Source: Patescibacteria group bacterium (GTDB lineage Archaea; Nanobdellota; Nanobdellia; Pacearchaeales; GW2011-AR1). From it: 64,000 nt of DNA. Shown here one piece after another: positions 1 through 64,000 of this stretch. Every line of letters begins with the position of its first letter. Positions within the stretch are counted from its first letter, which is position 1. Both the position numbers and the translations under genes were made by a program. The stretch is from the NCBI GenBank assembly GCA_019428815.1, contig JAHYJW010000001.1, positions 47,119 to 111,118 on the forward strand. The letters are read 5' to 3'. The notes beneath the pieces were generated by a model. It saw only the letters and a list, made by a program, of their open reading frames with translations. It was not told the DNA's origin and ran no database searches.

Positions 1-290
1 TTTATTTCTTGACTTTTTGAAAGGTTTATTAAACGTACCTTAACATTTGAAACTAATCCTGTTTCTTCAAGAGCTAACTCAACTATCCCAATTGTTTCTT
101 CAGGATTTGTTAAAATTTCTTCAGCTAGTTTATTTGAAAATTCTGTTAATTTTGAGAAATCTAAGTGAATGACCTTTTTCCCTTTTTTGACTTCTTCGCC
201 TAACTCTTTTTTATGAAATTCAAAGAAATTCTTAGCCTCTGTCATTAATTCATCGCTTTTGGGCTTAGTTGTAGGGGCTGTTTTATCCAT
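1..290 (-). CDS. Partial CDS (N-terminal part, runs off window start); MCM helicase-like N-terminus
   Basis: Reverse-strand ATG at 290 with no stop before position 1. Translation MDKTAPTTKPKSDELMTEAKNFFEFHKKELGEEVKKGKKVIHLDFSKLTEFSNKLAEEILTNPEETIGIVELALEE...VKVRLINLS matches the general archaeal MCM N-terminal pattern (D-F-x-L-x-F-x-x-L-A-x-x-I-x-x-N-P-E, then VRIxNLP). Confidence 0.4.
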   Translation of the reverse strand, partial: MDKTAPTTKPKSDELMTEAKNFFEFHKKELGEEVKKGKKVIHLDFSKLTEFSNKLAEEILTNPEETIGIVELALEETGLVSNVKVRLINLSKSQEI

Positions 291-423
291 ATTTATAGGT
301 ATTTTGCCCCTGTTTTTATACTTTGTTATAAAAAAAAAGAAATAAGATAAGAAGGGGTTTTTATATTAACTTAAAAGTGATAGATAAAAAAGATTTATAA
401 ATACACTCTTAATCCTTAAATGT

Positions 424-834
424 ATGAAAGTTAAAAATACATTAACTGGGATTGTACTGGCGGGGGCATTAGCTTTAGGTGTGGGAGGATGTACCGCGAA
501 TCCAGATTATAATTTTGAGGGAAAAATTGGAGAAGAGCAAGTCAAATTCTTTGAAAGAAATGGATGCGATTGCTCTTTTTTTCTTGAAGTATTAAAACCA
601 AATGGAAACAAAATTAAGTATGCTTTTGATGAAAACTCTAATCTTGATTATTTTCAAATTACTGTTGGAGATTCTACCACTAAGTACAGTGCATATTCCC
701 CAAACCCTGTTGTAACTGGAATGGTTAGAAAAGCACAAAAAGAACTTGATTTTTATTTAACAAGAATAATAGACCTTGAAGCAGCTCCTTTGAATGAAAG
801 ATATTGTGATAGTCTGCGGGATTCTCTCGAATAA
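424..834 (+). CDS. Hypothetical lipoprotein/secreted protein
   Basis: N-terminal signal peptide followed by a lipobox-like ALGVGGC. No recognisable catalytic motifs. Confidence 0.4.
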   Translation: MKVKNTLTGIVLAGALALGVGGCTANPDYNFEGKIGEEQVKFFERNGCDCSFFLEVLKPNGNKIKYAFDENSNLDYFQITVGDSTTKYSAYSPNPVVTGMVRKAQKELDFYLTRIIDLEAAPLNERYCDSLRDSLE

Positions 835-1065
835 ATTATCTCCTCAAAAATTTTTCTTATAACCTCTATAATCTTTCATTTAATATCATCATCAGCTTTG
901 CATAAGGGCATCTAAATTTTTAGGATAAGAAATTGAATATTTTTGAATATAATGAGAAATTTAAGATAATTTTCTAGAACATACAATATACTTACACTTA
1001 TTTTTTATGGGGGAAATATGATTAAAATTTTATTTTTCTTAACACAAAAAATTAAACTGATTTAC

Positions 1066-1638
1066 TCACTTTTTGTAATCTTTTAGAACAGCTTTCACAT
1101 TCTTTAAAAGTTGTTCCATACTGTATTCTAGTTGCTGTTTATTCTTTGTTCCGGTACAAACAAGCTTTCCGTTACTAAATAAGAGAAATGTTGCATTTGG
1201 TTCTATTAACTTATAAACTAATCCTGGAAATTGTTCAGGTTCGTATTCTGTATTCTCCATTTCTAAAGAGAGGAAATTAAGATTTAATTTCAGATTTATC
1301 ATTCCAGAAGCAACAATATTTTGAACTGTTATTTTGGGTTTGGTTGTTATATTTACATTTATTTTTTTTAATTGTTTTATTACTTCTTGTATAACCTTTT
1401 TTACTTGGACTACGGATTTTGTTCCAGTACAGACTAGATTTCCGGAAGAGAAAACTAAAACTGCAGATTTTGGTTCTTTAATTCTTAAAACAAGTCCGGG
1501 AAATGTTTCAGGATTATATTCTGTATTTGGCTGAGTTCTTGCTAATTTTGTTAAAGGAATTGGCTTTTCTAATGAAGTTGTCGCAACAATATTTTGTATT
1601 TTATAGTTACTAGCCTCATTTGAATTTTGGGTTGTCAT
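1066..1638 (-). CDS. tbp: TATA-box binding protein (TBP)
   Basis: Two direct repeats of the TBP fold (IQNIVATT...PExFPGLVLR...SGNLVCTGTKS and VQNIVASG...PEQFPGLVYK...NGKLVCTGTKN). 190 aa is typical for archaeal TBP. Confidence 0.9.
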   Translation of the reverse strand: MTTQNSNEASNYKIQNIVATTSLEKPIPLTKLARTQPNTEYNPETFPGLVLRIKEPKSAVLVFSSGNLVCTGTKSVVQVKKVIQEVIKQLKKINVNITTKPKITVQNIVASGMINLKLNLNFLSLEMENTEYEPEQFPGLVYKLIEPNATFLLFSNGKLVCTGTKNKQQLEYSMEQLLKNVKAVLKDYKK

Positions 1639-1789
1639 TTTTATTAAAAGTATTTTATTTTTTTCAAAACAATAATAATAACAGAAAAAAGTGTTTATAA
1701 AGCTTTATAAAGCCCCTTTAAACCTCTCTTTAGAAAATTATCTCGGAATCTGAGTTTGTTGGATTAATAAAAATTTTAAATTAGAATAT

Positions 1790-2293
1790 TCAACCCATCC
1801 AATTTGAGATACCACTCCCAATTAAGTTGCTTATTATAACTACGATTGCAGTAATAAAAAGATGCTCTCCTATTACCTTTAAAGGATTATCTCCTTTAGA
1901 TACTGCTATTTTATAACTAAGTATGCTTATTAAAGAAAATCCCCAAATTATACTGATTATTAGGGCTAAGTTTAGATTGAAAGATAGAACTGGTATGACA
2001 AAAGTTAAGGCTATCAGTAACTTTGTTATAAAGGAAGAAAAAGTTAATTTCCAAACTTTCTTTTTACTAACACCTTTTTCAGACTCTTTTGAGATGTGAA
2101 TTCCAAGTGAATCAGAAAAAGCATCTGCGAATGCAATAGTTAAAATTCCTCCTAAAACAATCAGTTTGGAATGTGTGCCGTAATAAATTCCTACCATTAA
2201 ACCTAAAGTTGTTATCACCCCGGATGTTAAGCCAAAACTAACTCCAAAGTCTATTTTTTCTTTGATATTTTTCTTCTTGGTTTTTTTATCCAT
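1790..2293 (-). CDS. VIT1/CCC1-family membrane protein (putative iron/manganese transporter)
   Basis: Motifs GVSFGLTSGVITTLGLMVG and AFADAFSDSLG resemble VIT family TM signatures. Multiple TM helices. No rubrerythrin domain present. Confidence 0.45.
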   Translation of the reverse strand: MDKKTKKKNIKEKIDFGVSFGLTSGVITTLGLMVGIYYGTHSKLIVLGGILTIAFADAFSDSLGIHISKESEKGVSKKKVWKLTFSSFITKLLIALTFVIPVLSFNLNLALIISIIWGFSLISILSYKIAVSKGDNPLKVIGEHLFITAIVVIISNLIGSGISNWMG

Positions 2294-4016
2294 ATCTCCA
2301 GTTCCTTTTTTGATTTTGAAAATCTTTTTCTATTTCTTCTAGAGTTGCGACATCTTTAGGTGATCTTTCTGGCCGCAATGAAGTAAATCTTGGAAAACGA
2401 AGAGCAAAACCAGAATTATAATTCGGAGATTTCTGAATTTCTTGATAAGTTACTGAAACTACAACTTTGGGTTTTATTTTTACTTTCTTGTCTTTCTCTT
2501 GTAAAAAATAAGGTTTGAGCTTTTCAGTTAATTCTTCGAAAGATATCCCTATTCCAGTATCTGTTGTAGCCTTTTCTTTTATTCCTGTTCCCATTTTCCC
2601 TATTTCTAAAAATTCTCCTTCTTCATTTTTGCAGGATAAAATAAAACTTGAAAGCCATTCATACCTTTTTCCTTTTCCATATTCTCCTCCAGTGATAACC
2701 AAATCTAAATCTTTTTCTTCTGGCTTAATTTTTAACATATGGCCTACTCTACTCCCAGGTTGGTAATTAGACTCCAAATTCTTGAACATTACTCCCTCTT
2801 GGTTTTCTTTTAAAGCTTTTTTATAAAACTCTTTTGCTTCTTTTTCGTCAGAAGTTAGAATTTGTTTTGCACGAATTATTTGATAAGGTTTATTCTTTAC
2901 AATCTTATCTATAATCTTTGTCCTTTTTTTAAAAGGTTCATCAATTAAAGATTTTCCATCATAATAAAGAACATCAAAAACATTAACCTCTACGGGAAGT
3001 TCTTTTTGTAATCTTTCTATATCATACTTCCTTCTAATTCTTTGACTTATTTCTTGAAATGGGCGGTATTCTTTATTTTTTTTATTAAATCCAACAGCTT
3101 CAGTATCTAAAATAAAAGTGTCACCTTTCACAAAATCTTTTGTATACTCTACAACCTCTGGAAATTGTTTTGTTACGTTTTCTAATTTCCTAGTAAAAAG
3201 TTTTATTTCTTTTCCTTTTTTATGAATTAAAAGTCTAAACCCATCATATTTATACTCAACCATGCAAGGCTTACCTACAGCTTTAAATGCTTCTTCAATA
3301 GTCTTTGCTTTTTGGGCAAGCATTACTTTTATGGGTTTTCCTACCTCTAGTGTTATCTTTTTAAGATTTTTCAAATCCCCTTTTTTTACTGCATCAAATA
3401 CTATTGCGATATCATTTGAATTATCAATTGCACTCTGAATTTCTTTAACAGCTTCTGATTTTTGGTCTAATCCGAAAAAAGAGGCTGCCATTGCGTCTCT
3501 TATTGTATTCTCTTTTATTCCTATTCTTAAATCTGATAAAATAGTTCTGATTAAATACTTAGATTCTAGGGGTGAAGCAGAAGTGAGTAATTCAGTAATC
3601 AATGCAATCTTCTTCGAAACACTGCCTTTACCTTGTAACTCTGGTAATTTTCTTAGATTTTCTAAAACTTTTTTTGTTGTTAAGACACTTTTATTTAAAT
3701 TTAATGTTGACTGTTTTTTCTTTTTGGTTAAAAATTCAGAAACCTCCCCCAAATCTCCAATTTTTTTCCATTCTTGAATAACTACTTTGTTATTTATCCC
3801 AGTTGCTTTTGAAATTGCTTTTATTGCAAGTTGGCTACTTATCCCAATTTTCCTTTCATCGTAATCCGGGTATATTTCCCCTAAAAGCAAATAAATCACT
3901 TCTCTATCTTCCTGATTCAACTCTTTTAAAAAATTAGATAAAATTGAAATTTTTTCAAGTCTTTTTGTTGTATTTGCAGATTTTTCATACATATCTGCGA
4001 GTTTTTGATATTTCAT
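2286..4016 (-). CDS. lig: ATP-dependent DNA ligase
   Basis: Adenylation motif KYDGFR (KxDG). Length 576 aa and overall layout typical of archaeal Lig. Confidence 0.9.
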   Translation of the reverse strand: MKYQKLADMYEKSANTTKRLEKISILSNFLKELNQEDREVIYLLLGEIYPDYDERKIGISSQLAIKAISKATGINNKVVIQEWKKIGDLGEVSEFLTKKKKQSTLNLNKSVLTTKKVLENLRKLPELQGKGSVSKKIALITELLTSASPLESKYLIRTILSDLRIGIKENTIRDAMAASFFGLDQKSEAVKEIQSAIDNSNDIAIVFDAVKKGDLKNLKKITLEVGKPIKVMLAQKAKTIEEAFKAVGKPCMVEYKYDGFRLLIHKKGKEIKLFTRKLENVTKQFPEVVEYTKDFVKGDTFILDTEAVGFNKKNKEYRPFQEISQRIRRKYDIERLQKELPVEVNVFDVLYYDGKSLIDEPFKKRTKIIDKIVKNKPYQIIRAKQILTSDEKEAKEFYKKALKENQEGVMFKNLESNYQPGSRVGHMLKIKPEEKDLDLVITGGEYGKGKRYEWLSSFILSCKNEEGEFLEIGKMGTGIKEKATTDTGIGISFEELTEKLKPYFLQEKDKKVKIKPKVVVSVTYQEIQKSPNYNSGFALRFPRFTSLRPERSPKDVATLEEIEKDFQNQKRNWRYG

Positions 4017-4261
4017 TTTTTCTTTTTAAGATTTAATTTAATCATCTCATATATTATCGTTGTTATGAATGCAGATTTGAGAATTATGAATACTCTTTCT
4101 TTAATTAGGATACTATAAAATAAAATTAATATTCCTCCTAATAATAAAAAGGGGTAGATATAGTTCTTTTTTACGATTTTTCCTTCAGATAATAAAAATG
4201 TTCCGATTATAGTTAAAACTAAACCAAATATTGCTGCAATTTCATATGCCATCTTTTTCAA
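4013..4261 (-). CDS. Small hypothetical membrane protein
   Basis: 82 aa with two predicted TM helices. Start overlaps the ligase gene end by 4 bp. Confidence 0.3.
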   Translation of the reverse strand: MKKMAYEIAAIFGLVLTIIGTFLLSEGKIVKKNYIYPFLLLGGILILFYSILIKERVFIILKSAFITTIIYEMIKLNLKKKK

Positions 4262-4293
4262 TAGATTAAAGAATTAGTTATTTTTAAGGTTGT

Positions 4294-4866
4294 TCATTTC
4301 CCTAATCTTCCCCTTGCTCTTAAACTTGGTCTTGTCTTTATTTCCCTAGACTTTTTTCTTAAACCCCGAGATTTTTTTGCCGTACTTGTAAGTCCCCTAA
4401 GAGGTCTTTTTTTGTTCTCTGGTTTGGTAATCCAGGAAATTGTTGAATCATTTTTTATTTCTGGTCTTTTAGGATCTACTAGGATTACTTCATAAAAGTA
4501 ATGTATCCCATCTTTTCCGATCATATAAGAATTTAATACCTCGAGATTAGTATATTTTTTAGCAACTCTTTGTTCAGCAATCCATTTGTAATTCATTCTA
4601 AGATTTTTTCTTGTGTGAAGTCTTTTGCCCCTTCTTCCTTTATTGGGTCTAGGTCTTTTGTGACCGCCCCTTTTTAAGCGAATTCTAACAATTACAAATC
4701 CTACTTTGTCTTTATAACCTAAAGTTCGAGCACGGTCGATTCTTAGAGGTTTATCAACTTTTGTAATTGAATCTCCTTTTCTCCACTGAATCATTCTTTC
4801 TCTAAGAATTTTCTTGTCTGGTTTTTTCCATGCTTCTCTTATGTAGTTGTATAATCCTTTAGTCAT
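4294..4866 (-). CDS. rpl15e: 50S ribosomal protein L15e
   Basis: Characteristic RGGHKRPRPNKGRRGKR basic core and KKPDKKILRERMIQWRK N-terminus of L15e. Confidence 0.85.
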   Translation of the reverse strand: MTKGLYNYIREAWKKPDKKILRERMIQWRKGDSITKVDKPLRIDRARTLGYKDKVGFVIVRIRLKRGGHKRPRPNKGRRGKRLHTRKNLRMNYKWIAEQRVAKKYTNLEVLNSYMIGKDGIHYFYEVILVDPKRPEIKNDSTISWITKPENKKRPLRGLTSTAKKSRGLRKKSREIKTRPSLRARGRLGK

Positions 4867-4902
4867 ATTTTATTAATTGAGAAATTGGTTTTTAAAACTT
4901 AC

Positions 4903-5325
4903 CTAATTGAGATTTAAGGCTTTTATTTTACTTTCTATTTCTTTTACACGTCCAATTCTTTTTTTTATATTCTTTCCAAAGACATCTTTAATTTTCCAAT
5001 AAACTAATTTCTTTTGGTGTTCTTCTTTAAAAATATTAAAAATTGATATGGGTACGTCTTCTGCAACTACTATAATTGTATCACTCCAATTGATTAGCTT
5101 TTTTGAAATAGAACTTTGTTTTTTAGAGAATTTTATCCCAAATCTTTTTTGTACTTCATTTAAGGTTTTAATTGATTCTTTAGAAAGACTAAAATAGGGG
5201 AATATCCCTGCACTTTTGGCATGATGTTTTTGATTTTTGTATATTTTATTAAATATTGCTTCTCCAGCTTTACTTCTGAAACGATTCCATTTACACACAA
5301 ATAAGATGTTCATTTTTATAATCAT
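4903..5325 (-). CDS. Low-molecular-weight phosphotyrosine phosphatase / ArsC-like (LMW-PTP family)
   Basis: CX5R(S) P-loop: ILFVCKWNRFRS. Real start is probably the internal MNILFVC. Confidence 0.55.
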   Translation of the reverse strand: MIIKMNILFVCKWNRFRSKAGEAIFNKIYKNQKHHAKSAGIFPYFSLSKESIKTLNEVQKRFGIKFSKKQSSISKKLINWSDTIIVVAEDVPISIFNIFKEEHQKKLVYWKIKDVFGKNIKKRIGRVKEIESKIKALNLN

Positions 5326-5399
5326 GAGCCTGCACGGATTTGAACCGTGGACCCCTACCTTATCAGAGTAGTGCTCTAACCAGGCTGAGCTACAGGCTC
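5325..5399 (-). tRNA. tRNA-Ile (anticodon GAU)
   Basis: Reverse complement GAGCCTGTAGCTCAGCCTGGTTAGAGCACTACTCTGATAAGGTAGGGGTCCACGGTTCAAATCCGTGCAGGCTCA folds as a cloverleaf. 7-bp acceptor stem, anticodon loop CUGAUAA, T-loop GGTTCAAATCC. CCA is not encoded. Confidence 0.85.
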
Positions 5400-5570
5400 T
5401 TATAAATTCAATTAGAATTAAATCATTTATAAGTTTTCTGCCGATAAGTTTTTTCTAAATTTTTAATCTTGTATTTTTAATTAAAATTTAATGATGCTTT
5501 TTTAAAATTTTTAACGCATAATAGAAAAAGATTTCATAAGAGTTAAATAGCCCCTTTTTTAGAAGTTTAT

Positions 5571-7370
5571 ATGTGTGGTATTTTAGGGTATCTTGGAGAT
5601 GGTGAGACTTTATCAATTTTATTTAACGGATTAAAAAGATTAGAATACAGGGGTTACGATAGCGCAGGGATAGCTGTTTTAAACAAGCAAGACGTTTTTC
5701 TTATTAAAGATAAAGGTACAATCTCTGAAATTTGTAAACCAGAACTTTTTTCCCAAATCAATGGTCATTTGGGTATTGCTCATACAAGATGGGCTACACA
5801 TGGTGAACCAAATAAGGATAATGCTCATCCGCATTTTGATTGTAAGAAAGAGATATTCCTTGTCCATAATGGTATAATTGAGAATTATAACACTTTAAAG
5901 AGATTTTTGGAAAATAAAAACCATAAATTTATTTCTGAAACAGATTCTGAAGTTTTAGTACATTTAATTGAACATTTTTATAATGATAATCTAGAAGTTG
6001 CAGTGTCTAAAGCTTTAGCTCTTGTTGAGGGAACCTTTGGATTAATTGTCATTCACAAAAAAAATAAAGAGATGGTTATTGCTAAACGGGGCTCTCCCCT
6101 AATTATTGGTGTTGGGGAAGGGGATATATTTGTTTCTTCAGATGCCGCGGCATTGATAGAGTACACTAAAAAGGTTATTTATTTGGAAGATAATGACATA
6201 GCAGTAATACAAGAAGGAAACTATTCTATAAAAAATTTATCAGGTCAAGATGTGATAAGAGAGATTCATGAAATAAAATGGGATCTTAATCAAATTGAAA
6301 AAAAAGGTTTTAAACATTTTATGTTAAAGGAGATATTTGAACAGCCTGAATCTTTGTCTAATGTTCTGAGGGGAAGAATAAAGAACGATAAAATAAAACT
6401 AACCATCGATTTAAACCCCTCTTCTTTGTCTCGGATTATAATTACTGCTTGTGGAACCAGCTGGCATTCTGCTTTAATAGGAAAATATCTGATTGAGAAG
6501 ATTGTGGGTATTCCAGTTGAAGTTGATTATGCTTCTGAATTTAGATATAGAGACTCAATTATTAATAAAAATGATTTGGTTATTGTTTTATCCCAATCTG
6601 GAGAAACTGCAGATACTTTAGCAGCTTTAAGAAAGTCAAAATCTCGAGGTGCCCAGACTCTTGGTATTGTAAATGTTGTGGGTTCTACTATCTCTAGAGA
6701 AGTTGATTCTGGTATTTATCTACATGCTGGCCCAGAAATCGGGGTGGCAAGTACTAAAGCATTTACTTCTCAAGTTGTAACCCTTTTGTTAATCTCTTTA
6801 TTCATAAAACAAAATCAGGGTTACAAATTGGATAACATTCTCTTAAATGAAATTTTATCTTTACCTGAAAAAGTAAAAATTATTTTAGATAAACAAGATG
6901 ATATAAAAAAAATCGCTGAAATTTTTAAATCTAAGAACAATTTTCTTTATCTTGGAAGAGGAATAAACTTCCCAGTCGCACTTGAAGGTGCATTAAAACT
7001 AAAAGAGATATCTTATATACATGCTGAAGGTTATCCTGCAGCAGAAATGAAACATGGGCCAATTGCTCTTATAGACAAAGAAATGCCCGTTGTTTTTTTA
7101 GCAACAAATGGAACAGTTTTTGAAAAAATCTTAAGTAACATTGAGGAGGTAAGAGCTAGGGGCGGTAAAATAATTACTGTCACGGATCGAGAAGACGAAA
7201 GCATAAAAAGACTTTCAGATTATGTCCTTTATGTGCCTAAAACAATAGAAGAAATTTCTCCTATAATAAACTCTATCCCTTTACAACTTTTAGCATATCA
7301 CATTGCAGATCTTAAAGGATTAAATGTTGATCGCCCCCGTAATTTAGCAAAGTCTGTTACAGTTGAATGA
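5571..7370 (+). CDS. glmS: Glutamine--fructose-6-phosphate aminotransferase (GlmS)
   Basis: N-terminal MCGILGY Ntn amidotransferase Cys, followed by two SIS domains. 599 aa. Confidence 0.9.
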   Translation: MCGILGYLGDGETLSILFNGLKRLEYRGYDSAGIAVLNKQDVFLIKDKGTISEICKPELFSQINGHLGIAHTRWATHGEPNKDNAHPHFDCKKEIFLVHNGIIENYNTLKRFLENKNHKFISETDSEVLVHLIEHFYNDNLEVAVSKALALVEGTFGLIVIHKKNKEMVIAKRGSPLIIGVGEGDIFVSSDAAALIEYTKKVIYLEDNDIAVIQEGNYSIKNLSGQDVIREIHEIKWDLNQIEKKGFKHFMLKEIFEQPESLSNVLRGRIKNDKIKLTIDLNPSSLSRIIITACGTSWHSALIGKYLIEKIVGIPVEVDYASEFRYRDSIINKNDLVIVLSQSGETADTLAALRKSKSRGAQTLGIVNVVGSTISREVDSGIYLHAGPEIGVASTKAFTSQVVTLLLISLFIKQNQGYKLDNILLNEILSLPEKVKIILDKQDDIKKIAEIFKSKNNFLYLGRGINFPVALEGALKLKEISYIHAEGYPAAEMKHGPIALIDKEMPVVFLATNGTVFEKILSNIEEVRARGGKIITVTDREDESIKRLSDYVLYVPKTIEEISPIINSIPLQLLAYHIADLKGLNVDRPRNLAKSVTVE

Positions 7371-7384
7371 TTACTTCTTTAATT

Positions 7385-8089
7385 TTATTCTGCAATCTCT
7401 AATTCAAGAACAAGTTTTTCTTTTGAAAAATTGTATTCTCTTATGGGTAAGTCTAAACTAATTATCTTGTAAAAAATATGATCTTTTGCTTTGGCTTTTA
7501 TTTCAATGCTATTTTCTAGCTGAACTATAGAGATATCTTTCATCGATTTTACTCCAGGCAATCTTATTTCATAAATAATCTTATCTGAGAGTCTTCTTAT
7601 TGCGGTTTCAGGTTCTTTTTTAGGTAAACCGAGAAACTTTTTGGGGTCTATTTTTGGAAAATTAATCTCTTTGTTTTCTGTAATTTCTTTTATTTGTTTT
7701 TCTTTATCTTTAAATTTGGGTATATTCCCAAAAGAGGTGACCTTTATTTCTGGGGGTTTATTTCCAGAAGAATAAATACTTATTCCAATTCCTCCTTTTT
7801 TTCTTATTCCTTTCTTTTTATCATCCTCAAATTCTAAATCTTTTTCAGAACTAAAATCTCCTAATTTATTTAAACTATTCAAATTTTTAAAAAGAGAATT
7901 AATTAGGGTATTAAACCCCCTCGGAAGCATAAACTCTTCAGAACTAAAGTCATTTCTTCCTAAGAGCCCAAAATCATTCTCATACTCTTTTTGATGCCTT
8001 TCTTTTAAAGAAAAACCACAGTAAGGGCAGAACCTATAATCTCCTTCAATTCTTTCTCCACAATTCTTACACTTTTTCCTTTTGAACAT
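7385..8089 (-). CDS. Zinc-ribbon protein with C-terminal Hsp20/alpha-crystallin-like domain
   Basis: N-terminal CKNCG...CPYCG zinc ribbon. The C-terminus IIYEIRLPGVKSMKDISIVQLENSIEIKAKAKD...ISLDLP resembles the ACD core (LPGV-K-dI-v). Low-complexity linker between them. Confidence 0.4.
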   Translation of the reverse strand: MFKRKKCKNCGERIEGDYRFCPYCGFSLKERHQKEYENDFGLLGRNDFSSEEFMLPRGFNTLINSLFKNLNSLNKLGDFSSEKDLEFEDDKKKGIRKKGGIGISIYSSGNKPPEIKVTSFGNIPKFKDKEKQIKEITENKEINFPKIDPKKFLGLPKKEPETAIRRLSDKIIYEIRLPGVKSMKDISIVQLENSIEIKAKAKDHIFYKIISLDLPIREYNFSKEKLVLELEIAE

Positions 8090-8240
8090 AATAAAAAATA
8101 TCTTATTTTGTTTAAATAATTTTCTAAGATTTTTGGCTGTAAAATAATAAAATTTTTAGGAAACTTATAGGTTTTTTATTTTTTTGATAAAGTATCTAAT
8201 TACTTAAGAGACTTATCAAAGTACTCTTTAGAAAATACCT

Positions 8241-9116
8241 CTACAGAAAGATTATCCCCATATATTCTAATTTTTTGAATTCTATCTTCATCATTTTTTT
8301 TAGTTCATTAATTTTCATATTATCGTAAATATCCTTAGTATTAGTTTCAGGTCTTATGTCATAAAAAGAAACATACCCCGGGCTAACAACCCCCCATTTT
8401 GAGTTACCTATAATCCCGGTATTCCTATATACATTCAACAAACTTGTAAAATCTGTAAATGAGGGAATAGCAGGGAAATACCACGTTTTTCCGCGAATTT
8501 CTACTAAATCTTCATAAACTTTTACTAAATCAGATAAACTCACCTTAGAGTCTGCACCCTCATAATCCTCCCGGGAAATTTTATCTGTTTGGGTTACTTG
8601 TTTTGGATCAACATTCTTTTTTAAACTCGGATCTGGGTGAGTATGAAATAATAAAAATGGGCCATAAAATTCCTTTAATCTTACAAACCTAGAGTTGACC
8701 AATGAACATGATGAAATTAAAGCATCTGAATCCTTATGTTGAATTATTTTTTCTCCTATCCCTACCTCAACCCATTTGTTTTCTTTAGGAAAAAAAGCGT
8801 AACTTTCTTCTAAGGCACTCGTTTTTGCAATTTCTTGTAAATCACTAATCCCTCCTTTAAATGATCTATATGAAGTAAGGATTTTTGTTTCATCTGTATT
8901 TAGTTCTAATTTACTTGTGATTTGTATACTACTGCTAGGAAATAAACTATAAATTGGATCTTTTGGTTTAGGACTAGAAGAGTTAATTCCTAAGCTTATC
9001 AACGATGTAAAGACTAAGGGGGATAATTTCTTTATTAATCCTGAAGTTTTTTTCATTACTTTGTAGTGATTATTATCCTTATAAACTTTTTTATTTTTTA
9101 AAAATATTTTTGTCAT
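8241..9116 (-). CDS. Hypothetical secreted protein (downstream of CRISPR trailer)
   Basis: Internal start MKKTSGLIKKLSPLVFTSLISLG gives a signal peptide. No recognised domain. Confidence 0.4.
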   Translation of the reverse strand: MTKIFLKNKKVYKDNNHYKVMKKTSGLIKKLSPLVFTSLISLGINSSSPKPKDPIYSLFPSSSIQITSKLELNTDETKILTSYRSFKGGISDLQEIAKTSALEESYAFFPKENKWVEVGIGEKIIQHKDSDALISSCSLVNSRFVRLKEFYGPFLLFHTHPDPSLKKNVDPKQVTQTDKISREDYEGADSKVSLSDLVKVYEDLVEIRGKTWYFPAIPSFTDFTSLLNVYRNTGIIGNSKWGVVSPGYVSFYDIRPETNTKDIYDNMKINELKKMMKIEFKKLEYMGIIFL

Positions 9117-9323
9117 TTTTACCGCTATTAGAAGAATAAATTTTTTAAAGAAATTATTTAAAAATATGAAATAAGAGTCTATTCTGCGATTTCCACTTCT
9201 TGTGCTTCAATTGCTTTGTCTAATGCTTCGAAAAAGTTCTCTCCAATCCCTTCTTTTATAATTTCATACATCCATACACTTGTTAACTCTTTTCCTTCGG
9301 GATACAACTATCGTTCTTGTACA

Positions 9324-11057
9324 ATCTACAATAGTAGAAATTAAAGCATGCTTCTAGACCTAACAAATGCGCAAAGAGGAAGTAAAATATCTACAATAGT
9401 AGAAATTAAAGCATGCTTCTAGACTTCTCTGTTATCTAATTCTTGTTGTATATCTACAATAGTAGAAATTAAAGCATGCTTCTAGACATTTATACCTTAC
9501 AATTAAAAACCTTGAAAATCTACAATAGTAGAAATTAAAGCATGCTTCTAGACTTAAAATCTGAATACCTTGATAAAGAAGGACAAACAATCTACAATAG
9601 TAGAAATTAAAGCATGCTTCTAGACGACTATAAGAAAATTAAATCATAGGAGGCATCTACAATAGTAGAAATTAAAGCATGCTTCTAGACACGATAATGT
9701 CATCATTACCTGTTAAGGAATCTACAATAGTAGAAATTAAAGCATGCTTCTAGACACACCAACACCACCAAACACCACCACTTATCTACAATAGTAGAAA
9801 TTAAAGCATGCTTCTAGACTACAACCTTAAATAATATTTTTAAATTTTATTTATCTACAATAGTAGAAATTAAAGCATGCTTCTAGACACCTTAATGGAC
9901 GATGCCATCGAATGCGTATCTACAATAGTAGAAATTAAAGCATGCTTCTAGACAGGAATACTAATCCAGCTCCAACGATTAATCTACAATAGTAGAAATT
10001 AAAGCATGCTTCTAGACACTGGGGGGGTTTCCATTACATAAACCTATCTACAATAGTAGAAATTAAAGCATGCTTCTAGACCGAAAAAAGAGGTTTTCTT
10101 TTGAGTGGTGAATCTACAATAGTAGAAATTAAAGCATGCTTCTAGACAGTTATTCTCTTATTCGCTGGGGTGATGTATCTACAATAGTAGAAATTAAAGC
10201 ATGCTTCTAGACACTGCTCGAGGTGTTAGGTGTAAGTGGATCTACAATAGTAGAAATTAAAGCATGCTTCTAGACGCCCCTGAAAATACTCTCCAAACTG
10301 ATGTATCTACAATAGTAGAAATTAAAGCATGCTTCTAGACTTGGGCCAATCTTGCTTGCTCATATTCTGTATCTACAATAGTAGAAATTAAAGCATGCTT
10401 CTAGACTAACCCCTGAAATGATTGAATATCAGAAAGGATCTACAATAGTAGAAATTAAAGCATGCTTCTAGACATAATCCGTCTTCACAGGAATTATTAA
10501 ATCTACAATAGTAGAAATTAAAGCATGCTTCTAGACACCACAGATTCAACAGCTTACGGATTGCTATCTACAATAGTAGAAATTAAAGCATGCTTCTAGA
10601 CTTATAAACTTATAATATTATAATATTATAATATCTACAATAGTAGAAATTAAAGCATGCTTCTAGACAAGTTTATTGGGTGTCCAGTCCTAACTCTATC
10701 TACAATAGTAGAAATTAAAGCATGCTTCTAGACTCCAGATTTGAAGCCTGGGCTTTCAACTTATCTACAATAGTAGAAATTAAAGCATGCTTCTAGACAA
10801 GTTGGCTTTTCCATTATATCCCAATTGGATCTACAATAGTAGAAATTAAAGCATGCTTCTAGACACCTTAATGGACGATGCAATCGAATGTGTATCTACA
10901 ATAGTAGAAATTAAAGCATGCTTCTAGACATTTTTCCATACGCTTTTATATATCCCGATCTACAATAGTAGAAATTAAAGCATGCTTCTAGACTTTTTCC
11001 CGTATGCCTTTATATACCCTGATCTACAATAGTAGAAATTAAAGCATGCTTCTAGAC
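9324..11057 (-). CRISPR. Type V-A CRISPR array: 27 identical 36-bp repeats, 26 spacers (27-36 bp)
   Basis: The repeat ATCTACAATAGTAGAAATTAAAGCATGCTTCTAGAC is counted 27 times with starts at 9324, 9389, 9452 ... 11022. In minus-strand sense it reads GTCTAGAAGCATGCTTTAATTTCTACTATTGTAGAT, the canonical Cas12a repeat with a 3-prime AAUUUCUACUAUUGUAGAU handle. Spacers 9/24 and 25/26 are near-duplicates. Confidence 0.95.
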
Positions 11058-11266
11058 AGTTGCGATTTGGAGTAGACTTTTTGTTTTGCTTTATCTCCTC
11101 TAACTTAAGTCATTTTAGACTTTTACCTCTAAAACTCATTTCCAGTATATATAATTATTCTTGTATTCTTAAATATTCCTAAATTGGCATTTAGAGACGC
11201 TAAGAACCAAAAATTCTTAGATATTGGCCATACTTACATAAAATATTAAGACTTGGGTTTGCAGAT
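11058..11266 (-). promoter_or_regulatory. Putative CRISPR leader with AT-rich TATA-like elements; hairpin downstream of cas2
   Basis: About 209 bp AT-rich region between the cas2 stop and the first (leader-proximal) repeat. Contains TATATATAATTAT (about 11148-11160) and an inverted repeat CTAAGAA-ccaaaaa-TTCTTAG at 11200-11220. Confidence 0.45.
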
Positions 11267-11539
11267 TTAATACATAAGAAGGTCAGTTTCTTCATTTTTA
11301 GCGTAACCAAACCTTAAAATTTGATTCTCTGCTGTTATTTTAAATATTAAAACACTGTCCCCCTGATTAAATCGTTTCTCAAACCGATTCTTAATCTCTT
11401 CCTGCACCAAATCTAGGATCCTTTTGCTGTTCTTTATTTCATACACCGAGTATTGAAGTCTTCTCCCATAATTTAAAATAAACTTGGAAAACTCAGTTCT
11501 TAGATGGTCTTCTTGGATATCATACGTTAAAATTATCAT
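11267..11539 (-). CDS. cas2: CRISPR-associated endoribonuclease Cas2
   Basis: 90 aa. N-terminus MIILTYDIQEDHLRTEFSKFILNYGRRLQYSVYE matches the Cas2 beta1-alpha1 pattern. Overlaps cas1 by 4 bp. Consistent with the cas12a-cas4-cas1-cas2 operon order. Confidence 0.75.
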   Translation of the reverse strand: MIILTYDIQEDHLRTEFSKFILNYGRRLQYSVYEIKNSKRILDLVQEEIKNRFEKRFNQGDSVLIFKITAENQILRFGYAKNEETDLLMY

Positions 11540-12510
11540 CTATTTACCTCTAGGTCAAAGACAGGAAAACTGTCAGTTTCTTTTCCCTTTATGAACGATC
11601 TGTAATAAGATTGAATATATAAAAATATTTTTTCTTTATATAACAGGATCTCTTTTAAAAACAATTTAGAGTATTTTTTATTAAACTCTCTCTTTACATA
11701 AAATTGTCCATTTTTAAAATAAAAATCATCTTTATTTATCTGTTTAAGGTTAAAACTTTTCTTTATGCGGCGGTCAATAATGCACCTAAAAGGTTCCACT
11801 AAATCACAGACTAATGATTTTCTTTGAAAGAACAGCTTATGGTAAAAGCCACAATAGGTGTCAAAGCCGTAAAGTTCCAAATTTGCCTCTATGAAATTAA
11901 ACAAGTAATAATATCCAATATCTAAGAGCAAATTAAAGCTATCGCTCTTACATCTTGGCTTTCGGCCACCAAAATCTAAATTCTTAAAATAGGTTTTAAA
12001 AAATAATTTTGAGGCTGTTCCTTCCATCCCTAACAAATCCTGGCTGCTTTGAGCATTGTCGATTTGTTTAAAAATCTCTTTTGTTTTTGATATATTGTTC
12101 TTTTCCTTAGTGGTTTTGTATCGTAATGAGTCCATTAAACTGATCTGATTTTTAACTTTATTATGGACTATGTGCTTAGCAATTTTTAGATCATTGCTAT
12201 TAGTGTATTGTTTTTTCCTCAAAAAAAAATTTCCTTTATTATCTGGGAGGATGGAAAAATAAGGTTTAAGATTATAATTAAGAAACACTATAGGAACTGC
12301 ATATTTTTTTGCATTCTTTATCAGAACGGAAGTAATTGAGAATTCTCCTAAAATAAAAACCATAAAAATTTTTGTGAACGGATGCTGGAGAATGATCTTG
12401 TTATTTTCATCAACAAGAATAAGGTTTGAATTTTTAAGCCTCAGTTTTTTAGAGTTATTACTTTCAATGAAAAGCATTTGCTTGGCTATAAAATCAGGTC
12501 TACTTAACAT
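11536..12510 (-). CDS. cas1: CRISPR-associated integrase Cas1
   Basis: 324 aa. Position between cas4 and cas2. Conserved acidic/His-containing C-terminal half (LLDIGYYYLFNFIEANLELYGFDTYCGFYHK). Confidence 0.8.
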   Translation of the reverse strand: MLSRPDFIAKQMLFIESNNSKKLRLKNSNLILVDENNKIILQHPFTKIFMVFILGEFSITSVLIKNAKKYAVPIVFLNYNLKPYFSILPDNKGNFFLRKKQYTNSNDLKIAKHIVHNKVKNQISLMDSLRYKTTKEKNNISKTKEIFKQIDNAQSSQDLLGMEGTASKLFFKTYFKNLDFGGRKPRCKSDSFNLLLDIGYYYLFNFIEANLELYGFDTYCGFYHKLFFQRKSLVCDLVEPFRCIIDRRIKKSFNLKQINKDDFYFKNGQFYVKREFNKKYSKLFLKEILLYKEKIFLYIQSYYRSFIKGKETDSFPVFDLEVNR

Positions 12511-12513
12511 GTT

Positions 12514-13077
12514 TTAATCTCCTTTATCTTTATAATAATCGCACAATTCTTTATAGATACACATCTCGCATTTGTGGGGATTTTGAGTGAAGTTTTTGTC
12601 TTCTAATGAAAATAGTTTAATTTTTGTTATAATTTCTTTCAATTTATGTTTTTCATTGTTTCCAGGCAATCCAACATCATGGATTTTGTTGTCTGAAAGC
12701 GAATGAAAACGTATTTTTTTGACAACATAACCCATCTCTACCAAACAAAAATATTGCGCATAAATTTGTAGGTAATACCCCTCATAAAGCTTTTTTATAT
12801 TATTTTTTCTTTCTGTAAGAATTCCCCTTTCAACATCAAAAAGATCAATTTTTCCGCACACACTTAACTCTTCACTGTATATGTCAATTCCTTCAAGAAT
12901 CGCCTTTTTTGTTGAATATTTTTGTCTATCTACGGTTTTGTGTGCGTGTTTTCCCTTTGTCTGATAAATGGTATGGTAAAGCGTCTCATCAAAAGATGAA
13001 TATAAATTATGAAAGTATATGCTTCTTGGGCAGAAGATAAAGTCATTAAGGTTTGAGATAATTATATTTTGTTCCAT
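12514..13077 (-). CDS. cas4: CRISPR-associated Cas4 (RecB-like nuclease with Fe-S cluster)
   Basis: N-terminal Cys (FCPRSIYF) plus C-terminal CEMCIYKELC cluster. RecB-like motifs (IDLFD...ERK, QIYAQYF). Confidence 0.8.
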   Translation of the reverse strand: MEQNIIISNLNDFIFCPRSIYFHNLYSSFDETLYHTIYQTKGKHAHKTVDRQKYSTKKAILEGIDIYSEELSVCGKIDLFDVERGILTERKNNIKKLYEGYYLQIYAQYFCLVEMGYVVKKIRFHSLSDNKIHDVGLPGNNEKHKLKEIITKIKLFSLEDKNFTQNPHKCEMCIYKELCDYYKDKGD

Positions 13078-16000
13078 TGTCCTATACCCCCTTGTACAAA
13101 TTTAAGCCATTCTTTATTGCTGATGGACAGTTTAAGACTTTTCCAATTTTCTTTGTGGGAACTGATTTGTTTAAGTACCCATAAACCTTTTTTAGCAATA
13201 TGGTATGCCCCATTGGCATCGGCGTCTTGAGGTAGCTCTTTACCGGCGTTTCTGCTATCGTAAAATTCTCCTTTTTTGTTCATCACAGGCGAAATGAGAT
13301 AATCAACCTCACTTTGTATCTTGCTATTTCGCATTTGTACAGTATACTTGAAAAGATCAAGAAGCCTTTCAAAGAAGATCTTCTCTGTTTGTGAAACGAT
13401 CTGTTTTTTCAAATCAGTTTTATAATCCACCTTGTACGATTGAAATAGATTCTTAAACTCTTCAGAAAGAACTATCTCTTTGTTGTCCCACTGATTGTTT
13501 TTTTCTGGATTTCTGAATGTTTTGATACGTTCACCATATGTGCAGAGGGTCCAATCCTGTCTTGTACCACTTGCTTTGGAGTTGAACGTAGAATATTCTT
13601 TAACTTCGAATTCAAAATAGTTTTTAGTAGTGTTGTAACGGATGTCTTCAAAATTATCAAAAAAAGACCTTGCTTTTTCGAGATTTTCATATTTGATTTT
13701 GAATAGATTGACAAATCCAGTGGTGGGATCTATCTTGCTAGTATACCATGAGGGAACATAGAACAAAAAGCCGCTTTGCTTTCCTAGTTTTTGGAAGCTT
13801 ACGAATTTGTTGGTTAGTTGTAAAGCGTTATATAATCCACCTATTTCATTTTCGGCTTTGTCTTTGAATACTAAATAATTGAGCTTGTCTATCAATTTTT
13901 TCTCTAGTTTTTGATAGATTTGCTTTTCAACCTTGAAACGACCTCTTTTGAAGCCAAAATTCAGATCTTCCATGACGACAATAGCATTGTGTTTTACCAT
14001 CATCTGATTAATTTTATGTATTACCTGTGAGATATACCCCTCTTTTAGTTCTTTGATTGCTTCTATTGTTTCCCAGTTTTCCCTTGCTTTGGCTCTTTCA
14101 TCTTCTCTTTTGTCAAGTAAATCCCTGTATTTGGTCCGGTAAGTATTTCCTTTATGCTCATTGATGATATCGTTAAAAGAATACTGTTCTTCGATATTGC
14201 CTTTTTGGTCAATCAGCGTTAAATAGATCAAATTTCTCTCCCCTCTGTCTAAACCAATAATCTTGACTTTAGGGTTATTCTTGAGGTATTCGAGAACAGA
14301 AGCATTGATAGATCCGTTACCCTTTGCCTTAAAGTTAAGTGTTATTGGAACGTGGAACTGGAATTTGTCCACAGTATAACGTTTGTTTTTTATAATATTA
14401 TATTCAAAAATACTTTCCTTCTTAGTGGCACTTGGATTTTTATTTTTAATAGACTCTTTTGCTTTGTGAACAACTTTATTCTCATTGGAGATGGAGCTTC
14501 TCCGATAGAACATCTCAGCTTGACCATTAAGTTTATACACCTTATTTTTCAGATTCTCCGGTTTAAATAAAGCTTTCCAGTACATTGTATGCAAGTTGGG
14601 ATTGCCTTTACTGTATTTAGAAAAGTCTTTATTCCAAATTTTAAACAGAAATAACTTCCCTTCGTCTACGAGTCGATTGATGTAGCTTTCGGGAACATTT
14701 TGAAAAGTGATTTTATACCCCTGATGTTCTACTTCTCTATAAAATTCACTCAAGTCTTCGTATGAGGAAGTATCTGAAAATTGAAATCCAAAATGTCTCC
14801 AATCTTCATGCTTTGCGATAGATTTTTTGAAAAAATCAATCAAATTGTGGCAATCCTCAACGTTAAATTTGTCACCTTTTTTATGAGTTTCTGCTTTATA
14901 TTTCTTTTTTAATTCTTCAGGCGGTGCAAATTCTTTGATTCTGCTATTTGAGAAAAATACTTTTGGCAACATCTTATTTGCACCAGGTAGTAGTTTGTAT
15001 ACCATTTTTTCATAAACCAATTCACCTGGGCTTGCATCAGGGATATTTTTGAAAATCTTGTTGTGTTTTTTGTCCATTACTCCAAGATAATACAACCCCT
15101 TTTTGTGAAATAATACTGAAGTATTATCAACCTCTTTATTCAAATCCCAGCCAGCCAACAGTGTACTATTCTCAAAATTTAGTTTGAACTTCTCTGTACA
15201 ATACGGCTTTTGTGTAGCATAATTTCGTACCTTATTGTATAGGGGAATTAAAAGCCGCAATTGGTCATACCATATCTGAAACTGACCATAGAACATCTCA
15301 TCCTTCTCTAAGGGGCTATCGTTTGGTAATGATAGGGGTTTCACAAAATGCAGTAGTTCCATCATGCTATCTAAAAAAGTCTTGATATTATCAATGACTT
15401 TTTTATCCTGATTCAGTTTTTTATCCTTTGGATACTCTATGTTTAAGATGTCTTTGATAGAGAGGTACTTTGTTTCAATATTGGTAATCAAATCAAATCC
15501 TTTGTTGCCGTCTTTTTTCTTTTCAACCTTAAAATGAGTATGAAAATAATTGGTAACAGGTTTCGTGTCTTCTTGTAAATCCTTTAGTATTTCAACTTCA
15601 CTTTTGTATTTGAGTAAGGCACTTTCAATTTCAGCAATAGAAAAATGAGACTGTTTCAGTTGCTTTTCTTTAGCAATCTTTTGTTTTATGGATAACCCTC
15701 TTTTGCCAATTTTAGGCGTTTTCAAAAAGGTAAATTCCAATGCAGATTTTATGATATTCCAATCACCAAAAATGTTTTTTGAAATGTCACTAAGTGTCCG
15801 GTCATTACTGATATAAACTTTTTCAAGATTATAGTCTTTGAGGCTTGCAAGTAGCTCTTTGATTTTTTTCAGCACATTCTCAGTCTCGTCCTTATCGTTG
15901 GGATGAAAGTCAACCAGGTTATTCTGGTAATATTCACCTATTGCGTTTAGGACTTTCTGACTAGCTGTTTTCTCCGGATCATCTTTAAACGATTCTGGTA

Positions 16001-16922
16001 AGAATGAAATGCTCTCCCTATCACTCAGGATTTGCTTATAGAGTTTTTTGAGTTTTGGTATTCTATCTTTCTTGTCCTTTTTTTGGTTGTACAAATTGAT
16101 ATATTCATTCAATCCCTGAATTTTCTTTTGATCTTCTTCAATAGTTCTCCCACTAATAATTAAATTGTAAACAACTATCTGTTTTTGAGTGAGCACCCTA
16201 TTGTAATAATCCAACTTAAAGGCTTCATCAATGTTTTTAATGTTAAGATATTCCCCTATTTCTTTGTATAGAACAACACACTTCCCATATAACTCCGGTA
16301 TTGATTTAATCTTTTCAAAAATTTTGATGTTATCCATGAACTTTGGTAAATTTTCGTGTATCAATCGATAGGAAATCGCGGTGGCCTGTTTTTTTTCGGT
16401 GTACATATTTTTTCGGTTCTCGTGGAAGCCTCTGAAATATGTTGTGAATGTTTTGAATTTATCATCGAAGTAAATGTCTTTCTTATTATGCCTGCTTATC
16501 CAATCTGGTAGGAGCTCAGTTATTAATTCCTTTTTGTCAATTTTTGAGAAACTTTCCTCTGCTTTACCAGTCTTAAAACCTTCGGCGATCTCTTTTCTAA
16601 GGTAAGCTTGTACCTTCTCAAATTCTTTCTTGAAAACATCTTCCTTTTTACGTTCTGGAGATACATTGTATAGTTCTGCAAATGCTTTTAATTTTGTTAA
16701 TTTTACTTGTGACATAGTTTCTTCTATGAAGTCCCTATGTAAACTATCAATGGTTTTTTTCATCTTCTTATAGCTTTCCGCTTTTTTTTCATCTTGGCTT
16801 ATTAATCCCTTTTTTTCGATATTTTCAAGAGTCTTCCCAACTGGCTTCAATTCAAATCTTAAGGTTTTTGATAAGCTGTATTTATTTGTAAATTCGCTTT
16901 GTATTGACTCTGTTTTTGTCAT
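13062..16922 (-). CDS. cas12a: Cas12a (Cpf1) type V-A effector nuclease
   Basis: N-terminal FTNKYSLSKTLRFELKPVGKTLENI (WED-I). RuvC-I IGLDRGERNLIYLTLID, RuvC-II VVMEDLNFGFKRGR, RuvC-III DADANGAYHIAKKGLW. 1286 aa. Confidence 0.95.
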   Translation of the reverse strand: MTKTESIQSEFTNKYSLSKTLRFELKPVGKTLENIEKKGLISQDEKKAESYKKMKKTIDSLHRDFIEETMSQVKLTKLKAFAELYNVSPERKKEDVFKKEFEKVQAYLRKEIAEGFKTGKAEESFSKIDKKELITELLPDWISRHNKKDIYFDDKFKTFTTYFRGFHENRKNMYTEKKQATAISYRLIHENLPKFMDNIKIFEKIKSIPELYGKCVVLYKEIGEYLNIKNIDEAFKLDYYNRVLTQKQIVVYNLIISGRTIEEDQKKIQGLNEYINLYNQKKDKKDRIPKLKKLYKQILSDRESISFLPESFKDDPEKTASQKVLNAIGEYYQNNLVDFHPNDKDETENVLKKIKELLASLKDYNLEKVYISNDRTLSDISKNIFGDWNIIKSALEFTFLKTPKIGKRGLSIKQKIAKEKQLKQSHFSIAEIESALLKYKSEVEILKDLQEDTKPVTNYFHTHFKVEKKKDGNKGFDLITNIETKYLSIKDILNIEYPKDKKLNQDKKVIDNIKTFLDSMMELLHFVKPLSLPNDSPLEKDEMFYGQFQIWYDQLRLLIPLYNKVRNYATQKPYCTEKFKLNFENSTLLAGWDLNKEVDNTSVLFHKKGLYYLGVMDKKHNKIFKNIPDASPGELVYEKMVYKLLPGANKMLPKVFFSNSRIKEFAPPEELKKKYKAETHKKGDKFNVEDCHNLIDFFKKSIAKHEDWRHFGFQFSDTSSYEDLSEFYREVEHQGYKITFQNVPESYINRLVDEGKLFLFKIWNKDFSKYSKGNPNLHTMYWKALFKPENLKNKVYKLNGQAEMFYRRSSISNENKVVHKAKESIKNKNPSATKKESIFEYNIIKNKRYTVDKFQFHVPITLNFKAKGNGSINASVLEYLKNNPKVKIIGLDRGERNLIYLTLIDQKGNIEEQYSFNDIINEHKGNTYRTKYRDLLDKREDERAKARENWETIEAIKELKEGYISQVIHKINQMMVKHNAIVVMEDLNFGFKRGRFKVEKQIYQKLEKKLIDKLNYLVFKDKAENEIGGLYNALQLTNKFVSFQKLGKQSGFLFYVPSWYTSKIDPTTGFVNLFKIKYENLEKARSFFDNFEDIRYNTTKNYFEFEVKEYSTFNSKASGTRQDWTLCTYGERIKTFRNPEKNNQWDNKEIVLSEEFKNLFQSYKVDYKTDLKKQIVSQTEKIFFERLLDLFKYTVQMRNSKIQSEVDYLISPVMNKKGEFYDSRNAGKELPQDADANGAYHIAKKGLWVLKQISSHKENWKSLKLSISNKEWLKFVQGGIGQWNKI

Positions 16923-17044
16923 TTTATCCTTATTTTTCTTATTTAATTTAATCTTCCTTTTCTTTTATGTCATTCTTAATGCTATTCATTTTAAAAAAGA
17001 GGGTTTTATTATCTTTAAATGTTCTGCCCCCACTTTTGTTAATA

Positions 17045-17115
17045 TGCACCAGCCGGGAATCGAACCCGGATGTCAAGCTTGGGAAGCTTGCATTTTACCA
17101 TTAAACCACTAGTGC
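17045..17115 (-). tRNA. tRNA-Gly (anticodon CCC)
   Basis: Reverse complement GCACTAGTGGTTTAATGGTAAAATGCAAGCTTCCCAAGCTTGACATCCGGGTTCGATTCCCGGCTGGTGCA. 7-bp acceptor, anticodon stem CAAGC/GCTTG with loop UUCCCAA, T-arm CCGGG-TTCGATT-CCCGG. Confidence 0.8.
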
Positions 17116-17178
17116 TTTAAAGAGTTTTTTATAAACACCCTCGTTTAAAACTCTATTTCTTTTTATACATTATCTCAA

Positions 17179-18297
17179 TTGATAAATTTTTATATACTTC
17201 AAAAAGTTTTAGTTTTTATGATAAGAACAGATTTTAAGAGAGCTAATTTAAGGGAAATTCTTGAATTACAAGGAATTGATTGTCCTAGAAGATTAGACAA
17301 ATCTTTTTTTTCTTCTCTTATAGAAGAGGGAAAATTGCTTTTTGTTGGAGACTCTTATGAAAATGCGGTAAAATCAATTAATAATTTAAAAGAAGGTTCT
17401 GTTGCATTATTCCCCAATAAATTTAGATTTGATAAAGAAAAAGCAGATCGTGAGGTAAAATCCTTAGAAGGATTAGTTAAAATAGACTCTGCTCCTGTTT
17501 TAAGGAAAGTTTCTGGACAAGACTCTGTTCCTCATAAGCTCACTAAATCTTTCCTAGAAGAATACCAAATTCTTCCAGAGGCATTAATCCAAGAAGCAGT
17601 TAATCGAAGCAAGATTGAAAATCCTCCTAGGGGCATTTATTGGATTGGAAGAGATAATCACGTTAGGGCATTTACTTGGTTAAGGGCTATTTCTGGGATC
17701 GAAATGCAAATAATGAATCAACTTGGTAAGTTTTTTGGCGAAGTTAAAGATAAGAAACCTTATGGTAGAAATATTAGAGTTGGGGTTGGATCTAGAGAAA
17801 AACCAAATCTGGAATATGAATTTAGTTTATTTAGACTACCTATCTTTTCTTATGGTGATAAAAGAAAATTCTCAGAGTGGACTGAAATAAGCCATAATTC
17901 TAATGATCCAGATGCGAGTTATAGGGGCGGAGAACATGATAAGAGAGTTTTTCCTTTTTATTTTTGGTCTGCTCCTTCTATTTTTGCATATTATAATTCA
18001 ATGTCTTTTGTTAGTAATATGGGAGGTAATATCCCGGATGATCGTCGTTTAAAGTTTAGGGTTAATCCCTTTCCAATTCCAAAAGATAAGAGAGTAGTTG
18101 ATTTTATCGATAGATTAAGATTTCAAAGTTTGATTATAGACTCACCCCAAGAAGATGCCAAAAAATTAAAACTTTCTATATTGAGTAATACTGAGATAGA
18201 AGAGCTTATCGGAACAAAATTAATTTTAGAAGGTTATGATAACTTTTTTTATCATTTAGGGAAAAAGAATTTGGATTATCTCTATAATCTTAAATAA
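17179..18297 (+). CDS. Hypothetical protein (372 aa), no recognised domain
   Basis: Long ORF with typical codon usage. No motifs I can assign. Probable real start is the internal MIRTDFKR. Confidence 0.4.
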   Translation: MINFYILQKVLVFMIRTDFKRANLREILELQGIDCPRRLDKSFFSSLIEEGKLLFVGDSYENAVKSINNLKEGSVALFPNKFRFDKEKADREVKSLEGLVKIDSAPVLRKVSGQDSVPHKLTKSFLEEYQILPEALIQEAVNRSKIENPPRGIYWIGRDNHVRAFTWLRAISGIEMQIMNQLGKFFGEVKDKKPYGRNIRVGVGSREKPNLEYEFSLFRLPIFSYGDKRKFSEWTEISHNSNDPDASYRGGEHDKRVFPFYFWSAPSIFAYYNSMSFVSNMGGNIPDDRRLKFRVNPFPIPKDKRVVDFIDRLRFQSLIIDSPQEDAKKLKLSILSNTEIEELIGTKLILEGYDNFFYHLGKKNLDYLYNLK

Positions 18298-18379
18298 TGC
18301 ATTCAGATTAGGATGTCAAAATATTTAAAAACTCTTATCGCTTAATTTAATAGTAAATAACCATAAAAAAGAGGGAAGG

Positions 18380-19138
18380 ATGAAAAAGAAAACAAATAAA
18401 ATTAATTCAAAAAAACATTTTGTTTTTGATAAGAAAATCTCAAATAGGCTTTCTTTTACACTTTTGTTTTTAATCGTTTTAGTTATGATTTCTTTTTTAG
18501 TTTATGCAACTGTTCTACCTGGTTCAACACCAAATCCAGGACACAATATCCAGAATATCGGAGCTCCGGTAGGGTGCGGGGTAGGAGAATATTTACAGTT
18601 ACAAAATGATGGTACGGGAGGAGCCTTAGATCCAAATAGATGGTTTTGGGGATGTAGTTCCTCTCAGAATGCATCTTTGGGGTATCTCCCCCCTCCAAGT
18701 GGGAGTATTTTAAATGGGGCAGTTTTTTGCAAAGAGGGATTAACTCAGATTGATCAGAATAGTTTTACCTGCGATAGACCTGTAGTCTCTTATACTTACT
18801 ATTATTATCCTCGTCTTTATTCTATAGAAAATCAAAGAGTTGTAGCTTTTTGGAGCGATCCCCAAGATTCTGCAGAAGCAGATCTTATTTGTAATGCTTT
18901 AGAAGGAAGTGTTAGAGACCGAGACGTAGACATCACTTATGAACCTGGTCCTCAAGGAGGAACCGGTGCTCATATAACTCGTGGTATATCCTCTTCCTTT
19001 TACCTTTTTTGGGGTCCATATCAGGATGCCCCTGAAGGAAATCCTATTCGTTATATAACAAGTGTTACTTGTAAGAGACTTTTGACTGAGACAGGTCAAT
19101 GGGTAATTAGTAATGCAGACTATGAAAATTATTATTAG
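18380..19138 (+). CDS. Hypothetical membrane-anchored/secreted Cys-containing protein
   Basis: Lys-rich N-terminus followed by a hydrophobic segment LSFTLLFLIVLVMISFLVYA. Extracytoplasmic region contains 8 Cys. Confidence 0.4.
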   Translation: MKKKTNKINSKKHFVFDKKISNRLSFTLLFLIVLVMISFLVYATVLPGSTPNPGHNIQNIGAPVGCGVGEYLQLQNDGTGGALDPNRWFWGCSSSQNASLGYLPPPSGSILNGAVFCKEGLTQIDQNSFTCDRPVVSYTYYYYPRLYSIENQRVVAFWSDPQDSAEADLICNALEGSVRDRDVDITYEPGPQGGTGAHITRGISSSFYLFWGPYQDAPEGNPIRYITSVTCKRLLTETGQWVISNADYENYY

Positions 19139-19224
19139 GACTAACCATAATAATTCTCAATAAAATTTTAATTAGAACCTTTTTATTATGTTTTGTCTTA
19201 AAATTTTTAGAATTAATAAAGAGA

Positions 19225-19611
19225 TTACCTAATCAAACTTCCTTCTTGAATATCTTCATCTGGTTGTAAAAGACAGACCTTTGTTTCTTTTTCTTTATTA
19301 TTAAATAAATTTTCATCTGTTGCTGCAAGCAACATACCTTGACTTTCAACTCCTCTGATTTTTCTTTTTTCTAAGTTTGTAAATACAATACATCTCTTAT
19401 CTTTAAGTTGTTCAAGAGAATAATAGGGTTTAAGTCCTGCAACTAAAGTTCTTTCCCCTAATTCTTTACCTAAATTTACAATAATTTTGTAAAGTTTATC
19501 TGCTCCTTCAACATTTTCTACTTTGACAATTCTTCCAACTCTCAAATTAATCTTTTGCCAGTCAGAAAATTTAACTGTTTCAATATTTTCAATATTTTCA
19601 ATATGCTCCAT
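19225..19611 (-). CDS. Stand-alone tRNA-binding domain protein (Trbp111/CsaA/MetRS C-terminal-like)
   Basis: Motifs DWQKINLRVGRIVKVENVEGADKLYK...GMLLAA typical of the OB-fold EMAP-like tRNA-binding domain. Confidence 0.7.
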   Translation of the reverse strand: MEHIENIENIETVKFSDWQKINLRVGRIVKVENVEGADKLYKIIVNLGKELGERTLVAGLKPYYSLEQLKDKRCIVFTNLEKRKIRGVESQGMLLAATDENLFNNKEKETKVCLLQPDEDIQEGSLIR

Positions 19612-19645
19612 TTTTAAATTTTTTAAAAAAGTTGATTATTTTTTA

Positions 19646-20422
19646 TTAAGATCTTAAACCAAGTTTTTGCAAAAGTCTTCTGATTATTCTTTCTTGGTCC
19701 TTTTTAGAATTGTAAGGAACATCAAGAATTTTAGCTGCAATTTCTTTATAAGCCCTTGCAGCTCGACTTCTAGGATAAAAATGGACAACCGGACTTTTTA
19801 TACTTATAGACTTTCTAACGTACTCATCTTCAGGGACCATTCCTAAAATAGGAATCTCGATCATTTCTTTTACAACTTCAGAAGAGACCTCAATTTTATC
19901 TTTTCTAACTCTAGTTACAATTATTCCCATTATAGGTTTTTTTAGTTGTTCTGCAAGTTTTACTGCTTTTAAAGCATCAGTAACTGCTGGCATTTCTGGA
20001 TTAGTGACAATAATTAATTCATCAGCCATTTCTATAGCATGTGATGCTTCATTCCCTAAACCTGCTGCACAATCAACAATTATATTCTCAGAAATATTTT
20101 TAAATTGATCCTTAAAATCCTTTAATCTTTCTGACTTGGTTCTTTTTAATTCTTTAATAGAAAGAGAGGAGGGCATTACTTTCATCCCAGATTCATGTTC
20201 ATATACAGCTTCTAATGGGTCTACCTTACCTTTTAAAATATGATTTAAGCTTATTGGAACTTCTGCAGCATTTAGATGGATTCCTACATTTGGTGTTGAA
20301 AAATTCCCGTCTATTATTAAAACGTCTTTTCCAAAATGGTTCATAGCTGCTGCCAAATTTATTGCAGTAGTTGTTTTTCCTACTCCTCCTTTTCCAGATG
20401 TAATAACAATTATTCTTGCCAT
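19646..20422 (-). CDS. minD: MinD/ParA-family P-loop ATPase
   Basis: Deviant Walker A ITSGKGGVGKTTTAINLAAA. 258 aa. Confidence 0.8.
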   Translation of the reverse strand: MARIIVITSGKGGVGKTTTAINLAAAMNHFGKDVLIIDGNFSTPNVGIHLNAAEVPISLNHILKGKVDPLEAVYEHESGMKVMPSSLSIKELKRTKSERLKDFKDQFKNISENIIVDCAAGLGNEASHAIEMADELIIVTNPEMPAVTDALKAVKLAEQLKKPIMGIIVTRVRKDKIEVSSEVVKEMIEIPILGMVPEDEYVRKSISIKSPVVHFYPRSRAARAYKEIAAKILDVPYNSKKDQERIIRRLLQKLGLRS

Positions 20423-20451
20423 GTTATAGTTATAGATAATACCTTGGCTGA

Positions 20452-20907
20452 TTAAGCTAAAAGAAATTGCTTTGTTGTGCTTATAAACTTTTCGAGGTCT
20501 TCTGCGTATACTTTTAATTTATCTAAATTGATGCTTATTTCTCCCCCCCGATAAAACACCTTGAGGGTAACATTTTTTCTGAATTCTCCGGTTCTTTCTC
20601 TTCTAAGTTCTTCAATTTTTCTAAACATCTCATACATCTCAATAACTCTCAGAACACTTTTGTCTTTTTCAAAAAGTTTCTTCATTAAGTCTATTTTACC
20701 AATAGGATTAGGGGGAACTGCGGAAATTTTTTTCTTTTTTTTAGCAAATTTTAAAATTCCATCTATACTTGTCTCTATCATTCTCCTCCAACGTAGGATG
20801 AGATTCATAATCACGTCACACGTTTTAGTATACTTTAAACTCACATAAAGGAGGTGATCTGCACTTATTTTCTCCTGAATTATTTCTTCTATAATGTTCC
20901 CTTCCAT
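20452..20907 (-). CDS. Hypothetical protein; paralog of 20969-21439
   Basis: Shares an N-terminal pattern with its neighbour: EKISADHLLYVSLKY...ETSIDGIL versus KSIKTADHMVYVTFPL...KNSIIYCIGSIL. Confidence 0.35.
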   Translation of the reverse strand: MEGNIIEEIIQEKISADHLLYVSLKYTKTCDVIMNLILRWRRMIETSIDGILKFAKKKKKISAVPPNPIGKIDLMKKLFEKDKSVLRVIEMYEMFRKIEELRRERTGEFRKNVTLKVFYRGGEISINLDKLKVYAEDLEKFISTTKQFLLA

Positions 20908-20968
20908 TTCGTATAAACTAGAATTATAACTTACTAAGCCTACGGGGTTTTTATATCTTTCTCAAAAA

Positions 20969-21439
20969 TCAAAAATTTCTCTTAAATTTTTGATTTGCTT
21001 TTCTTATAAGATTTTTTGCTAAAATCAAAAATTCTTTAACTTTCTCAAGAGTTAAAGTCTTGGGTTTTAGACTATTAGATAATATAACCACCTTGTCCCC
21101 CTTAACAAATTCAAAGGGGCTTTCGTTATGTTTTTCTATAAAATCAAACAATTCTTCAATTAAGAGAATATCCTCTTTGCTTACCTCATATTTAAATGCA
21201 CATTTTTCTGTGAAGGTTCTAAAATTTGATCTTGGGTCCTTATAAAGTGTTATTTTCTTGTATAAATACTCATATTGTAAGATAGAACCAATACAATAGA
21301 TAATTGAATTCTTTATTTCATTAAGAATCTTTAATAAAAGCCTTTTATCTTTGATTAAGGGGAAAGTTACATAGACCATATGATCTGCTGTTTTTATACT
21401 CTTTTCAGCATTTGTCAACCCTTCTAGGAATTTTTCCAT
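20969..21439 (-). CDS. Hypothetical protein; paralog of 20452-20907
   Basis: See the paralog above. 156 aa. Confidence 0.35.
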   Translation of the reverse strand: MEKFLEGLTNAEKSIKTADHMVYVTFPLIKDKRLLLKILNEIKNSIIYCIGSILQYEYLYKKITLYKDPRSNFRTFTEKCAFKYEVSKEDILLIEELFDFIEKHNESPFEFVKGDKVVILSNSLKPKTLTLEKVKEFLILAKNLIRKANQKFKRNF

Positions 21440-21544
21440 AGAAAAACCCCGCTTTTTTGGTTAATATTGTTTTTGGTGATTATAAAATAGGTATCAATTT
21501 CCTTATTTTTAGAATTAAAGGGATCTTATTTGATTAATTACCTT

Positions 21545-21883
21545 TTAACTTAGTTTTAAAATTGCTTCTGCTAAATCTCCGTTTGTTTCTTCTAATGCCT
21601 TTTTTGCATCTTCTTCTTTAGAGCTAGTTTTTTCCATAACAGTTTTGATATCTTCTTCAGAAATCGTATTTTCAGTCACTTCTTTTATTGTTCCTGAAAT
21701 TTGGAAATTTTCTTGGCCTTGCATGGAAATTTTAGTTACAGAAGGGTTTTCAATGATGATTTTTGTGTCATCTTCTTTTTCAATAATTACTCTTAAAGCA
21801 GAAATCTCTTCCTGGTTTATGCCTAGCTGTTTCATCATAGCCTGCATTTTTTTGGGATTTAAACCCCCTAATCCTGGAAGCAT
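21545..21883 (-). CDS. nac: Nascent polypeptide-associated complex protein (NAC alpha homolog)
   Basis: NAC domain IENPSVTKISMQGQENFQISG plus C-terminal UBA-like EEDAKKALEETNGDLAEAILKL. Confidence 0.8.
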   Translation of the reverse strand: MLPGLGGLNPKKMQAMMKQLGINQEEISALRVIIEKEDDTKIIIENPSVTKISMQGQENFQISGTIKEVTENTISEEDIKTVMEKTSSKEEDAKKALEETNGDLAEAILKLS

Positions 21884-21928
21884 CTTAAATTTTTTTTATT
21901 TTTGGATAAAATTCTTTAATTTTAATTG

Positions 21929-22081
21929 TTAAATAAACTCTAAAAAAATTCTAAAAATTATAACTAAAATAATAAAAACTATTACATGTGAGGGTTTGAT
22001 GTTTATCTTACTCTTATATTCATCCCCAAATCTCATTAATCCTCCAAAACCTGCAGGCATTTGGACTTTATTATCTGCCAT
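21929..22081 (-). CDS. secG: Preprotein translocase subunit Sec61-beta / SecG (small ORF missed by ORF track)
   Basis: Manual translation MADNKVQMPAGFGGLMRFGDEYKSKINIKPSHVIVFIILVIIFRIFLEFI (50 aa). Matches the archaeal Sec61-beta pattern AGL-RY-DE---KI--KPEHV followed by a TM helix. Confidence 0.65.
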   Translation of the reverse strand: MADNKVQMPAGFGGLMRFGDEYKSKINIKPSHVIVFIILVIIFRIFLEFI

Positions 22082-22157
22082 ATTATCTTAAAAATTTTTA
22101 GTTATTTAAATTTATATTTTAATCAAATTCAAAGAGTTTTTAAAAGTTATTGTATTC

Positions 22158-24566
22158 TTGGTAATTATGAATCTGAAAGAATTAAAAAATTGGAATATTG
22201 AAGCTGAAAAGGAAATCGCTAAAAAATGGGAAAATTCTAATATTTTTAATTTTAATCCCAAAACAAGAAAAAAAGTATATTCTATTGATACCCCTCCGCC
22301 ATATGTCAATGCTCCCGTACATATTGGTCAGGCGATTACATACTGTTATATGGATTTTTTTGCAAGATATAAAAGGATGAGGGGTTATGAGGTACTTTTT
22401 CCATTGGGTTTAGATAGAAATGGGTTACCTATTGAAATTGCTGCAGAAAAGAAGTATAATATCTCTGCATTTAAAATGTCTCGTGCTGAATTCTTGGATT
22501 ATTGTAAAAAGTTATTAAACGAAACAAGTTACGAAACAAAAGACACTTTTTCAAGACTTGGTATTTCTTTTTCATCTTACAAAGAGGGAGGTTCTTTAGG
22601 TTCTGTTTATCTTACAGATTCAGAAGAATATAGAACTTTAACCCAGAAAACATTTATTGAACTTTACAAAAAAGGTTTAGTCTATGAAGATATGAGAATT
22701 ACAAATTGGGACCCTAAACTCCAAACAACAATTGCTGATTCTGAAATAGAATATAAAAATTTGTCTTCTACTTTTAATTATGTAAAATGGAAAGTAAAAG
22801 AAACTAATCAGGAAATTATAATTGCGACTACTAGACCAGAATTAATTTGTACTTGTGGTAGGGTTATATTTAATCCTAAAGATAAAAGGTATAAATCCCT
22901 TAATGGAAAAACTGCGATTTCTCCTTTATTTAACAAAGAAGTCCCAATTAAAGCACATCCTTTAGCGAGTTTAGAAAAAGGAACAGGTTTGGCTATGATG
23001 TGTTCTATGGGGGATCTTTCAGATATTCAGTTTTTTAGAGATGAAAAAATAAAACCCCTTATTGCAATTGATATTTGTGGAGAAATGAATAAAAATGCAG
23101 GCTTTTTGGCAGGTCTTAAAGTAAGAGAAGCAAGAAAAAAGATAATTGAAGAATTAAAAGATAAGGGCCTTTTAGAAAAACAAGAAAACATAACCCATCG
23201 CACACCTATTTCAGAGAGGTCTGGTGCAGAGATAGAATTTATAGAAATGCCTGAATTTTATTTAAAGCAACTCCATTTTAAAGATTTAATAAAAAAATTA
23301 TCTAAAAAAATTAAATTTTATCCTCAAACAGCGAGAAAGATATTAGATGACTGGATTGACTCAATTTCCATAGACTGGCCAATTTCAAGAAGGAGATTTT
23401 ATTCTACAGAAATACCTTTGTGGTATGCTTATGATAAAGATAAAAAAAATAAATTTATTGCGGTTCCACCATCAGGACATTATTACAAGCCTTGGAACGA
23501 AAAAGTTCCTTTAAATTCTGAAGTTTTTAAAGATCATAAAAAAGTTGGGCAAATTAAGGACCCTGAATTTAAGAATCTTCAATGGACTGGAGAATTAAGA
23601 GTATTTGATACCTGGATGGATTCTTCAATTTCAGAATTATTTATAATAAAATACCTTGAAAAAGAGGACTTTTTTAAGAAATCTTATCCAGTTAGTTTAA
23701 GACCTCAGGGTAAGGAGATTATCAGAACCTGGCTTTATTACACTCTTCTTAGGGGTTTTTTAGAAACTGGTAAAATGCCCTTTAAAGAAGTGTGGATAAA
23801 CCAGCATATCTTAGATGGTAAGAATAGAAAAATGAGTAAATCTTTAGGAAATGTTATTGATCCTCAATATCTACTATCTAATTATGGTGCTGAAGCAATA
23901 AGATTTTGGTCAGCAATTGAAGGAGATCTGTCTAAGCAAGACTTAAGCTGTTCAGAAGAGCGAATTAAAGCAGAACAAAAAACACTTAATAAAATTTTGA
24001 ATATTTCTAAATTTGTAATGTTATTTGAAAAACCAAAAAAAATTGATTTTAAAATTACCCCTTTAGATAAACTTTTTATTGATTATATTGAAGAACTAAC
24101 TAATTTTTCACAAAGAGAGTATGAAAAATATAACTTTTATGGTCCGGCCATAAAACTTCGTAATTTTTTATGGGATTTATTTGCTTCACACTACATTGAA
24201 ATTGTTAAAAATAGAGCTTATAATCAAGAAGAAAATTTTTCAGAAGAAGAATGTAAATCCGCTAAGTATACCCTTCATTTTTTATTAGAAAGACTTCTTA
24301 TTCTCCTTTATCCTATTATTCCCCAGATAACTTCTTTTATTTTATTAGAAAAGGGGATTAAGGTCTTAGATTCAAAATGGCCGGTTTCTAAAAATGTAAA
24401 ATCAAATTCTACTTTATTATCAGAGATAATTTCTTTTAATAGTAAAATCTGGAAAGAAAAAAAGGAAAAAGGATTAAGTCTTAAAAGTCAGATATCAGAT
24501 ATTGAAATTCCCAAAAAATTAAAAGACTTTGAAAAAGATTTAAAGATAGCACATAGTTTAGTTTAA
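22158..24566 (+). CDS. Class Ia aminoacyl-tRNA synthetase (Val/Ile/Leu-type; compact 802 aa, possibly valyl-tRNA synthetase)
   Basis: HIGH-type motif PVHIGQA, KMSKS motif KMSKSLGNVIDP, ARYKRMRGYEVLFPLGLDRNGLPIE and FDTWMDSS motifs. Which of Val/Ile/Leu cannot be decided by eye. Confidence 0.8.
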   Translation: MVIMNLKELKNWNIEAEKEIAKKWENSNIFNFNPKTRKKVYSIDTPPPYVNAPVHIGQAITYCYMDFFARYKRMRGYEVLFPLGLDRNGLPIEIAAEKKYNISAFKMSRAEFLDYCKKLLNETSYETKDTFSRLGISFSSYKEGGSLGSVYLTDSEEYRTLTQKTFIELYKKGLVYEDMRITNWDPKLQTTIADSEIEYKNLSSTFNYVKWKVKETNQEIIIATTRPELICTCGRVIFNPKDKRYKSLNGKTAISPLFNKEVPIKAHPLASLEKGTGLAMMCSMGDLSDIQFFRDEKIKPLIAIDICGEMNKNAGFLAGLKVREARKKIIEELKDKGLLEKQENITHRTPISERSGAEIEFIEMPEFYLKQLHFKDLIKKLSKKIKFYPQTARKILDDWIDSISIDWPISRRRFYSTEIPLWYAYDKDKKNKFIAVPPSGHYYKPWNEKVPLNSEVFKDHKKVGQIKDPEFKNLQWTGELRVFDTWMDSSISELFIIKYLEKEDFFKKSYPVSLRPQGKEIIRTWLYYTLLRGFLETGKMPFKEVWINQHILDGKNRKMSKSLGNVIDPQYLLSNYGAEAIRFWSAIEGDLSKQDLSCSEERIKAEQKTLNKILNISKFVMLFEKPKKIDFKITPLDKLFIDYIEELTNFSQREYEKYNFYGPAIKLRNFLWDLFASHYIEIVKNRAYNQEENFSEEECKSAKYTLHFLLERLLILLYPIIPQITSFILLEKGIKVLDSKWPVSKNVKSNSTLLSEIISFNSKIWKEKKEKGLSLKSQISDIEIPKKLKDFEKDLKIAHSLV

Positions 24567-24617
24567 AAGATTACTTTGTTAGGTATTTTAAAAGGTTAGA
24601 GTATCTTAAGTTTTAAG

Positions 24618-25709
24618 ATGGCAAAAATTAGTAAATTAGAATTATCTGAAATTATTGAAGAACTTGAAGAATATAAAGGGCGAGCTACAGAATTAGTAAC
24701 GGTCTATATACCTGAAGGTCAAAATATTTACACTGTTAGTGATCAACTTGAGGCTGAAAAATCTACTGCAAAAAATATTAAGTCTACAACAACTAGGAAA
24801 AATGTTGGAAATGCTTTGGATAAAATCACTCGTCAATTGAAAGAATATAAAAAAACTCCTGAAAATGGATTAGCAATTTTTTGTGGAAATATATCCCAAA
24901 TAGAAGGCCAAGAAGATTTAAGAATTTGGGATGTTGAACCCCCCTTGCCTTTAAATACAAGGATGTATAGATGCGATAAAGAATTTATTCTCGATCCCTT
25001 AAAAGAAATGTTAGAAGTTTCTGAAGTTTTTGGACTTTTGGTTATGGATAGAAAAGAAGCAACAATGGGTCTTTTGAAAGGAAAAAATATTGAAGTTCTT
25101 CAAAAAATGACTTCGGGAATCCCTAGTAAGATTCGTGCAGGAGGCCAGTCAAGTCAGCGTTTTCATAGGATTACCGAAGGATTAACTAAAGAATTTTATA
25201 AAAGAATTGCAGATGAGATGAAGAATCTTTTCTTTAATATGCCTAAATTAAAAGGAATCCTTGTTGGAGGGCCGATTCCTACAAAAGATGAATTTTTAGA
25301 TGGAGATTACCTTTTGACACCTTTAAGAGTGAAAGTGATTGGCAAATTAGATCTGGGAGATAGTTCTGAATCCGGATTAGGAGAGCTTGTAGAGAAAGCA
25401 CAAGATATATTATCTGACCATGAAAGAACCCTTGAAAAAAAAGAAGTCGAACGTCTTTTTCAAAGTTTAGGTAAAGATCCTGAAAAAACAGTTTTAGGAG
25501 AAGAAAAAGTTAAGCGAGCACTTGAATTAGGTTCTGTTGATACGCTTTTTTTGTCAGAAAAAGTTCCAAAATCAAAAATAAAAGAATTAACTAAAATAGC
25601 TGAAGATATGAGTTCTGATATAAGACTAATCTCTACAGAGATTACTGAGGGAGAACAATTCTTTAATATTGGAGGAATTGGGGCGATTTTAAGATTCAAG
25701 ATATCTTAA
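24618..25709 (+). CDS. prf1: Peptide chain release factor aRF1
   Basis: NIKS motif (AKNIKSTTTRKNV) and GGQ motif (IRAGGQSSQRF). Confidence 0.85.
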   Translation: MAKISKLELSEIIEELEEYKGRATELVTVYIPEGQNIYTVSDQLEAEKSTAKNIKSTTTRKNVGNALDKITRQLKEYKKTPENGLAIFCGNISQIEGQEDLRIWDVEPPLPLNTRMYRCDKEFILDPLKEMLEVSEVFGLLVMDRKEATMGLLKGKNIEVLQKMTSGIPSKIRAGGQSSQRFHRITEGLTKEFYKRIADEMKNLFFNMPKLKGILVGGPIPTKDEFLDGDYLLTPLRVKVIGKLDLGDSSESGLGELVEKAQDILSDHERTLEKKEVERLFQSLGKDPEKTVLGEEKVKRALELGSVDTLFLSEKVPKSKIKELTKIAEDMSSDIRLISTEITEGEQFFNIGGIGAILRFKIS

Positions 25710-25802
25710 TTTGATTAAACTTTATAATTTGGATAAGTTAATCATCTTTTTTAAAATATTTAGAAATAATTAAAATTATTCCCAAATTTTCAGACTGATT
25801 TT

Positions 25803-26528
25803 TTAAATTAGTTGAACAAACCAATTAGGGAATATTCCTCCGTCGTTACAGTGATACGATTTTCGCGTAATTTGGTTTAAATTATTTCTTACAGTGATGT
25901 CGTATTCTCTCAAAAGTTCTTGATTTTCTTCAGAAATAACAAGTTGGGGAGGTTTAAACAAACTTGGTTTAAAACCGAAACAGTCCTCAAATATCTCTAT
26001 TGCTTCTTCAATTTCTGAAGCATTTATTTTTTCTTCAAACTCTTTGTAGGAGTGCATATAACCATGAAGTCCAATTGTTTTATTTAAAGAAAGAATCATC
26101 TCACACCATTCTGGATCTTCAGATACTGGAATTCCTTCAAATTTAGGGATTACCCAAATAGTGTTAAAGTTATATTTTTCAATCTCAGGACAATCAATAG
26201 AAGGGTGTAAATCATCTAATTGTGCAGGATTTACTATCCGGGTAAGTGATAAAAGGGGGATTATCAATAAGATAAACAATCCTAAGAGGATTAAAATCTT
26301 TTTTACTTTTTCTTTCCATTCATTGTTTTTATTCAAATCTCTCTTTTCAGATTTTTTATCCTGATTTTTTTTACTCTCTTTACTTTTTTTATTATCTTTT
26401 TTATTCCTTTTTTCATTAACAGTCGCCTCTTTTTTAAGAGGTTTTATAGTTTTTATTGGTCGTGCCTTTTTTCCATTATCTTTAGAAGAATTCTCTTTTG
26501 AAGTGTTTTTGTTTTTTTTCTTTTCCAT
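25803..26528 (-). CDS. Hypothetical membrane protein with Lys-rich N-terminal tail
   Basis: Highly basic N-terminus, one TM (ILILLGLFILLIIPLLSL), then a 150-aa C-terminal domain of unknown function. Confidence 0.35.
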   Translation of the reverse strand: MEKKKNKNTSKENSSKDNGKKARPIKTIKPLKKEATVNEKRNKKDNKKSKESKKNQDKKSEKRDLNKNNEWKEKVKKILILLGLFILLIIPLLSLTRIVNPAQLDDLHPSIDCPEIEKYNFNTIWVIPKFEGIPVSEDPEWCEMILSLNKTIGLHGYMHSYKEFEEKINASEIEEAIEIFEDCFGFKPSLFKPPQLVISEENQELLREYDITVRNNLNQITRKSYHCNDGGIFPNWFVQLI

Positions 26529-26554
26529 CTTAACTGTTAAATTTCTCTGGGATA

Positions 26555-27145
26555 ATGCTTATAAATAGTTTTTGGTACTTATTAATAATGGTTGAAATAG
26601 GTGATTTTGGGGAGAGTAAGAGTTTAGAAAAGTTTTCTGAAATTGATCACTTGAAAACCTTAGAGGCAATATTTTTTGTTTCTGGAAGATTTTTGAACAT
26701 GCAAGAATTGGTTTCTATTTCTGATTTAAATCCTATAATAATAAGGGAGTTAATAAATAGACTTAAGGAAAGATACTCTGAGGTAAACTCTGCTATCCAA
26801 ATTATTGAAAAAGGCGATAAAGGAAAAGAGATGTGGAAAATGGATATCAAACAAGAGTATTACTACCTTGCTAATAGGCTTGCTTCTGGGAGTAGTGAAT
26901 TTTCTAAAGCAGAAAAAGAAACTCTTGCGATTATTGCATACAAAGAGTTGATTAAACAGTCTGTAGTTATAAAGATTCGAGGAAATAAAGCTTATGATCA
27001 TATAAAAAAGTTCTCAGAACTTGGCCTCATTAAAAAGAAGAAAACAGGCCATACCTATGACCTTAGTTTAAGTGATGAATTTTATAATTATTTTAATGTA
27101 AGCGGAGAAGATATGAAAAAAAATAAAGGGAAGGAAGAAAATTAA
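26555..27145 (+). CDS. Putative ScpB-like winged-helix protein
   Basis: LEAIFFVSGRFLNMQELVSI resembles the ScpB N-terminal wH motif. A second wH-like segment follows. Weak. Confidence 0.35.
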   Translation: MLINSFWYLLIMVEIGDFGESKSLEKFSEIDHLKTLEAIFFVSGRFLNMQELVSISDLNPIIIRELINRLKERYSEVNSAIQIIEKGDKGKEMWKMDIKQEYYYLANRLASGSSEFSKAEKETLAIIAYKELIKQSVVIKIRGNKAYDHIKKFSELGLIKKKKTGHTYDLSLSDEFYNYFNVSGEDMKKNKGKEEN

Positions 27146-27146
27146 T

Positions 27147-28379
27147 ATGGATGTTTTAACTATTATTTATCTGTTTTATGCATTTATAGGATTTTATTTT
27201 CTTTTTCTTTACTTTTTAGTCTATTTAAAAAATTATAACAAAATCTTTTCTTATCCCAAACTAACTAAAATTTATTCTTTAAGTGTTGTTGTTCCATGTT
27301 ATAATGAAGAAAAAAGTATCGGGAAAACGATAGAATCCATTTTAGGTGTAGATTATAAAGGACTTAAAAAAATTTTTGTTGTAGATGATTGCAGTTCTGA
27401 TAATTCATTCAAGATTATTCAGGAATATGCTAAAAAATATCCCGAGAAAGTTGTTGCATTAAAAACTCCTAAAAATACTGGGAAAGCTAGCGGCTCTAAA
27501 AACTATGGTGCACAATTTGCAGATACTGAATTAGTTGCATTTGTTGATGCAGATTCTTACCCTAGCAAAGACTCCTTGCAGAAAATGGTGGGTTATTTTG
27601 ATGATAGTAAAGTAGCAGCTGTAACTGCTCCGATCCTCGTTCAAAAGAGAGAGAAATTTATTGAAAAATTACAAGCTATTGAATATAGACTAATTGCTTT
27701 TTCTAGAAAAATTCTCGGGTTTTTAGACTCAATTTATGTTACCCCTGGCCCTTTAGCAATATACAGAAAAAGTTATTTTGATAAATTAGGGAGATTCGAT
27801 GAAGATAACCTTACTGAGGATATAGAACTAACCTGGAGACTTCTTTCAAAGGGATACCGAATTGAAATGAGCTTTCTTGCAAAGGTCTATACTGTTGCTC
27901 CTGATTTATTCAAAGATTGGTATAAACAAAGGATTAGGTGGAATGTTGGAGGAATTCAAACAATTGTAAAGTATCGAAAGTTCTTTGCAAAAAGAGGCAT
28001 TTTAGGTAGTTTTGTTTTACCTTTTTTTGTTTTTTCATGGGTTATTGGTCTCTTGGGAATTGGTATTCTAATCTATAGGGGGATTAGGAGATTAATTCTC
28101 CATTTCCTTGTAACTCAGTATTCTATAACTGCTCAAACAGCAATTTTAACCTTAAGAGATATAAATCTCAATCCTACTACGTTAATGATATTTGGAGTTG
28201 CATTAGTAATTCTTAGTACTTCCTATTCTCTTTTGGCAATTTTTCATCTTAAAGAGAAAGAATTTAAAAACATCCGCTTATTTAGTTTTGTAACCTATTC
28301 GTTTATTTATGTACTTGTATATCCGGTGATACTTGTTACATCTATAATCAGATATTTCAAAAAAATAAGATCTTGGTAA
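27147..28379 (+). CDS. Family-2 glycosyltransferase, processive synthase type (membrane-integrated)
   Basis: VVVPCYNEE, VDDCSSDNS and FVDADSYP (DXD) motifs, plus the QRIRW motif diagnostic of processive GT2 enzymes. Multiple flanking TM helices. Confidence 0.8.
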   Translation: MDVLTIIYLFYAFIGFYFLFLYFLVYLKNYNKIFSYPKLTKIYSLSVVVPCYNEEKSIGKTIESILGVDYKGLKKIFVVDDCSSDNSFKIIQEYAKKYPEKVVALKTPKNTGKASGSKNYGAQFADTELVAFVDADSYPSKDSLQKMVGYFDDSKVAAVTAPILVQKREKFIEKLQAIEYRLIAFSRKILGFLDSIYVTPGPLAIYRKSYFDKLGRFDEDNLTEDIELTWRLLSKGYRIEMSFLAKVYTVAPDLFKDWYKQRIRWNVGGIQTIVKYRKFFAKRGILGSFVLPFFVFSWVIGLLGIGILIYRGIRRLILHFLVTQYSITAQTAILTLRDINLNPTTLMIFGVALVILSTSYSLLAIFHLKEKEFKNIRLFSFVTYSFIYVLVYPVILVTSIIRYFKKIRSW

Positions 28380-28380
28380 A

Positions 28381-29073
28381 ATGGTTAAAATTAATGAAGA
28401 TTATAAGTCCTCAAAGAATTCGAGAAGTTCTTTTTGGCAGGCATTTATCTTAACAGTCCTTGTTTTTGTTGGAGGTATCCTCTTTGGGATGTTTTATGAA
28501 GGAAATAGATTTGATAAGATAAGTGATTATTATGTTAATTCAGAAGTCTTTTTGATGGATTCTTTTGCTTTAACAGAAATCACAGACTTAGGGTTAACAG
28601 AAGGTATTAATTGTGAAATTTTAATTAATGTAAATGTTGAATTTGCTGATAAAATTTATTCTGAAGCTCTTCTTCTTGAAAAGTATGATGAATCTCAACA
28701 ATTAGCCAAAACATTAGATTTAATGCATATGAAATATGATCTTTTAAGAACTTTACTTTGGATTAATACCTTAAAAATTCCACAAGAGTGCACAAGGGAA
28801 AAATCTGTTTTGATCTATCTCTTTGAAAGAAAAAGTGAAGATTTAACAAAAAAGGCTACAAATACTGTTTGGTCAAGAATCCTCTTTGATCTCAAACAGG
28901 AAATGGGAAATGAATTAATTTTGATTCCAATCGGGGTTGATAGTGATATCACCTCTCTTAACACTATGCTCTCAAGGTTTGAAATCTCAGAATATCCCGC
29001 TTTGGTTATCAATGAAGAGGAGGTTTTAACAGAAATTCAATCAGTAGAGGAACTTAAAAATCACTTAAAATAA
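28381..29073 (+). CDS. Hypothetical membrane-anchored protein, co-operonic with GT2
   Basis: Start 2 bp after the GT2 stop. One N-terminal TM. No known motif. Confidence 0.35.
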   Translation: MVKINEDYKSSKNSRSSFWQAFILTVLVFVGGILFGMFYEGNRFDKISDYYVNSEVFLMDSFALTEITDLGLTEGINCEILINVNVEFADKIYSEALLLEKYDESQQLAKTLDLMHMKYDLLRTLLWINTLKIPQECTREKSVLIYLFERKSEDLTKKATNTVWSRILFDLKQEMGNELILIPIGVDSDITSLNTMLSRFEISEYPALVINEEEVLTEIQSVEELKNHLK

Positions 29074-29193
29074 AAGATTAATTTTTATAATCCTTAAAAG
29101 TTTTTTGAGACGCTTTTAACATATTTATTCTAAAATTGGAATTATATTATTTTAAATACAAATATTAAAAAACAAAAATTACCTAATTTTTAT

Positions 29194-29949
29194 ATGAGAT
29201 GTTCTATTTGTGGTATTTCTGGAGAGGTTTCAAGACTTTTTGATGCATTATCTCCTAAGGAGAAAGGAGTTGTAAAAGTTTGCGAAAATTGTGCAAAAAA
29301 AGAAGATATGCCTATTTTAAGGAGACCCACTACCTTTCAACTTAAAAAATCTGAAACTAAGAGAGTTTATGATAACCTTTTATCCGCTAGAAATAAAGAA
29401 GGGAGTTTTAAGGTTCAACAGCGTAGTCCTATTGGAAAAAATAAAGAGGAGATCACTTTAAGAGAGATAGTTGATAGAAATTATAAACAAACTTCTTCTC
29501 AAAAAAAAGAACCTCAGTTAGATTTAGTTGATAATTTTCATTGGGTTATCATGAGAGCTAGAAGACTGAAGAAGATTACTCAAGAGAATCTTGCAAGAGA
29601 AATTTCAGAATCTGAAGCAGCTATAAAAATGGTTGAACAAGGAATTCTTCCAGAAGATGAATATCGTTTGATAAGTAAACTAGAAAGTTTTTTGGGGATA
29701 AAACTTCTAAAAAGTCAAGATAAAAGGGGAGAATGGGAAGGGGGTATTTCTATTACTGGAGATTTGAATGAAATAGATTCTTATAAAAAACAGCCTGCAA
29801 GAATAATAAAATTTGACCCTATTGTAACAAAAAATCTTACAATTTCTGATTTAAAAAGAATGAAAGAAGAATCCAAAAATCTTTCTGATGAAGAAACTTC
29901 AGATGATTTTGAAGAATTTGATAAGGCATTAGAAGAAGATGATTTCTAA
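29194..29949 (+). CDS. MBF1-like protein: N-terminal zinc ribbon + C-terminal HTH (XRE-type)
   Basis: CSICG...CENC zinc ribbon. HTH region RARRLKKITQENLAREISESEAAIKMVEQG resembles the aMBF1 HTH. Longer than typical aMBF1, with an acidic tail. Confidence 0.45.
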   Translation: MRCSICGISGEVSRLFDALSPKEKGVVKVCENCAKKEDMPILRRPTTFQLKKSETKRVYDNLLSARNKEGSFKVQQRSPIGKNKEEITLREIVDRNYKQTSSQKKEPQLDLVDNFHWVIMRARRLKKITQENLAREISESEAAIKMVEQGILPEDEYRLISKLESFLGIKLLKSQDKRGEWEGGISITGDLNEIDSYKKQPARIIKFDPIVTKNLTISDLKRMKEESKNLSDEETSDDFEEFDKALEEDDF

Positions 29950-30000
29950 GTTGGAATCTTAATAAAACCTAAGGATTTATATAATATTAAACCGTACAAA

Positions 30001-30300
30001 TTGGTAGCAATGGTAAAAACAATTCAATTAGGATTAAGGATAGATAAAAACCTAAATAAAGAAATAGAGTACTTGGCGGAATCAGAAGGAGTAAACAAAA
30101 TGGCGTGGATAAGAAGAGCTTTAGCAGATTTTGTAGATCAAGAAAAGAATGTTATAACAAAAGAATTGGTAAAAGGTTATATTAATCTTATCAATACGGA
30201 AAAAGACTTAAAGGAATTTACCGGATGGAATAAAATGCCTGAAGATATAAGCCAAGCAAGAAGAGAGAACATAAATAGCATAAAAAGAACTAAAGAATGA
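30001..30300 (+). CDS. Putative ribbon-helix-helix (CopG/Arc-like) DNA-binding protein
   Basis: IQLGLRIDKNLNKEIEYLAESEGVNKMAWIRRALADFV fits an RHH strand-helix-helix. Stop overlaps the start of the downstream gene (ATGA). Confidence 0.35.
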   Translation: MVAMVKTIQLGLRIDKNLNKEIEYLAESEGVNKMAWIRRALADFVDQEKNVITKELVKGYINLINTEKDLKEFTGWNKMPEDISQARRENINSIKRTKE

Positions 30301-31931
30301 AGAAGATATTATTATTTGGGTTAGTATCCATATTATCTCTTTCTATGGCGTTTGCCGCGGAATGCCAGTATATGAAGGAGGTTGTAAATTCAACCGAAAC
30401 AAAATTTATGCCTTATGATTTAAGGGGGCACCAACTAAAAGAAGTACAAATTGAATTTAATGACCTTTGGAATCAACCTGCGAAGATAATTAATTTCAAT
30501 TCCTTAGAACTAGAAATTTTGTTAAAAGTAAATTTAAACATTAAAAGTGCACCATGGTGTACTGGTTATTCCCACCCACTAAATTTTATTATAACTAAAG
30601 AATTAAAGATTCCTGCTAATTCCTTTATTGAATTACCTACTGAAAAACCAATAGCAAACTTTTACTGCAAAGAATTTAGATGGACAGAACCTAAAGAAAT
30701 TCAATATAAGGAAACAGATGACATTGAAATAAAGCTTACTACTATCGAGAATAAAATTTTAGTATGTGATGGTAAAGATGATGGTTCTGTTTGTGATTCT
30801 CCAAACGAATGTGGGGGGGGTTTTTGTGTTGAGGGATATTGCAGTAATACAGAACACTGCTTTAATAATGAATGTAAATGTAACTCCAGCGAAGTTCAAT
30901 GTAGTAACAATAAACAATGTGTTGAAAAGGGTGTTATTCCTATTGACGTAGCTCCTAAATGTGGGTTGGATGAAGAGTGTGTTTCGGGTTATTTAAATTC
31001 AGAAACGGGTTTATGCGCAAAATCGTTAGCACAGATAAATACAGAGAGTGAAAAGAAAAAAAGACTTTATCTTTTTTTAATTCTTTTTGGCGGGATTTTT
31101 GTTTACTTTTTGTATGAGTATAAATTAAAAAGATTAAGAATAAAATTTCAAAGATTTTCTTTTAATTTTAAAATTAAGGTTAATTCTCTAAAAGGGGGAT
31201 GGTTCATTAAAAAGTTAATTGGTATTTATTATAAGTTAAAAATTTCTTTAAAATCAGCAATAAATGAATTTAAGTCTCCTTTAAGAAAAATCTCAGGTGC
31301 TATAAGTAGGCTTTTTATCAAACCAAAAGAATCTATAAAAAAAGATTTAGTCTCTATAGTTCAATTTTTTATTAAGTTTTATAAGGGAATATTAAAGCCG
31401 TTTTCTAAAAAGAAACAAAAAAACAAAGAAGAATCAAAAATAAACAAAACTGATGGGAAATCAAAAGAAATAGAAGAATCAGAAAACAAAGAAGAAACAG
31501 ATAAGACCAAAGAAGAAGCGAAAATGCTTGAATCTCTTTCATATGAATTATTTAAAAAAAGAGCTTATTTGAAGATGATCAGTAAAGATGTTTTTTTTGA
31601 AAAATACTTAGAAAGATACGGGAGTAAAATTTATTTTGACACTGAAAGTGGGTATTTTAGATTTAGGAATAATAATGAATTTTTGCATAGATATATTTAT
31701 AAATCTTTTTATTCAGATTTTGACGAAAACAAAGAAATCCACCATATCGATGCGAATCATTATAACAACGAAATTTGGAATTTAATCCAATTAACAACTG
31801 AACAACATAAAAAAATTAAACACGGTAAAATTTTTTATGGAGATTGGATATCAGGAATTAATGAATTAAAAAAGATTGGATTTTTAGAGGGTGATTTTCC
31901 TAGCGAAATTATTAAAAAATTAAAAAATTAA
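30297..31931 (+). CDS. Signal-peptide, Cys-rich extracellular domain, single TM, cytoplasmic Lys-rich linker and C-terminal HNH_3-type endonuclease domain
   Basis: Signal peptide MKKILLFGLVSILSLSMAFA. EGF-like Cys clusters (CDSPNECGGGFCVEGYCSNTEHC...). TM LYLFLILFGGIFVYFLY. C-terminal HHIDANHYNNEIWNLIQLTTEQHKKIKH is an HNH motif of the phage-type HNH_3 class. Confidence 0.5.
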   Translation: MKKILLFGLVSILSLSMAFAAECQYMKEVVNSTETKFMPYDLRGHQLKEVQIEFNDLWNQPAKIINFNSLELEILLKVNLNIKSAPWCTGYSHPLNFIITKELKIPANSFIELPTEKPIANFYCKEFRWTEPKEIQYKETDDIEIKLTTIENKILVCDGKDDGSVCDSPNECGGGFCVEGYCSNTEHCFNNECKCNSSEVQCSNNKQCVEKGVIPIDVAPKCGLDEECVSGYLNSETGLCAKSLAQINTESEKKKRLYLFLILFGGIFVYFLYEYKLKRLRIKFQRFSFNFKIKVNSLKGGWFIKKLIGIYYKLKISLKSAINEFKSPLRKISGAISRLFIKPKESIKKDLVSIVQFFIKFYKGILKPFSKKKQKNKEESKINKTDGKSKEIEESENKEETDKTKEEAKMLESLSYELFKKRAYLKMISKDVFFEKYLERYGSKIYFDTESGYFRFRNNNEFLHRYIYKSFYSDFDENKEIHHIDANHYNNEIWNLIQLTTEQHKKIKHGKIFYGDWISGINELKKIGFLEGDFPSEIIKKLKN

Positions 31932-32252
31932 CAGATTTTTTATTCAAATTTTTCTCTTTAGTTTATTAGTTTATTCATTAATCTAATATTCTATCTTTTG
32001 GAATTTTTTTACAGTCTTTCAAAAATTTCTTTATTTGGAAAAAGATTTATAGGTAAAATTCACTAAGAATTAATCAAATTCGTTTACTTTGTTTTACTTA
32101 AAATATTGATTAAATTATCGATTTATTCTAAATAAGTTCTTCTTTTAACTTCCGTTTAATAAATCCTTTTTTCAAAACATCTTAATAACCGTTAAAAAAA
32201 CCAAAGCGTGCGTATACATTAAATTTATAAACTAAATTTCTAATTCCATATT

Positions 32253-32516
32253 ATGGAAATTTCTGTTTTAAAATCTTCTAAAGACGAAATTGAAATGAGC
32301 TTAGAGAATGTTACCCTAGCAGAAGCATTAAGGGTTTACCTAAACAAGGATTCTTCTGTAACTTTTGCAGCTTGGAAGAGAGAACATCCTTCAGAAAAAC
32401 CTATAATAAAAGTGATTACTCGCGGAAAAGATGTTAAAAAGGTGATTAATGAAGCTATTTCAAATATTTTGAAAGATTTAGATAAAGTTGAAAAGGATTT
32501 TAAATCGCTTAAGTAA
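32253..32516 (+). CDS. rpoL: DNA-directed RNA polymerase subunit L (Rpo11)-like
   Basis: 87 aa. VTLAEALRVYLNKDSSVTFAAWKREHPSEKPIIKVITRGKDVKKVINEAI matches the Rpo11 pattern (hTLxNxLR...V-FA-Y---HP ... I-T-G). Confidence 0.5.
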   Translation: MEISVLKSSKDEIEMSLENVTLAEALRVYLNKDSSVTFAAWKREHPSEKPIIKVITRGKDVKKVINEAISNILKDLDKVEKDFKSLK

Positions 32517-32726
32517 CCTTAATCACAACAATTTTTATTAAGGGACCTTCTTCTTCAGCTGCATGAAAAATTTATTTCAGGGGGCTTATAGAAAGAAATT
32601 TAAATTGATTTTTAAACTAAATGAATGTAACTTTCTTTTTTTAAAAAGAAATTTTAAATATCCCGAATAAAATTATTATAATGCTATTAAAAATATCTAA
32701 AGAAAAATTTAATCTTAATCTTTAAA

Positions 32727-33485
32727 ATGGGACTCAAAGAAGAAAACAATTTGAAAACAGAAAGAATTTCAGCAGGTAGTTATGATCTTAATAAATGGTT
32801 ATATGGGGGTTATGAAAAAGGAATAATCAGCATGATTGCAGGCCCTCCAGCTAGCGGTAAGACTAATTTTTCTCTTTTGGCAGCTTGTAGTATGGCAAAA
32901 AAAGGTAAAAAAGTTATTTTTATAGACACTGAAGGAGGTTTTAGTTTTGAGAGAGTTAAACAAATTTTTTATCCTCAAAATCCTGAAGATTTCTTAAAAA
33001 ATATTTTAGTCTTAAATCCCCTTAATTTTGAAGAACAGAAAAAAATATTTTTAACCCTTCTTAATAGGGTAAAAAAAGAGGATATTAGTCTAATGATTGT
33101 GGATGGAATGGCTATGCTTTATAGATTAGAACTTGGGGATGCTATAACTTCTAAAGACGAAGAAAAAATAAAAGGGGTAAATCGAGAAGTTGCAAAACAA
33201 ATGAGAATTTTAGCAGAGATCTCTAGAAAACAAAGAATTCCTATTTTGATTACCAATCAGGTTTATAACGAATTTATTTCTGAAGAAGATTGGAAAAATG
33301 GAATTCGGCCTGAAGCAAATATCGTGGGGGGAGATTTATTTAAATACTGGTGTAAAACTATTATTGAGTTAAAAAATCTTAATGGAAAGAGAAAAGCAAT
33401 TTTGCTTAAACATAGGAGCATGCCTCAAAAAGAATTAAATTTTGAAATAAAAGATAAAGGTATCTTTAAAAAAGGATGGATATAA
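32727..33485 (+). CDS. radB: RadB (RecA/RadA paralog, DNA repair/recombination)
   Basis: Walker A GPPASGKTNFSLLAA. Short (252 aa) with no N-terminal HhH domain, hence RadB rather than RadA. Confidence 0.65.
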   Translation: MGLKEENNLKTERISAGSYDLNKWLYGGYEKGIISMIAGPPASGKTNFSLLAACSMAKKGKKVIFIDTEGGFSFERVKQIFYPQNPEDFLKNILVLNPLNFEEQKKIFLTLLNRVKKEDISLMIVDGMAMLYRLELGDAITSKDEEKIKGVNREVAKQMRILAEISRKQRIPILITNQVYNEFISEEDWKNGIRPEANIVGGDLFKYWCKTIIELKNLNGKRKAILLKHRSMPQKELNFEIKDKGIFKKGWI

Positions 33486-34390
33486 TGAGCTCTAAAATTA
33501 AAAATTTTGAGGACATTGATACCAAAAGTTATTATGAACAGGTAGTCCCTTTAGAGGATTTAGTCAATCAAAAAGATTCTTTTATTCTTTTTGATACCTC
33601 CTCCTTTATGGATCCTTTAGGGATGGGAGTTAATTTTATTAAAAGAGACATCTCTTTAGAAATAATTTCTAGACTTCGAGAGGATAATCATAAAGAGCAA
33701 GAAACTGATTTTAGGGGGTATTTTAAGTCTAAAGAATTAAAGAGAAAAATTGCTCTTACAGGGGGGAATAATCATTTTCTTTCTGAATTTTTGAGATATT
33801 TAAAAGGAGATTATGAGCTTATGGTAACCCCTTTAATAATAAAAGAAATCCATGGAAACGAACATTACAGTTATAAGCGAGCTGTTAAAAAACAGTCTTC
33901 TGAAGATTTACCAGAATTAAGATTATTTAGGAAAAAGATTAGAGAAAATGAGGAACTTCTTAATAATTTAGAGCGTTCTTTTGTTGAAACAGGTAAGGTT
34001 TTATTATCCGATGAAACAGAACTAAAATATCTTTACCCAGAACTTTTTGATACCCAAGATTTTGACTCTCCTTCAGAAGAAAATTTTGCTTACTCCTTTC
34101 TTGAAAACTCTTCTTTAAGATATCTAGACAAAAGAGAAAGAATTTTTTATAGGGAAAGTTATACTAATTTTGATTACTTTAGAAGAATTTACAAGTTAAG
34201 TGATACAGATTATGATATGGTCCTTAAAAGTTTAACCCTTTCTTTACACAGAAAACCTGTGATTATTTCTTCTAATGACGGTTCATTAATTTCAGCAGTA
34301 AAAGACATAATCTCTACAAACTGCCTTTTTAGCAATCTGGATGTTAGATTCTTTAAAAGAGTTAACTTTTTTGAATTTAAAGAGTTCTAA
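33476..34390 (+). CDS. Hypothetical protein (possible PIN-like N-terminus)
   Basis: FILFDTSSFMD resembles a PIN first strand with acidic residue. Otherwise unassignable. Overlaps radB by 10 bp. Confidence 0.3.
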   Translation: MDIMSSKIKNFEDIDTKSYYEQVVPLEDLVNQKDSFILFDTSSFMDPLGMGVNFIKRDISLEIISRLREDNHKEQETDFRGYFKSKELKRKIALTGGNNHFLSEFLRYLKGDYELMVTPLIIKEIHGNEHYSYKRAVKKQSSEDLPELRLFRKKIRENEELLNNLERSFVETGKVLLSDETELKYLYPELFDTQDFDSPSEENFAYSFLENSSLRYLDKRERIFYRESYTNFDYFRRIYKLSDTDYDMVLKSLTLSLHRKPVIISSNDGSLISAVKDIISTNCLFSNLDVRFFKRVNFFEFKEF

Positions 34391-34486
34391 AAAAATTAAA
34401 TAATTGTGAAATTGAGGGTAAGAATTAAATAACTCTTGTGTAGTTCCTAAAGAATATAAACTTTAATTTACGTTTATTTAATTACT

Positions 34487-35707
34487 ATGAAAGAAGATAT
34501 TCGTTTTGAGGTCATAAAGAAAATAGCAGAAATAAATTTTAAGTATAAGAATTTAGACAAACTTTCTGAATTAGACACTAATTCCCCTCCAAGTGTTTTT
34601 ATAGGCTCTAAGTTAAAGTACCCATTAGTTAACGTAGGTATACTTAGTCCTTTAGAAAGAGATGATGATGCATGGGTTTATGATTCTCCTGATTATTGGG
34701 CAAAAAGAAATTTTAAAATAAAAGAGGTTGTTAGTCTAAGAGATGGTCTTCTTAATTCTAGGTTCCAGACAAATGTAAAGGCAAGTCTTTCTTCTTCAAA
34801 TGGTAATCAAAAATTTGTTCAGATAGCTCAAGAATTGGCAACAGCATTAAAACCTGTTGATGTGGAGATAGAATTGGAGAAGAAAATCGGCCCAGGTTTA
34901 AAGAAAGACAGGGTTTTAGCTCCTCAAGGAATGGCCGCACCATTAAAAAAGGCAAAAATTACCAGTAATGTAAAAATTCATAAAAAATTAGATAGAGTTA
35001 TGAATGATGAAATAAAAGCTTCAGAAGGTATGTTTGAATTATATAAAAGTAAGTTTGATGAGTATACTTTAAGTAAAATCTTAAGTGTCGGGGTTTTGGG
35101 GCTTAAAAAAAATAAAAAACTGGTTCCTACAAGATGGTCGATTACTGCTACAGATGATGCTCTTGGAAAAAGACTCTTAGAAAAAATTAGGGGATATAAA
35201 TGGATTGAAAATTATGAATTATTCTTTGGAGAATTTATGGGAAATGCTTACCTAATTTTTCTATTTCCTAATGTTTGGAGTTATGAACTTTTTGAACTTT
35301 ACTTACCTGGAAGTTCTTGGAATTCTTCTAATGAGATAAAGGCAGCTACTGATTTTGAACAATTTTCTGGCAGAAAGGATTATGCATCAGATACTGCAGG
35401 AGGGTATTATGCATCAAGGTTACCTATTTTAGAGTATCTTGAAAGAATAAAGAGACAAGCTTCTGTTTTAGCAATAAGAATTGAACTTCCTAGTTATTGG
35501 GCTTCTTTGGGTGTTTGGGTTGTTAGGGAGTCAGTTCGTAAAGCTCTTAATCACCGGAAACTTGAATTTTCAGAAAGGAATGAATTATTAAAGAGTGCCG
35601 CAAAAATTGGGATAATAAAATTTGGATTTAATCCTGAAACAGTCTTTAAAAAAAGTAAACTTATTGAAAGCTTAAAGACACAAACTAGGTTAAAAGATTG
35701 GCTTTAG
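34487..35707 (+). CDS. Conserved hypothetical protein (406 aa)
   Basis: No motif assignable by eye. Confidence 0.35.
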   Translation: MKEDIRFEVIKKIAEINFKYKNLDKLSELDTNSPPSVFIGSKLKYPLVNVGILSPLERDDDAWVYDSPDYWAKRNFKIKEVVSLRDGLLNSRFQTNVKASLSSSNGNQKFVQIAQELATALKPVDVEIELEKKIGPGLKKDRVLAPQGMAAPLKKAKITSNVKIHKKLDRVMNDEIKASEGMFELYKSKFDEYTLSKILSVGVLGLKKNKKLVPTRWSITATDDALGKRLLEKIRGYKWIENYELFFGEFMGNAYLIFLFPNVWSYELFELYLPGSSWNSSNEIKAATDFEQFSGRKDYASDTAGGYYASRLPILEYLERIKRQASVLAIRIELPSYWASLGVWVVRESVRKALNHRKLEFSERNELLKSAAKIGIIKFGFNPETVFKKSKLIESLKTQTRLKDWL

Positions 35708-38043
35708 ATTAAAATTTTTGGATTAGAATTTTGTTCATTTTCTTGTTTGTTTTTATAAGCTTCAACTCTTTCTTTATTTAGCGGACATTCTGGATTAAAA
35801 CAAAAAATCCAAGGTCTTTTACCTTTTCTTATTAACATCATTTTCTGAAAACCACATTCTTCACAAATTTCTTTTGTTTTTTTAATAAGTCCGTTGGGAG
35901 GGAGACTGTAGGTATTCTTACAATCAGGATAAGCATTACAAGCTATAAAATATCTTCTCGTTTTTTTAGAATAAGAAATTGAAAGGTTACCTTTTTTACA
36001 TTTTGGACAAATTGTTTCTAATTTGTTTTCTTCTTTTTGTTGTTTCCTATACTCATCATTTGCTTTTGAAATTTCTTCGCCCACTTTTTCCTGCTTTTTT
36101 TCAAATTCTTTTGTAATCTCTATTATTGATTTCTTAGCTTTATCTAAAATCTTTTCTTTTTTACTAATCTGGTCTTTTTTAGAATTTTGTATAGATTCCA
36201 TTTCTTTTTCAAAATCTCTTGTCAATTTTTCATCGATTATAATTGGGGAATACTTTTTTAGTGTTTCAATTAGTGAGATTCCTAAAGGTGTTGCCTTTAT
36301 GCTTTGGCCATCAACATAACCTCTCCCATAAAGCGTTTCTAATATTGATGCTCGAGTTCCTTTGGTACCTAGATTCTTCTTCTCAAGTAAGGAAATAAGA
36401 GACGCAGGAGAATATCTTTTGGGGGGTTGAGTTTCTTTTTCTTCAATTCTAGAATTTATTATTTTTACTTCTCCTTCTAAATCTGGAACTTCTTTTTCTT
36501 TTATTTTAGAAGGGTAAATTCCCAACCAAGATTCTTTCTTTATTGAGTATCCCTTTTTTAAAAAAAGGAGACCCCCAACCCGGACGTTTATTGTTTTATT
36601 CTCAACAATCGCATCTTCAGCAAATAAACTTAAAAATCTCCTAACTATGAGATCATATATTTTCTTTTCATCTTCATTCAACATTTTTTGATTAGGAATT
36701 TCTCCGGTAGGGTAAATCGAAGGGTGTGCGGAATCTGATTTTCTTCCTTCAACTGGCTTTTCTCTTATAATTAGTTTCTCTACAGAATACCTCTTAGATA
36801 AATTCTTTAATATCTCTTTGTAGTTTATTGAAGGGGGCAATTTTTGACTAGATGTTCTAGGATAAGAAATCAAACCTCCTAAATATAAACTTTGGGCAAT
36901 TTCTAATGTTTTTATAGGATTTATTCCAAAATGTTTATAAGACTCTATTTGTAATGTTGTTAAATTAAAAGGGGGATTTGGTGGCACTCTTTTTTCAATT
37001 TTTTTAGTTTCCGCAATTCCTGTTTTTCCTGTTAGGTTTTCAAATTTTTTTAATTCAGATTTTTTGAATATATCTTTATTATGAACAAGTTCGATTTTTG
37101 GTTTTTCTAAATTTATGAAAATTTGCCAATATTTTTTTTCTTTAAATTCAGATATTTCTTTTTCTTTTTCAACAATAATCTTTAAGGTAGGTCCTTGGAC
37201 TCTTCCAATAGATATAAGTTTAAATTTTCCTACTGATTTTAAAGAGTTCATAAGGGATCTTGATAGATTTATTCCGTAAAACCAATCTAAATAGTGACGA
37301 GTTTCTCCTGCAATAGCTTGGCCCCAATCAATACTATCTGATTGATTTTCATATGCCTGGTTGATTTCTTTTTCAGTTAATGAAGAAAACCTCATCCTTT
37401 TTGCATCGGTTTGTCCACCAATAAACCTAAAGATATTTAACCCTATAACCTCCCCCTCGATATCATAATCGGTTGAAATTGTGATGCTTTTAGCATTTTT
37501 AATAAGTGAAGATAATGCCTGATAATACTTTTTACTAAAATCATTTTTTCTTACAAAATAATTTGGAACCCACATTAAATCAAATATTGGTCCTTGAGAA
37601 GTTGATCCTTTATGGGTCAGAGTAAATAAATGGCCAACGGCACAAGCAACAACAATCTTTTCTTTTTTCCTTTTAACTTCATAATAAGGTATACCATTAA
37701 TCGTTTTTTTTGTAGATTTTCCTAAAGCTGAAGCAATTTTCAAAGCTGCTTGTGGTTTTTCTGTAACTAACAATTCATAGCCGTCTTTTTTTAACTTTAA
37801 TTTTGGCGTTTTGAAATCTTTAGGGTCTAATTTAGTTTTCTTAAATTCCCTTTTAAATCCCTTTTTAGAAGTAGTCTTCTTTTTAGGCGAACCTTTTTTC
37901 TTTTTCTTCTCAATTTCCATTAATGTATCAAAATCAGAAGACTTGTGTTCTTTTTCTATAGAATACTTTAAATCTTTTGGACTCACAGGAAAAAACTCTC
38001 CAGTAACTTTTTCTTCTTTTGTTTCTTTAGGTTTTCTACGCAT
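35704..38043 (-). CDS. topA: DNA topoisomerase type IA (Topo I/III) with C-terminal zinc ribbons
   Basis: TOPRIM LLVTEKPQAALKIASALG. Motifs SIGRVQGPTL and active-site GLISYPRTSS. C-terminal CPKCKKG...C...C zinc ribbons. Lys-rich N-terminal extension. Confidence 0.85.
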   Translation of the reverse strand: MRRKPKETKEEKVTGEFFPVSPKDLKYSIEKEHKSSDFDTLMEIEKKKKKGSPKKKTTSKKGFKREFKKTKLDPKDFKTPKLKLKKDGYELLVTEKPQAALKIASALGKSTKKTINGIPYYEVKRKKEKIVVACAVGHLFTLTHKGSTSQGPIFDLMWVPNYFVRKNDFSKKYYQALSSLIKNAKSITISTDYDIEGEVIGLNIFRFIGGQTDAKRMRFSSLTEKEINQAYENQSDSIDWGQAIAGETRHYLDWFYGINLSRSLMNSLKSVGKFKLISIGRVQGPTLKIIVEKEKEISEFKEKKYWQIFINLEKPKIELVHNKDIFKKSELKKFENLTGKTGIAETKKIEKRVPPNPPFNLTTLQIESYKHFGINPIKTLEIAQSLYLGGLISYPRTSSQKLPPSINYKEILKNLSKRYSVEKLIIREKPVEGRKSDSAHPSIYPTGEIPNQKMLNEDEKKIYDLIVRRFLSLFAEDAIVENKTINVRVGGLLFLKKGYSIKKESWLGIYPSKIKEKEVPDLEGEVKIINSRIEEKETQPPKRYSPASLISLLEKKNLGTKGTRASILETLYGRGYVDGQSIKATPLGISLIETLKKYSPIIIDEKLTRDFEKEMESIQNSKKDQISKKEKILDKAKKSIIEITKEFEKKQEKVGEEISKANDEYRKQQKEENKLETICPKCKKGNLSISYSKKTRRYFIACNAYPDCKNTYSLPPNGLIKKTKEICEECGFQKMMLIRKGKRPWIFCFNPECPLNKERVEAYKNKQENEQNSNPKILI

Positions 38044-38204
38044 TTTTAAATTAGATCTCTTTTATTATCTATTTTATTCTGAATAAAAGAGTTTTATAGT
38101 TATTGTTTTTATCTTTATTCCTTGAACATTAGGAATTTCTATTTAGATTTATCTTTTAGAAACATTTTTTTAAAATATACTAAAAACATTTCTTTAACTT
38201 TTGA

Positions 38205-38819
38205 TTAAATCTCAAAGATTTTTTCTTTTTTACTCACATTAAAAATTTGGGTCTTTCCTATCTTTTCTTCAATACCCCCAGATTCGTGGATATGTGCGTT
38301 GATTAGAATATCTGGTTTAAATTTTCTTATCGCTTTTCTTATTGCCTTTGAACCTTTAAATCCAAAAATCTCTGCTTTACTTCCAAAAGGGTGCATGTGT
38401 GTTACCATTACCCTTTTCTCTGTTCTTTGAATATCCTTCTCCCCATTTTCTAATAACCTAAATAACTCTGATTCAGGGGCCTCATATGGGCCTATTTCTG
38501 ATGCTAACCCTGCTCCAAAAAAACCTACATCCCCTTTAATAAAACTACTCCCATGTAAATTTTTTATGTTATAGGTTTTAGCTAAAAAATCGATCGTGGA
38601 TACTGATTCGTGGTTTCCCGGGATTATAAGAACCTGTTTTTTTGCTTTTATAAAAGGTCCAATAATATTCTTGGGTGACTTTTCACCAAGGGTTATATCT
38701 CCTGCAAGTATAACTAAGTCTATATGTTCTCTTTCAGCTTTTTTTGCTAGTCTTTTTACTAATCCAGTGTCCCCATGAATGTCTCCTATTGCTAAAACTT
38801 TTGTTTTCCTTTCCATCAT
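38205..38819 (-). CDS. Calcineurin-like metallophosphoesterase
   Basis: Motifs VLAIGDIHGD, LAGDIT, GNHE and MVTHMHP. Confidence 0.8.
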   Translation of the reverse strand: MMERKTKVLAIGDIHGDTGLVKRLAKKAEREHIDLVILAGDITLGEKSPKNIIGPFIKAKKQVLIIPGNHESVSTIDFLAKTYNIKNLHGSSFIKGDVGFFGAGLASEIGPYEAPESELFRLLENGEKDIQRTEKRVMVTHMHPFGSKAEIFGFKGSKAIRKAIRKFKPDILINAHIHESGGIEEKIGKTQIFNVSKKEKIFEI

Positions 38820-39016
38820 TTATTCTATTACTTTGTTTTAAAGGATTATAAAAACTTTCTTAAACTTTTTATATCTGTTACCATTTAAAAATTAAAAATG
38901 GGAAGGTTTAAAAACACTTATACAATGTATTTTTTATAACATATAGATTCAAAAGACTAGGTTTAAAATTTACTGATAATTTGTCTATGAATTGAATATG
39001 TTCCAAATAAAATAAA

Positions 39017-39283
39017 ATGAAAGACAATTTTGATATCTTTTTTAGAAGAAAACCAGCACTTATGTTGGTTTCACTAAAGAAAAATACCAGAATGAGGTAT
39101 GGTAGTATTTTGGCTAAAGAAGTTGATTGTACATATAGCCACGCAGTAAAAATTTTGCAGACTCTTGAGGTTTTGAATTTGGTTGGTTTTGAAAAAAAGG
39201 GGCGAATTAAAATTATAAGACTAACCAAAAAAGGTAAAGAAGTTGCAGATGCAATTGAGAACATTCAAGGACTAATAAAATAA
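39017..39283 (+). CDS. Small winged-helix transcriptional regulator
   Basis: 88 aa. HAVKILQTLEVLNLVGFEKKGRIKIIRLTKKGKEVA has a wHTH recognition helix plus wing. Confidence 0.45.
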   Translation: MKDNFDIFFRRKPALMLVSLKKNTRMRYGSILAKEVDCTYSHAVKILQTLEVLNLVGFEKKGRIKIIRLTKKGKEVADAIENIQGLIK

Positions 39284-39446
39284 GCATTCTATAACTACCG
39301 CCCCAAATAATGGTTAGGTTTTAGGTATTTGTGAATTTTTTATTTCAATTTAACCTTTTTATTTTAACTTAATTTTCTAAACAGTCTTTTTTTATCTTTT
39401 ATACTTAAGAAAAAATTTAAGATTCTAATATTAGAATATCTAGTTA

Positions 39447-39521
39447 TGGCCCCGAAGGGATTTGAACCCTCGACACCTGGATTAAGAGTCCAGTGCTCTA
39501 ACCAGACTGAGCTACGGAGCC
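39447..39521 (-). tRNA. tRNA-Lys (anticodon CUU)
   Basis: Reverse complement GGCTCCGTAGCTCAGTCTGGTTAGAGCACTGGACTCTTAATCCAGGTGTCGAGGGTTCAAATCCCTTCGGGGCCA. Anticodon stem CTGGA/TCCAG with loop CUCUUAA. Confidence 0.85.
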
Positions 39522-39584
39522 TTTTGTCTATTTTACTTATGATAGTATAATGAAACTATTAGTTTTTAAATTATTTTAAAATAT

Positions 39585-40028
39585 TCAAATTTCTTTTTTA
39601 AAGAATTTTTTTATGATTTCTTTATGGCTGAAAGCAACGTTCATTTTCTCAATTTCTTCTTCATTAAACCATCCCCATTCAGAAACTTCCCAATTTATCT
39701 TTGGTCTTTCTTTTTTCGATACTTTAAATTCAAAAACGAGATTTAAACAATGAAAATTTAGTTTGTTATAAATTTCATCATAATAAAACAAAAATTTGGG
39801 ATTTTTTAAGTTCAACCCAATTTCCTCTTTAATTTCTCTTTTAATGGCATTTTCTGCACGTTCCCCAAATTTTATATGTCCCCCAGGTAAACACCACTTA
39901 CCACTCTCTATTAAAATCCTTTTACTTCTTTTTGTGAGTAATATTCGGGAGTGTTTAGAGTCCTGTTTATCTAAGATTATTCCTGAAACTGTACCTTTAG
40001 CACCAAATATTCTCATTAATCTTTTCAT
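39585..40028 (-). CDS. NUDIX hydrolase
   Basis: Nudix box GGHIKFGERAENAIKREIKEEIGL (GX5EX7REUXEEXGU). Confidence 0.8.
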   Translation of the reverse strand: MKRLMRIFGAKGTVSGIILDKQDSKHSRILLTKRSKRILIESGKWCLPGGHIKFGERAENAIKREIKEEIGLNLKNPKFLFYYDEIYNKLNFHCLNLVFEFKVSKKERPKINWEVSEWGWFNEEEIEKMNVAFSHKEIIKKFFKKEI

Positions 40029-40058
40029 TATTTAATCAAAGAACCCTAAAATTTAAAT

Positions 40059-40367
40059 TTACCTATAATCTCTCCAAATGGTTTTACATTTGGTACATTT
40101 AAAGAATTTTGTTTCAGCTTCATCTGAGGATCTTGTTTGCATTGTCCAAAAATATGCCTTTTTATTCCCACATTTTTTACATTCTTGTTCTATAATTGGA
40201 TGAACCTCAGAATCTTTTTCAGAAATAACATTAATCTTTTTTTTATCCTCGATTTTTTCAGAGGTTTTTAATTTTACTTTATTTTTTGAAAAATATTTAC
40301 ATCTGGGACAAGCATCTCTTTTCCTTTTTTGAACAAGAACCGCTCCGCATTTAGGACAAAATTCCAT
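40059..40367 (-). CDS. tfs: Transcription factor S (TFS) / RNAP subunit M-like
   Basis: N-terminal zinc ribbon CPKCG...CPRC. C-terminal TFIIS-type ribbon CKKCG...QTRSSDEAETKFFKCTKC. Confidence 0.8.
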   Translation of the reverse strand: MEFCPKCGAVLVQKRKRDACPRCKYFSKNKVKLKTSEKIEDKKKINVISEKDSEVHPIIEQECKKCGNKKAYFWTMQTRSSDEAETKFFKCTKCKTIWRDYR

Positions 40368-40503
40368 TATTTTTAATTTAACTATCTTTAAGTTTTTTAA
40401 CTCAAAGGACTTTCATTTAAATAATTTTTGTTTATCTCTTTTTTGTTTTAATTTAAGAAAACTAACTAAAATTTAGGATCTTATCACTAATCAAGTCCCA
40501 ATT

Positions 40504-41154
40504 TTAACAGAAACCTCTCTGTTCCGCCCCTTTTTGCCATTCATAAAATATTAGTTTAACCCATCCTGCATAGGGAACAATCTTAAATGCCGCTTTTCCG
40601 AGAACATTTTCTTCTGGGATATTCTTCTCAAAATTAAGTTGTTGAGGATTTGTTAGGTAATTATCTCCAAATGTTGAAAATACTCTTTTTCCTTCTACCT
40701 CCTTAATTTCTACGATTCTATGAATTATGGGATATCTTTGATTTGCATCAAAAATTATTACATCTCCTACCTCTAATTTTTCAGGGTTTGCTCGTATAAC
40801 AAATAAAATATCTCCTTTTGTAAACCCTCTCTTTAAAGAAAAATCTAAAAAATCTTCTTTATCGATATCAAAATGAGAGTATGTTTCTTCTCTATTTTCC
40901 CACCAGGAATCAAGGCTTGAAAATAATCCCCCAGTATGATGCATACTGCAAGATTCTACTATTGCAAGAGGTATGGGTGTCCCTGTAATTAATATTAAAA
41001 AAGGAAAAAATACAAAACGTATAAATATAAACAAGAAAATTACAGAAAAAATCCATCCTTTAAAACTATCATCTTTCCAGAGAAGATACCAAAAATCTTT
41101 TAATAACTTTTTTATGCTGTTATTTTTTTTCAACCCCTTTTTTATTTTATTCAT
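40504..41154 (-). CDS. Signal peptidase I (archaeal/eukaryal Sec11 type)
   Basis: N-terminal TM then VESCSMHHTGG (catalytic Ser region). GDVIIFDANQRYPIIHRIV is a conserved box. Confidence 0.55.
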   Translation of the reverse strand: MNKIKKGLKKNNSIKKLLKDFWYLLWKDDSFKGWIFSVIFLFIFIRFVFFPFLILITGTPIPLAIVESCSMHHTGGLFSSLDSWWENREETYSHFDIDKEDFLDFSLKRGFTKGDILFVIRANPEKLEVGDVIIFDANQRYPIIHRIVEIKEVEGKRVFSTFGDNYLTNPQQLNFEKNIPEENVLGKAAFKIVPYAGWVKLIFYEWQKGAEQRGFC

Positions 41155-41296
41155 TATTATAACACCGAATACTGGTTTTTAAAATAATCGAAACATTTAA
41201 ATAGTATATATTTGTCTGTGTATACAGAGTGTATATCCCGAAGAGGATAACGACTAAAATAATCTATGATCACCCGAATTAACCTCTTTTCAACTC

Positions 41297-41317
41297 AACC
41301 GTGTCTAAGACACGGTT
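41297..41317. repeat. Perfect 21-bp palindrome AACCGTGTCTAAGACACGGTT followed by T-run, in divergent intergenic region
   Basis: 10-bp arms with a 1-nt centre. GC-rich relative to flanks. Lies between the signal peptidase gene and the Zn-ribbon/AbrB gene. Nearby repeated GTGTATAC elements (41225-41245). Confidence 0.5.
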
Positions 41318-41361
41318 TTATGATAAATAAATTTGAATAACATAAAAATAAAAAATAACCC

Positions 41362-41784
41362 ATGAAAGATATTTTTGATAATACAATTCTTTGTAGTAAA
41401 TGTAATCTTAAAATGAATCCTTCAAAGATAAATAAAAATGGTTTTATTATGAGAACGGTAATCTGCCCAAACTGTCATGAAAAGATTATTCATCCAGCAG
41501 ATGAACAAGAATACAACAAATTTATAAATTTAAAAAATAAGGAGTTTAGGGTCAAAATGAGACTTGTAGGAAATAGTTATACTGTTTCAATTCCCAAAGA
41601 GATAGTCTCTTTTATTAGAGAACAAGAAAAAATGATGGACGATATGGTTCAGCTTTGTTTTGAAGACTTTAGGAGATTAAGTCTGAATTTTGGTTCAATG
41701 AACCGATTTGTTCCAGAAACCCTTAGCTCATTAAAAAATGAAGACTTTAATAGGCTAAAAAATAAAAATAAAAACTTGTTATAA
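41362..41784 (+). CDS. Zinc-ribbon + SpoVT/AbrB-like domain protein
   Basis: CSKCN...CPNCH ribbon. FRVKMRLVGNSYTVSIPKEIVSFIR resembles the AbrB/MazE swapped-hairpin (VGNSxxVxIPKEI). Confidence 0.4.
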   Translation: MKDIFDNTILCSKCNLKMNPSKINKNGFIMRTVICPNCHEKIIHPADEQEYNKFINLKNKEFRVKMRLVGNSYTVSIPKEIVSFIREQEKMMDDMVQLCFEDFRRLSLNFGSMNRFVPETLSSLKNEDFNRLKNKNKNLL

Positions 41785-41804
41785 AATAAAATTTAAAAAT
41801 AAAA

Positions 41805-44144
41805 ATGGCAGAAAAAAAAGAAATAACCCTTAAGGTTGTAGAAGCTCATCAAGACGATGCCTATAAAGGCGTTGCAAGAATAGATGGCGAGATAATGAGA
41901 GAGTTGAATATTAAGAGGGGGGATGTTATAAAAATAAAGGGGAATAGAGAAACTGTTGCTATTGCTGATAGGGCTTATCCTGTTGATGTTGGTGAAGGTA
42001 TAATCAGAATTGATGGAATATTAAGGAAAAATGCTAAGACAGGTGTTGGAGAGATGGTTAAAGTTTCAAAAGTTGAAGTTAAAGAAGCAAAAAAAATAAT
42101 CATTGCCCCTACTCAAAAAAATATAATGGTCCAAGCTGATCCTGAAAGTTTAAAGAGGGGTTTGTTAGGCCGAATTGTAATAAAAGGGGATGTTGTTATT
42201 CTTGGAGGCGTCCAAAGAAGAAGAGACCTTTTATCTGAAGGATTTGGTTCTGATTTTGGGGATGTATTTGGAGATTTATTTGGGAGTATGGGCTTAGGTT
42301 TTGGACAATTAGGCGGCGGAGTAACACAAATAAAATTTTTAGTTGTTAGTACAAATCCTAGTTCCCCTCAACCAGTAATAATTACCGAAAATACTCAAGT
42401 GATATTAAATCCAAAAGCAATTGAAGTAAATGAAGAAACTCTTCCGGAGATAAACTATGAAGATATTGGAGGATTAAATGATGAAATTAAAAAAATAAGA
42501 GAGATGGTTGAAATTCCATTAAAACACCCTGAGATTTTTCAAAGACTTTCTATAGAACCTCCAAGAGGGGTTTTGTTACATGGTCCTCCGGGAACAGGTA
42601 AAACTTTGCTAGCTAAAGCAGTTGCAAAAGAATCAGAAGCTAATTTTGTATTACTTAATGGACCAGAGATTATGAGTAAGTTTTATGGCGAATCTGAAAA
42701 AAAGATAAGAGACATTTTTGAAGAAGCAGAGAAAACTGCTCCAACAATTATCTTCATTGATGAAATTGATGCTATCGCTCCTAAAAGAGAAGAAGTTACC
42801 GGTGAGGTTGAGCGACGTGTTGTTTCTCAATTACTTACTATGATGGATGGACTGAAATCTAGAGGTAAAGTAATTGTTATTGGTGCGACCAACAGGGTCA
42901 ATTCAATTGATCCAGCTTTAAGACGTCCCGGACGTTTTGATAGAGAAATAGTTATTAATGTCCCTGGAAAAGAAGGTAGACTTTCAATTTTGAAAATTCA
43001 TTCAAGAGGGATGCCTCTTACTAAAGATGTGAACCTTGAAGAGATTGCTTCATTAACCCATGGTTTTGTTGGAGCAGATTTAGAATCTTTATGTAAAGAG
43101 ACTGCTATGACTGTATTAAGAAAAATACTTCCTAAAATGAATCTTGATGCAGAAGAAGAAGTTTCTCCAGAACTTCTTAATAAGTTGATAATTAGAAGAG
43201 CTGATTTTTTAGAGGCATTAAAAGTTGTTAGACCTAGTGCAATGAGAGAAGTTTTAGTTGAAACTCCTAATGTTGGTTGGGATGAGGTTGGGGGGTTAGA
43301 AAAAATTAAAGAAGAACTTCGTGAGGCAGTTGAATGGCCATTGAAACATCCTGAAACTTTTAAGAGGATGGGAATAAGACCTTCCAGAGGAATTTTACTT
43401 TATGGTCCTCCGGGAACAGGTAAAACTTTATTAGCTAAAGCAGTTGCAAAAGAATCAGAAGCTAATTTTATCCAAATGAAAGGCCCAAGTTTACTTAGTA
43501 TGTGGGTCGGAAAATCTGAAGAAGGAATGAGAAAAGTTTTTGAAAGAGCAAGACAAGTTAGTCCTTGTGTTGTTTTCTTTGATGAATTAGATTCTTTAGC
43601 AGGTAAAAGGGGGGTGGAATCTGGAACAAAAGTCACAGAGAGAGTTTTAAATCAACTTCTTGCGGAAATGGATGGTCTTGAAGATTTAAACGATGTTCTT
43701 GTTATTGGTGCAACAAATAGACCAGACATGTTAGACCCCGCAGTTTTAAGACCTGGGAGATTTGATAGAGTTCTTTTAGTTGGAGCACCTGAAGAGGCAG
43801 GTAGAGAACAGATACTTAAAGTTCATACAAAAAATATGCCTTTAGGAGACGGAAAGAAAGCATTCACACAAGAAAAAAAAGAATTATTTTTGAAATCACT
43901 TGCTAAAAAGTTAGAAGGTTATACTGGTGCAGATATTGAGGCATTTGTAAGAGAAGCAGCATTAGTTTCTTTAAGAATATCCAAAGAGGCCCAATTTGTA
44001 CAGCCAGAACATTTTGAAGAATCCTTGAAGAGAATTAAACCAAGTGTTAGTAAAGGTGTTTTGGACGTGTATAAAAAAATAGAAGAAAGTTTTCTAAAAT
44101 CTGCTAAAACAGCGATTCCTATAGGTGGAAGTTATTACGGATAA
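41805..44144 (+). CDS. cdc48: CDC48/VCP-type AAA+ ATPase (two AAA domains)
   Basis: Two GPPGTGKT Walker A motifs, each with a following Walker B (IIFIDEID / VVFFDELD). N-terminal double-psi barrel region. 779 aa. Confidence 0.9.
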
Positions 44145-44201
44145 TAACTAATTTTTAGATAATAGTTGATCTTTTGAATAATTACCAATCTTTTATAGGG
44201 A

Positions 44202-45110
44202 TTATTCTGTTGTTATAATCACTTTGCCATTCTTATCAATAAGAATTGTGTGTTCTGTTTGGCTAACCCTTGAATCTGAAATCTCAATTAATTCAGGGAA
44301 TTGATACAAATTTCCATTTTCTTCTAATTGTTTTAAACCAAAAATTGCTTTGCTCCCAATTTTTTTAACAATCCATCGTGAACAAAAGGGGAGAGTATTG
44401 TATTCATTTATTATTAAACTTAAAACTTCTCTTGCTATTGGACTTCTAACATTTTTTTCACTTTTTAATTCATAAATTCCCGAGGGTTTCCCATCATGAA
44501 CTTTTCCAGATCCATTAGTAGCGAAAGGTTCAATTGCGTAAAGTCCAGGTTCTAACTCTAAATCTATACTGGTTTCTATATTTGGAATTGATATCCCGGA
44601 ATGAAGGTTGTATTGTTCCATACTATGCCCAGTTAAGTTTATTACAGGAAAAAAATTGTTTGATTCTATTGTTTTAGATATTTCTGTTCCAATTTCAGTT
44701 AAGTTTACACTAAGATTATTCTCTAGTTTTTCCTTAATTAATTTAATAGAATTTTCTAATGCATCTTGACTCGCTTTAATCAATCTTTTATTTTCTTCAT
44801 TGTTTTCTAAGTCCACAGAAAAGGCATTATCTGCAGTCCATCCATCAATATGAACCCCAAAGTCAATTTTTAAAAGACCTTTTGAGAGAGTTTTATCATC
44901 ATAAGAGGGGGTATAATGTGCTGCAACATTATCTATGCTTAGGGTTGTGGGAAAAGCGGGTTTTCCACCTAATTCAAAAATTTTAGATTCTATTTTTTCT
45001 ACAATTTCAATTAATGGAGTGTCTTTTTTGATAATTCCTCTTGCATAATCCCGAACTTCTGAAGCGATTTTTCCTGCTTTTATTATTTTTTCTTTTTTAG
45101 ACGATTCCAT
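44202..45110 (-). CDS. map: Methionine aminopeptidase type 2 (archaeal)
   Basis: Pita-bread fold motifs (AGKIASEV, DNVAAHYTP, H...E metal ligands). 302 aa. Confidence 0.75.
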   Translation of the reverse strand: MESSKKEKIIKAGKIASEVRDYARGIIKKDTPLIEIVEKIESKIFELGGKPAFPTTLSIDNVAAHYTPSYDDKTLSKGLLKIDFGVHIDGWTADNAFSVDLENNEENKRLIKASQDALENSIKLIKEKLENNLSVNLTEIGTEISKTIESNNFFPVINLTGHSMEQYNLHSGISIPNIETSIDLELEPGLYAIEPFATNGSGKVHDGKPSGIYELKSEKNVRSPIAREVLSLIINEYNTLPFCSRWIVKKIGSKAIFGLKQLEENGNLYQFPELIEISDSRVSQTEHTILIDKNGKVIITTE

Positions 45111-45153
45111 AATTTTATTATTTAAAAGTATTTTATAAGTCTTTTTGAATTGT

Positions 45154-45633
45154 TTAATTTTTTTCTTTAAGTCTTCTACTTTTTGGTATAAAATTTCCTA
45201 TTTTTTCATTAGAAGCCTTTCCACATCCTAAAAAATCTTCTTTGTATTTTATTATTAAAAATCCTTTTTTTCCTGTTGATATCTGAAGATCTTGTCCTTT
45301 CATCCACATCTCAAGCATGTCTTCGGGTAATTCAAAGATATTTTTCCTTATTTGTTCTTTTAAAATTTGGGCCCCCTCTATGCTTAACTTTATTCCTTCT
45401 TCTATAAACTTTGCAAAATAAATTCCTAATCTTTCAACGATTACTTCACTTTCTATTTCTTTTATCTCTTTTTCATCTAAATTTCCTGAAAATAAAAAAA
45501 GTCTTTCTTTGCCTCTTTGAACTAAAATACCTGGAATTTTTTGAATTCCAAATTGTTCTTCTAATTCTTTCTCAATTCTTTTCTTTTCTTTTGAATTTAG
45601 TATTCTAAGAGGCGTGAAATTTTGTGAGTTCAT
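45154..45633 (-). CDS. NIP7-like / PUA-domain protein, co-operonic with NSUN methyltransferase
   Basis: 159 aa with a pre-PUA region and C-terminal PUA-like segment. Directly upstream of Nop2/Sun, as in the conserved archaeal pairing. Confidence 0.4.
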   Translation of the reverse strand: MNSQNFTPLRILNSKEKKRIEKELEEQFGIQKIPGILVQRGKERLFLFSGNLDEKEIKEIESEVIVERLGIYFAKFIEEGIKLSIEGAQILKEQIRKNIFELPEDMLEMWMKGQDLQISTGKKGFLIIKYKEDFLGCGKASNEKIGNFIPKSRRLKEKN

Positions 45634-45697
45634 ATTAATTTTTATTTATTTTTTGTTTATCATTTATTAAATGTTATTTCTCTTTAGTCTTTTTTGA

Positions 45698-46675
45698 TTA
45701 TTTAATCTTTTTTATTTTAGTAATGAAAAACCCCTCGGTGTTATTATCTTGGGGATAGATTCTACAACACTTAACCACATCTGGGTGGTAATCTTTTCCC
45801 CTCCAACTTTTTATTCCGGGCCTATAAAATACTGGTAAATCTAATTTTTCAATTACTAACTCTTTTTCAAATCTATTTAAAATGAAACTTATTACCTCTT
45901 CATTTTCTTCAGGGGCATGGGTGCAGGTACTATAAACTATCTCTCCTTTAGGTTTAAGAATTTCTAAAGCATTAATCAAAAGATTTTTTTGAATTCCTGA
46001 AAGTTTTTTTATTGTTCTGATATTCCAGATTTTGGAAGTGAGAGAACTACTCCTTAAGGTTCCTTCTCCAGAACAAGGAGCATCTATAAGGATTTTGTCA
46101 AATAAAAAACCTGATTTTTTAAATTTTTTACAAAGCGAAGCTCCTTCTTTTTTAGTGATCATAAGATTCATAACACCACAACGTTCTGAATTTGAAGCAA
46201 GGATTTTTATTCTCCCTAAACTTATTTCATTTGCAATTAAGGTTCCTTTATTTTGCATTTCTGAAGCTATTTGAGTTGTTTTAGAACCAGGAGCAGCGCA
46301 CATATCAAGAATGAATTGATTAGGTTTAGGGTTTAAAGCAATAACAGGTAACATGCTTGAAATTTCTTGGATATAATAATAACCCAGTAAGTGTTCTAAA
46401 CTTCTTCCTAGTTCTCCAGGATTTAAACTTGTTTTACCATTGCCTCCTTTAATAACCATTATCTCTGGATTTGATTTAAATGGCTGTTCAACTTCCCACC
46501 CTTTTGATATTAAACGTATTTTTAGTTTTTCAGGAGAAATCTTTAAGGTATTACATCTAATCGATCTCTGAGGTTCTTCTTTTAAAACGTTTAGATAATT
46601 TTGAAAATCTTTTTCGTCCTCAAGAATGTTCTTCATCCTTTCAACAAAAAGGGGTTTTAATTCATGTTTTCGCAT
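45698..46675 (-). CDS. NOL1/NOP2/Sun-family RNA cytosine-C5 methyltransferase
   Basis: SAM motif DMCAAPGSKT. Catalytic motifs IDAPCSG and TCT(H). Confidence 0.85.
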   Translation of the reverse strand: MRKHELKPLFVERMKNILEDEKDFQNYLNVLKEEPQRSIRCNTLKISPEKLKIRLISKGWEVEQPFKSNPEIMVIKGGNGKTSLNPGELGRSLEHLLGYYYIQEISSMLPVIALNPKPNQFILDMCAAPGSKTTQIASEMQNKGTLIANEISLGRIKILASNSERCGVMNLMITKKEGASLCKKFKKSGFLFDKILIDAPCSGEGTLRSSSLTSKIWNIRTIKKLSGIQKNLLINALEILKPKGEIVYSTCTHAPEENEEVISFILNRFEKELVIEKLDLPVFYRPGIKSWRGKDYHPDVVKCCRIYPQDNNTEGFFITKIKKIK

Positions 46676-46724
46676 ATTTTCTTTTTTATTTTCTATCTTT
46701 TTTTATTTTCTATTCCTTTGATTA

Positions 46725-47345
46725 TTATTTCTTAATTTTTTTTGATTTTTCTTTTATAAAAACAAAAGGTAGTAAGATGTCGCTTATACAGCAAGGGATT
46801 ATTACCGATAAGAATACAATAAAAAACCCCCCAATAAAATAAGCGATATTAAATGAATTACTAAATGCTAGAATGTAAAATAAACTCGCAAAAACAGATA
46901 AGAATACATGAATAAAATGTGGAATTTTTGTTATTCTAGTTTTCATCCCAATAAAACCACCTAATAGGGATATTCCTAAAATAATAAATGGCATTTCTAA
47001 TAAAGGAAGGTGAAAGTTAATTTGAAGTCCAATCATGTTTCCTCCAACCCAAGGAAGTAAGATATCGCTTAAACTTCCCATGAAAATCGCTCCAAAAGTT
47101 CCTATAAGAATAGAAGTAAGAGGATTTTTTTTGTATTTATAATAAATTCCTGAAGTAACAATTGCGGACATGATAACGTGCAAGAAGTGTATTGATTCAA
47201 ATAATCCCCCTGAAATCTCTTTTTTAGACCAATATAAACAAAAAATCGTTATGATTATCCCTGTTAAAGTTGCAAGAATTGTAAAGGGTATGTGTTCTTT
47301 CAGTTCAATTAAGAAATTTTTTAACTTAAAATTTTTTTTATTCAT
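46725..47345 (-). CDS. Hypothetical polytopic membrane protein
   Basis: About 6 TM helices. No motif. Confidence 0.35.
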   Translation of the reverse strand: MNKKNFKLKNFLIELKEHIPFTILATLTGIIITIFCLYWSKKEISGGLFESIHFLHVIMSAIVTSGIYYKYKKNPLTSILIGTFGAIFMGSLSDILLPWVGGNMIGLQINFHLPLLEMPFIILGISLLGGFIGMKTRITKIPHFIHVFLSVFASLFYILAFSNSFNIAYFIGGFFIVFLSVIIPCCISDILLPFVFIKEKSKKIKK

Positions 47346-47349
47346 TATA

Positions 47350-49815
47350 TTAAAAATCCCCTAATTTTGTTTGTTTTTTTCCTTCAGCTATCTCATTAAT
47401 GTCTATATCAAATACCTGAAAGATATTCTCAACAGAAGGTATTAATTGATTTTTTAAATAGTATTTAATGTCATAGTTCCCTTCTTCTTGAGGTAATTTT
47501 ACTCCATCTCTTACAAGCTTCTTTTTTCCTTGAGATTCTGCAATAAAATATTCTATTACATTTCCTTGACTTATAGGGATATTCCTTTCTTTCATCCTTC
47601 TTGCAGCTATAACATGTGGGGATATTGCTTTATACTCTAAAAGGGGTTTTTTTAATTGAGTCTTAATAATTAAATCTTCTTTATTTACGCCTCTTTTTTT
47701 TATTTGATTTATAACCTCTTTAAGATATTCTAAAGACTTTTTTTCGTTTCCTTCCTCAAGGACGTGTTTTATAACATTATTTTGAACTTTTCTTGCGAGA
47801 TTACACCAGTCTCTTCTTACGGTTTCAAAACCTCTTATTTTAAGTTTTTTATTTTCATCAATTAATGCATATTTCTTTTTTGCACCTATTTTTCCGGTTC
47901 TTTTTGTTACCCAAATCCCTCTTTTAAAAAATCCTTCAAGTTCTAGTTCCATTATTCCTGGAAGTCTTTTATTTAATTCTTTTAAAAAAGATAATGCTTC
48001 TGTTTTGGACCTTTTATTTAAAAGAAAAGAAATTGAATCGGTATCACTATAGATTGTTGTGTATCCTGCATTATTTATTTCATCTATTGTTTTCTTTGAC
48101 CATATTCTTCCAATTGCAGTTGCTGCTCCAGAGGCTTCTGGGCAATAATACCTTGCTCCGAAAAAACCCATGTACCCATAAGAAGCATTTGCAAGAAGTT
48201 TATACGCATTACTTCTAGCCCTTTTCATCGCGTCTGGTTTTTCACTCAATTCTTTTTTGTACTTTTTTCTTTTTTCTATAATCTCTTTTAACATCTGAGG
48301 AAAAAATCCGGGTTTTTTTGAGAAATAAACTTTTTTTCCTAATACTTCAATTTCAGTTGAATTTTCAATTTTTTTTTCTAATAATGTAGACCTTGAGAGA
48401 TTGTAAGTTACAATTATACTTGGCCAAAAACTTGTAAAATCAAAAAAGGCAATATCCTCATATAATCCCGGAGTGGGTTCAAATACAAATGCTCCTTCAT
48501 ACCTTTCTCTTTGTCTTCTTTGTAGAATCTCATCATGAATCGGCCTTTTTTCAGGGATCTCATTAAACTTTTTTAAATTATGAATGATATAATCTTCTAC
48601 ATTTGCAGACATCCCATTCCTCGAAATATCAAAAATCGGTTCCTGCATTATCTTCGTAAATTCTAATAAATCTGGCCAAATTTTATCAAATAATTTTGAA
48701 GTGAGGACTGAATCTTGTAAATTATATTCGTAATAATCTTCCCAATTATGGTCTTCTATCAATGAAGAATGTTTTATCTTAAAATTTTTCTTTTCTTCAC
48801 CAAGGAACTCTTTAGAAACCTCATTCAAAGACATAGTTTCTGATTGCATATACGGGGAATACGCTGTTTGTATAAATTTAAGTAAATCAATATGAACAAT
48901 CCCTAAAACCTTTCCTGTAAATATCCCTCCTGTTCTTCCTCTAGAAAATTTAGGTTGACTTCCATCTAAACCAATTTCTAATGGAACTTTTAATTTTTCT
49001 GCTCTAGCTCGGAGATAAGGTAGATCAAAACCATCTGAAAAATATCCTACAAGAAAATCAGGAGAGATCTCTTTAACATGTTTTATAAAAGCTCTTAAAA
49101 GCTCTTCTTCATCTTTTACATATTCGATATTCCCCCAATCTTTTTCTTTATTTCCTGATTTTTTCCAAGTTATAACTTTTTTAAAATTATCAGAGACTAG
49201 AGATATCATGAGTATTTCTCCTTCTCCGATTTTTATATCATCTGTTTCAATATCGTAAGAAAGAGATTTTGGTTTGAAATTCTCGTTTTCTATAGGTTTG
49301 ACTTTCTGTAGTTCTATACATAAATCAACGTCTAAGTTTTCAATTCCCGGAAATTTCCCATTTGCGATATCTCCTTGGATTTCATACCAACAAAGTGGCT
49401 TAATGTCTTTTTCTAGTATATAATGTGTAATAAACCCTAAATCATAACCTCTTCTAAACTCAATTTCTGGGAAATTTAATTCACTAGCAATCTCATGTAG
49501 ATCCTTGTAATTTGTACAGAATATCTTTAATGCTTTGACTGGTTTTTCGAGAAAATTTTTATCGTGTACCTCTACAGACTCTACTTTTGTTTTCCTTCCC
49601 TTTGTATCTAACTGAATCTCTTTTATTCTTTTAATGATTTTGTCTAACCTTTTTTGGTTTATTTTTTCATTTAAAATTGCCCAAAAGTAGACATCACAAG
49701 AATCAAGAATACATACCCTTTTTCCTTTACTATTTCTGCCGATTATCCTGATATAATTCCTTCCTTGAAAATCAAAAGAATCATACTCTATAGGAATAAA
49801 ATCTGAGGTTATCAT
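47350..49815 (-). CDS. polB: DNA polymerase, family B
   Basis: Exo I YDIETD. Pol motif C IYSDTDS. Pol motif A region with DFTSFWPSII-like sequence. 821 aa, no inteins. Confidence 0.9.
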   Translation of the reverse strand: MITSDFIPIEYDSFDFQGRNYIRIIGRNSKGKRVCILDSCDVYFWAILNEKINQKRLDKIIKRIKEIQLDTKGRKTKVESVEVHDKNFLEKPVKALKIFCTNYKDLHEIASELNFPEIEFRRGYDLGFITHYILEKDIKPLCWYEIQGDIANGKFPGIENLDVDLCIELQKVKPIENENFKPKSLSYDIETDDIKIGEGEILMISLVSDNFKKVITWKKSGNKEKDWGNIEYVKDEEELLRAFIKHVKEISPDFLVGYFSDGFDLPYLRARAEKLKVPLEIGLDGSQPKFSRGRTGGIFTGKVLGIVHIDLLKFIQTAYSPYMQSETMSLNEVSKEFLGEEKKNFKIKHSSLIEDHNWEDYYEYNLQDSVLTSKLFDKIWPDLLEFTKIMQEPIFDISRNGMSANVEDYIIHNLKKFNEIPEKRPIHDEILQRRQRERYEGAFVFEPTPGLYEDIAFFDFTSFWPSIIVTYNLSRSTLLEKKIENSTEIEVLGKKVYFSKKPGFFPQMLKEIIEKRKKYKKELSEKPDAMKRARSNAYKLLANASYGYMGFFGARYYCPEASGAATAIGRIWSKKTIDEINNAGYTTIYSDTDSISFLLNKRSKTEALSFLKELNKRLPGIMELELEGFFKRGIWVTKRTGKIGAKKKYALIDENKKLKIRGFETVRRDWCNLARKVQNNVIKHVLEEGNEKKSLEYLKEVINQIKKRGVNKEDLIIKTQLKKPLLEYKAISPHVIAARRMKERNIPISQGNVIEYFIAESQGKKKLVRDGVKLPQEEGNYDIKYYLKNQLIPSVENIFQVFDIDINEIAEGKKQTKLGDF

Positions 49816-49912
49816 AAAACTTTTAGTTTTTTTAATTATTTAAAACTTGGGAGAAATTAAATTCCTAGATTAACAATAAGATTTATATACCCTTACTTAG
49901 TAGCTACAATAT

Positions 49913-50503
49913 ATGACAAAATATACAACTAAAAGAAATGATAATTTGAATTTAGAAAGTTTAAGTGAACACTATCAGGAATTGGAAAAGAAAAGAGTAA
50001 CTGCTCTTGAAAATAAAGTTCCTTTAGATTACTTTAATTTTTGTGAAGAACTAGGAATTTCTTCAGACAACTTAGAAGATCCTCATCTTTATGAACAAGG
50101 CCTTTTAGAAAAACAGTTAACCCAAGAGGGATATAACCAGAGTTTTAGAGAAAATAATTATCATCAGATTAAAGGTTCCTCTGATTGTAGGATTAAAATT
50201 AGTAAAAGGGGGCAATATGATTTAGAAAAAGTTCTTTGGGAAACTTTTAGTTCTTTTTCAGAATGTCAAAGCGGGGAATCTGTTACAAGTAAAGAATTAG
50301 ATATTAAACTAAGAAATCTCCAAAAATTGAACTTTCTTTATGGGCCTTATTCTCATTTAAAGAAAAAAGAAAAATGGCATCTTTTTAGGCAAATTAGAGC
50401 AATACTTTATGATATGGCAGATAGGATAGGGTACCTGGGGATTATAGATGCAGCAAAAAAAACTAATGATCCTAAAAGAGAAGAAGAAATTAAGTATAGA
50501 TAA
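49913..50503 (+). CDS. Hypothetical protein
   Basis: 196 aa, no motif. Divergent from polB. Confidence 0.35.
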   Translation: MTKYTTKRNDNLNLESLSEHYQELEKKRVTALENKVPLDYFNFCEELGISSDNLEDPHLYEQGLLEKQLTQEGYNQSFRENNYHQIKGSSDCRIKISKRGQYDLEKVLWETFSSFSECQSGESVTSKELDIKLRNLQKLNFLYGPYSHLKKKEKWHLFRQIRAILYDMADRIGYLGIIDAAKKTNDPKREEEIKYR

Positions 50504-50533
50504 TTATTTATATATTCTATAGTTAGTTATACT

Positions 50534-51577
50534 ATGGGTCTTAATATCAAAGAGATTATTCCTAGAAAGGAAATAAAAATTTCAGATCTTAAAGATAAGA
50601 CTGTCTGTGTTGATGCTTACAACATGCTTTATCAGTTTCTTTCTACTATAAGACAACCTGATGGAACTCCCCTTATGGACAATAAAAAGAGAATTACTAG
50701 CCATCTCTCTGGAATTTTTTATAGGAATATTAATCTCCTCTCAGAAGGTCTAAAACTTATTTATGTTTTTGATGGAAAACCCCCTCTACTAAAAAGCTTA
50801 ACTCATCAAAGAAGGGGGGAATTAAGAGATATTGCTAAGGAAAGATATGGTGAAGCGAAACAATCTGAAGATTTTGAAGCTATGAAACGCTATAGTTCAC
50901 AGTTAACCCGCCTCAATGAAGAAATGATACAAGAAAGTAAAGAACTCTTAGAGGCAATGGGGGTTGCTGTTATTCAGGCCCCTAGTGAAGGGGAATCTCA
51001 AGCTGCATACTTAAACAGAACTAATAGAGAAATTTATGCTACAGTTAGCCAAGATTATGACAGTCTTCTTTTTGGAGCAACAAGATTAGTTAGAAACTTA
51101 GGATTAGCTAGGAGAAGAAAGACTTTTTCAGGTTGGGTTGAGATTAATCCAGAGATTATAGAATTAGATAGGGTATTGAATCTTTTAGAAATAGGCCTCG
51201 ATCAATTAATCTGTTTAGGAATCCTCATAGGAACTGATTATAATCCTAGAGGTATTCCGGGAATTGGTCAAAAAAAAGCTTTAGAGATAGTTCGAAGATA
51301 TAAACAGCCCTTTTTAATATTTAAAAGCATTGAGGAACAAATGATGAACTTATCTGAAGAGGATAGATTTAATTGGCAAGATATCTTCCAACTTTTTCAT
51401 GAACCAGAAGTCAATAATGAAGAAATTCAATTTAAGGAATTAGATGAAGAAAAAATAAAAAAAATTCTAGTAGATAAACACGACTTTTCTCATGAAAGAG
51501 TTGATAAACACTTAAAAAAGCTTTTTGAATTAAAAGAAAAAAAGAAACAAAAAGATTTAACCGGTTGGTTTGGTTAA
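50534..51577 (+). CDS. fen: Flap endonuclease FEN-1
   Basis: N-terminal MGLNIKEIIPRKEIKISDLKDKTVCVDAYNMLYQFL. H3TH motif GIPGIGQKKA. C-terminal PIP-like box. Confidence 0.9.
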   Translation: MGLNIKEIIPRKEIKISDLKDKTVCVDAYNMLYQFLSTIRQPDGTPLMDNKKRITSHLSGIFYRNINLLSEGLKLIYVFDGKPPLLKSLTHQRRGELRDIAKERYGEAKQSEDFEAMKRYSSQLTRLNEEMIQESKELLEAMGVAVIQAPSEGESQAAYLNRTNREIYATVSQDYDSLLFGATRLVRNLGLARRRKTFSGWVEINPEIIELDRVLNLLEIGLDQLICLGILIGTDYNPRGIPGIGQKKALEIVRRYKQPFLIFKSIEEQMMNLSEEDRFNWQDIFQLFHEPEVNNEEIQFKELDEEKIKKILVDKHDFSHERVDKHLKKLFELKEKKKQKDLTGWFG

Positions 51578-51680
51578 TACTTGACTCTTTAAAAATAATA
51601 AACTTTGATTAAGGTTTTATTCTACAGTTCTATTTTGTGCTAAATTTAATGTTTATAAAGATTGATTCTTTTTTTATAAA

Positions 51681-52490
51681 ATGAAAAGCCAGAATCTTAG
51701 TAAAGAAACCCCTCGTGCATTTGATGTTTTTGGAAACATTGCTCTTGTTAAATTCCCCCCAGATTTTAAACTTAAAGACAAAAAAAAATATGCCCAAGAT
51801 TTGCTTAAAAAAAACAGTTATATAAAAACCATTTTAGAGAAAACTGGAAAGTTTAAAGGAAGATTAAGAAAACAAGAAACTAAATATCTAGCTGGAGAAA
51901 AAACAAAAGAAATTTTACATAAAGAAAACAATTGTATCTTTAGATTTAATATTGATACCACTTATTTTTCTCCAAGATTAAGTAATGAAAGAAAAGAAAT
52001 AGCTAATTTTGTTAAAAAAAATGAAAGAGTTTTAGTTATGTTTGCAGGAGTTGCTCCTTATCCAATTGTAATTGCTAAACATTCTGCCTCAAAAGAAATC
52101 TATTCAAATGAACTAAACAGGGAAGCGAATAAGTATGCTAAACTAAATATCGAGCTTAATAAAGTTAAAGACAGAGTTTTTCTCTTACCTGGAGACATAA
52201 AGAGGGTCACAAAAAATTTGTTAGATAAAAAAGAAAATTTTGATGTTATTGTCATGCCAAGACCCCAACTTAAAGATAGTTTCTTAAAGGAAGCCTTTTC
52301 TTTATCAAAAAAAGGAACAAGAATTTTTTATTACGATTTTTGTAAAAGAGAAGAATTCGATAGTGTTTTAAAAAAAATTAAAACAGAATCTGAAAATTCT
52401 AATAAAAAAATTAAAATTTTGGGATTAAAAAAAGCTGGAGAAATTGCACCTTATAGATTTCGTGTAAGAGTTGATTTTAAAATACTCTAA
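51681..52490 (+). CDS. tRNA methyltransferase of the Trm5/Taw2 (Met-10+) family
   Basis: FDVFGNIALV and YFSPRLSNER motifs typical of Trm5/Tyw2. Class-I MTase fold. Confidence 0.65.
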   Translation: MKSQNLSKETPRAFDVFGNIALVKFPPDFKLKDKKKYAQDLLKKNSYIKTILEKTGKFKGRLRKQETKYLAGEKTKEILHKENNCIFRFNIDTTYFSPRLSNERKEIANFVKKNERVLVMFAGVAPYPIVIAKHSASKEIYSNELNREANKYAKLNIELNKVKDRVFLLPGDIKRVTKNLLDKKENFDVIVMPRPQLKDSFLKEAFSLSKKGTRIFYYDFCKREEFDSVLKKIKTESENSNKKIKILGLKKAGEIAPYRFRVRVDFKIL

Positions 52491-52615
52491 TTTATTTGGG
52501 AAATTAAAATAAAGTAATCAAAAACTTCGGATTAATTTTAGAATTTAGAATAAGTATTACTTTTAATCTTTTAATAAGATTAAATAAAAAATTTACATCT
52601 CTTAAGGACTGATAG

Positions 52616-52837
52616 TTAAATTTCAGTTCTTATTTTCCTTAGAGAAACAAACATTCCAATAAGCCCAATGAATAAGAGCATTGTTCCTAATAAACCTGGA
52701 GTAGATTCTGTTAATTCAGATATCGCCCAACCTGTGATGTTCATGTAATAAATGTTCATAACTAGGCCCCCGAAAAATAATGCCGCAAATACCCCGAGTC
52801 TACTTCTAAATTCTAAATTTTGATTTTTATTTTTCAT
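52616..52837 (-). CDS. Small membrane protein (73 aa)
   Basis: Two TM helices. Confidence 0.3.
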   Translation of the reverse strand: MKNKNQNLEFRSRLGVFAALFFGGLVMNIYYMNITGWAISELTESTPGLLGTMLLFIGLIGMFVSLRKIRTEI

Positions 52838-52977
52838 GAACTATAAAGTTTAGAACTCTTTTTAAAATTTTAGATAATTATTTTAATAAGCTTTTTTAAA
52901 TTTTTTAAAAATATTTCTTTATTTTTTTACTTATTCTTTATGTTATCTTTTTTAAGTCAAGATTATATGGAAATCAT

Positions 52978-54288
52978 CTACAATCTTTTTTTAATTTTAA
53001 TTGCTGTTGGGGCTTCTCCCCCGTGCCATGTAAATCTGGGCCTCATTCTTGCAGGATAAATTCTTTCAGAATTATCATCTAGTATTATTGTTGATCCTTT
53101 TAAGGGTGGAAGGTCATCCATTTGTTTTTTTATACTCTCTAGTATATAAGACTGCATTATATGATTAAGGGCTTCTGTATCTGGTTTGGAAGTTACCCTA
53201 TGACTTATAACAATATCTGATTGAGTCATTACATCTCTATGAATTTGACCTGGTTGTTGTGTTGCTAAAACTAATGATATTCCAGGTTGTCTACCTTCAC
53301 GTAAAAGTTGGATGAGGGCATCACTTGCAGCTGTTTTTTCATTTAATGGGAGAAATTCATGTGCTTCATCTATAAAGATCCAAACTAGTGGGTAATCCTT
53401 TTTTTCGGTTCCAGATAGAACGTCTAAACCTTTTGAGATGCTTTCTATTTCCTCTTTTTTTCTCGCTAACATTCTTTGATTAAAAATTTTTCTGGACAAC
53501 AAACTGATAGTAAGAGCTCTAATATTAAATGCTCCAACAGAATTATAAACGCTTAAGTCTAAAATTGTAGTCATTCCTCCTTGTATAAGGTCTTTTATTT
53601 GAGTTGACTCCATCCCTTTCTTTGAAAAAATTCCCCATGTTTCAGCAGCCTCAAAAAGTCCTATAGCGGCATTTTTTATTTCCAATGGCGTTTTTTCTTC
53701 TTTTTGAATAGAAGAAATTATATCTTCAATGTAAAATTTTCCTTTAGTTTTCATTTTAGTCAAAGTTCTTTGAATCAGAACAGAAACAGGGTGTATTATG
53801 TCTAGTCCAAATGTTAAAATCCAATCTTCCGGATTTAATTCCATAACATCTAAGGCAAAAGGTTCATCTATAGGAAGTCCTTTTTCAAGATAGTTGTTAA
53901 AATGTCCAAAAGGAACAAAAATCTTAACAGGAATATTTTTCGGTTTAAGCCCCCACTCTGAGAGAAGTTCCTTATCTCTTTCATTTTTAAATTTCATTGT
54001 CCAATAAATACCCATTGTATCAAACATTAGAGAACTGATGTTTTGACTAGTTTCTTTAGGTAATGTTGAAAGTTCTTCAGCAATTATTCCAAGAGTGTAA
54101 GATTTTCCACTCCCCCTTTTTCCAGCAACTAATATTACATGACTCCTTACAACATCCATAAAAATTTTGTTACTTAAAGAGGTATATTGACCCATTTTAA
54201 CATAACCTTTACCTATGAAAACTAGCCCCCTATCTCCTAATACCTTTTTATCTGTAGGGTTCCTTCCTATTATTATATCATAAGCCAT
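52978..54288 (-). CDS. HerA/COG0433-like P-loop ATPase (DUF87)
   Basis: Walker A VAGKRGSGKSYTLG. Walker B IFIDEAHEF. C-terminal LATQQPGQI...ISHRV box. Confidence 0.5.
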   Translation of the reverse strand: MAYDIIIGRNPTDKKVLGDRGLVFIGKGYVKMGQYTSLSNKIFMDVVRSHVILVAGKRGSGKSYTLGIIAEELSTLPKETSQNISSLMFDTMGIYWTMKFKNERDKELLSEWGLKPKNIPVKIFVPFGHFNNYLEKGLPIDEPFALDVMELNPEDWILTFGLDIIHPVSVLIQRTLTKMKTKGKFYIEDIISSIQKEEKTPLEIKNAAIGLFEAAETWGIFSKKGMESTQIKDLIQGGMTTILDLSVYNSVGAFNIRALTISLLSRKIFNQRMLARKKEEIESISKGLDVLSGTEKKDYPLVWIFIDEAHEFLPLNEKTAASDALIQLLREGRQPGISLVLATQQPGQIHRDVMTQSDIVISHRVTSKPDTEALNHIMQSYILESIKKQMDDLPPLKGSTIILDDNSERIYPARMRPRFTWHGGEAPTAIKIKKRL

Positions 54289-54391
54289 TATGGTATCTAG
54301 TGAGAGATGTTTATAAAATTAGTTATGATTTTAAGAGTAATCAGTAAATAAACAAAAAAGCATTGATATTTAAGGTTCTTTTTGATTAAAA

Positions 54392-55594
54392 TTATTTACT
54401 TTCTAGATAACTTATCTCCCCCTCACTTAACTTAAGTTCTTTTTGTATTTCTGGTTTTAGAAGGAACTGTTTTATAATTGAAAATTCTTTTAAAGCTCTT
54501 TTTTCTCCTATGTGAACATATTTTGCATATTTTTTAGCTATTGTTTTTTTCTTTTCTACTTTTTGATTATTCATCCATATCTTCAAAATTCTTGTTGGTT
54601 TTTTGTAACTTGTAAATGCTTTTTTATCTATTCCAGAATTAGAGTTTTTAGCGCTTGATATTCCATATGATAAAAAAGCATTTTCATAAACTAGAAATCT
54701 CCAATATTGTTGTTTGTAAATTCTTCTTTTGAAGATATCTGCCTTGCTTAATAAATCAAGTGCCCTAGCTAATTCCTCCCCCTGATACTCTAGGGGTATA
54801 TTTTCTTCTACCCACAACATAATTTCATCAATTGGCTTATTTATTGAATCAAAGAGATTTAACATATTATTTGTTGGTTTTCCTTTAAATATCATTCTCA
54901 GAGCACTAAAAATATCAGTTTCTTTGTCTCTTTCATAAACTAAGATTTTAGATGGGTCTTCAAGATTTGCGGCCATTTGTAAATCGTTTATAGCAGCTCT
55001 TAAATCCCCCCGAGCATTCATTGCAATATTTGTTAAGATATCATTTTCTATAAACTTCCTTTCTTTTCTTAATATCTCTATAAGCACATCTTTTATTATT
55101 CGATAATTAATTTCTTTTAACTGTATGCACTCGGACCTTTTTCTTAAGTCACTAAATTTTTTATCCCAGATATCATTTGCAGTAATTAAAATAGGGTAAT
55201 TTGTTGATTCAATAACATTCAGTAATGCCGAAATACCTCCTCTATCAACTTCAGAGATTCCGTCGACTTCATCTATCAGAATTATCTTCATTTTTTTCGT
55301 AAGAGACTGTTGTTCTGCTACGGGCTTTAGAATTTCTTTTATTTTTTCATTATTCCTTAAATCACTAGCATTAAGCTCAAATATTTCTGCGTTTTTCTCA
55401 TTACTAATGATATAAGCAATTGTCGTTTTACCTATTCCTGGGGGCCCGTGAAGTATTATGGCTTTCTTTTTATTTTTCTTTTCAGAAAGATTATTTAAGA
55501 ATTCTTTAATTTGTTGAATTGGTAACTCTTGCCCCTTTAGTTCTGAAAAGTACTTGGGCCGGTACTTTTCCGTCCAGCTTTCTTTTTCATTCAT
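54392..55594 (-). CDS. rfcL: Replication factor C large subunit
   Basis: WTEKYRPK start. Walker A ILHGPPGIGKTT. AAA+ sensor motifs. 400 aa. Confidence 0.75.
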   Translation of the reverse strand: MNEKESWTEKYRPKYFSELKGQELPIQQIKEFLNNLSEKKNKKKAIILHGPPGIGKTTIAYIISNEKNAEIFELNASDLRNNEKIKEILKPVAEQQSLTKKMKIILIDEVDGISEVDRGGISALLNVIESTNYPILITANDIWDKKFSDLRKRSECIQLKEINYRIIKDVLIEILRKERKFIENDILTNIAMNARGDLRAAINDLQMAANLEDPSKILVYERDKETDIFSALRMIFKGKPTNNMLNLFDSINKPIDEIMLWVEENIPLEYQGEELARALDLLSKADIFKRRIYKQQYWRFLVYENAFLSYGISSAKNSNSGIDKKAFTSYKKPTRILKIWMNNQKVEKKKTIAKKYAKYVHIGEKRALKEFSIIKQFLLKPEIQKELKLSEGEISYLESK

Positions 55595-55669
55595 TTTATT
55601 TTTTAATAAATTTTATTCCCCCTTTTATAAACAAAAATTCTACATCCTAAATTTGGTTATTATATTTTT

Positions 55670-56632
55670 CTAACCTTTTCCTATTCCTGTTAATACAAAA
55701 CTTGCAAGAAGTGATTGTAACTGAACAAAAGGATCAGAACCTTCAACTATTCGAAATTCTATTTCCCCTGTTTTTTCTGTTAACTTTACTTTTAATTCTG
55801 GTTCAATTGGTAAATTCCAAATTTCTTTTTGAATTGATTTTATTACATCTTGCCCAGAAATAGACTCCTTAAGCATGACATCTAATAACTTTTCTCTCGA
55901 TTTTTGAAAATCTCCGGAAAGAGCGTAATCTAATACCACCTTTATGTCTTTGGGCTTTGCGTTAGAGATAACTGTTGAAACAAGTTCAGGGGAGATTATA
56001 GGAGAAATTGAAGCGGTTGATTGCAATAAATTAATTGTTCTTCTACAATCACCTTCACTCCCTTCGTATAATGAATCAATTGCTTCTCTACCAATTTGTA
56101 ATTTTTCTGCTTCTTCAATTTTTCTGATTACTTTTTCTATATCTTTTTTTTCTAAAAGTTTAAACCTAAACATTGCACATCTCGATTGAATTGGATCTAT
56201 TACTTTACTAGAATAATTACAAGATAAAATAAATCTACAAATTGATGAATAATTTTCCATAGTTCTTCTTAATGCTTGTTGAGCTTCAGGTGTTAAAGCA
56301 TCTGCTTCATCTAAGAATATAATTTTGAATGGAACATTGCTCATAGATTTTGTTCTAGCAAAGTTTTTCACTTTTTCTCTTATTATATTAATTCCCCTCT
56401 CATCGCTAGCATTAAGTTCAAGATAACTATCTCTCCAGTCTTTTCCAAAGAGTTCTTTTACCACTATCAATGCTAAAGTTGATTTTCCCGTTCCTGCAGG
56501 CCCGACAAATAGTAAATGGGGGATATTTAAAGAATTGGTGAGAGATTGAACTTTTTTTACTATATCCTCTTGACCCATAACCTCTGAAAATATTTTTGGC
56601 CTATATTTTTCTGTCCAGATTTCACTTGTCAT
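55670..56632 (-). CDS. rfcS: Replication factor C small subunit
   Basis: WTEKYRPK. Walker A LLFVGPAGTGKST. DEAD-like IIFLDEADAL. SRC motif IQSRCAMFRF. Confidence 0.9.
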   Translation of the reverse strand: MTSEIWTEKYRPKIFSEVMGQEDIVKKVQSLTNSLNIPHLLFVGPAGTGKSTLALIVVKELFGKDWRDSYLELNASDERGINIIREKVKNFARTKSMSNVPFKIIFLDEADALTPEAQQALRRTMENYSSICRFILSCNYSSKVIDPIQSRCAMFRFKLLEKKDIEKVIRKIEEAEKLQIGREAIDSLYEGSEGDCRRTINLLQSTASISPIISPELVSTVISNAKPKDIKVVLDYALSGDFQKSREKLLDVMLKESISGQDVIKSIQKEIWNLPIEPELKVKLTEKTGEIEFRIVEGSDPFVQLQSLLASFVLTGIGKG

Positions 56633-56752
56633 ATTAATCTATTCTTATTAATAACTTATAAACATTATGGGAGTCAAAAAGAAGAATTTTTTGTATTTTA
56701 GGTAATTAAGTTCAATCAGAGAAATCTTTTAAGAAAAATTCATTTAAGCTTC

Positions 56753-56869
56753 TTATTTGGATCTAGCTCTTCTTAACTTTCTTTTACGCTTTTCTTTTCT
56801 AAGGCGTTTTCTTTGCCATTTCCATCTCATTTGCCTTTTTTTCTTCCAGCGCCTTGATGAACGTTTCAT
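56753..56869 (-). CDS. rpl41e: 50S ribosomal protein L41e (small ORF missed by ORF track)
   Basis: Manual translation MKRSSRRWKKKRQMRWKWQRKRLRKEKRKRKLRRARSK (38 aa). Matches the L41e pattern MKR..R.WKKK..MRWKW. Confidence 0.6.
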   Translation of the reverse strand: MKRSSRRWKKKRQMRWKWQRKRLRKEKRKRKLRRARSK

Positions 56870-57041
56870 ATTAAACTCTGGAAAAATTTGTTTTTAAAGT
56901 TATCTAAATTTTTTAAACATTAAAGATATTGGCTAATTCAGCAGGTTTATAAAGAATACTAAAAAAATATCCTTCTTCAAAAAAGGACTTTTTTTTATCA
57001 TAATTAAAAAAACCTAACAAAAATCTAAAAATCTTTTGGCC

Positions 57042-57920
57042 TTATAATACGAATATCCTTCGTTTGAAGTTTTGTTCTTTTAAATTTTCTGTGGATGCAC
57101 CCCTTAAAGCTTTAAGTCCCACTATCGCTCCATAAAGTGCTTCATCTTTCAACTCCGTATACTCTAAGGCTCTTTCTAATATCTTTCCATTTCTACAAGC
57201 ACGGTCTTTGATTGTGACATCTCGGCCTGAATGACCACTCATTTTTACATTTCTGAAAGAATCTCCACCCATCACGGTATTTGTTCCCCAAAAGGCACGG
57301 CAGTAGGCTTCCGCATCCATAAAGGAATTTTCTTCAGCTTTAATTTCACCAAATGAAGTTCCAAAAGCTTTAACACCTGAAAAAGAATGACCCTTAGCTT
57401 TTATTCCTTTAAAGGCATTATCTCTTGCACTTACATTTGTACAAGCATACTCTTCAGCTTCTGCTGAAAAGAAAGCATAACCTCCTACTTTGGAATAACC
57501 TACGGCAAAACCTTTAATTAAAGCACCCCACCCTACATCTTCTTTTATTCGTGATTTGGTTAAAGCATTATAACCTAACTCTGAAAACCATAGCTGCCTT
57601 TTTCTAAAAGATAATCCTTCAGGCATTTTTCCTAAAGTTACGCCTAAACCCCCATATTCTAATTCTTGTATAGGCCCTAAATCACCTGTTAGACCATAAT
57701 AGGCTGAACTTATTACTCCTGAAAAAAGAGAATTAATGTCGTGAAGATGTTTTTTTAGTACTTCGGGGTTTTTTCTATATCCTTCTTCAAATTTTTTTAC
57801 TATTTTTCTTACCCCCTTTCCGTCTTCTTCTTTATCAATTAAATTTTCTAAATGAGAAATTATCCTTTCTCTGTTTTCAATTTCATTGAATTTTAAGATC
57901 GCGGTCCTTTGGGGATTCAT
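57042..57920 (-). CDS. Hypothetical protein with conserved N-domain and C-terminal pentapeptide-like repeats (paralog A)
   Basis: Shares SSAYYGLTGDLGPIQELEYGGLGVTL...LSFRKRQLWFSE with its neighbour. The C-terminus has repeated A-F-x-x-x / S-F-x-x-x units (NAFKGIKAKGHSFSGVKAFGTSFGEIKAEENSF). Confidence 0.45.
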   Translation of the reverse strand: MNPQRTAILKFNEIENRERIISHLENLIDKEEDGKGVRKIVKKFEEGYRKNPEVLKKHLHDINSLFSGVISSAYYGLTGDLGPIQELEYGGLGVTLGKMPEGLSFRKRQLWFSELGYNALTKSRIKEDVGWGALIKGFAVGYSKVGGYAFFSAEAEEYACTNVSARDNAFKGIKAKGHSFSGVKAFGTSFGEIKAEENSFMDAEAYCRAFWGTNTVMGGDSFRNVKMSGHSGRDVTIKDRACRNGKILERALEYTELKDEALYGAIVGLKALRGASTENLKEQNFKRRIFVL

Positions 57921-58050
57921 GTAATCTCTACAGAGGGGTTACTTTTTAAGTATTGTGGTGTTCCGTTTTATACTTTGAAGGAATATAACCCTAAAAATTA
58001 AAGAGACTTTAAGATTTAAGATATAACTTAAAGGTTATTTGCCTTGTTTA

Positions 58051-58818
58051 TCATATCTTTAATTCTTTCATTTCCTTTTTTAAAAGATTCCCTTTAATCT
58101 GAGTTTTTTTGAAAAAATCATTCTGCATTTTTGCATTATGTAAAGAAAAGCCCTTTATTTTAACAGCTTCTAATGAACTTTCTTCATTTTCAGACCTTTC
58201 TAAACCTCCTTTGATTGTTGAACATCCTAAAGAAAATCCCCTATTTTTTGATCTGAATAAAGCATAATTTGAGATAGTAGAACTTCTTAAAGCATGATCT
58301 GTGTTTTCTGATTCAAACCCCGCACTTTCTTCTATTTCAGACCCTCTTAAAGCACTGTTTTTAGTTTTAGCTTTTCTTAATGAGTTCCCTTTACAAATTG
58401 AATTCCCTAATGCACATCCCCCAATTTCTGAATAACTTAAAGCATGATCATCAATTTGACTACGATATAAAGCAGCCCCTGTAATTTTTGAAAACCATAG
58501 CTGTTTTTTTGCAAAAGATAACTTTGGAGGAGTGCTTGTTAGTGTTACACCTAAACCACCATATTCTAATTCTTGCAGGGGGTTTAAATCTCCGGTAAGA
58601 TGATAATAGGCAGAACTTGCAATTCCAGAAATAAGTTTATTAGAATGATTAAAATACCTCTCCAGTTCTTTAGGATTTTGTTCATATGCATTTTGAATTA
58701 TTTTTGTTAACTGCCTTATTCGATTTCCATTACATCTTATCTCAACCAGATATTCCAGAAGTGATTCTAATCTTTTTATTCTAGGATCTTTATCTTGAAC
58801 ATTTCTTTTGATTTCCAT
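58051..58818 (-). CDS. Hypothetical protein with conserved N-domain and C-terminal pentapeptide-like repeats (paralog B)
   Basis: SSAYYHLTGDLNPLQELEYGGLGVTL...LSFAKKQLWFSK, then about twelve 10-residue units of the form A-L-x-x-S-x-I-x-x-x. Confidence 0.45.
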   Translation of the reverse strand: MEIKRNVQDKDPRIKRLESLLEYLVEIRCNGNRIRQLTKIIQNAYEQNPKELERYFNHSNKLISGIASSAYYHLTGDLNPLQELEYGGLGVTLTSTPPKLSFAKKQLWFSKITGAALYRSQIDDHALSYSEIGGCALGNSICKGNSLRKAKTKNSALRGSEIEESAGFESENTDHALRSSTISNYALFRSKNRGFSLGCSTIKGGLERSENEESSLEAVKIKGFSLHNAKMQNDFFKKTQIKGNLLKKEMKELKI

Positions 58819-59144
58819 AAATTTTTATAGATAAAATGTTTATAAATATTTGGGTATTGTTACTATCCTTAAGTTAATAAAACTTTGTTAGATATTCTAA
58901 TATGCGCTTAAGGATTAAAATTTTTTATTTTCAAATAGTTTCATTAAAAATCAAATTTTTAAGTTTTTTTGAAATAATTAAGTTTTTTTGTTTAAGTATT
59001 ATCTATCTCACAAAATTTCATTCTTAAAAATATCCTTAAAGAATAAGGTTTGATTAAATATTAATTAAGTGGGATAAAAAACTAACTTAGGATATGAAAT
59101 CACTTTTAATGATTAAAACAATCTAAAAAACATAAATTTATAAT

Positions 59145-60740
59145 ATGGAAAATTTAGAAACTAGAATGGAAGAAGAGCATTGGGCAGATAGAATAGCAAA
59201 AAAATTGATAGAAGTAAATAAAAATAAAAAGAAGTTTATTTTGGCTTCTGGAATTACTCCTTCAGGAAAGGTCCATATCGGAAATTTTAGGGACATCATC
59301 ACTTCTGATTTAGTTTGTAGATCTCTAAAAGAAAAGGGTTATGAGGCCCAGATTATCTTTTCTTGGGATGATTATGATCGTTTAAGAAAAATTCCTTCTA
59401 ATGTACCTGAATCTTTTTCTCAGTATATAGGCATGCCACTTTGTGAGATTCCAGATCCTTACGGGTGCCATAAATCTTATTCAGAACATTTTGCATCAGA
59501 ATTAGAAGAAGTTCTTCCTTCTTTGGGAATAGACTTAAGATTTATAAGACAGTCTCAGATGTACAAAGCAAATGAATATTACCCCTTAATAAAAAAGGCA
59601 ATTCAAGAAAGAAAGAAAATTGCAAAAATATTAGGAGAATTTAGGACTCAGGGTATTTCAGAAGAAGAATTAGAATCTTATTTTCCCCTCCAGGTATACT
59701 GTAGATCATGCAAAAAAAGTAATGGAACAAAAATAGTTGATTATGATGGGGAAAGTATCATTACTTACTCTTGTGATTGTGGTCATCATAAAACAGTGGA
59801 TATTTCAAAAGAGAATGTTGGAAAGTTAAGTTGGAAAGTTGATTGGCCTATGAGGTGGGGATTTGAAAGCGTTGATTTTGAGCCAGGAGGTTCTGATCAT
59901 TCTTCTCCAGGAGGGAGTTTTGAAACAGCATCTAAAATAGCAAAAGAGGTTTTAGACATTAATCCCCCCTATTTTCAGGGATATGCTTTTGTAGGGATAC
60001 AGGGTGCATCAAAAATGTCAAGTTCAAAAGGTACAAGTTTTACTCCTAAAGATTTATTAAAAATCTATGAACCAGAACTTCTTAGATGGGTTTTCTCAAG
60101 AGCAAGACCTAATAAATCTCTGACCTTGTTCTTTGATTCAGATTTAATAAGGCAGTATGAAGAGTTTGATAAAAAAATTTCAAGCTATCATGAAAATAAG
60201 CTTTCTTTAGTAGAAAGAAGAGAAATTGAATTTTCAAGTACAATCCTTAGGGAGATTCCTAAAGTGAGAAATGTTCCATTTAGACAGATTACTTCTTTTG
60301 GTCAGATAGTTCAAGGAAATTTTCAAGAATTAAAAAAGATGTATGAGAGAATTGGAGAAGAATATGATGAAGAAACATTAAAAAGGAGACTTGAAAAATC
60401 CTCTAATTGGGTTAATGAATTCATGCCTGAATTAAAGATAGTGCTTAGAGAAAAACCTAATGTCGAGTACTATAATTCTTTAAGTTCTGAAGAAAAAGAG
60501 CATATTAGAAAATTATCTAAAGAGATGGTGAATCATTGGGATTTGGAAAAACTTACTTGGTTAGTTTATGAAATCCCCAAAAAAATTGAATTTTCTGATG
60601 AAGAAAAAAAGAACTCTCAAAGAAATTTTTTCAAAAACGTTTATCATCTTTTAATTGATCAAGATACTGGGCCTAGACTCCCTACTTTTTTAATCGCTTT
60701 GGGAGAAGAAAAAAGTGTAAAACTCTTAAATTTTGAATAA
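59145..60740 (+). CDS. lysK: Lysyl-tRNA synthetase, class I (LysK)
   Basis: HIGH-like SGKVHIGNFRD. KMSSSKG motif. Zinc-binding C..C..C/H cluster (CRSCKK...CDCGHH). Confidence 0.8.
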   Translation: MENLETRMEEEHWADRIAKKLIEVNKNKKKFILASGITPSGKVHIGNFRDIITSDLVCRSLKEKGYEAQIIFSWDDYDRLRKIPSNVPESFSQYIGMPLCEIPDPYGCHKSYSEHFASELEEVLPSLGIDLRFIRQSQMYKANEYYPLIKKAIQERKKIAKILGEFRTQGISEEELESYFPLQVYCRSCKKSNGTKIVDYDGESIITYSCDCGHHKTVDISKENVGKLSWKVDWPMRWGFESVDFEPGGSDHSSPGGSFETASKIAKEVLDINPPYFQGYAFVGIQGASKMSSSKGTSFTPKDLLKIYEPELLRWVFSRARPNKSLTLFFDSDLIRQYEEFDKKISSYHENKLSLVERREIEFSSTILREIPKVRNVPFRQITSFGQIVQGNFQELKKMYERIGEEYDEETLKRRLEKSSNWVNEFMPELKIVLREKPNVEYYNSLSSEEKEHIRKLSKEMVNHWDLEKLTWLVYEIPKKIEFSDEEKKNSQRNFFKNVYHLLIDQDTGPRLPTFLIALGEEKSVKLLNFE

Positions 60741-60812
60741 AGGATAAATTTGTATAATAAAAGTGCATAATTAAAGATTCTGGTTCTTATTTTAATCTAA
60801 ATCCTCTTTAAC

Positions 60813-61097
60813 TTAAAATCTTTCATTAGGAGAAGGATCTTTCATAGCTTGTATCTTTTCTATGGTCTTTTCATTAGCTTTTATTGCAACCTTAGTAAGT
60901 TTAGAGATTCCGAAAAAGAACAAAGATACACCTATAAAAACTAAAGCTAATATCCAGTTAAAAAGAAAGGAGATTAAGCCTATCAATAATGAAATGATTG
61001 ATAGAACTATACATATAACCCCCCCTACTCTATTTTTAGCATTATCCATGTGGACATTCATTGTAGTAAAATCTGCCACATTATTTTTAAAACTCAT
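60813..61097 (-). CDS. Small membrane protein (94 aa)
   Basis: Two TM helices. Confidence 0.3.
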   Translation of the reverse strand: MSFKNNVADFTTMNVHMDNAKNRVGGVICIVLSIISLLIGLISFLFNWILALVFIGVSLFFFGISKLTKVAIKANEKTIEKIQAMKDPSPNERF

Positions 61098-61168
61098 ACA
61101 TAGGGAAGTGAAAAATACTTTAAATATATTTCCCCGAATATCTTTTAAATTTTAGCAAGTGTAACAAA

Positions 61169-61241
61169 CGCCCCGTCCGAGATTCGAACTCGGGTCACGG
61201 CCGTGAGAGGGCCGCATTCTTGGCCTCTGAACTAACGGGGC
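61169..61241 (-). tRNA. tRNA-Glu (anticodon CUC)
   Basis: Reverse complement GCCCCGTTAGTTCAGAGGCCAAGAATGCGGCCCTCTCACGGCCGTGACCCGAGTTCGAATCTCGGACGGGGCG. Anticodon stem CGGCC/GGCCG with loop CUCUCAC. Confidence 0.8.
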
Positions 61242-61293
61242 ATAGACCTCTTTGATTTGAGATATCTTTAAGCTTTTTTTTAAATAAAAGCTA

Positions 61294-61366
61294 TAGCCCC
61301 ACCAGGATTCGAACCTGGGTTACGAGATCCAGAGTCTCGCGTTCTTGACCACTGAACTATGGGGCT
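61294..61366 (-). tRNA. tRNA-Gln (anticodon CUG)
   Basis: Reverse complement AGCCCCATAGTTCAGTGGTCAAGAACGCGAGACTCTGGATCTCGTAACCCAGGTTCGAATCCTGGTGGGGCT. Anticodon stem CGAGA/TCTCG with loop CUCUGGA. Confidence 0.8.
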
Positions 61367-61503
61367 TTGTTTAATTATAGACTTATTTACCTTTTATAAC
61401 ATTTTGGTTAGAGTACCCCTTATCTTTTTCGATTTTTTTAAAAATTTGAATGATCTATCTTAAAATCTTGCAATTTTAAGATATCTTGAATTTTAGAATA
61501 AAT

Positions 61504-62559
61504 TTAATCTTTTCCATTACCATGGGCAATACTTTCTTTTAATCCTGCAGGACTTATTTCTATAAAATCTGCTTTTCCACAAAGCTCGTCTATTTTAGAA
61601 GCTCCTACATAAGTCATTCCAGATGCTAAACCTCCTATAAACTTCCTTAAGACACTTTCAACAGAACCCTTTTTTTGAACAAAAATTTTTTCTCCTTCTA
61701 CACTAATCACTTCATTCCGCCTCTTTCCATCAAGCTCTAGTCTTTTTATTGTTGCGTCATAACTTGCCATGCCCCTATAAACTTTATACTCTTTACCCTG
61801 CTTTTCAATAACCTCCCCTGGGGTTTCTTCACATCCAGATACTATAGAACCAACCATTACAGTATTCGCTCCTGCACCAATTGCTTTTACGACATCTCCT
61901 GGAAATCTTATTCCCCCATCTGCACAAATTGGAACTCTGCCTTGAGTTTCTTCATAAACATCCATAATTGCAGTTATTTGAGGAACTCCTGCACCAGTCA
62001 TAATCCGGGTGATACATACAGATCCCGGACCTATACCTACTTTTATAGCATCTGCGCCCTTAGTCAGAAAATAATGAGCTGCGTCTTTTGTTGCCACATT
62101 TCCTACCATTACATCAATCTTTGGAAAGTTTTGTTTAATCCAATCTAGAACTTTTCCCACTCTTTTTGAATGTCCATGAGCGACATCTAAAACTAGAATA
62201 TCCACCCCTACTTTAACTAACTCTTTGGTTCTTTCTTGAAAATCTTTTATTCCAACTGCTGCTGCAGAGATTAAACCCACTTCTTTAACTTTTTTAACTT
62301 CTTTTGATTGTTCTTCTATTGTTAAAAATCTATGAATTACTCCTAATCCTCCGATTTTACCAATTTCAATAGCCATTTTAGATTCGCAAATACTATCCAT
62401 ATTAGCAGCAATAAGGGGGATGTCTATGGAGTAGTTTTTAGTTACCCTTGTTTTTAAAAGAACATCTCTTCTAGAAAAAACTTTATTGTATTTTGGAACA
62501 ATCAAAACATCATCAAATGAAAATCCTCTCCCAATTATTCTTGCCATTTTAACAAGCAT
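61504..62559 (-). CDS. IMP dehydrogenase/GMP reductase-family protein (no CBS domains)
   Basis: TIM-barrel IMPDH motifs. Catalytic loop [31 protein letters not shown]. 351 aa. Confidence 0.8.
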
Positions 62560-62702
62560 ATCTATGAAAAGAGGTTATAAAAACATTATTAAAAAAAAGT
62601 TCCTAAAAAATATACCCTTATCCTCTTTATATCTTATTTTAATTAAATTATCTCTAAGAAATTAGGGGATAAATTTAAATTTAGAGATTCTTTTGGTTTA
62701 TT

Positions 62703-63152
62703 ATGTTAAGAAGAGTACATATATTCATGGGGCTATTTTTGGCATTGTATTTTTTACCTCATGTAAACCATAAGATTCTTTTTTTTCCAATAGTTTTGAT
62801 ATCGAGTATTATCCCAGATTTAGATACTATCTTTTTTCCCCATAAAACTCATTATAAAATTATTAAGATGTTGAAATCTGAACCTTATAAAAATTTTATG
62901 CATAGCTATACTCTTTGTATTTTTCTTTCTCTAATTTTAGCATTTTTTTACCCTATTATTGCTTTACCCTTTTTTATAGGATATTCTTTTCATTTATTTT
63001 TTGAGAGTCTTACTACTTATGGTACTCGACCTTTTTGGCCAGCAAAAATCAGATCAAAAGGTTTTATAGCTCCTGAAGGAACTATCGAAAAGACCTTGAC
63101 GGTCATTCTGGGAATTTTAAGTGTTATCTTAATCTTGGGTTATCTTATTTGA
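62703..63152 (+). CDS. Hypothetical membrane protein
   Basis: Four TM helices. Possible metal-binding His. Confidence 0.3.
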   Translation: MLRRVHIFMGLFLALYFLPHVNHKILFFPIVLISSIIPDLDTIFFPHKTHYKIIKMLKSEPYKNFMHSYTLCIFLSLILAFFYPIIALPFFIGYSFHLFFESLTTYGTRPFWPAKIRSKGFIAPEGTIEKTLTVILGILSVILILGYLI

Positions 63153-63186
63153 TTTTTAGAAAAGTTTTTATATCTGCTCCCCCTTT

Positions 63187-63546
63187 TTGTCTTATACTCG
63201 GAGCAAAAATCTTAAAATGGTTAATTTTTTACTAATCGTCCTGATATCTTTTTTAATTGTTTTTATTTACTTTAAAGCTAATAATCTTAGGACTAAAACT
63301 GCTTATATTTTCATATACTTAGGAATGGCATTTTTGCTTCTTATGGGTTATTTGATTGTTTATCCTCTACTTTCTGGAAGAGAAGTAAATCTTTCAGTTA
63401 TAGAAGATATATCTGGCTCTACAAGAACTTTTTTTTCTTGGTTAGGAACAACCTTTACTAATGTTGTTGAAACAACTGGAAATATTATAAGTGGGGATTG
63501 GATAAAAGATAACTTAACTAAAGAGCCCCCTAAAAATAAGAGTTAA
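63187..63546 (+). CDS. Hypothetical membrane protein
   Basis: Two TM helices. Confidence 0.3.
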   Translation: MSYTRSKNLKMVNFLLIVLISFLIVFIYFKANNLRTKTAYIFIYLGMAFLLLMGYLIVYPLLSGREVNLSVIEDISGSTRTFFSWLGTTFTNVVETTGNIISGDWIKDNLTKEPPKNKS

Positions 63547-63547
63547 A

Positions 63548-63802
63548 ATGAAAGTAGCCCTTTTAGCATTTATAAAATTCTTTTTTATAGCCTCTTTGTT
63601 TATTATTAGCAATGGAAACTTACACCTTAAAGATACTGATGAAAGGCAAGTTTTTTTTGATTTGTATACCTCCTGGCTTGAAGATGTTTTTGAACAAGGA
63701 GTAGAAGTTACAGGTTATGTTGTTAACTCAAGATGGTTACCTGGAAATAATTATAATCCTAATCAAATATTTCAACCTTTAATCTTTAAAGAAATCTTTT
63801 AA
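63548..63802 (+). CDS. Hypothetical small secreted/membrane protein
   Basis: N-terminal hydrophobic segment. 84 aa. Confidence 0.3.
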   Translation: MKVALLAFIKFFFIASLFIISNGNLHLKDTDERQVFFDLYTSWLEDVFEQGVEVTGYVVNSRWLPGNNYNPNQIFQPLIFKEIF

Positions 63803-64000
63803 TTCTGTCCCTTGAGATGAAACTTCTCTATACTTTTTAATTTGTTCATTTGTTAGTTTCTCAAAAAGAATTTCAGGTTTTCTGATTTTATGCTTTTCTC
63901 CCAAATCCTTTCCAATTTCCTCCCAAATTCCTGAAGAAAGAGGACTACCTTTTAGAGAAATTTGATTCCAAACTCTTTTAGACGTTTTAGGTAAATAAGG
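63779..64000 (-). CDS. Partial CDS (C-terminal end; continues beyond window), likely methionyl-tRNA synthetase core C-terminus
   Basis: Reverse-strand translation ...VWNQISLKGSPLSSGIWEEIGKDLGEKHKIRKPEILFEKLTNEQIKKYREVSSQGTELKDFFKD* ends with the KPEPLFxKIE-type tail seen in MetRS. Stop at 63779-63781. Confidence 0.4.
   Translation of the reverse strand, partial: PYLPKTSKRVWNQISLKGSPLSSGIWEEIGKDLGEKHKIRKPEILFEKLTNEQIKKYREVSSQGTELKDFFKD

Follow-up and report, generated by a model that had tools for sequence, protein, structure and literature searches.

Class 2 systems in Archaea and the type V-A relatives of the locus

Archaea rarely have class 2 CRISPR systems; in the classification of 2025 only scattered cases are listed, together with type II-D, which is described as common in DPANN archaea (PMC12669027). 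Type II-D (effector Cas9d) and type V-F (Cas12f/Cas14) resemble the locus described here in being class 2 systems of DPANN archaea, but differ from it in their effectors and RNA requirements. Type II-D requires a tracrRNA, whereas type V-A is tracrRNA-independent and self-processing. An archaeal type V-A effector, CMtCpf1 of Ca. Methanoplasma termitum, is one of eight orthologs for which cleavage and a PAM have been demonstrated (PMC6507119). Like the present effector it is encoded by an archaeon, although its host is a gut methanogen of the Thermoplasmatota and not a DPANN archaeon; it appears neither among the best 120 matches listed for our protein nor among the 25 loci retrieved.

The characterised enzymes FnCas12a (PDB 5ng6; 1016 bits), LbCas12a (5xus; 975 bits) and AsCas12a (5b43; 645 bits) align end-to-end with the effector encoded in the window (the whole 64-kb stretch of DNA that was analysed), as does 6iv6 (1099 bits), which we take to be MbCas12a. 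The best of the PDB Cas12a chains, at 1559 bits and 60% identity, is the reconstructed ancestor ReChb (8qwd). Characterised Cas12a proteins (Fn, Lb, As) have the REC1, REC2, WED, PI, RuvC and Nuc domains in common with the window effector, and share its catalytic, RNase and PAM-contact motifs, the 36-nt repeat length and the gene order cas12a-cas4-cas1-cas2-array. The window differs from the characterised bacterial systems in its archaeal host and in an effector at most ~60% identical to any structure.

Cas12a proteins labelled as DPANN are also public: MBN1896511.1 (Ca. Aenigmarchaeota; 80% identical to that of the window), MFW5852504.1 (Nanoarchaeota; 72%) and one on contig PCYA01000003.1 of Ca. 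Woesearchaeota CG10_big_fil_rev_8_21_14_0_10_37_12 (66%). These relatives belong to the same fully supported (100%) clade as the window effector and have an identical or near-identical repeat, a conserved leader and the same cas4-cas1-cas2 module. They differ in that the stretch from cas12a to cas4 in several members of the clade holds an additional Cas12a3 gene, by itself or accompanied by Bro-N, of which the window has neither, and in that the flanks of one locus (L001) are of ~53% GC, compared to 30% for the window host. The novelty claimed in the earlier, sequence-only reading was thus overrated: the protein had already been deposited, DPANN-labelled relatives are public, and the characterisation of an archaeal Cas12a dates back to 2015. 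New are the DPANN clade of Cas12a with its firm support, the foreign composition of the cassette and its mobility. In all likelihood the locus is a functional, canonical V-A immune system carried on a DPANN chromosome, and was acquired horizontally as a cassette of a Cas12a lineage in circulation among these archaea.

Organisation of the locus

The genes lie on the minus strand in the order cas12a-cas4-cas1-cas2, followed by leader and array (Table 1). Adjacent genes overlap (cas12a/cas4 by 16 nt, cas1/cas2 by 4 nt) or, for cas4 and cas1, are separated by 3 nt, a spacing which is operon-like. Cas4 and Cas1 are assigned by TIGR models to the type V subfamilies and, with Cas2, provide the V-A (PREFRAN) adaptation module; the cas4 product has four N-terminal or C-terminal cysteines, at positions 16, 170, 173 and 179. 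Family models and coordinates agree with the earlier description of cas12a, cas4, cas1, cas2 and a 27-repeat array as one minus-strand unit, and by these models the locus is a complete, intact and canonical type V-A CRISPR-Cas system.

Table 1. Features of the type V-A locus and the adjoining tRNA gene, in window coordinates
Feature	Position	Strand	Description
cas12a (cpf1)	13062-16922	minus	1286 aa; single effector
cas4	12514-13077	minus	187 aa; type V subfamily; TIGR04328 cas4_PREFRAN 226.2 bits (cut-off 70); Pfam Cas_Cas4
cas1	11536-12510	minus	324 aa; type V integrase; TIGR04329 cas1_PREFRAN 381.8 bits (cut-off 300); Pfam Cas_Cas1
cas2	11267-11539	minus	90 aa; TIGR01573 39.2 bits (cut-off 24.5); Pfam CRISPR_Cas2
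CRISPR leader	11058-11266	minus	209 nt, AT-rich
CRISPR array	9324-11057	minus	27 repeats (36 nt) and 26 spacers (27-36 nt)
tRNA-Gly(CCC)	17045-17115	minus	ARAGORN; Rfam tRNA 67 bits; flank, outside the system

The effector matches TIGR04330 (cas_Cpf1; cut-off 300) with 1533.8 bits, the match spanning positions 2-1285 of a model of 1288, and the PADLOC Cas12a model with 1649.7 bits. A Pfam search found the domains REC1, REC2, PI, RuvC_1 and NUC, and no HNH domain. By TIGR04330, Pfam, PDB, PADLOC and a neighbour-joining tree alike, the protein groups with Cas12a. The RuvC triad, D892 (GLDRGER), E985 (VVMEDLN) and D1235 (DADANGAY), is present together with the Nuc residue R1198 (VQMRNS), and none of the four varies in an alignment of 81 homologues; the RuvC motifs are intact, as had been proposed. 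By their motifs the four residues correspond to D917, E1006, D1255 and R1218 of the Fn enzyme. The His/Lys/Lys site of the WED domain (H819, K828 and K845), kept in 79-80 of the 81 sequences, predicts that Cas12a would process its own pre-crRNA. The PAM-contact motifs GWDLNKE and YKLLPGANKMLPKVFFS are likewise conserved in the alignment.

Members of the Cas12a family range from 1200 to 1500 aa (PMC6507119). The window protein had been called compact; with its 1286 aa it is of average size, the median for 68 relatives being 1276 aa. Indels specific to the DPANN clade were not found in the 81-sequence alignment, and the sequence of the protein predicts no unusual properties. It adds to the natural Cas12a orthologs a protein from a cold/AT-rich-type host that shares ~60% identity with the closest structure, and as such is a candidate for PAM and temperature screening.

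The repeat, GTCTAGAAGCATGCTTTAATTTCTACTATTGTAGAT, occurs in 27 exact copies, the number of identical repeats counted previously; the 26 spacers are all different. No further copy of the repeat or of an anti-repeat was found in the 64-kb window on either strand at up to six mismatches. The 3' end of the repeat is predicted to fold into the hairpin UCUAC-UAUU-GUAGA plus U, and it carries the DNA handle AATTTCTACTATTGTAGAT, which is found in 15 other V-A loci; the corresponding crRNA handle is the canonical AAUUUCUACUAUUGUAGAU. In the Fn handle a single base of the loop is different. Array and cas operon share one direction of transcription; predicted fold and strand both bear out what had been said of the handle and the orientation. 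A TATA-like element, AATAATTATATATA, lies in the leader ~90 nt upstream of repeat 1 and is a putative promoter. Related loci of the archaeal clade (L001, L004, L032 and L033) have leaders that align with this one, and it is conserved in at least five archaeal-clade loci. A sigma-70/terminator scan was set aside because its counts equalled the shuffle expectation and because its model is bacterial, and so irrelevant for archaea.

Judging by homology, the leader would drive transcription of the array in the same direction as cas12a-cas4-cas1-cas2. Cas12a would then cut the pre-crRNA upstream of the 3' hairpin of the repeat, via H819, K828 and K845, to yield a crRNA consisting of the handle followed by a spacer, with no need for a tracrRNA. 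The crRNA-Cas12a complex would recognise a T-rich 5' PAM through the conserved lysine motifs of the WED and PI domains (GWDLNKE and GANKMLPKVFFS). After R-loop formation both DNA strands would be cut by the single RuvC site (D892, E985, D1235), assisted by R1198 of the Nuc domain. Cas4, Cas1 and Cas2 are expected to insert new spacers at the leader end.

The host and its database label

Archaeal genes are found throughout the window: TBP, aRF1 (TIGR03676, 420.8 bits), NAC, TFS, the small and large subunits of RFC, PolB, FEN1 and L15e, all of which, save that RFC had been listed without its subunits, were named in the sequence-only reading and are confirmed here. An ATP-dependent DNA ligase, Nre, Cdc48 and a class I LysRS are also present. 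L15e (4294-4866) and NAC (21545-21883) place archaeal genes on both sides of the cassette within 5 kb, and GC content is uniform, at 28-36%, over all 64 kb; neither a bacterial nor a chimeric segment is seen. Both checks by which the sequence-only reading could have failed, grouping of the protein with Cas12a and origin of the segment, thus came out in its favour. PolB is 66-70% identical to MAG proteins of Nanoarchaeota, Ca. Pacearchaeota and Ca. Nanoarchaeia (the named best matches). On this one marker and the labels given by depositors, the host resembles a DPANN archaeon of the Nanoarchaeota sensu lato (Pacearchaeota/Woesearchaeota-like), with ~30% GC.

GenBank tells a different story. The exact effector is deposited there as MBW6442211.1, automatically annotated as Cas12a, under the organism name 'Patescibacteria group bacterium', a bacterial clade, a label shared by the PolB that this contig of 181,602 bp also encodes. 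Read at face value, these labels would make the locus bacterial (Patescibacteria/CPR), or else a chimera in which a bacterial CRISPR cassette was joined to archaeal DNA; CPR bacteria are known to have Cas12a (PMC6509639), and the GC3 of the cas genes is unlike that of their neighbours. This explanation is extremely improbable. Archaea-specific genes flank the cassette on both sides, and the mislabelled PolB is a family-B polymerase whose named best matches are almost all archaeal MAGs; the mislabelling concerns the contig in its entirety and not the cassette alone. Furthermore, the overall GC content of the cassette (29-33%) equals that of its flanks, its closest Cas12a relatives sit in archaeal contexts, and a chimera would have had to be joined precisely at two points, each of them in a short intergenic spacer beside a tRNA gene. 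The bacterial label is contradicted by the gene content, which points to an archaeal chromosome. The label deserves correction, since with it the archaeal origin escapes surveys of the databases.

A Cas12a clade in DPANN archaea

In the neighbour-joining tree of 81 sequences, the window effector falls in a clade of 13 leaves with a bootstrap of 100/100. Four members, including the window, have archaeal hallmark genes on their contigs: PolD in P0003, aEF-1alpha followed by S10 in P0008, and archaeal LonB (TIGR00764, 832.8 bits) in P0011. Three further members carry archaeal labels (Aenigmatarchaeota, Nanoarchaeota and Woesearchaeota), one of them, L005, being counted as archaeal solely by its Woesearchaeota label. 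The context of another four (P0005, P0010, P0012 and P0014) is uninformative, the contig of P0012 having a divergent SecA-like gene, so that part of the clade may be non-archaeal. One nearest outgroup, P0006, lies among the bacterial genes ClpS, ClpA and Aat. The lineage may branch beside bacterial enzymes of the Balneolaceae/Bacteroidota type; the deeper nodes joining the archaeal clade to particular bacteria have bootstrap values of 18-19 and are weakly supported. To the reduced, episymbiotic DPANN organisms the clade adds a second or third class 2 type.

Mobility of the cassette

The four cas genes have GC3 values between 0.28 and 0.35, against a mean of 0.213 (sd 0.030) in the other 53 ORFs of the window (z = 2.3-4.7). 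Immediately beyond cas2-cas12a it is back at host values (8241-9116, z = 1.0; 17179-18297, z = -0.6), so the foreign segment is the CRISPR-Cas cassette only. A near-identical cassette is present in L001 (JAFGFG010000005.1, 'Aenigmatarchaeota'), where the repeat is identical, the leader aligns, and the proteins are 79.6% (Cas12a), 89.4% (Cas4), 89.8% (Cas1) and 95.6% (Cas2) identical to those of the window. The genes flanking it are of 52-55% GC, compared to 29-36% for its cas genes, and the occurrence of such a cassette in a 53%-GC contig indicates that it is horizontally mobile. From this and its composition, the cassette of the window looks horizontally acquired; leader, array and cas genes would have arrived together, as part of a lineage circulating in DPANN archaea. 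L032 and L033 share the 36-nt repeat without a difference, although their Cas12a proteins are only 66-67% identical to that of the window. The contig of L001 could be a mis-assembly and not a true GC-rich host. Mobile cassette and conserved leader together show that an entire immune module has moved between domains and between phyla.

The cassette lies directly downstream of the tRNA-Gly(CCC) gene, which is 122 nt upstream of cas12a and a possible insertion landmark. This position, the distinct composition, the clear mobility of the cassette between genomes and the Bro-N genes of its relatives, which are typical of mobile elements, could all be explained if the cassette belonged to an integrated mobile element or virus and served competition between elements instead of the host. 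We consider this very unlikely: no integrase, phage or plasmid hallmark or defence match was found in the flanking ORFs and no att-like repeat of the tRNA 3' end, and the return of GC3 to host values on either side confines the foreign segment to the cassette itself. The chromosomal immune system of a DPANN archaeon remains the preferred reading.

A further, tentative proposal, to which we would give somewhat less than even chances, is that the window lineage is essentially restricted to DPANN archaea, is a self-contained cassette that crosses phyla (~30% versus ~53% GC), and derives from a bacterial V-A locus with Cas12a3, the window being a streamlined form with Cas12a only. Some archaeal members keep Cas12a3; if the proposal is true, this tRNA-tail-cleaving effector, so far described in bacterial immunity, would also operate in Archaea.

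Spacers, targets and activity of the array

No spacer matches the window itself or any retrieved locus. IMG/VR was scanned with seven patterns, three built from the spacer pairs 3/18 and 1/2 (two wobble-degenerate and one R/Y-coded) and four that are exact 23-24-nt cores of spacers 4, 5, 6 and 8; six of the seven scans gave no match. The seventh, a wobble-degenerate one, matched a recA/uvsX-like gene of a 310-kb UViG in the predicted reading frame; by our own estimate ~0.5 matches are expected by chance. The UViG lacks AT-richness and has TTCT on the PAM side, and the match is taken as uninformative. The match of the single metagenome scan, to two copies of one 51%-GC sequence, agrees at 22 of 29 positions (20 fixed bases, with wobble bases matching at the chance number) and has no T-rich PAM; it too is attributed to chance. 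In a blastn search of the whole array against the 50,697 phage records of INPHARED, only low-complexity, chance-level matches with E-values of at least 0.04 were obtained. No protospacer was thus found for the spacers tried in IMG/VR, INPHARED and the metagenome, and the PAM is a prediction: a T-rich 5' PAM (TTTV/TTN) would be usual for type V-A, and TTTV was the one expected in the sequence-only reading.

Two pairs of spacers resemble each other in the same register. Spacers 3 and 18 are identical at 27 of 29 positions, compared to a maximum of 17-22 in shuffled sets; both differences fall at positions divisible by three and are synonymous, the reverse strand reading TLMDDAIEC. Spacers 1 and 2 are identical at 21 of 28 positions, and six of their seven differences fall at positions equal to 2 modulo 3, all six synonymous in the frame GYIKAYGK. 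Taken alone, the similarity of spacers 1 and 2 hardly exceeds what shuffling can give, a value of 22 having been reached once in 30 shuffled sets. We read the variant pairs as the same PAM-adjacent protospacer, sampled repeatedly from diverged variants of a coding gene. Identical repeats, 26 differing spacers of which none targets the window, and variant spacer pairs are signs of array activity.

The cassette could also be viewed as a recent horizontal arrival, intact but not (yet) functional in its host, whether because transcription from a foreign leader or promoter is poor or because the array was inherited ready-made from a donor. The unameliorated GC3 would suit such an arrival, as would the identity of all 27 repeats down to the last, a typical feature of young arrays; this repeat and leader are shared by other hosts, and spacer targets were not found in the collections scanned. 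This is nevertheless unlikely, if less so than the other alternatives discussed above, and a functional system is preferred. The ORFs are all intact, no catalytic residue has been lost, and conservation of the leader in the archaeal clade argues for a working leader there. The members of one spacer pair (3 and 18) lie far apart, which shows re-acquisition over time, and those of the other (1 and 2) lie at the leader end. Finally, the window array lacks both of the spacers that can be seen in L001, and the two arrays are therefore not simple copies.

Organisation of the locus and identity of the effector

The minus-strand cas12a, cas4, cas1 and cas2 genes and their CRISPR array form a complete type V-A locus, as the sequence-only reading had proposed, with matches to families specific to type V (see the table). 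The cas1 and cas2 genes overlap by 4 nt and cas12a and cas4 by 16 nt, while cas4 and cas1 are separated by a gap of 3 nt; the cas genes are therefore packed in an operon-like manner. At the level of sequence, the effector domains, the catalytic and RNA-processing residues, the repeat and the adaptation genes all point to a textbook V-A system.

Features of the type V-A locus and of its archaeal surroundings (window coordinates)
Feature	Position	Strand	Remarks
TBP	1066-1638		archaeal flank gene
ATP-dependent DNA ligase	2286-4016		archaeal flank gene
L15e	4294-4866		archaeal flank gene
CRISPR array	9324-11057	minus	27 exact copies of a 36-nt repeat
spacer 18	9889-9917		variant of spacer 3, same register
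spacer 3	10865-10893		variant of spacer 18, same register
spacer 2	10930-10957		variant of spacer 1, same register
spacer 1	10994-11021		variant of spacer 2, same register
leader	11058-11266	minus	209 nt, AT-rich, between cas2 and first repeat
cas2	11267-11539	minus	TIGR01573 match
cas1	11536-12510	minus	type V-specific TIGR04329, 382 bits
cas4	12514-13077	minus	type V-specific TIGR04328, 226 bits
cas12a	13062-16922	minus	1286 aa; NCBIfam equivalog TIGR04330
tRNA-Gly(CCC)	17045-17115	minus	same strand as cas12a, 122 nt upstream of its start
NAC	21545-21883		archaeal flank gene
aRF1	24618-25709		TIGR03676, 421 bits
Nre	34487-35707		archaeal flank gene
TFS	40059-40367		archaeal flank gene
Cdc48	41805-44144		archaeal flank gene
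PolB	47350-49815		archaeal flank gene
FEN1	50534-51577		archaeal flank gene
RFC large and small subunits	54392-56632		archaeal flank genes
class I LysRS	59145-60740		archaeal flank gene

Profile searches confirm the identity of the effector. It matches the Cas12a/Cpf1 model TIGR04330 with 1533.8 bits (cut-off 300) over model positions 2–1285 of 1288, contains five Pfam domains (REC1, REC2, PI, RuvC and NUC) and scores 1650 bits against the PADLOC Cas12a model. It also aligns end to end with ReChb, a reconstructed ancestral Cas12a (PDB 8qwd; 1559 bits, 60% identity), and with the solved structures 6iv6 (1099 bits), FnCas12a (several entries, ~1015 bits), LbCas12a (~975 bits) and AsCas12a (~645 bits). 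The RuvC residues D892 (GLDRGER), E985 (VVMEDLN) and D1235 (DADANGAY) are all present, in agreement with the earlier claim of intact RuvC motifs, as are the Nuc residue R1198 (VQMRNS) and the crRNA-processing residues H819, K828 and K845; all show little or no variation across an alignment of 81 Cas12a sequences. By the established motifs of the family, D892, E985, D1235, R1198, H819, K828 and K845 correspond to D917, E1006, D1255, R1218, H843, K852 and K869 of the Fn enzyme. The PAM-contact motifs GWDLNKE (WED) and YKLLPGANKMLPKVFFS (PI) match the family consensus.

The protein had been described as a compact ortholog. At 1286 aa it is not, because the members of its clade measure 1282–1327 aa compared to a median of 1276 aa elsewhere. 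Cas12a proteins are 1200–1500 aa in length and are associated with 36-nt repeats and a TTTV PAM (PMC6507119).

Array, spacers and targets

On re-count, the array holds the 27 identical repeats first reported, at exactly the same coordinates. The 36-nt unit is GTCTAGAAGCATGCTTTAATTTCTACTATTGTAGAT, and it is interspersed with 26 spacers, all different, of 27–36 nt (mostly 28–30). Its 3' end, with the handle AAUUUCUACUAUUGUAGAU, folds as the expected canonical hairpin, UCUAC-UAUU-GUAGA, followed by U; among the other V-A arrays retrieved, 15, from bacteria as well as archaea, have the same 19-nt handle AATTTCTACTATTGTAGAT. A fuzzy search of both strands, allowing up to 6 substitutions, found no further or degenerate repeat copy across the 64 kb, which therefore contain neither an anti-repeat/tracrRNA candidate nor a second array.

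Within each of two spacer pairs, the members are same-register variants of each other. Between spacers 3 and 18, 27 of 29 positions agree, where shuffled sets peak at 17–22; the two differences, at positions 3 and 12, are both synonymous if the reverse strand encodes TLMDDAIEC. Spacers 1 and 2 agree at 21 of 28 positions, and of the seven differences six are transitions at 2 mod 3 positions, all of them synonymous in the frame GYIKAYGK, though taken alone this pair is borderline against the shuffle null. The pairs suggest repeated PAM-anchored acquisition of one protospacer from diverged variants of invader coding genes, which would in turn imply that the adaptation module works and that an arms race is under way.

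Comparison of all spacers with the window revealed no target within it. Seven IMG/VR scans, with patterns from the spacer pairs 1/2 and 3/18 and cores of spacers 4, 5, 6 and 8, produced no protospacer that could be accepted: the single match, obtained with a wobble-degenerate pattern, lay on a viral contig of 310 kb, in a recA/uvsX-like gene. It has no T-rich PAM and is about what chance would give (~0.5 hits by our own estimate), and was set aside as uninformative. In the single metagenome scan, a 51%-GC sequence present in two copies matched fixed pattern positions only, and was rejected. When 50,697 phage genomes were searched by blastn, no match had an E-value under 0.04. As these searches yielded no target, the prediction of a T-rich, TTTV-like PAM comes solely from the conserved motifs of the PI and WED domains.

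Host of the contig

The genes on both sides of the locus and throughout the window are unmistakably archaeal. TBP, aRF1, NAC, TFS, RFC, PolB, FEN1 and L15e, among the genes on which the sequence-only reading had based an archaeal host, were all confirmed, and GC lies between 28 and 36% in every 2-kb window across the 64 kb. The best database relatives of PolB, at 66–70% identity, come from MAGs named Nanoarchaeota, Ca. Pacearchaeota and Ca. Nanoarchaeia, which marks the host as a DPANN archaeon resembling the Nanoarchaeota (sensu lato).

In GenBank, both the Cas12a (MBW6442211.1) and the PolB of this contig, which is 181,602 bp in its public form, are labelled 'Patescibacteria group bacterium'. 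Patescibacteria are a bacterial clade; the gene content of the contig is archaeal and contradicts the label. Another archaeal-type PolB among the database matches, P0228, carries the same label.

A Cas12a clade with DPANN members

Class 1 systems dominate archaeal CRISPR-Cas repertoires in the 2025 classification; class 2 systems are few in Archaea and scattered in Methanobacteriota and Thermoproteota, with type II-D common in DPANN (PMC12669027). The first eight Cas12a proteins with demonstrated DNA cleavage included that of Ca. Methanoplasma termitum (PMC6507119). Cas12a is thus already known from Archaea, and the window's protein is an uncharacterised member of the family, not a variant type. 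Searches pairing Cas12a or Cpf1 with DPANN, Woesearchaeota, Pacearchaeota, Nanoarchaeota or Aenigmarchaeota found no literature discussing Cas12a in DPANN archaea: listed papers naming both Cas12a and DPANN concern other subjects, judging by titles and abstracts, the top-ranked papers on the four phyla do not mention Cas12a or Cpf1, and the phrase 'archaeal Cas12a' did not occur in the literature searched. The DPANN-clade sequences, including the window's exact protein, are already public and automatically annotated. The more interesting aspects of the locus are evolutionary: the DPANN clade, the movement of the cassette between hosts that differ in GC, and the wrong label of the public record.

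At E ≤ 1e-50 the database contains more than 4,500 homologues of Cas12a. The nearest come from a Ca. Aenigmarchaeota MAG (80% identity) and, at 72%, from a MAG of Nanoarchaeota as well as an unlabelled contig, followed at 68% or less by Balneolaceae, Bacteroidota and 'Deltaproteobacteria'. In a neighbour-joining tree of 81 Cas12a sequences (100 bootstraps), the window's protein falls within the family, in a clade of 13 leaves with a support of 100. Archaeal hallmark genes lie on the contigs of the window itself and of three homologues in this clade, P0003 (PolD DP1/DP2), P0008 (aEF-1alpha, then S10) and P0011 (archaeal LonB TIGR00764, 833 bits). Archaeal labels are carried by P0002, P0004/P0122 and the Woesearchaeota CG10 locus L005; for four of the 13 members the genomic context is uninformative, and the clade may include members that are not archaeal. 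The surroundings of P0006, one of the nearest outgroups, are bacterial (ClpS, ClpA and Aat). The deeper nodes are weak (support 18–19), and the donor therefore cannot be named. The 81-sequence alignment contains no insertion or deletion specific to the clade.

Probable mobility of the cassette

The cas genes differ from their surroundings in GC3 (cas2 0.341, cas1 0.305, cas4 0.282, cas12a 0.354), compared to a mean of 0.213 (sd 0.030) in 53 other window ORFs, giving z = 2.3–4.7; their total GC is similar to that of the rest of the window. GC3 is host-like in the immediate neighbours at 8241–9116 and 17179–18297, so that 11267–16922 stands out as a sharply bounded compositional island that coincides exactly in extent with the cassette.

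The same cassette is found at the contig end, within 1–15966, of L001 (JAFGFG010000005.1), which belongs to an 'Aenigmatarchaeota' MAG. Amino-acid identity to the window is 79.6% for Cas12a, 89.4% for Cas4, 89.8% for Cas1 and 95.6% for Cas2; L001 also has exactly the window's 36-nt repeat, and its leader can be aligned. The neighbouring genes in L001 have a GC of 52–55% (GC3 0.62–0.71), as against 29–36% in the cas genes, reflecting either inter-phylum transfer or mis-assembly at the contig end. The window's exact repeat also occurs in two further loci, L032 and L033, whose Cas12a is only 66–67% identical, and conserved blocks recur in the leader at five loci (the window, L001, L004, L032 and L033). 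The cassette appears to have been acquired horizontally, as one that circulates among DPANN genomes. The tRNA-Gly(CCC) gene upstream of cas12a is a possible insertion landmark; no att-like repeat of it, integrase, or phage or defence neighbour was found at the window's locus.

Cas12a3 and other observations

In several relatives, an extra large gene lies between cas12a and cas4. Those of L031 (13897–17424) and L002 (13946–17534; the same in L003) match Cas12a3 (PDB 9hlx, Ba1Cas12a3) with 1233 and 1073 bits, respectively; L037 (4481–7929) and L036 (13843–17358) have a large gene in the corresponding place. The gene is split in L002/L003 (238+918 aa) and L037 (136+1009 aa), and the window contains no such gene. 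Cas12a3, a nuclease that is triggered by RNA and acts on tRNA tails, has to date been described from bacteria (PMC12851939). Its carriers include several relatives within or beside the window's clade, some on contigs with archaeal hallmark genes: L031 also encodes an archaeal LonB and L002 an archaeal PolD, and Cas12a3 may therefore exist in Archaea.

In L001, a low-GC HEPN/nucleotidyltransferase pair lies directly upstream of cas12a. The 268-kb contig L030 encodes P0012, a Cas12a neighbouring that of L005 (a Woesearchaeota-labelled MAG) in the tree; a divergent SecA-like gene of 1036 aa at 1011–4121 (minus) of the same contig, scoring 374 bits where the cut-off is ~800, is unexpected for an archaeon. 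Within the window, a 544-aa ORF at 30297–31931 (plus), which has an HNH_3 endonuclease domain in its C-terminal part and matches HNH families of PHROG, sits in housekeeping surroundings and may be a homing endonuclease or a mobile-element remnant. Away from the CRISPR locus, a 128-aa ORF at 19225–19611 (minus) resembles phage protein families without an assigned function (phrog_8598, E = 9e-13), and 52978–54288 (minus) encodes a 436-aa HerA/FtsK-like ATPase with PADLOC HerA and mad8 matches.

Follow-up and report, generated by a model that had tools for sequence, protein, structure and literature searches.

Look-alike spacer pairs in a type V-A (Cas12a) CRISPR array are probable traces of repeated acquisition from related coding targets

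Results

The Type V-A Locus and the Orientation of Its Array

The window, i.e., the whole stretch of DNA that was analyzed, comprises 64,000 nucleotides. It includes a CRISPR array and an adjoining operon of four cas genes, all of which are on the minus strand. The features are as follows (coordinates of the window):

9324..11057, minus strand, type V-A CRISPR array (36-nt repeat in 27 identical copies, 26 spacers)
9889..9917, minus strand, spacer 9, the older member of the pair 9/24, 18th from the leader
10865..10893, minus strand, spacer 24, the younger member of the pair 9/24, third from the leader
10930..10957, minus strand, spacer 25, second from the leader, encoding xGYIKAYGK in the crRNA sense
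10994..11021, minus strand, spacer 26, the newest spacer, encoding the same peptide as spacer 25
11058..11266, minus strand, leader, an AT-rich gap that separates cas2 from the first repeat
11267..11539, minus strand, cas2, 90 aa (TIGR01573, 39 bits, above the cut-off)
11536..12510, minus strand, cas1 of type V, 324 aa (TIGR04329, 382 bits, above the cut-off)
12514..13077, minus strand, cas4 of type V, 187 aa (TIGR04328, 226 bits, above the cut-off, profile positions 1-176 of 178)
13062..16922, minus strand, cas12a/cpf1, 1286 aa (TIGR04330, 1534 bits with a cut-off of 300, profile positions 2-1285 of 1288)

A Cas12a effector, adjoining cas4, cas1 and cas2 genes, and a 36-nt repeat with a hairpin handle at its 3′-end were all found. 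As judged from this gene content and from the repeat, the locus is a canonical type V-A (Cas12a) system. The host genome has a size of 645 kb in 9 contigs, a GC content of 30% and a completeness of 85%, and the contig that carries the array is 181.6 kb long. A second array with the same repeat was not found in the 645-kb genome. Three open reading frames flank the locus at 8241-9116 (minus strand, 291 aa), 17179-18297 (plus strand, 372 aa) and 18380-19138 (plus strand, 252 aa). None of the three had a match in Pfam, and those at 8241-9116 and 17179-18297 also had none in NCBIfam.

The array is transcribed from the minus strand. Read on this strand, the repeat ends with the hairpin UCUAC-UAUU-GUAGA (5-bp stem, 4-nt loop) in the minimum-free-energy fold, and the hairpin is followed by a U. 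The fold energy of the repeat was no better than that of shuffled sequences (z = -0.41). A hairpin with a 5-bp stem and a 4-nt loop at the 3′-end of the repeat matches the consensus of the Cas12a crRNA handle. Because the cas operon (11267-16922) is on the minus strand, and because the repeat ends in the Cas12a handle on the same strand, the spacers 24-26 are adjacent to the leader. The high-coordinate end of the array is thus the leader side, where the three newest spacers (24-26) lie, and spacer 9 is an old one. A promoter scan of the leader revealed a single weak site on the minus strand (11172-11144, 9/12), which was no better than sites in shuffled sequences. The repeat at the trailer end (9324-9359) is also identical to all others, which is unusual among CRISPR arrays. 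The unbroken identity of the repeats through the trailer end suggests that the array is young or was recently homogenized.

The spacers have lengths of 27-36 nt, and the most common length is 29 nt (10 of 26 spacers). Their mean GC content is 0.359, whereas random 29-mers drawn from the host genome average 0.304 (P = 0.003), so that the foreign DNA that was sampled has on average a lower AT content than the DNA of the host. Three spacers are of low complexity, i.e., spacer 20 (10602-10632, TTATAA-type repeats, 3% GC), spacer 8 (9820-9852, a run of A and T, 9% GC) and spacer 7 (9756-9783, CA-rich with a CACCA-type repeat), and these three were behind most of the spurious database matches. In the crRNA orientation the first base after the repeat is an A in 14 of the 26 spacers, and five spacers start with ACA or ACG. 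This bias may reflect a preference of the adaptation complex or a preference at the position adjacent to the PAM.

Two Pairs of Spacers Are Similar Beyond Chance

An earlier note on this DNA had drawn attention to near-duplicate spacers, namely spacers 9 and 24 and spacers 25 and 26. Its coordinates and sequences for the four spacers were reproduced exactly, and the similarity of both pairs was found to be real: 27 of 29 positions agree in spacers 9 and 24, and 21 of 28 in spacers 25 and 26. The two members of each pair have equal lengths and align at offset 0 and on the same strand. The description of the four spacers as one old and three leader-proximal ones agrees with their position and with the orientation of the array, and hence all three newest spacers (24, 25 and 26) are members of look-alike pairs.

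With pair-specific shuffles, the observed identity was reached in 0 of 20000 cases at offset 0 and in 0 of 3000 cases when any offset and either strand were allowed, and this was true for each pair. Shuffles of the whole array were less decisive for the pair 25/26. A best pair with at least 21 matches was obtained in 9 of 200 such shuffles, driven by the spacers 8 and 20, which consist nearly purely of A and T. The gapped score of the pair 25/26 was 25, which is just under the 95th percentile for the top-ranked pair (26) and above that for the second-ranked pair (22). The similarity of spacers 25 and 26 is therefore held to be settled because of the pattern of their differences (see below) and not because of the whole-array shuffles. 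Taken together, the shuffles and the difference pattern ruled out a chance similarity of both pairs. No other pair of spacers in the array was above the shuffle null. The gapped likeness of spacers 23 and 25 (two 8-mers with a 9-nt gap, score 18) and that of spacers 11 and 23 (score 19) were both within it.

The Differences Within the Pairs Point to Coding Targets

Spacers 25 and 26 differ at the crRNA positions 2, 5, 14, 17, 20, 23, and 28. Six of these seven differences fall into one codon phase (plus-strand positions 6, 9, 12, 15, 24, and 27), and the probability that six or more of seven differences share a phase is 0.006. All six in-phase differences are transitions. They are silent in one frame on each strand, which reads (I/F)FPYAFIYP on the plus strand and GYIKAYGK on the minus strand, i.e., in the crRNA sense. 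The suggestion of the earlier note that the changes are at third codon positions and that the target is coding was thus borne out by the phase pattern. A periodic and silent pattern of change cannot be produced by drift within the array, and therefore spacers 25 and 26 were taken up separately from coding homologs. We infer that the two spacers represent independent acquisitions from diverged homologs, which would share about 75% identity at the DNA level and an identical protein sequence (GYIKAYGK) at this site.

Spacers 9 and 24 differ at crRNA position 3, which is part of the seed, and at position 12. Both changes are silent in frame 0 of the plus strand (TLMDDAIEC), while in frame 0 of the minus strand one is silent and the other replaces M by I. 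With two differences, a coding origin of this pair is suggestive and not conclusive.

The pairs had also been read as a signature of an arms race with escape mutants, and this reading is plausible for one of them. Seed mismatches were found to weaken Cas12a-mediated phage defense most, and in culture the majority of single mismatches allowed phages to escape (PMC10132644). With its mismatch at position 3, spacer 9 would therefore plausibly be ineffective against the variant that is matched by spacer 24. The term escape mutants is ill-suited to the pair 25/26. With seven changes over 28 nt, of which six are silent, these two spacers show the divergence of distinct homologs, which could be different phage lineages or paralogs, and not that of point escape mutants derived from each other.

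Searches for Protospacers

The host genome was considered as a possible source of the spacers. The 645-kb genome contained no full-length match to spacers 9, 24, 25, or 26 and no paralog with the encoded peptides, and thus self-targeting and a host paralog as source were rejected. Several large collections were scanned with transition-degenerate patterns for both pairs, and no match was found in the IMG/VR viral contigs, the JGI metagenomes, and the GTDB genome contigs. The two pairs also had no match with up to two mismatches in any of 400 genomes of the phylum.

In addition, the whole array was compared by blastn with GenBank phages and plasmids. Among the matches listed, only AT-rich or repeat-edge noise was present, and none was in the four spacers. 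A blastn search of the whole array against the 400 phylum genomes yielded related arrays, which served as a positive control for the search, and short AT-rich matches, none of them in spacers 9, 24, 25, or 26. The idea of shared protospacer loci, which underlies the earlier interpretation, fared differently at two levels. At the nucleotide level no such locus was found, with 0 matches in six collection scans, while at the peptide level a UvsX/RecA-like locus was found for spacers 25 and 26.

A UvsX/RecA-Like Recombinase Is a Candidate Target of Spacers 25 and 26

A 24-nt codon-degenerate pattern for GYIKAYGK matched five viral loci, whereas about one random match had been estimated. In four of these loci (L059, L060, L061, and L063) the peptide is in frame and at the same position of homologous open reading frames, and L059 and L063 share the same context. 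The fifth, L062, is an unrelated open reading frame, and therefore the 8-residue peptide is not unique. The peptide-bearing reading frames matched the Pfam family RecA (1e-18 and 5e-15) and phrog_97, "UvsX-like recombinase" (7e-48 and 2e-53). The site follows a conserved helix and immediately precedes the Walker B stretch (...LIVLDSLAML). The alternative reading on the plus strand, FPYAFIYP, had one match, which was outside any open reading frame.

The recombinase family is represented by 37 loci in IMG/VR and by 887 homologs at E <=1e-20 in a large protein database. Among the best 120 of the 887 homologs the consensus of the site is [GNSA]Y.K.[YF]GK. In the same 120 sequences the exact peptide GYIKAYGK is present five times, once as FFA|GYIKAYGK. 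The Ala codon of the latter is compatible with the first two bases of spacers 25 and 26 (CG and CA), and a TTT Phe codon ahead of this Ala would give a TTTG PAM in register.

Several observations were less favorable. The best DNA identity of a recombinase homolog to either spacer was only 22 of 28. TTTV in the required register was found in 0 of 29 homologs, in which the Phe codon is TTC or is replaced by an Ile or Val codon. The recombinase subfamily was found in 0 of 400 genomes of the phylum. Members of the family are often encoded on contigs of 310-390 kb, an odd fit for a host genome of 0.65 Mb. Profile tests ranked GYIKAYGK first, and they are circular, as the homologs had been retrieved via the same motif. 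On balance, it is fairly probable that the gene targeted by spacers 25 and 26 encodes a UvsX/RecA-like phage recombinase.

Searches for the Target of Spacers 9 and 24

For the other pair, 12 loci were obtained with a less stringent pattern of 20 nt (DDAIEC plus GT). They looked random, with 17-22 identities of 29, no PAM, and unrelated contexts, and were rejected. The control motif LMDDAI[DE] was found at 120 or more loci; the 80 loci examined belong to at least eight unrelated protein families, and none of the 80 had the full peptide TLMDDAIEC. The occurrence of the control motif in so many unrelated families shows that peptides of 7-8 residues are not unique and not diagnostic. A pattern search with the minus-frame peptide THS[MI]ASSIK gave 0 matches. 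It was also considered that spacers 9 and 24 are derived from the same recombinase gene as the other pair. This was rejected, as the profile score of 6.7 bits was reached by 153 of 634 control peptides, and the best identity in 149 proteins, 4 of 9 residues, was below the shuffled null.

Related Arrays of the Phylum

Of 300 further genomes sampled from the phylum, 8 encode Cas12a, and the repeat handle of this array was found in 0 of 30 members of the family. In twelve other type V-A arrays with altogether 211 spacers, a diverged pair and an exact duplicate of neighboring spacers were found once each, and no other pair had at least 20 matches. The diverged pair consists of spacers 12 and 17 of the genome G273 (L033, G273:C4). 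They match at 23 of 27 positions with a register shift of 1 nt at the PAM-proximal end, and they span a GGAGG...ATG stretch, seemingly a ribosome-binding site and the start of a gene. The duplicate is formed by spacers 36 and 37 of the genome G351 (L052, G351:C1), which are identical over 30 nt and represent an exact tandem duplication of a repeat-spacer unit. No spacer was shared among the 13 arrays that were compared. Two diverged pairs in 26 spacers are thus on the high side, yet the phenomenon is not confined to this array.

Exactly the same 36-nt repeat is present in arrays of two genomes of the phylum that belong to other families (L038, G089:C7:8000-27000, and L056, G103:C10). The cas4, cas1, and cas2 genes of G089 are 87-93% identical to their counterparts at 11267-16922 of the window, but over the C-terminal part the identity of its Cas12a is only about 32%. 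The Cas12a of G103 is 66% identical to that of the window. From these comparisons, the adaptation module and the repeat seem to have been exchanged separately from the effector.

Discussion

Origin of the Look-Alike Pairs

The explanation that we consider the probable one, with reasonably good confidence, is that the two pairs represent separate acquisitions from the same PAM-defined site in diverged foreign coding genes, that the gene targeted by spacers 25 and 26 probably encodes a UvsX/RecA-like protein, and that spacer 24 updates spacer 9. New spacers would be inserted by Cas4-Cas1-Cas2 at the leader end, i.e., the high-coordinate end of the array. The array is transcribed on the minus strand, and each crRNA would be used by Cas12a against PAM-flanked DNA. 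Each pair would thereby record two acquisitions at one PAM-defined site from diverged copies of a foreign protein-coding gene; the equal register and length of its members would arise because the processing of new spacers is anchored at the PAM. Spacers 25 and 26, which are consecutive and the newest, would stem from two homologs of the probable phage recombinase gene, and one or more Phe codons ahead of the site could supply the TTTV PAM. Since their mismatches at positions 2 and 5 fall in the seed, neither of the two crRNAs should cover the target of the other, so that both would be useful. Spacer 24 would have been taken from the same site as spacer 9, but from a variant that is silently changed at positions 3 and 12, and it would thus update a memory that this variant had probably escaped. 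Acquisition hot spots or a selection for conserved coding stretches would be the simplest causes for the re-use of a site.

An alternative is that a repeat-spacer unit was duplicated within the array and then accumulated point mutations, so that no second acquisition was involved. Exact duplicates do occur in such arrays, as is exemplified by the adjacent identical 30-nt spacers 36 and 37 of G351, and spacers 9 and 24 are of equal length and register and differ at two positions only, which taken alone is compatible with duplication and mutation. However, spacers 9 and 24 lie 15 units apart and have unrelated neighboring spacers, and both of their changes are silent in one frame. Furthermore, the 27 repeats (972 nt) are devoid of any substitution, whereas the spacers differ at 2 of 29 and 7 of 28 positions. 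In the pair 25/26 the differences are periodic (six of seven in one phase, P = 0.006) and silent, unlike drift in an array. Duplication plus mutation is thus excluded for spacers 25 and 26 and unlikely for spacers 9 and 24, and as an explanation of the feature as a whole it was judged to be very improbable. It could also be that the assembly is at fault, in that the identical repeats led to the joining of spacers from co-existing strains in a single array, for instance of spacers 25 and 26 as alternatives at the leader end, or of a strain version of spacer 9. The assembly is of the metagenome type (9 contigs, 85% complete), and identical repeats make the order of an array hard to resolve with short k-mers. 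Yet each member of the pairs is flanked by distinct, unrelated spacers, and the contig is long (181.6 kb). We regard such an artefact as improbable, and even if it were true, the variants would have been acquired independently of each other from diverged targets, albeit in different cells.

Separate acquisitions, as preferred here, could have been guided by interference, in that a partly matching old crRNA, such as that of spacer 9, steered adaptation to the same site in a "primed-like" manner. As judged from its sequence, spacer 24 would be a second spacer for the site of spacer 9. The 26 spacers include two same-register pairs, whereas a single diverged pair and a single exact duplicate were present in the 211 spacers of the 12 other type V-A arrays. 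According to a rough estimate, two such coincidences would rarely be obtained if the approximately 2000 TTTV sites of a 40-kb phage were sampled uniformly. However, known priming gives spacers near the primed site and not at it, and spacers 25 and 26, which differ at seven positions including the seed positions 2 and 5, would hardly be able to prime each other. Moreover, no evidence of primed adaptation was reported for a heterologous FnCas12a system (PMC9419969). Interference-linked re-acquisition therefore has a low probability in our opinion. A more general proposal would be that natural type V-A systems, upon contact with a diverged or escaped relative of an earlier target, return to exactly the same PAM-defined site, a site-directed "spacer updating". 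This seems rather unlikely at present; if it were true, the updating would be interference-linked or would be due to a very strong hot spot of Cas4-Cas1-Cas2.

Biological Meaning

The look-alike pairs are real, but as a sign of repeated contact with related invaders they are rather ordinary. They represent a well-documented kind of CRISPR record, and no new mechanism was shown. Two points are added here: each of the three newest spacers has a look-alike partner, and the probable target of one pair is a phage recombinase gene. A host with a tiny genome would thus keep an active and up-to-date Cas12a memory, and its recent acquisitions would have occurred repeatedly at the same conserved coding sites of related invaders. 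If the re-use of sites turned out to be systematic, it would bear on the feedback from interference to adaptation in Cas12a systems, for which the heterologous test found no indication (PMC9419969). The probable recombinase target would also be a handle for finding the phages of this host.

Comparison With Known Systems

The peptide encoded by spacers 25 and 26 was found at one fixed position of a known family, the UvsX-like recombinases of large phages (phrog_97). The nearest named relative is from the Ralstonia phage RsoM2USA, with an identity of 49.5% to L060, and its site reads AYIKDYGR. In UvsX of phage T2 the corresponding site reads LEAIERGEK.

Among characterized type V-A loci, that of Francisella novicida (PMC9419969) shares the order cas12a, cas4, cas1, cas2, and array, and it has a 36-nt repeat with a hairpin handle at the 3′-end and the same modal spacer length of 29 nt. 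Adaptation with the FnCas12a system was reported to involve a Cas4-dependent selection of TTTV and to yield spacers with a modal length of 29 nt (PMC9419969). In contrast to the native cas4 of F. novicida, which is reported there to be defective (PMC9419969), the cas4 gene of the locus described here is intact, as indicated by a full-length profile match. The two hosts also differ, with a genome of 0.65 Mb and 30% GC in the present case.

A similar combination of old and new spacers was described for the type I-C arrays of Legionella pneumophila that target the element LME-1. In these arrays an older spacer with PAM or seed mismatches is accompanied by a newer spacer for an overlapping site, which was read as escape followed by re-acquisition (PMC5071653). 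In that system priming was demonstrated and the target element is known (PMC5071653), while the present system is of type V-A and the register of the paired spacers is exactly the same and not overlapping. Lastly, as stated in a study on the Candidate Phyla Radiation, Cas12a occurs sporadically in these small-genome bacteria, as it does in the genomes sampled here, and the targets of its spacers were found on co-assembled phage scaffolds (PMC6509639).
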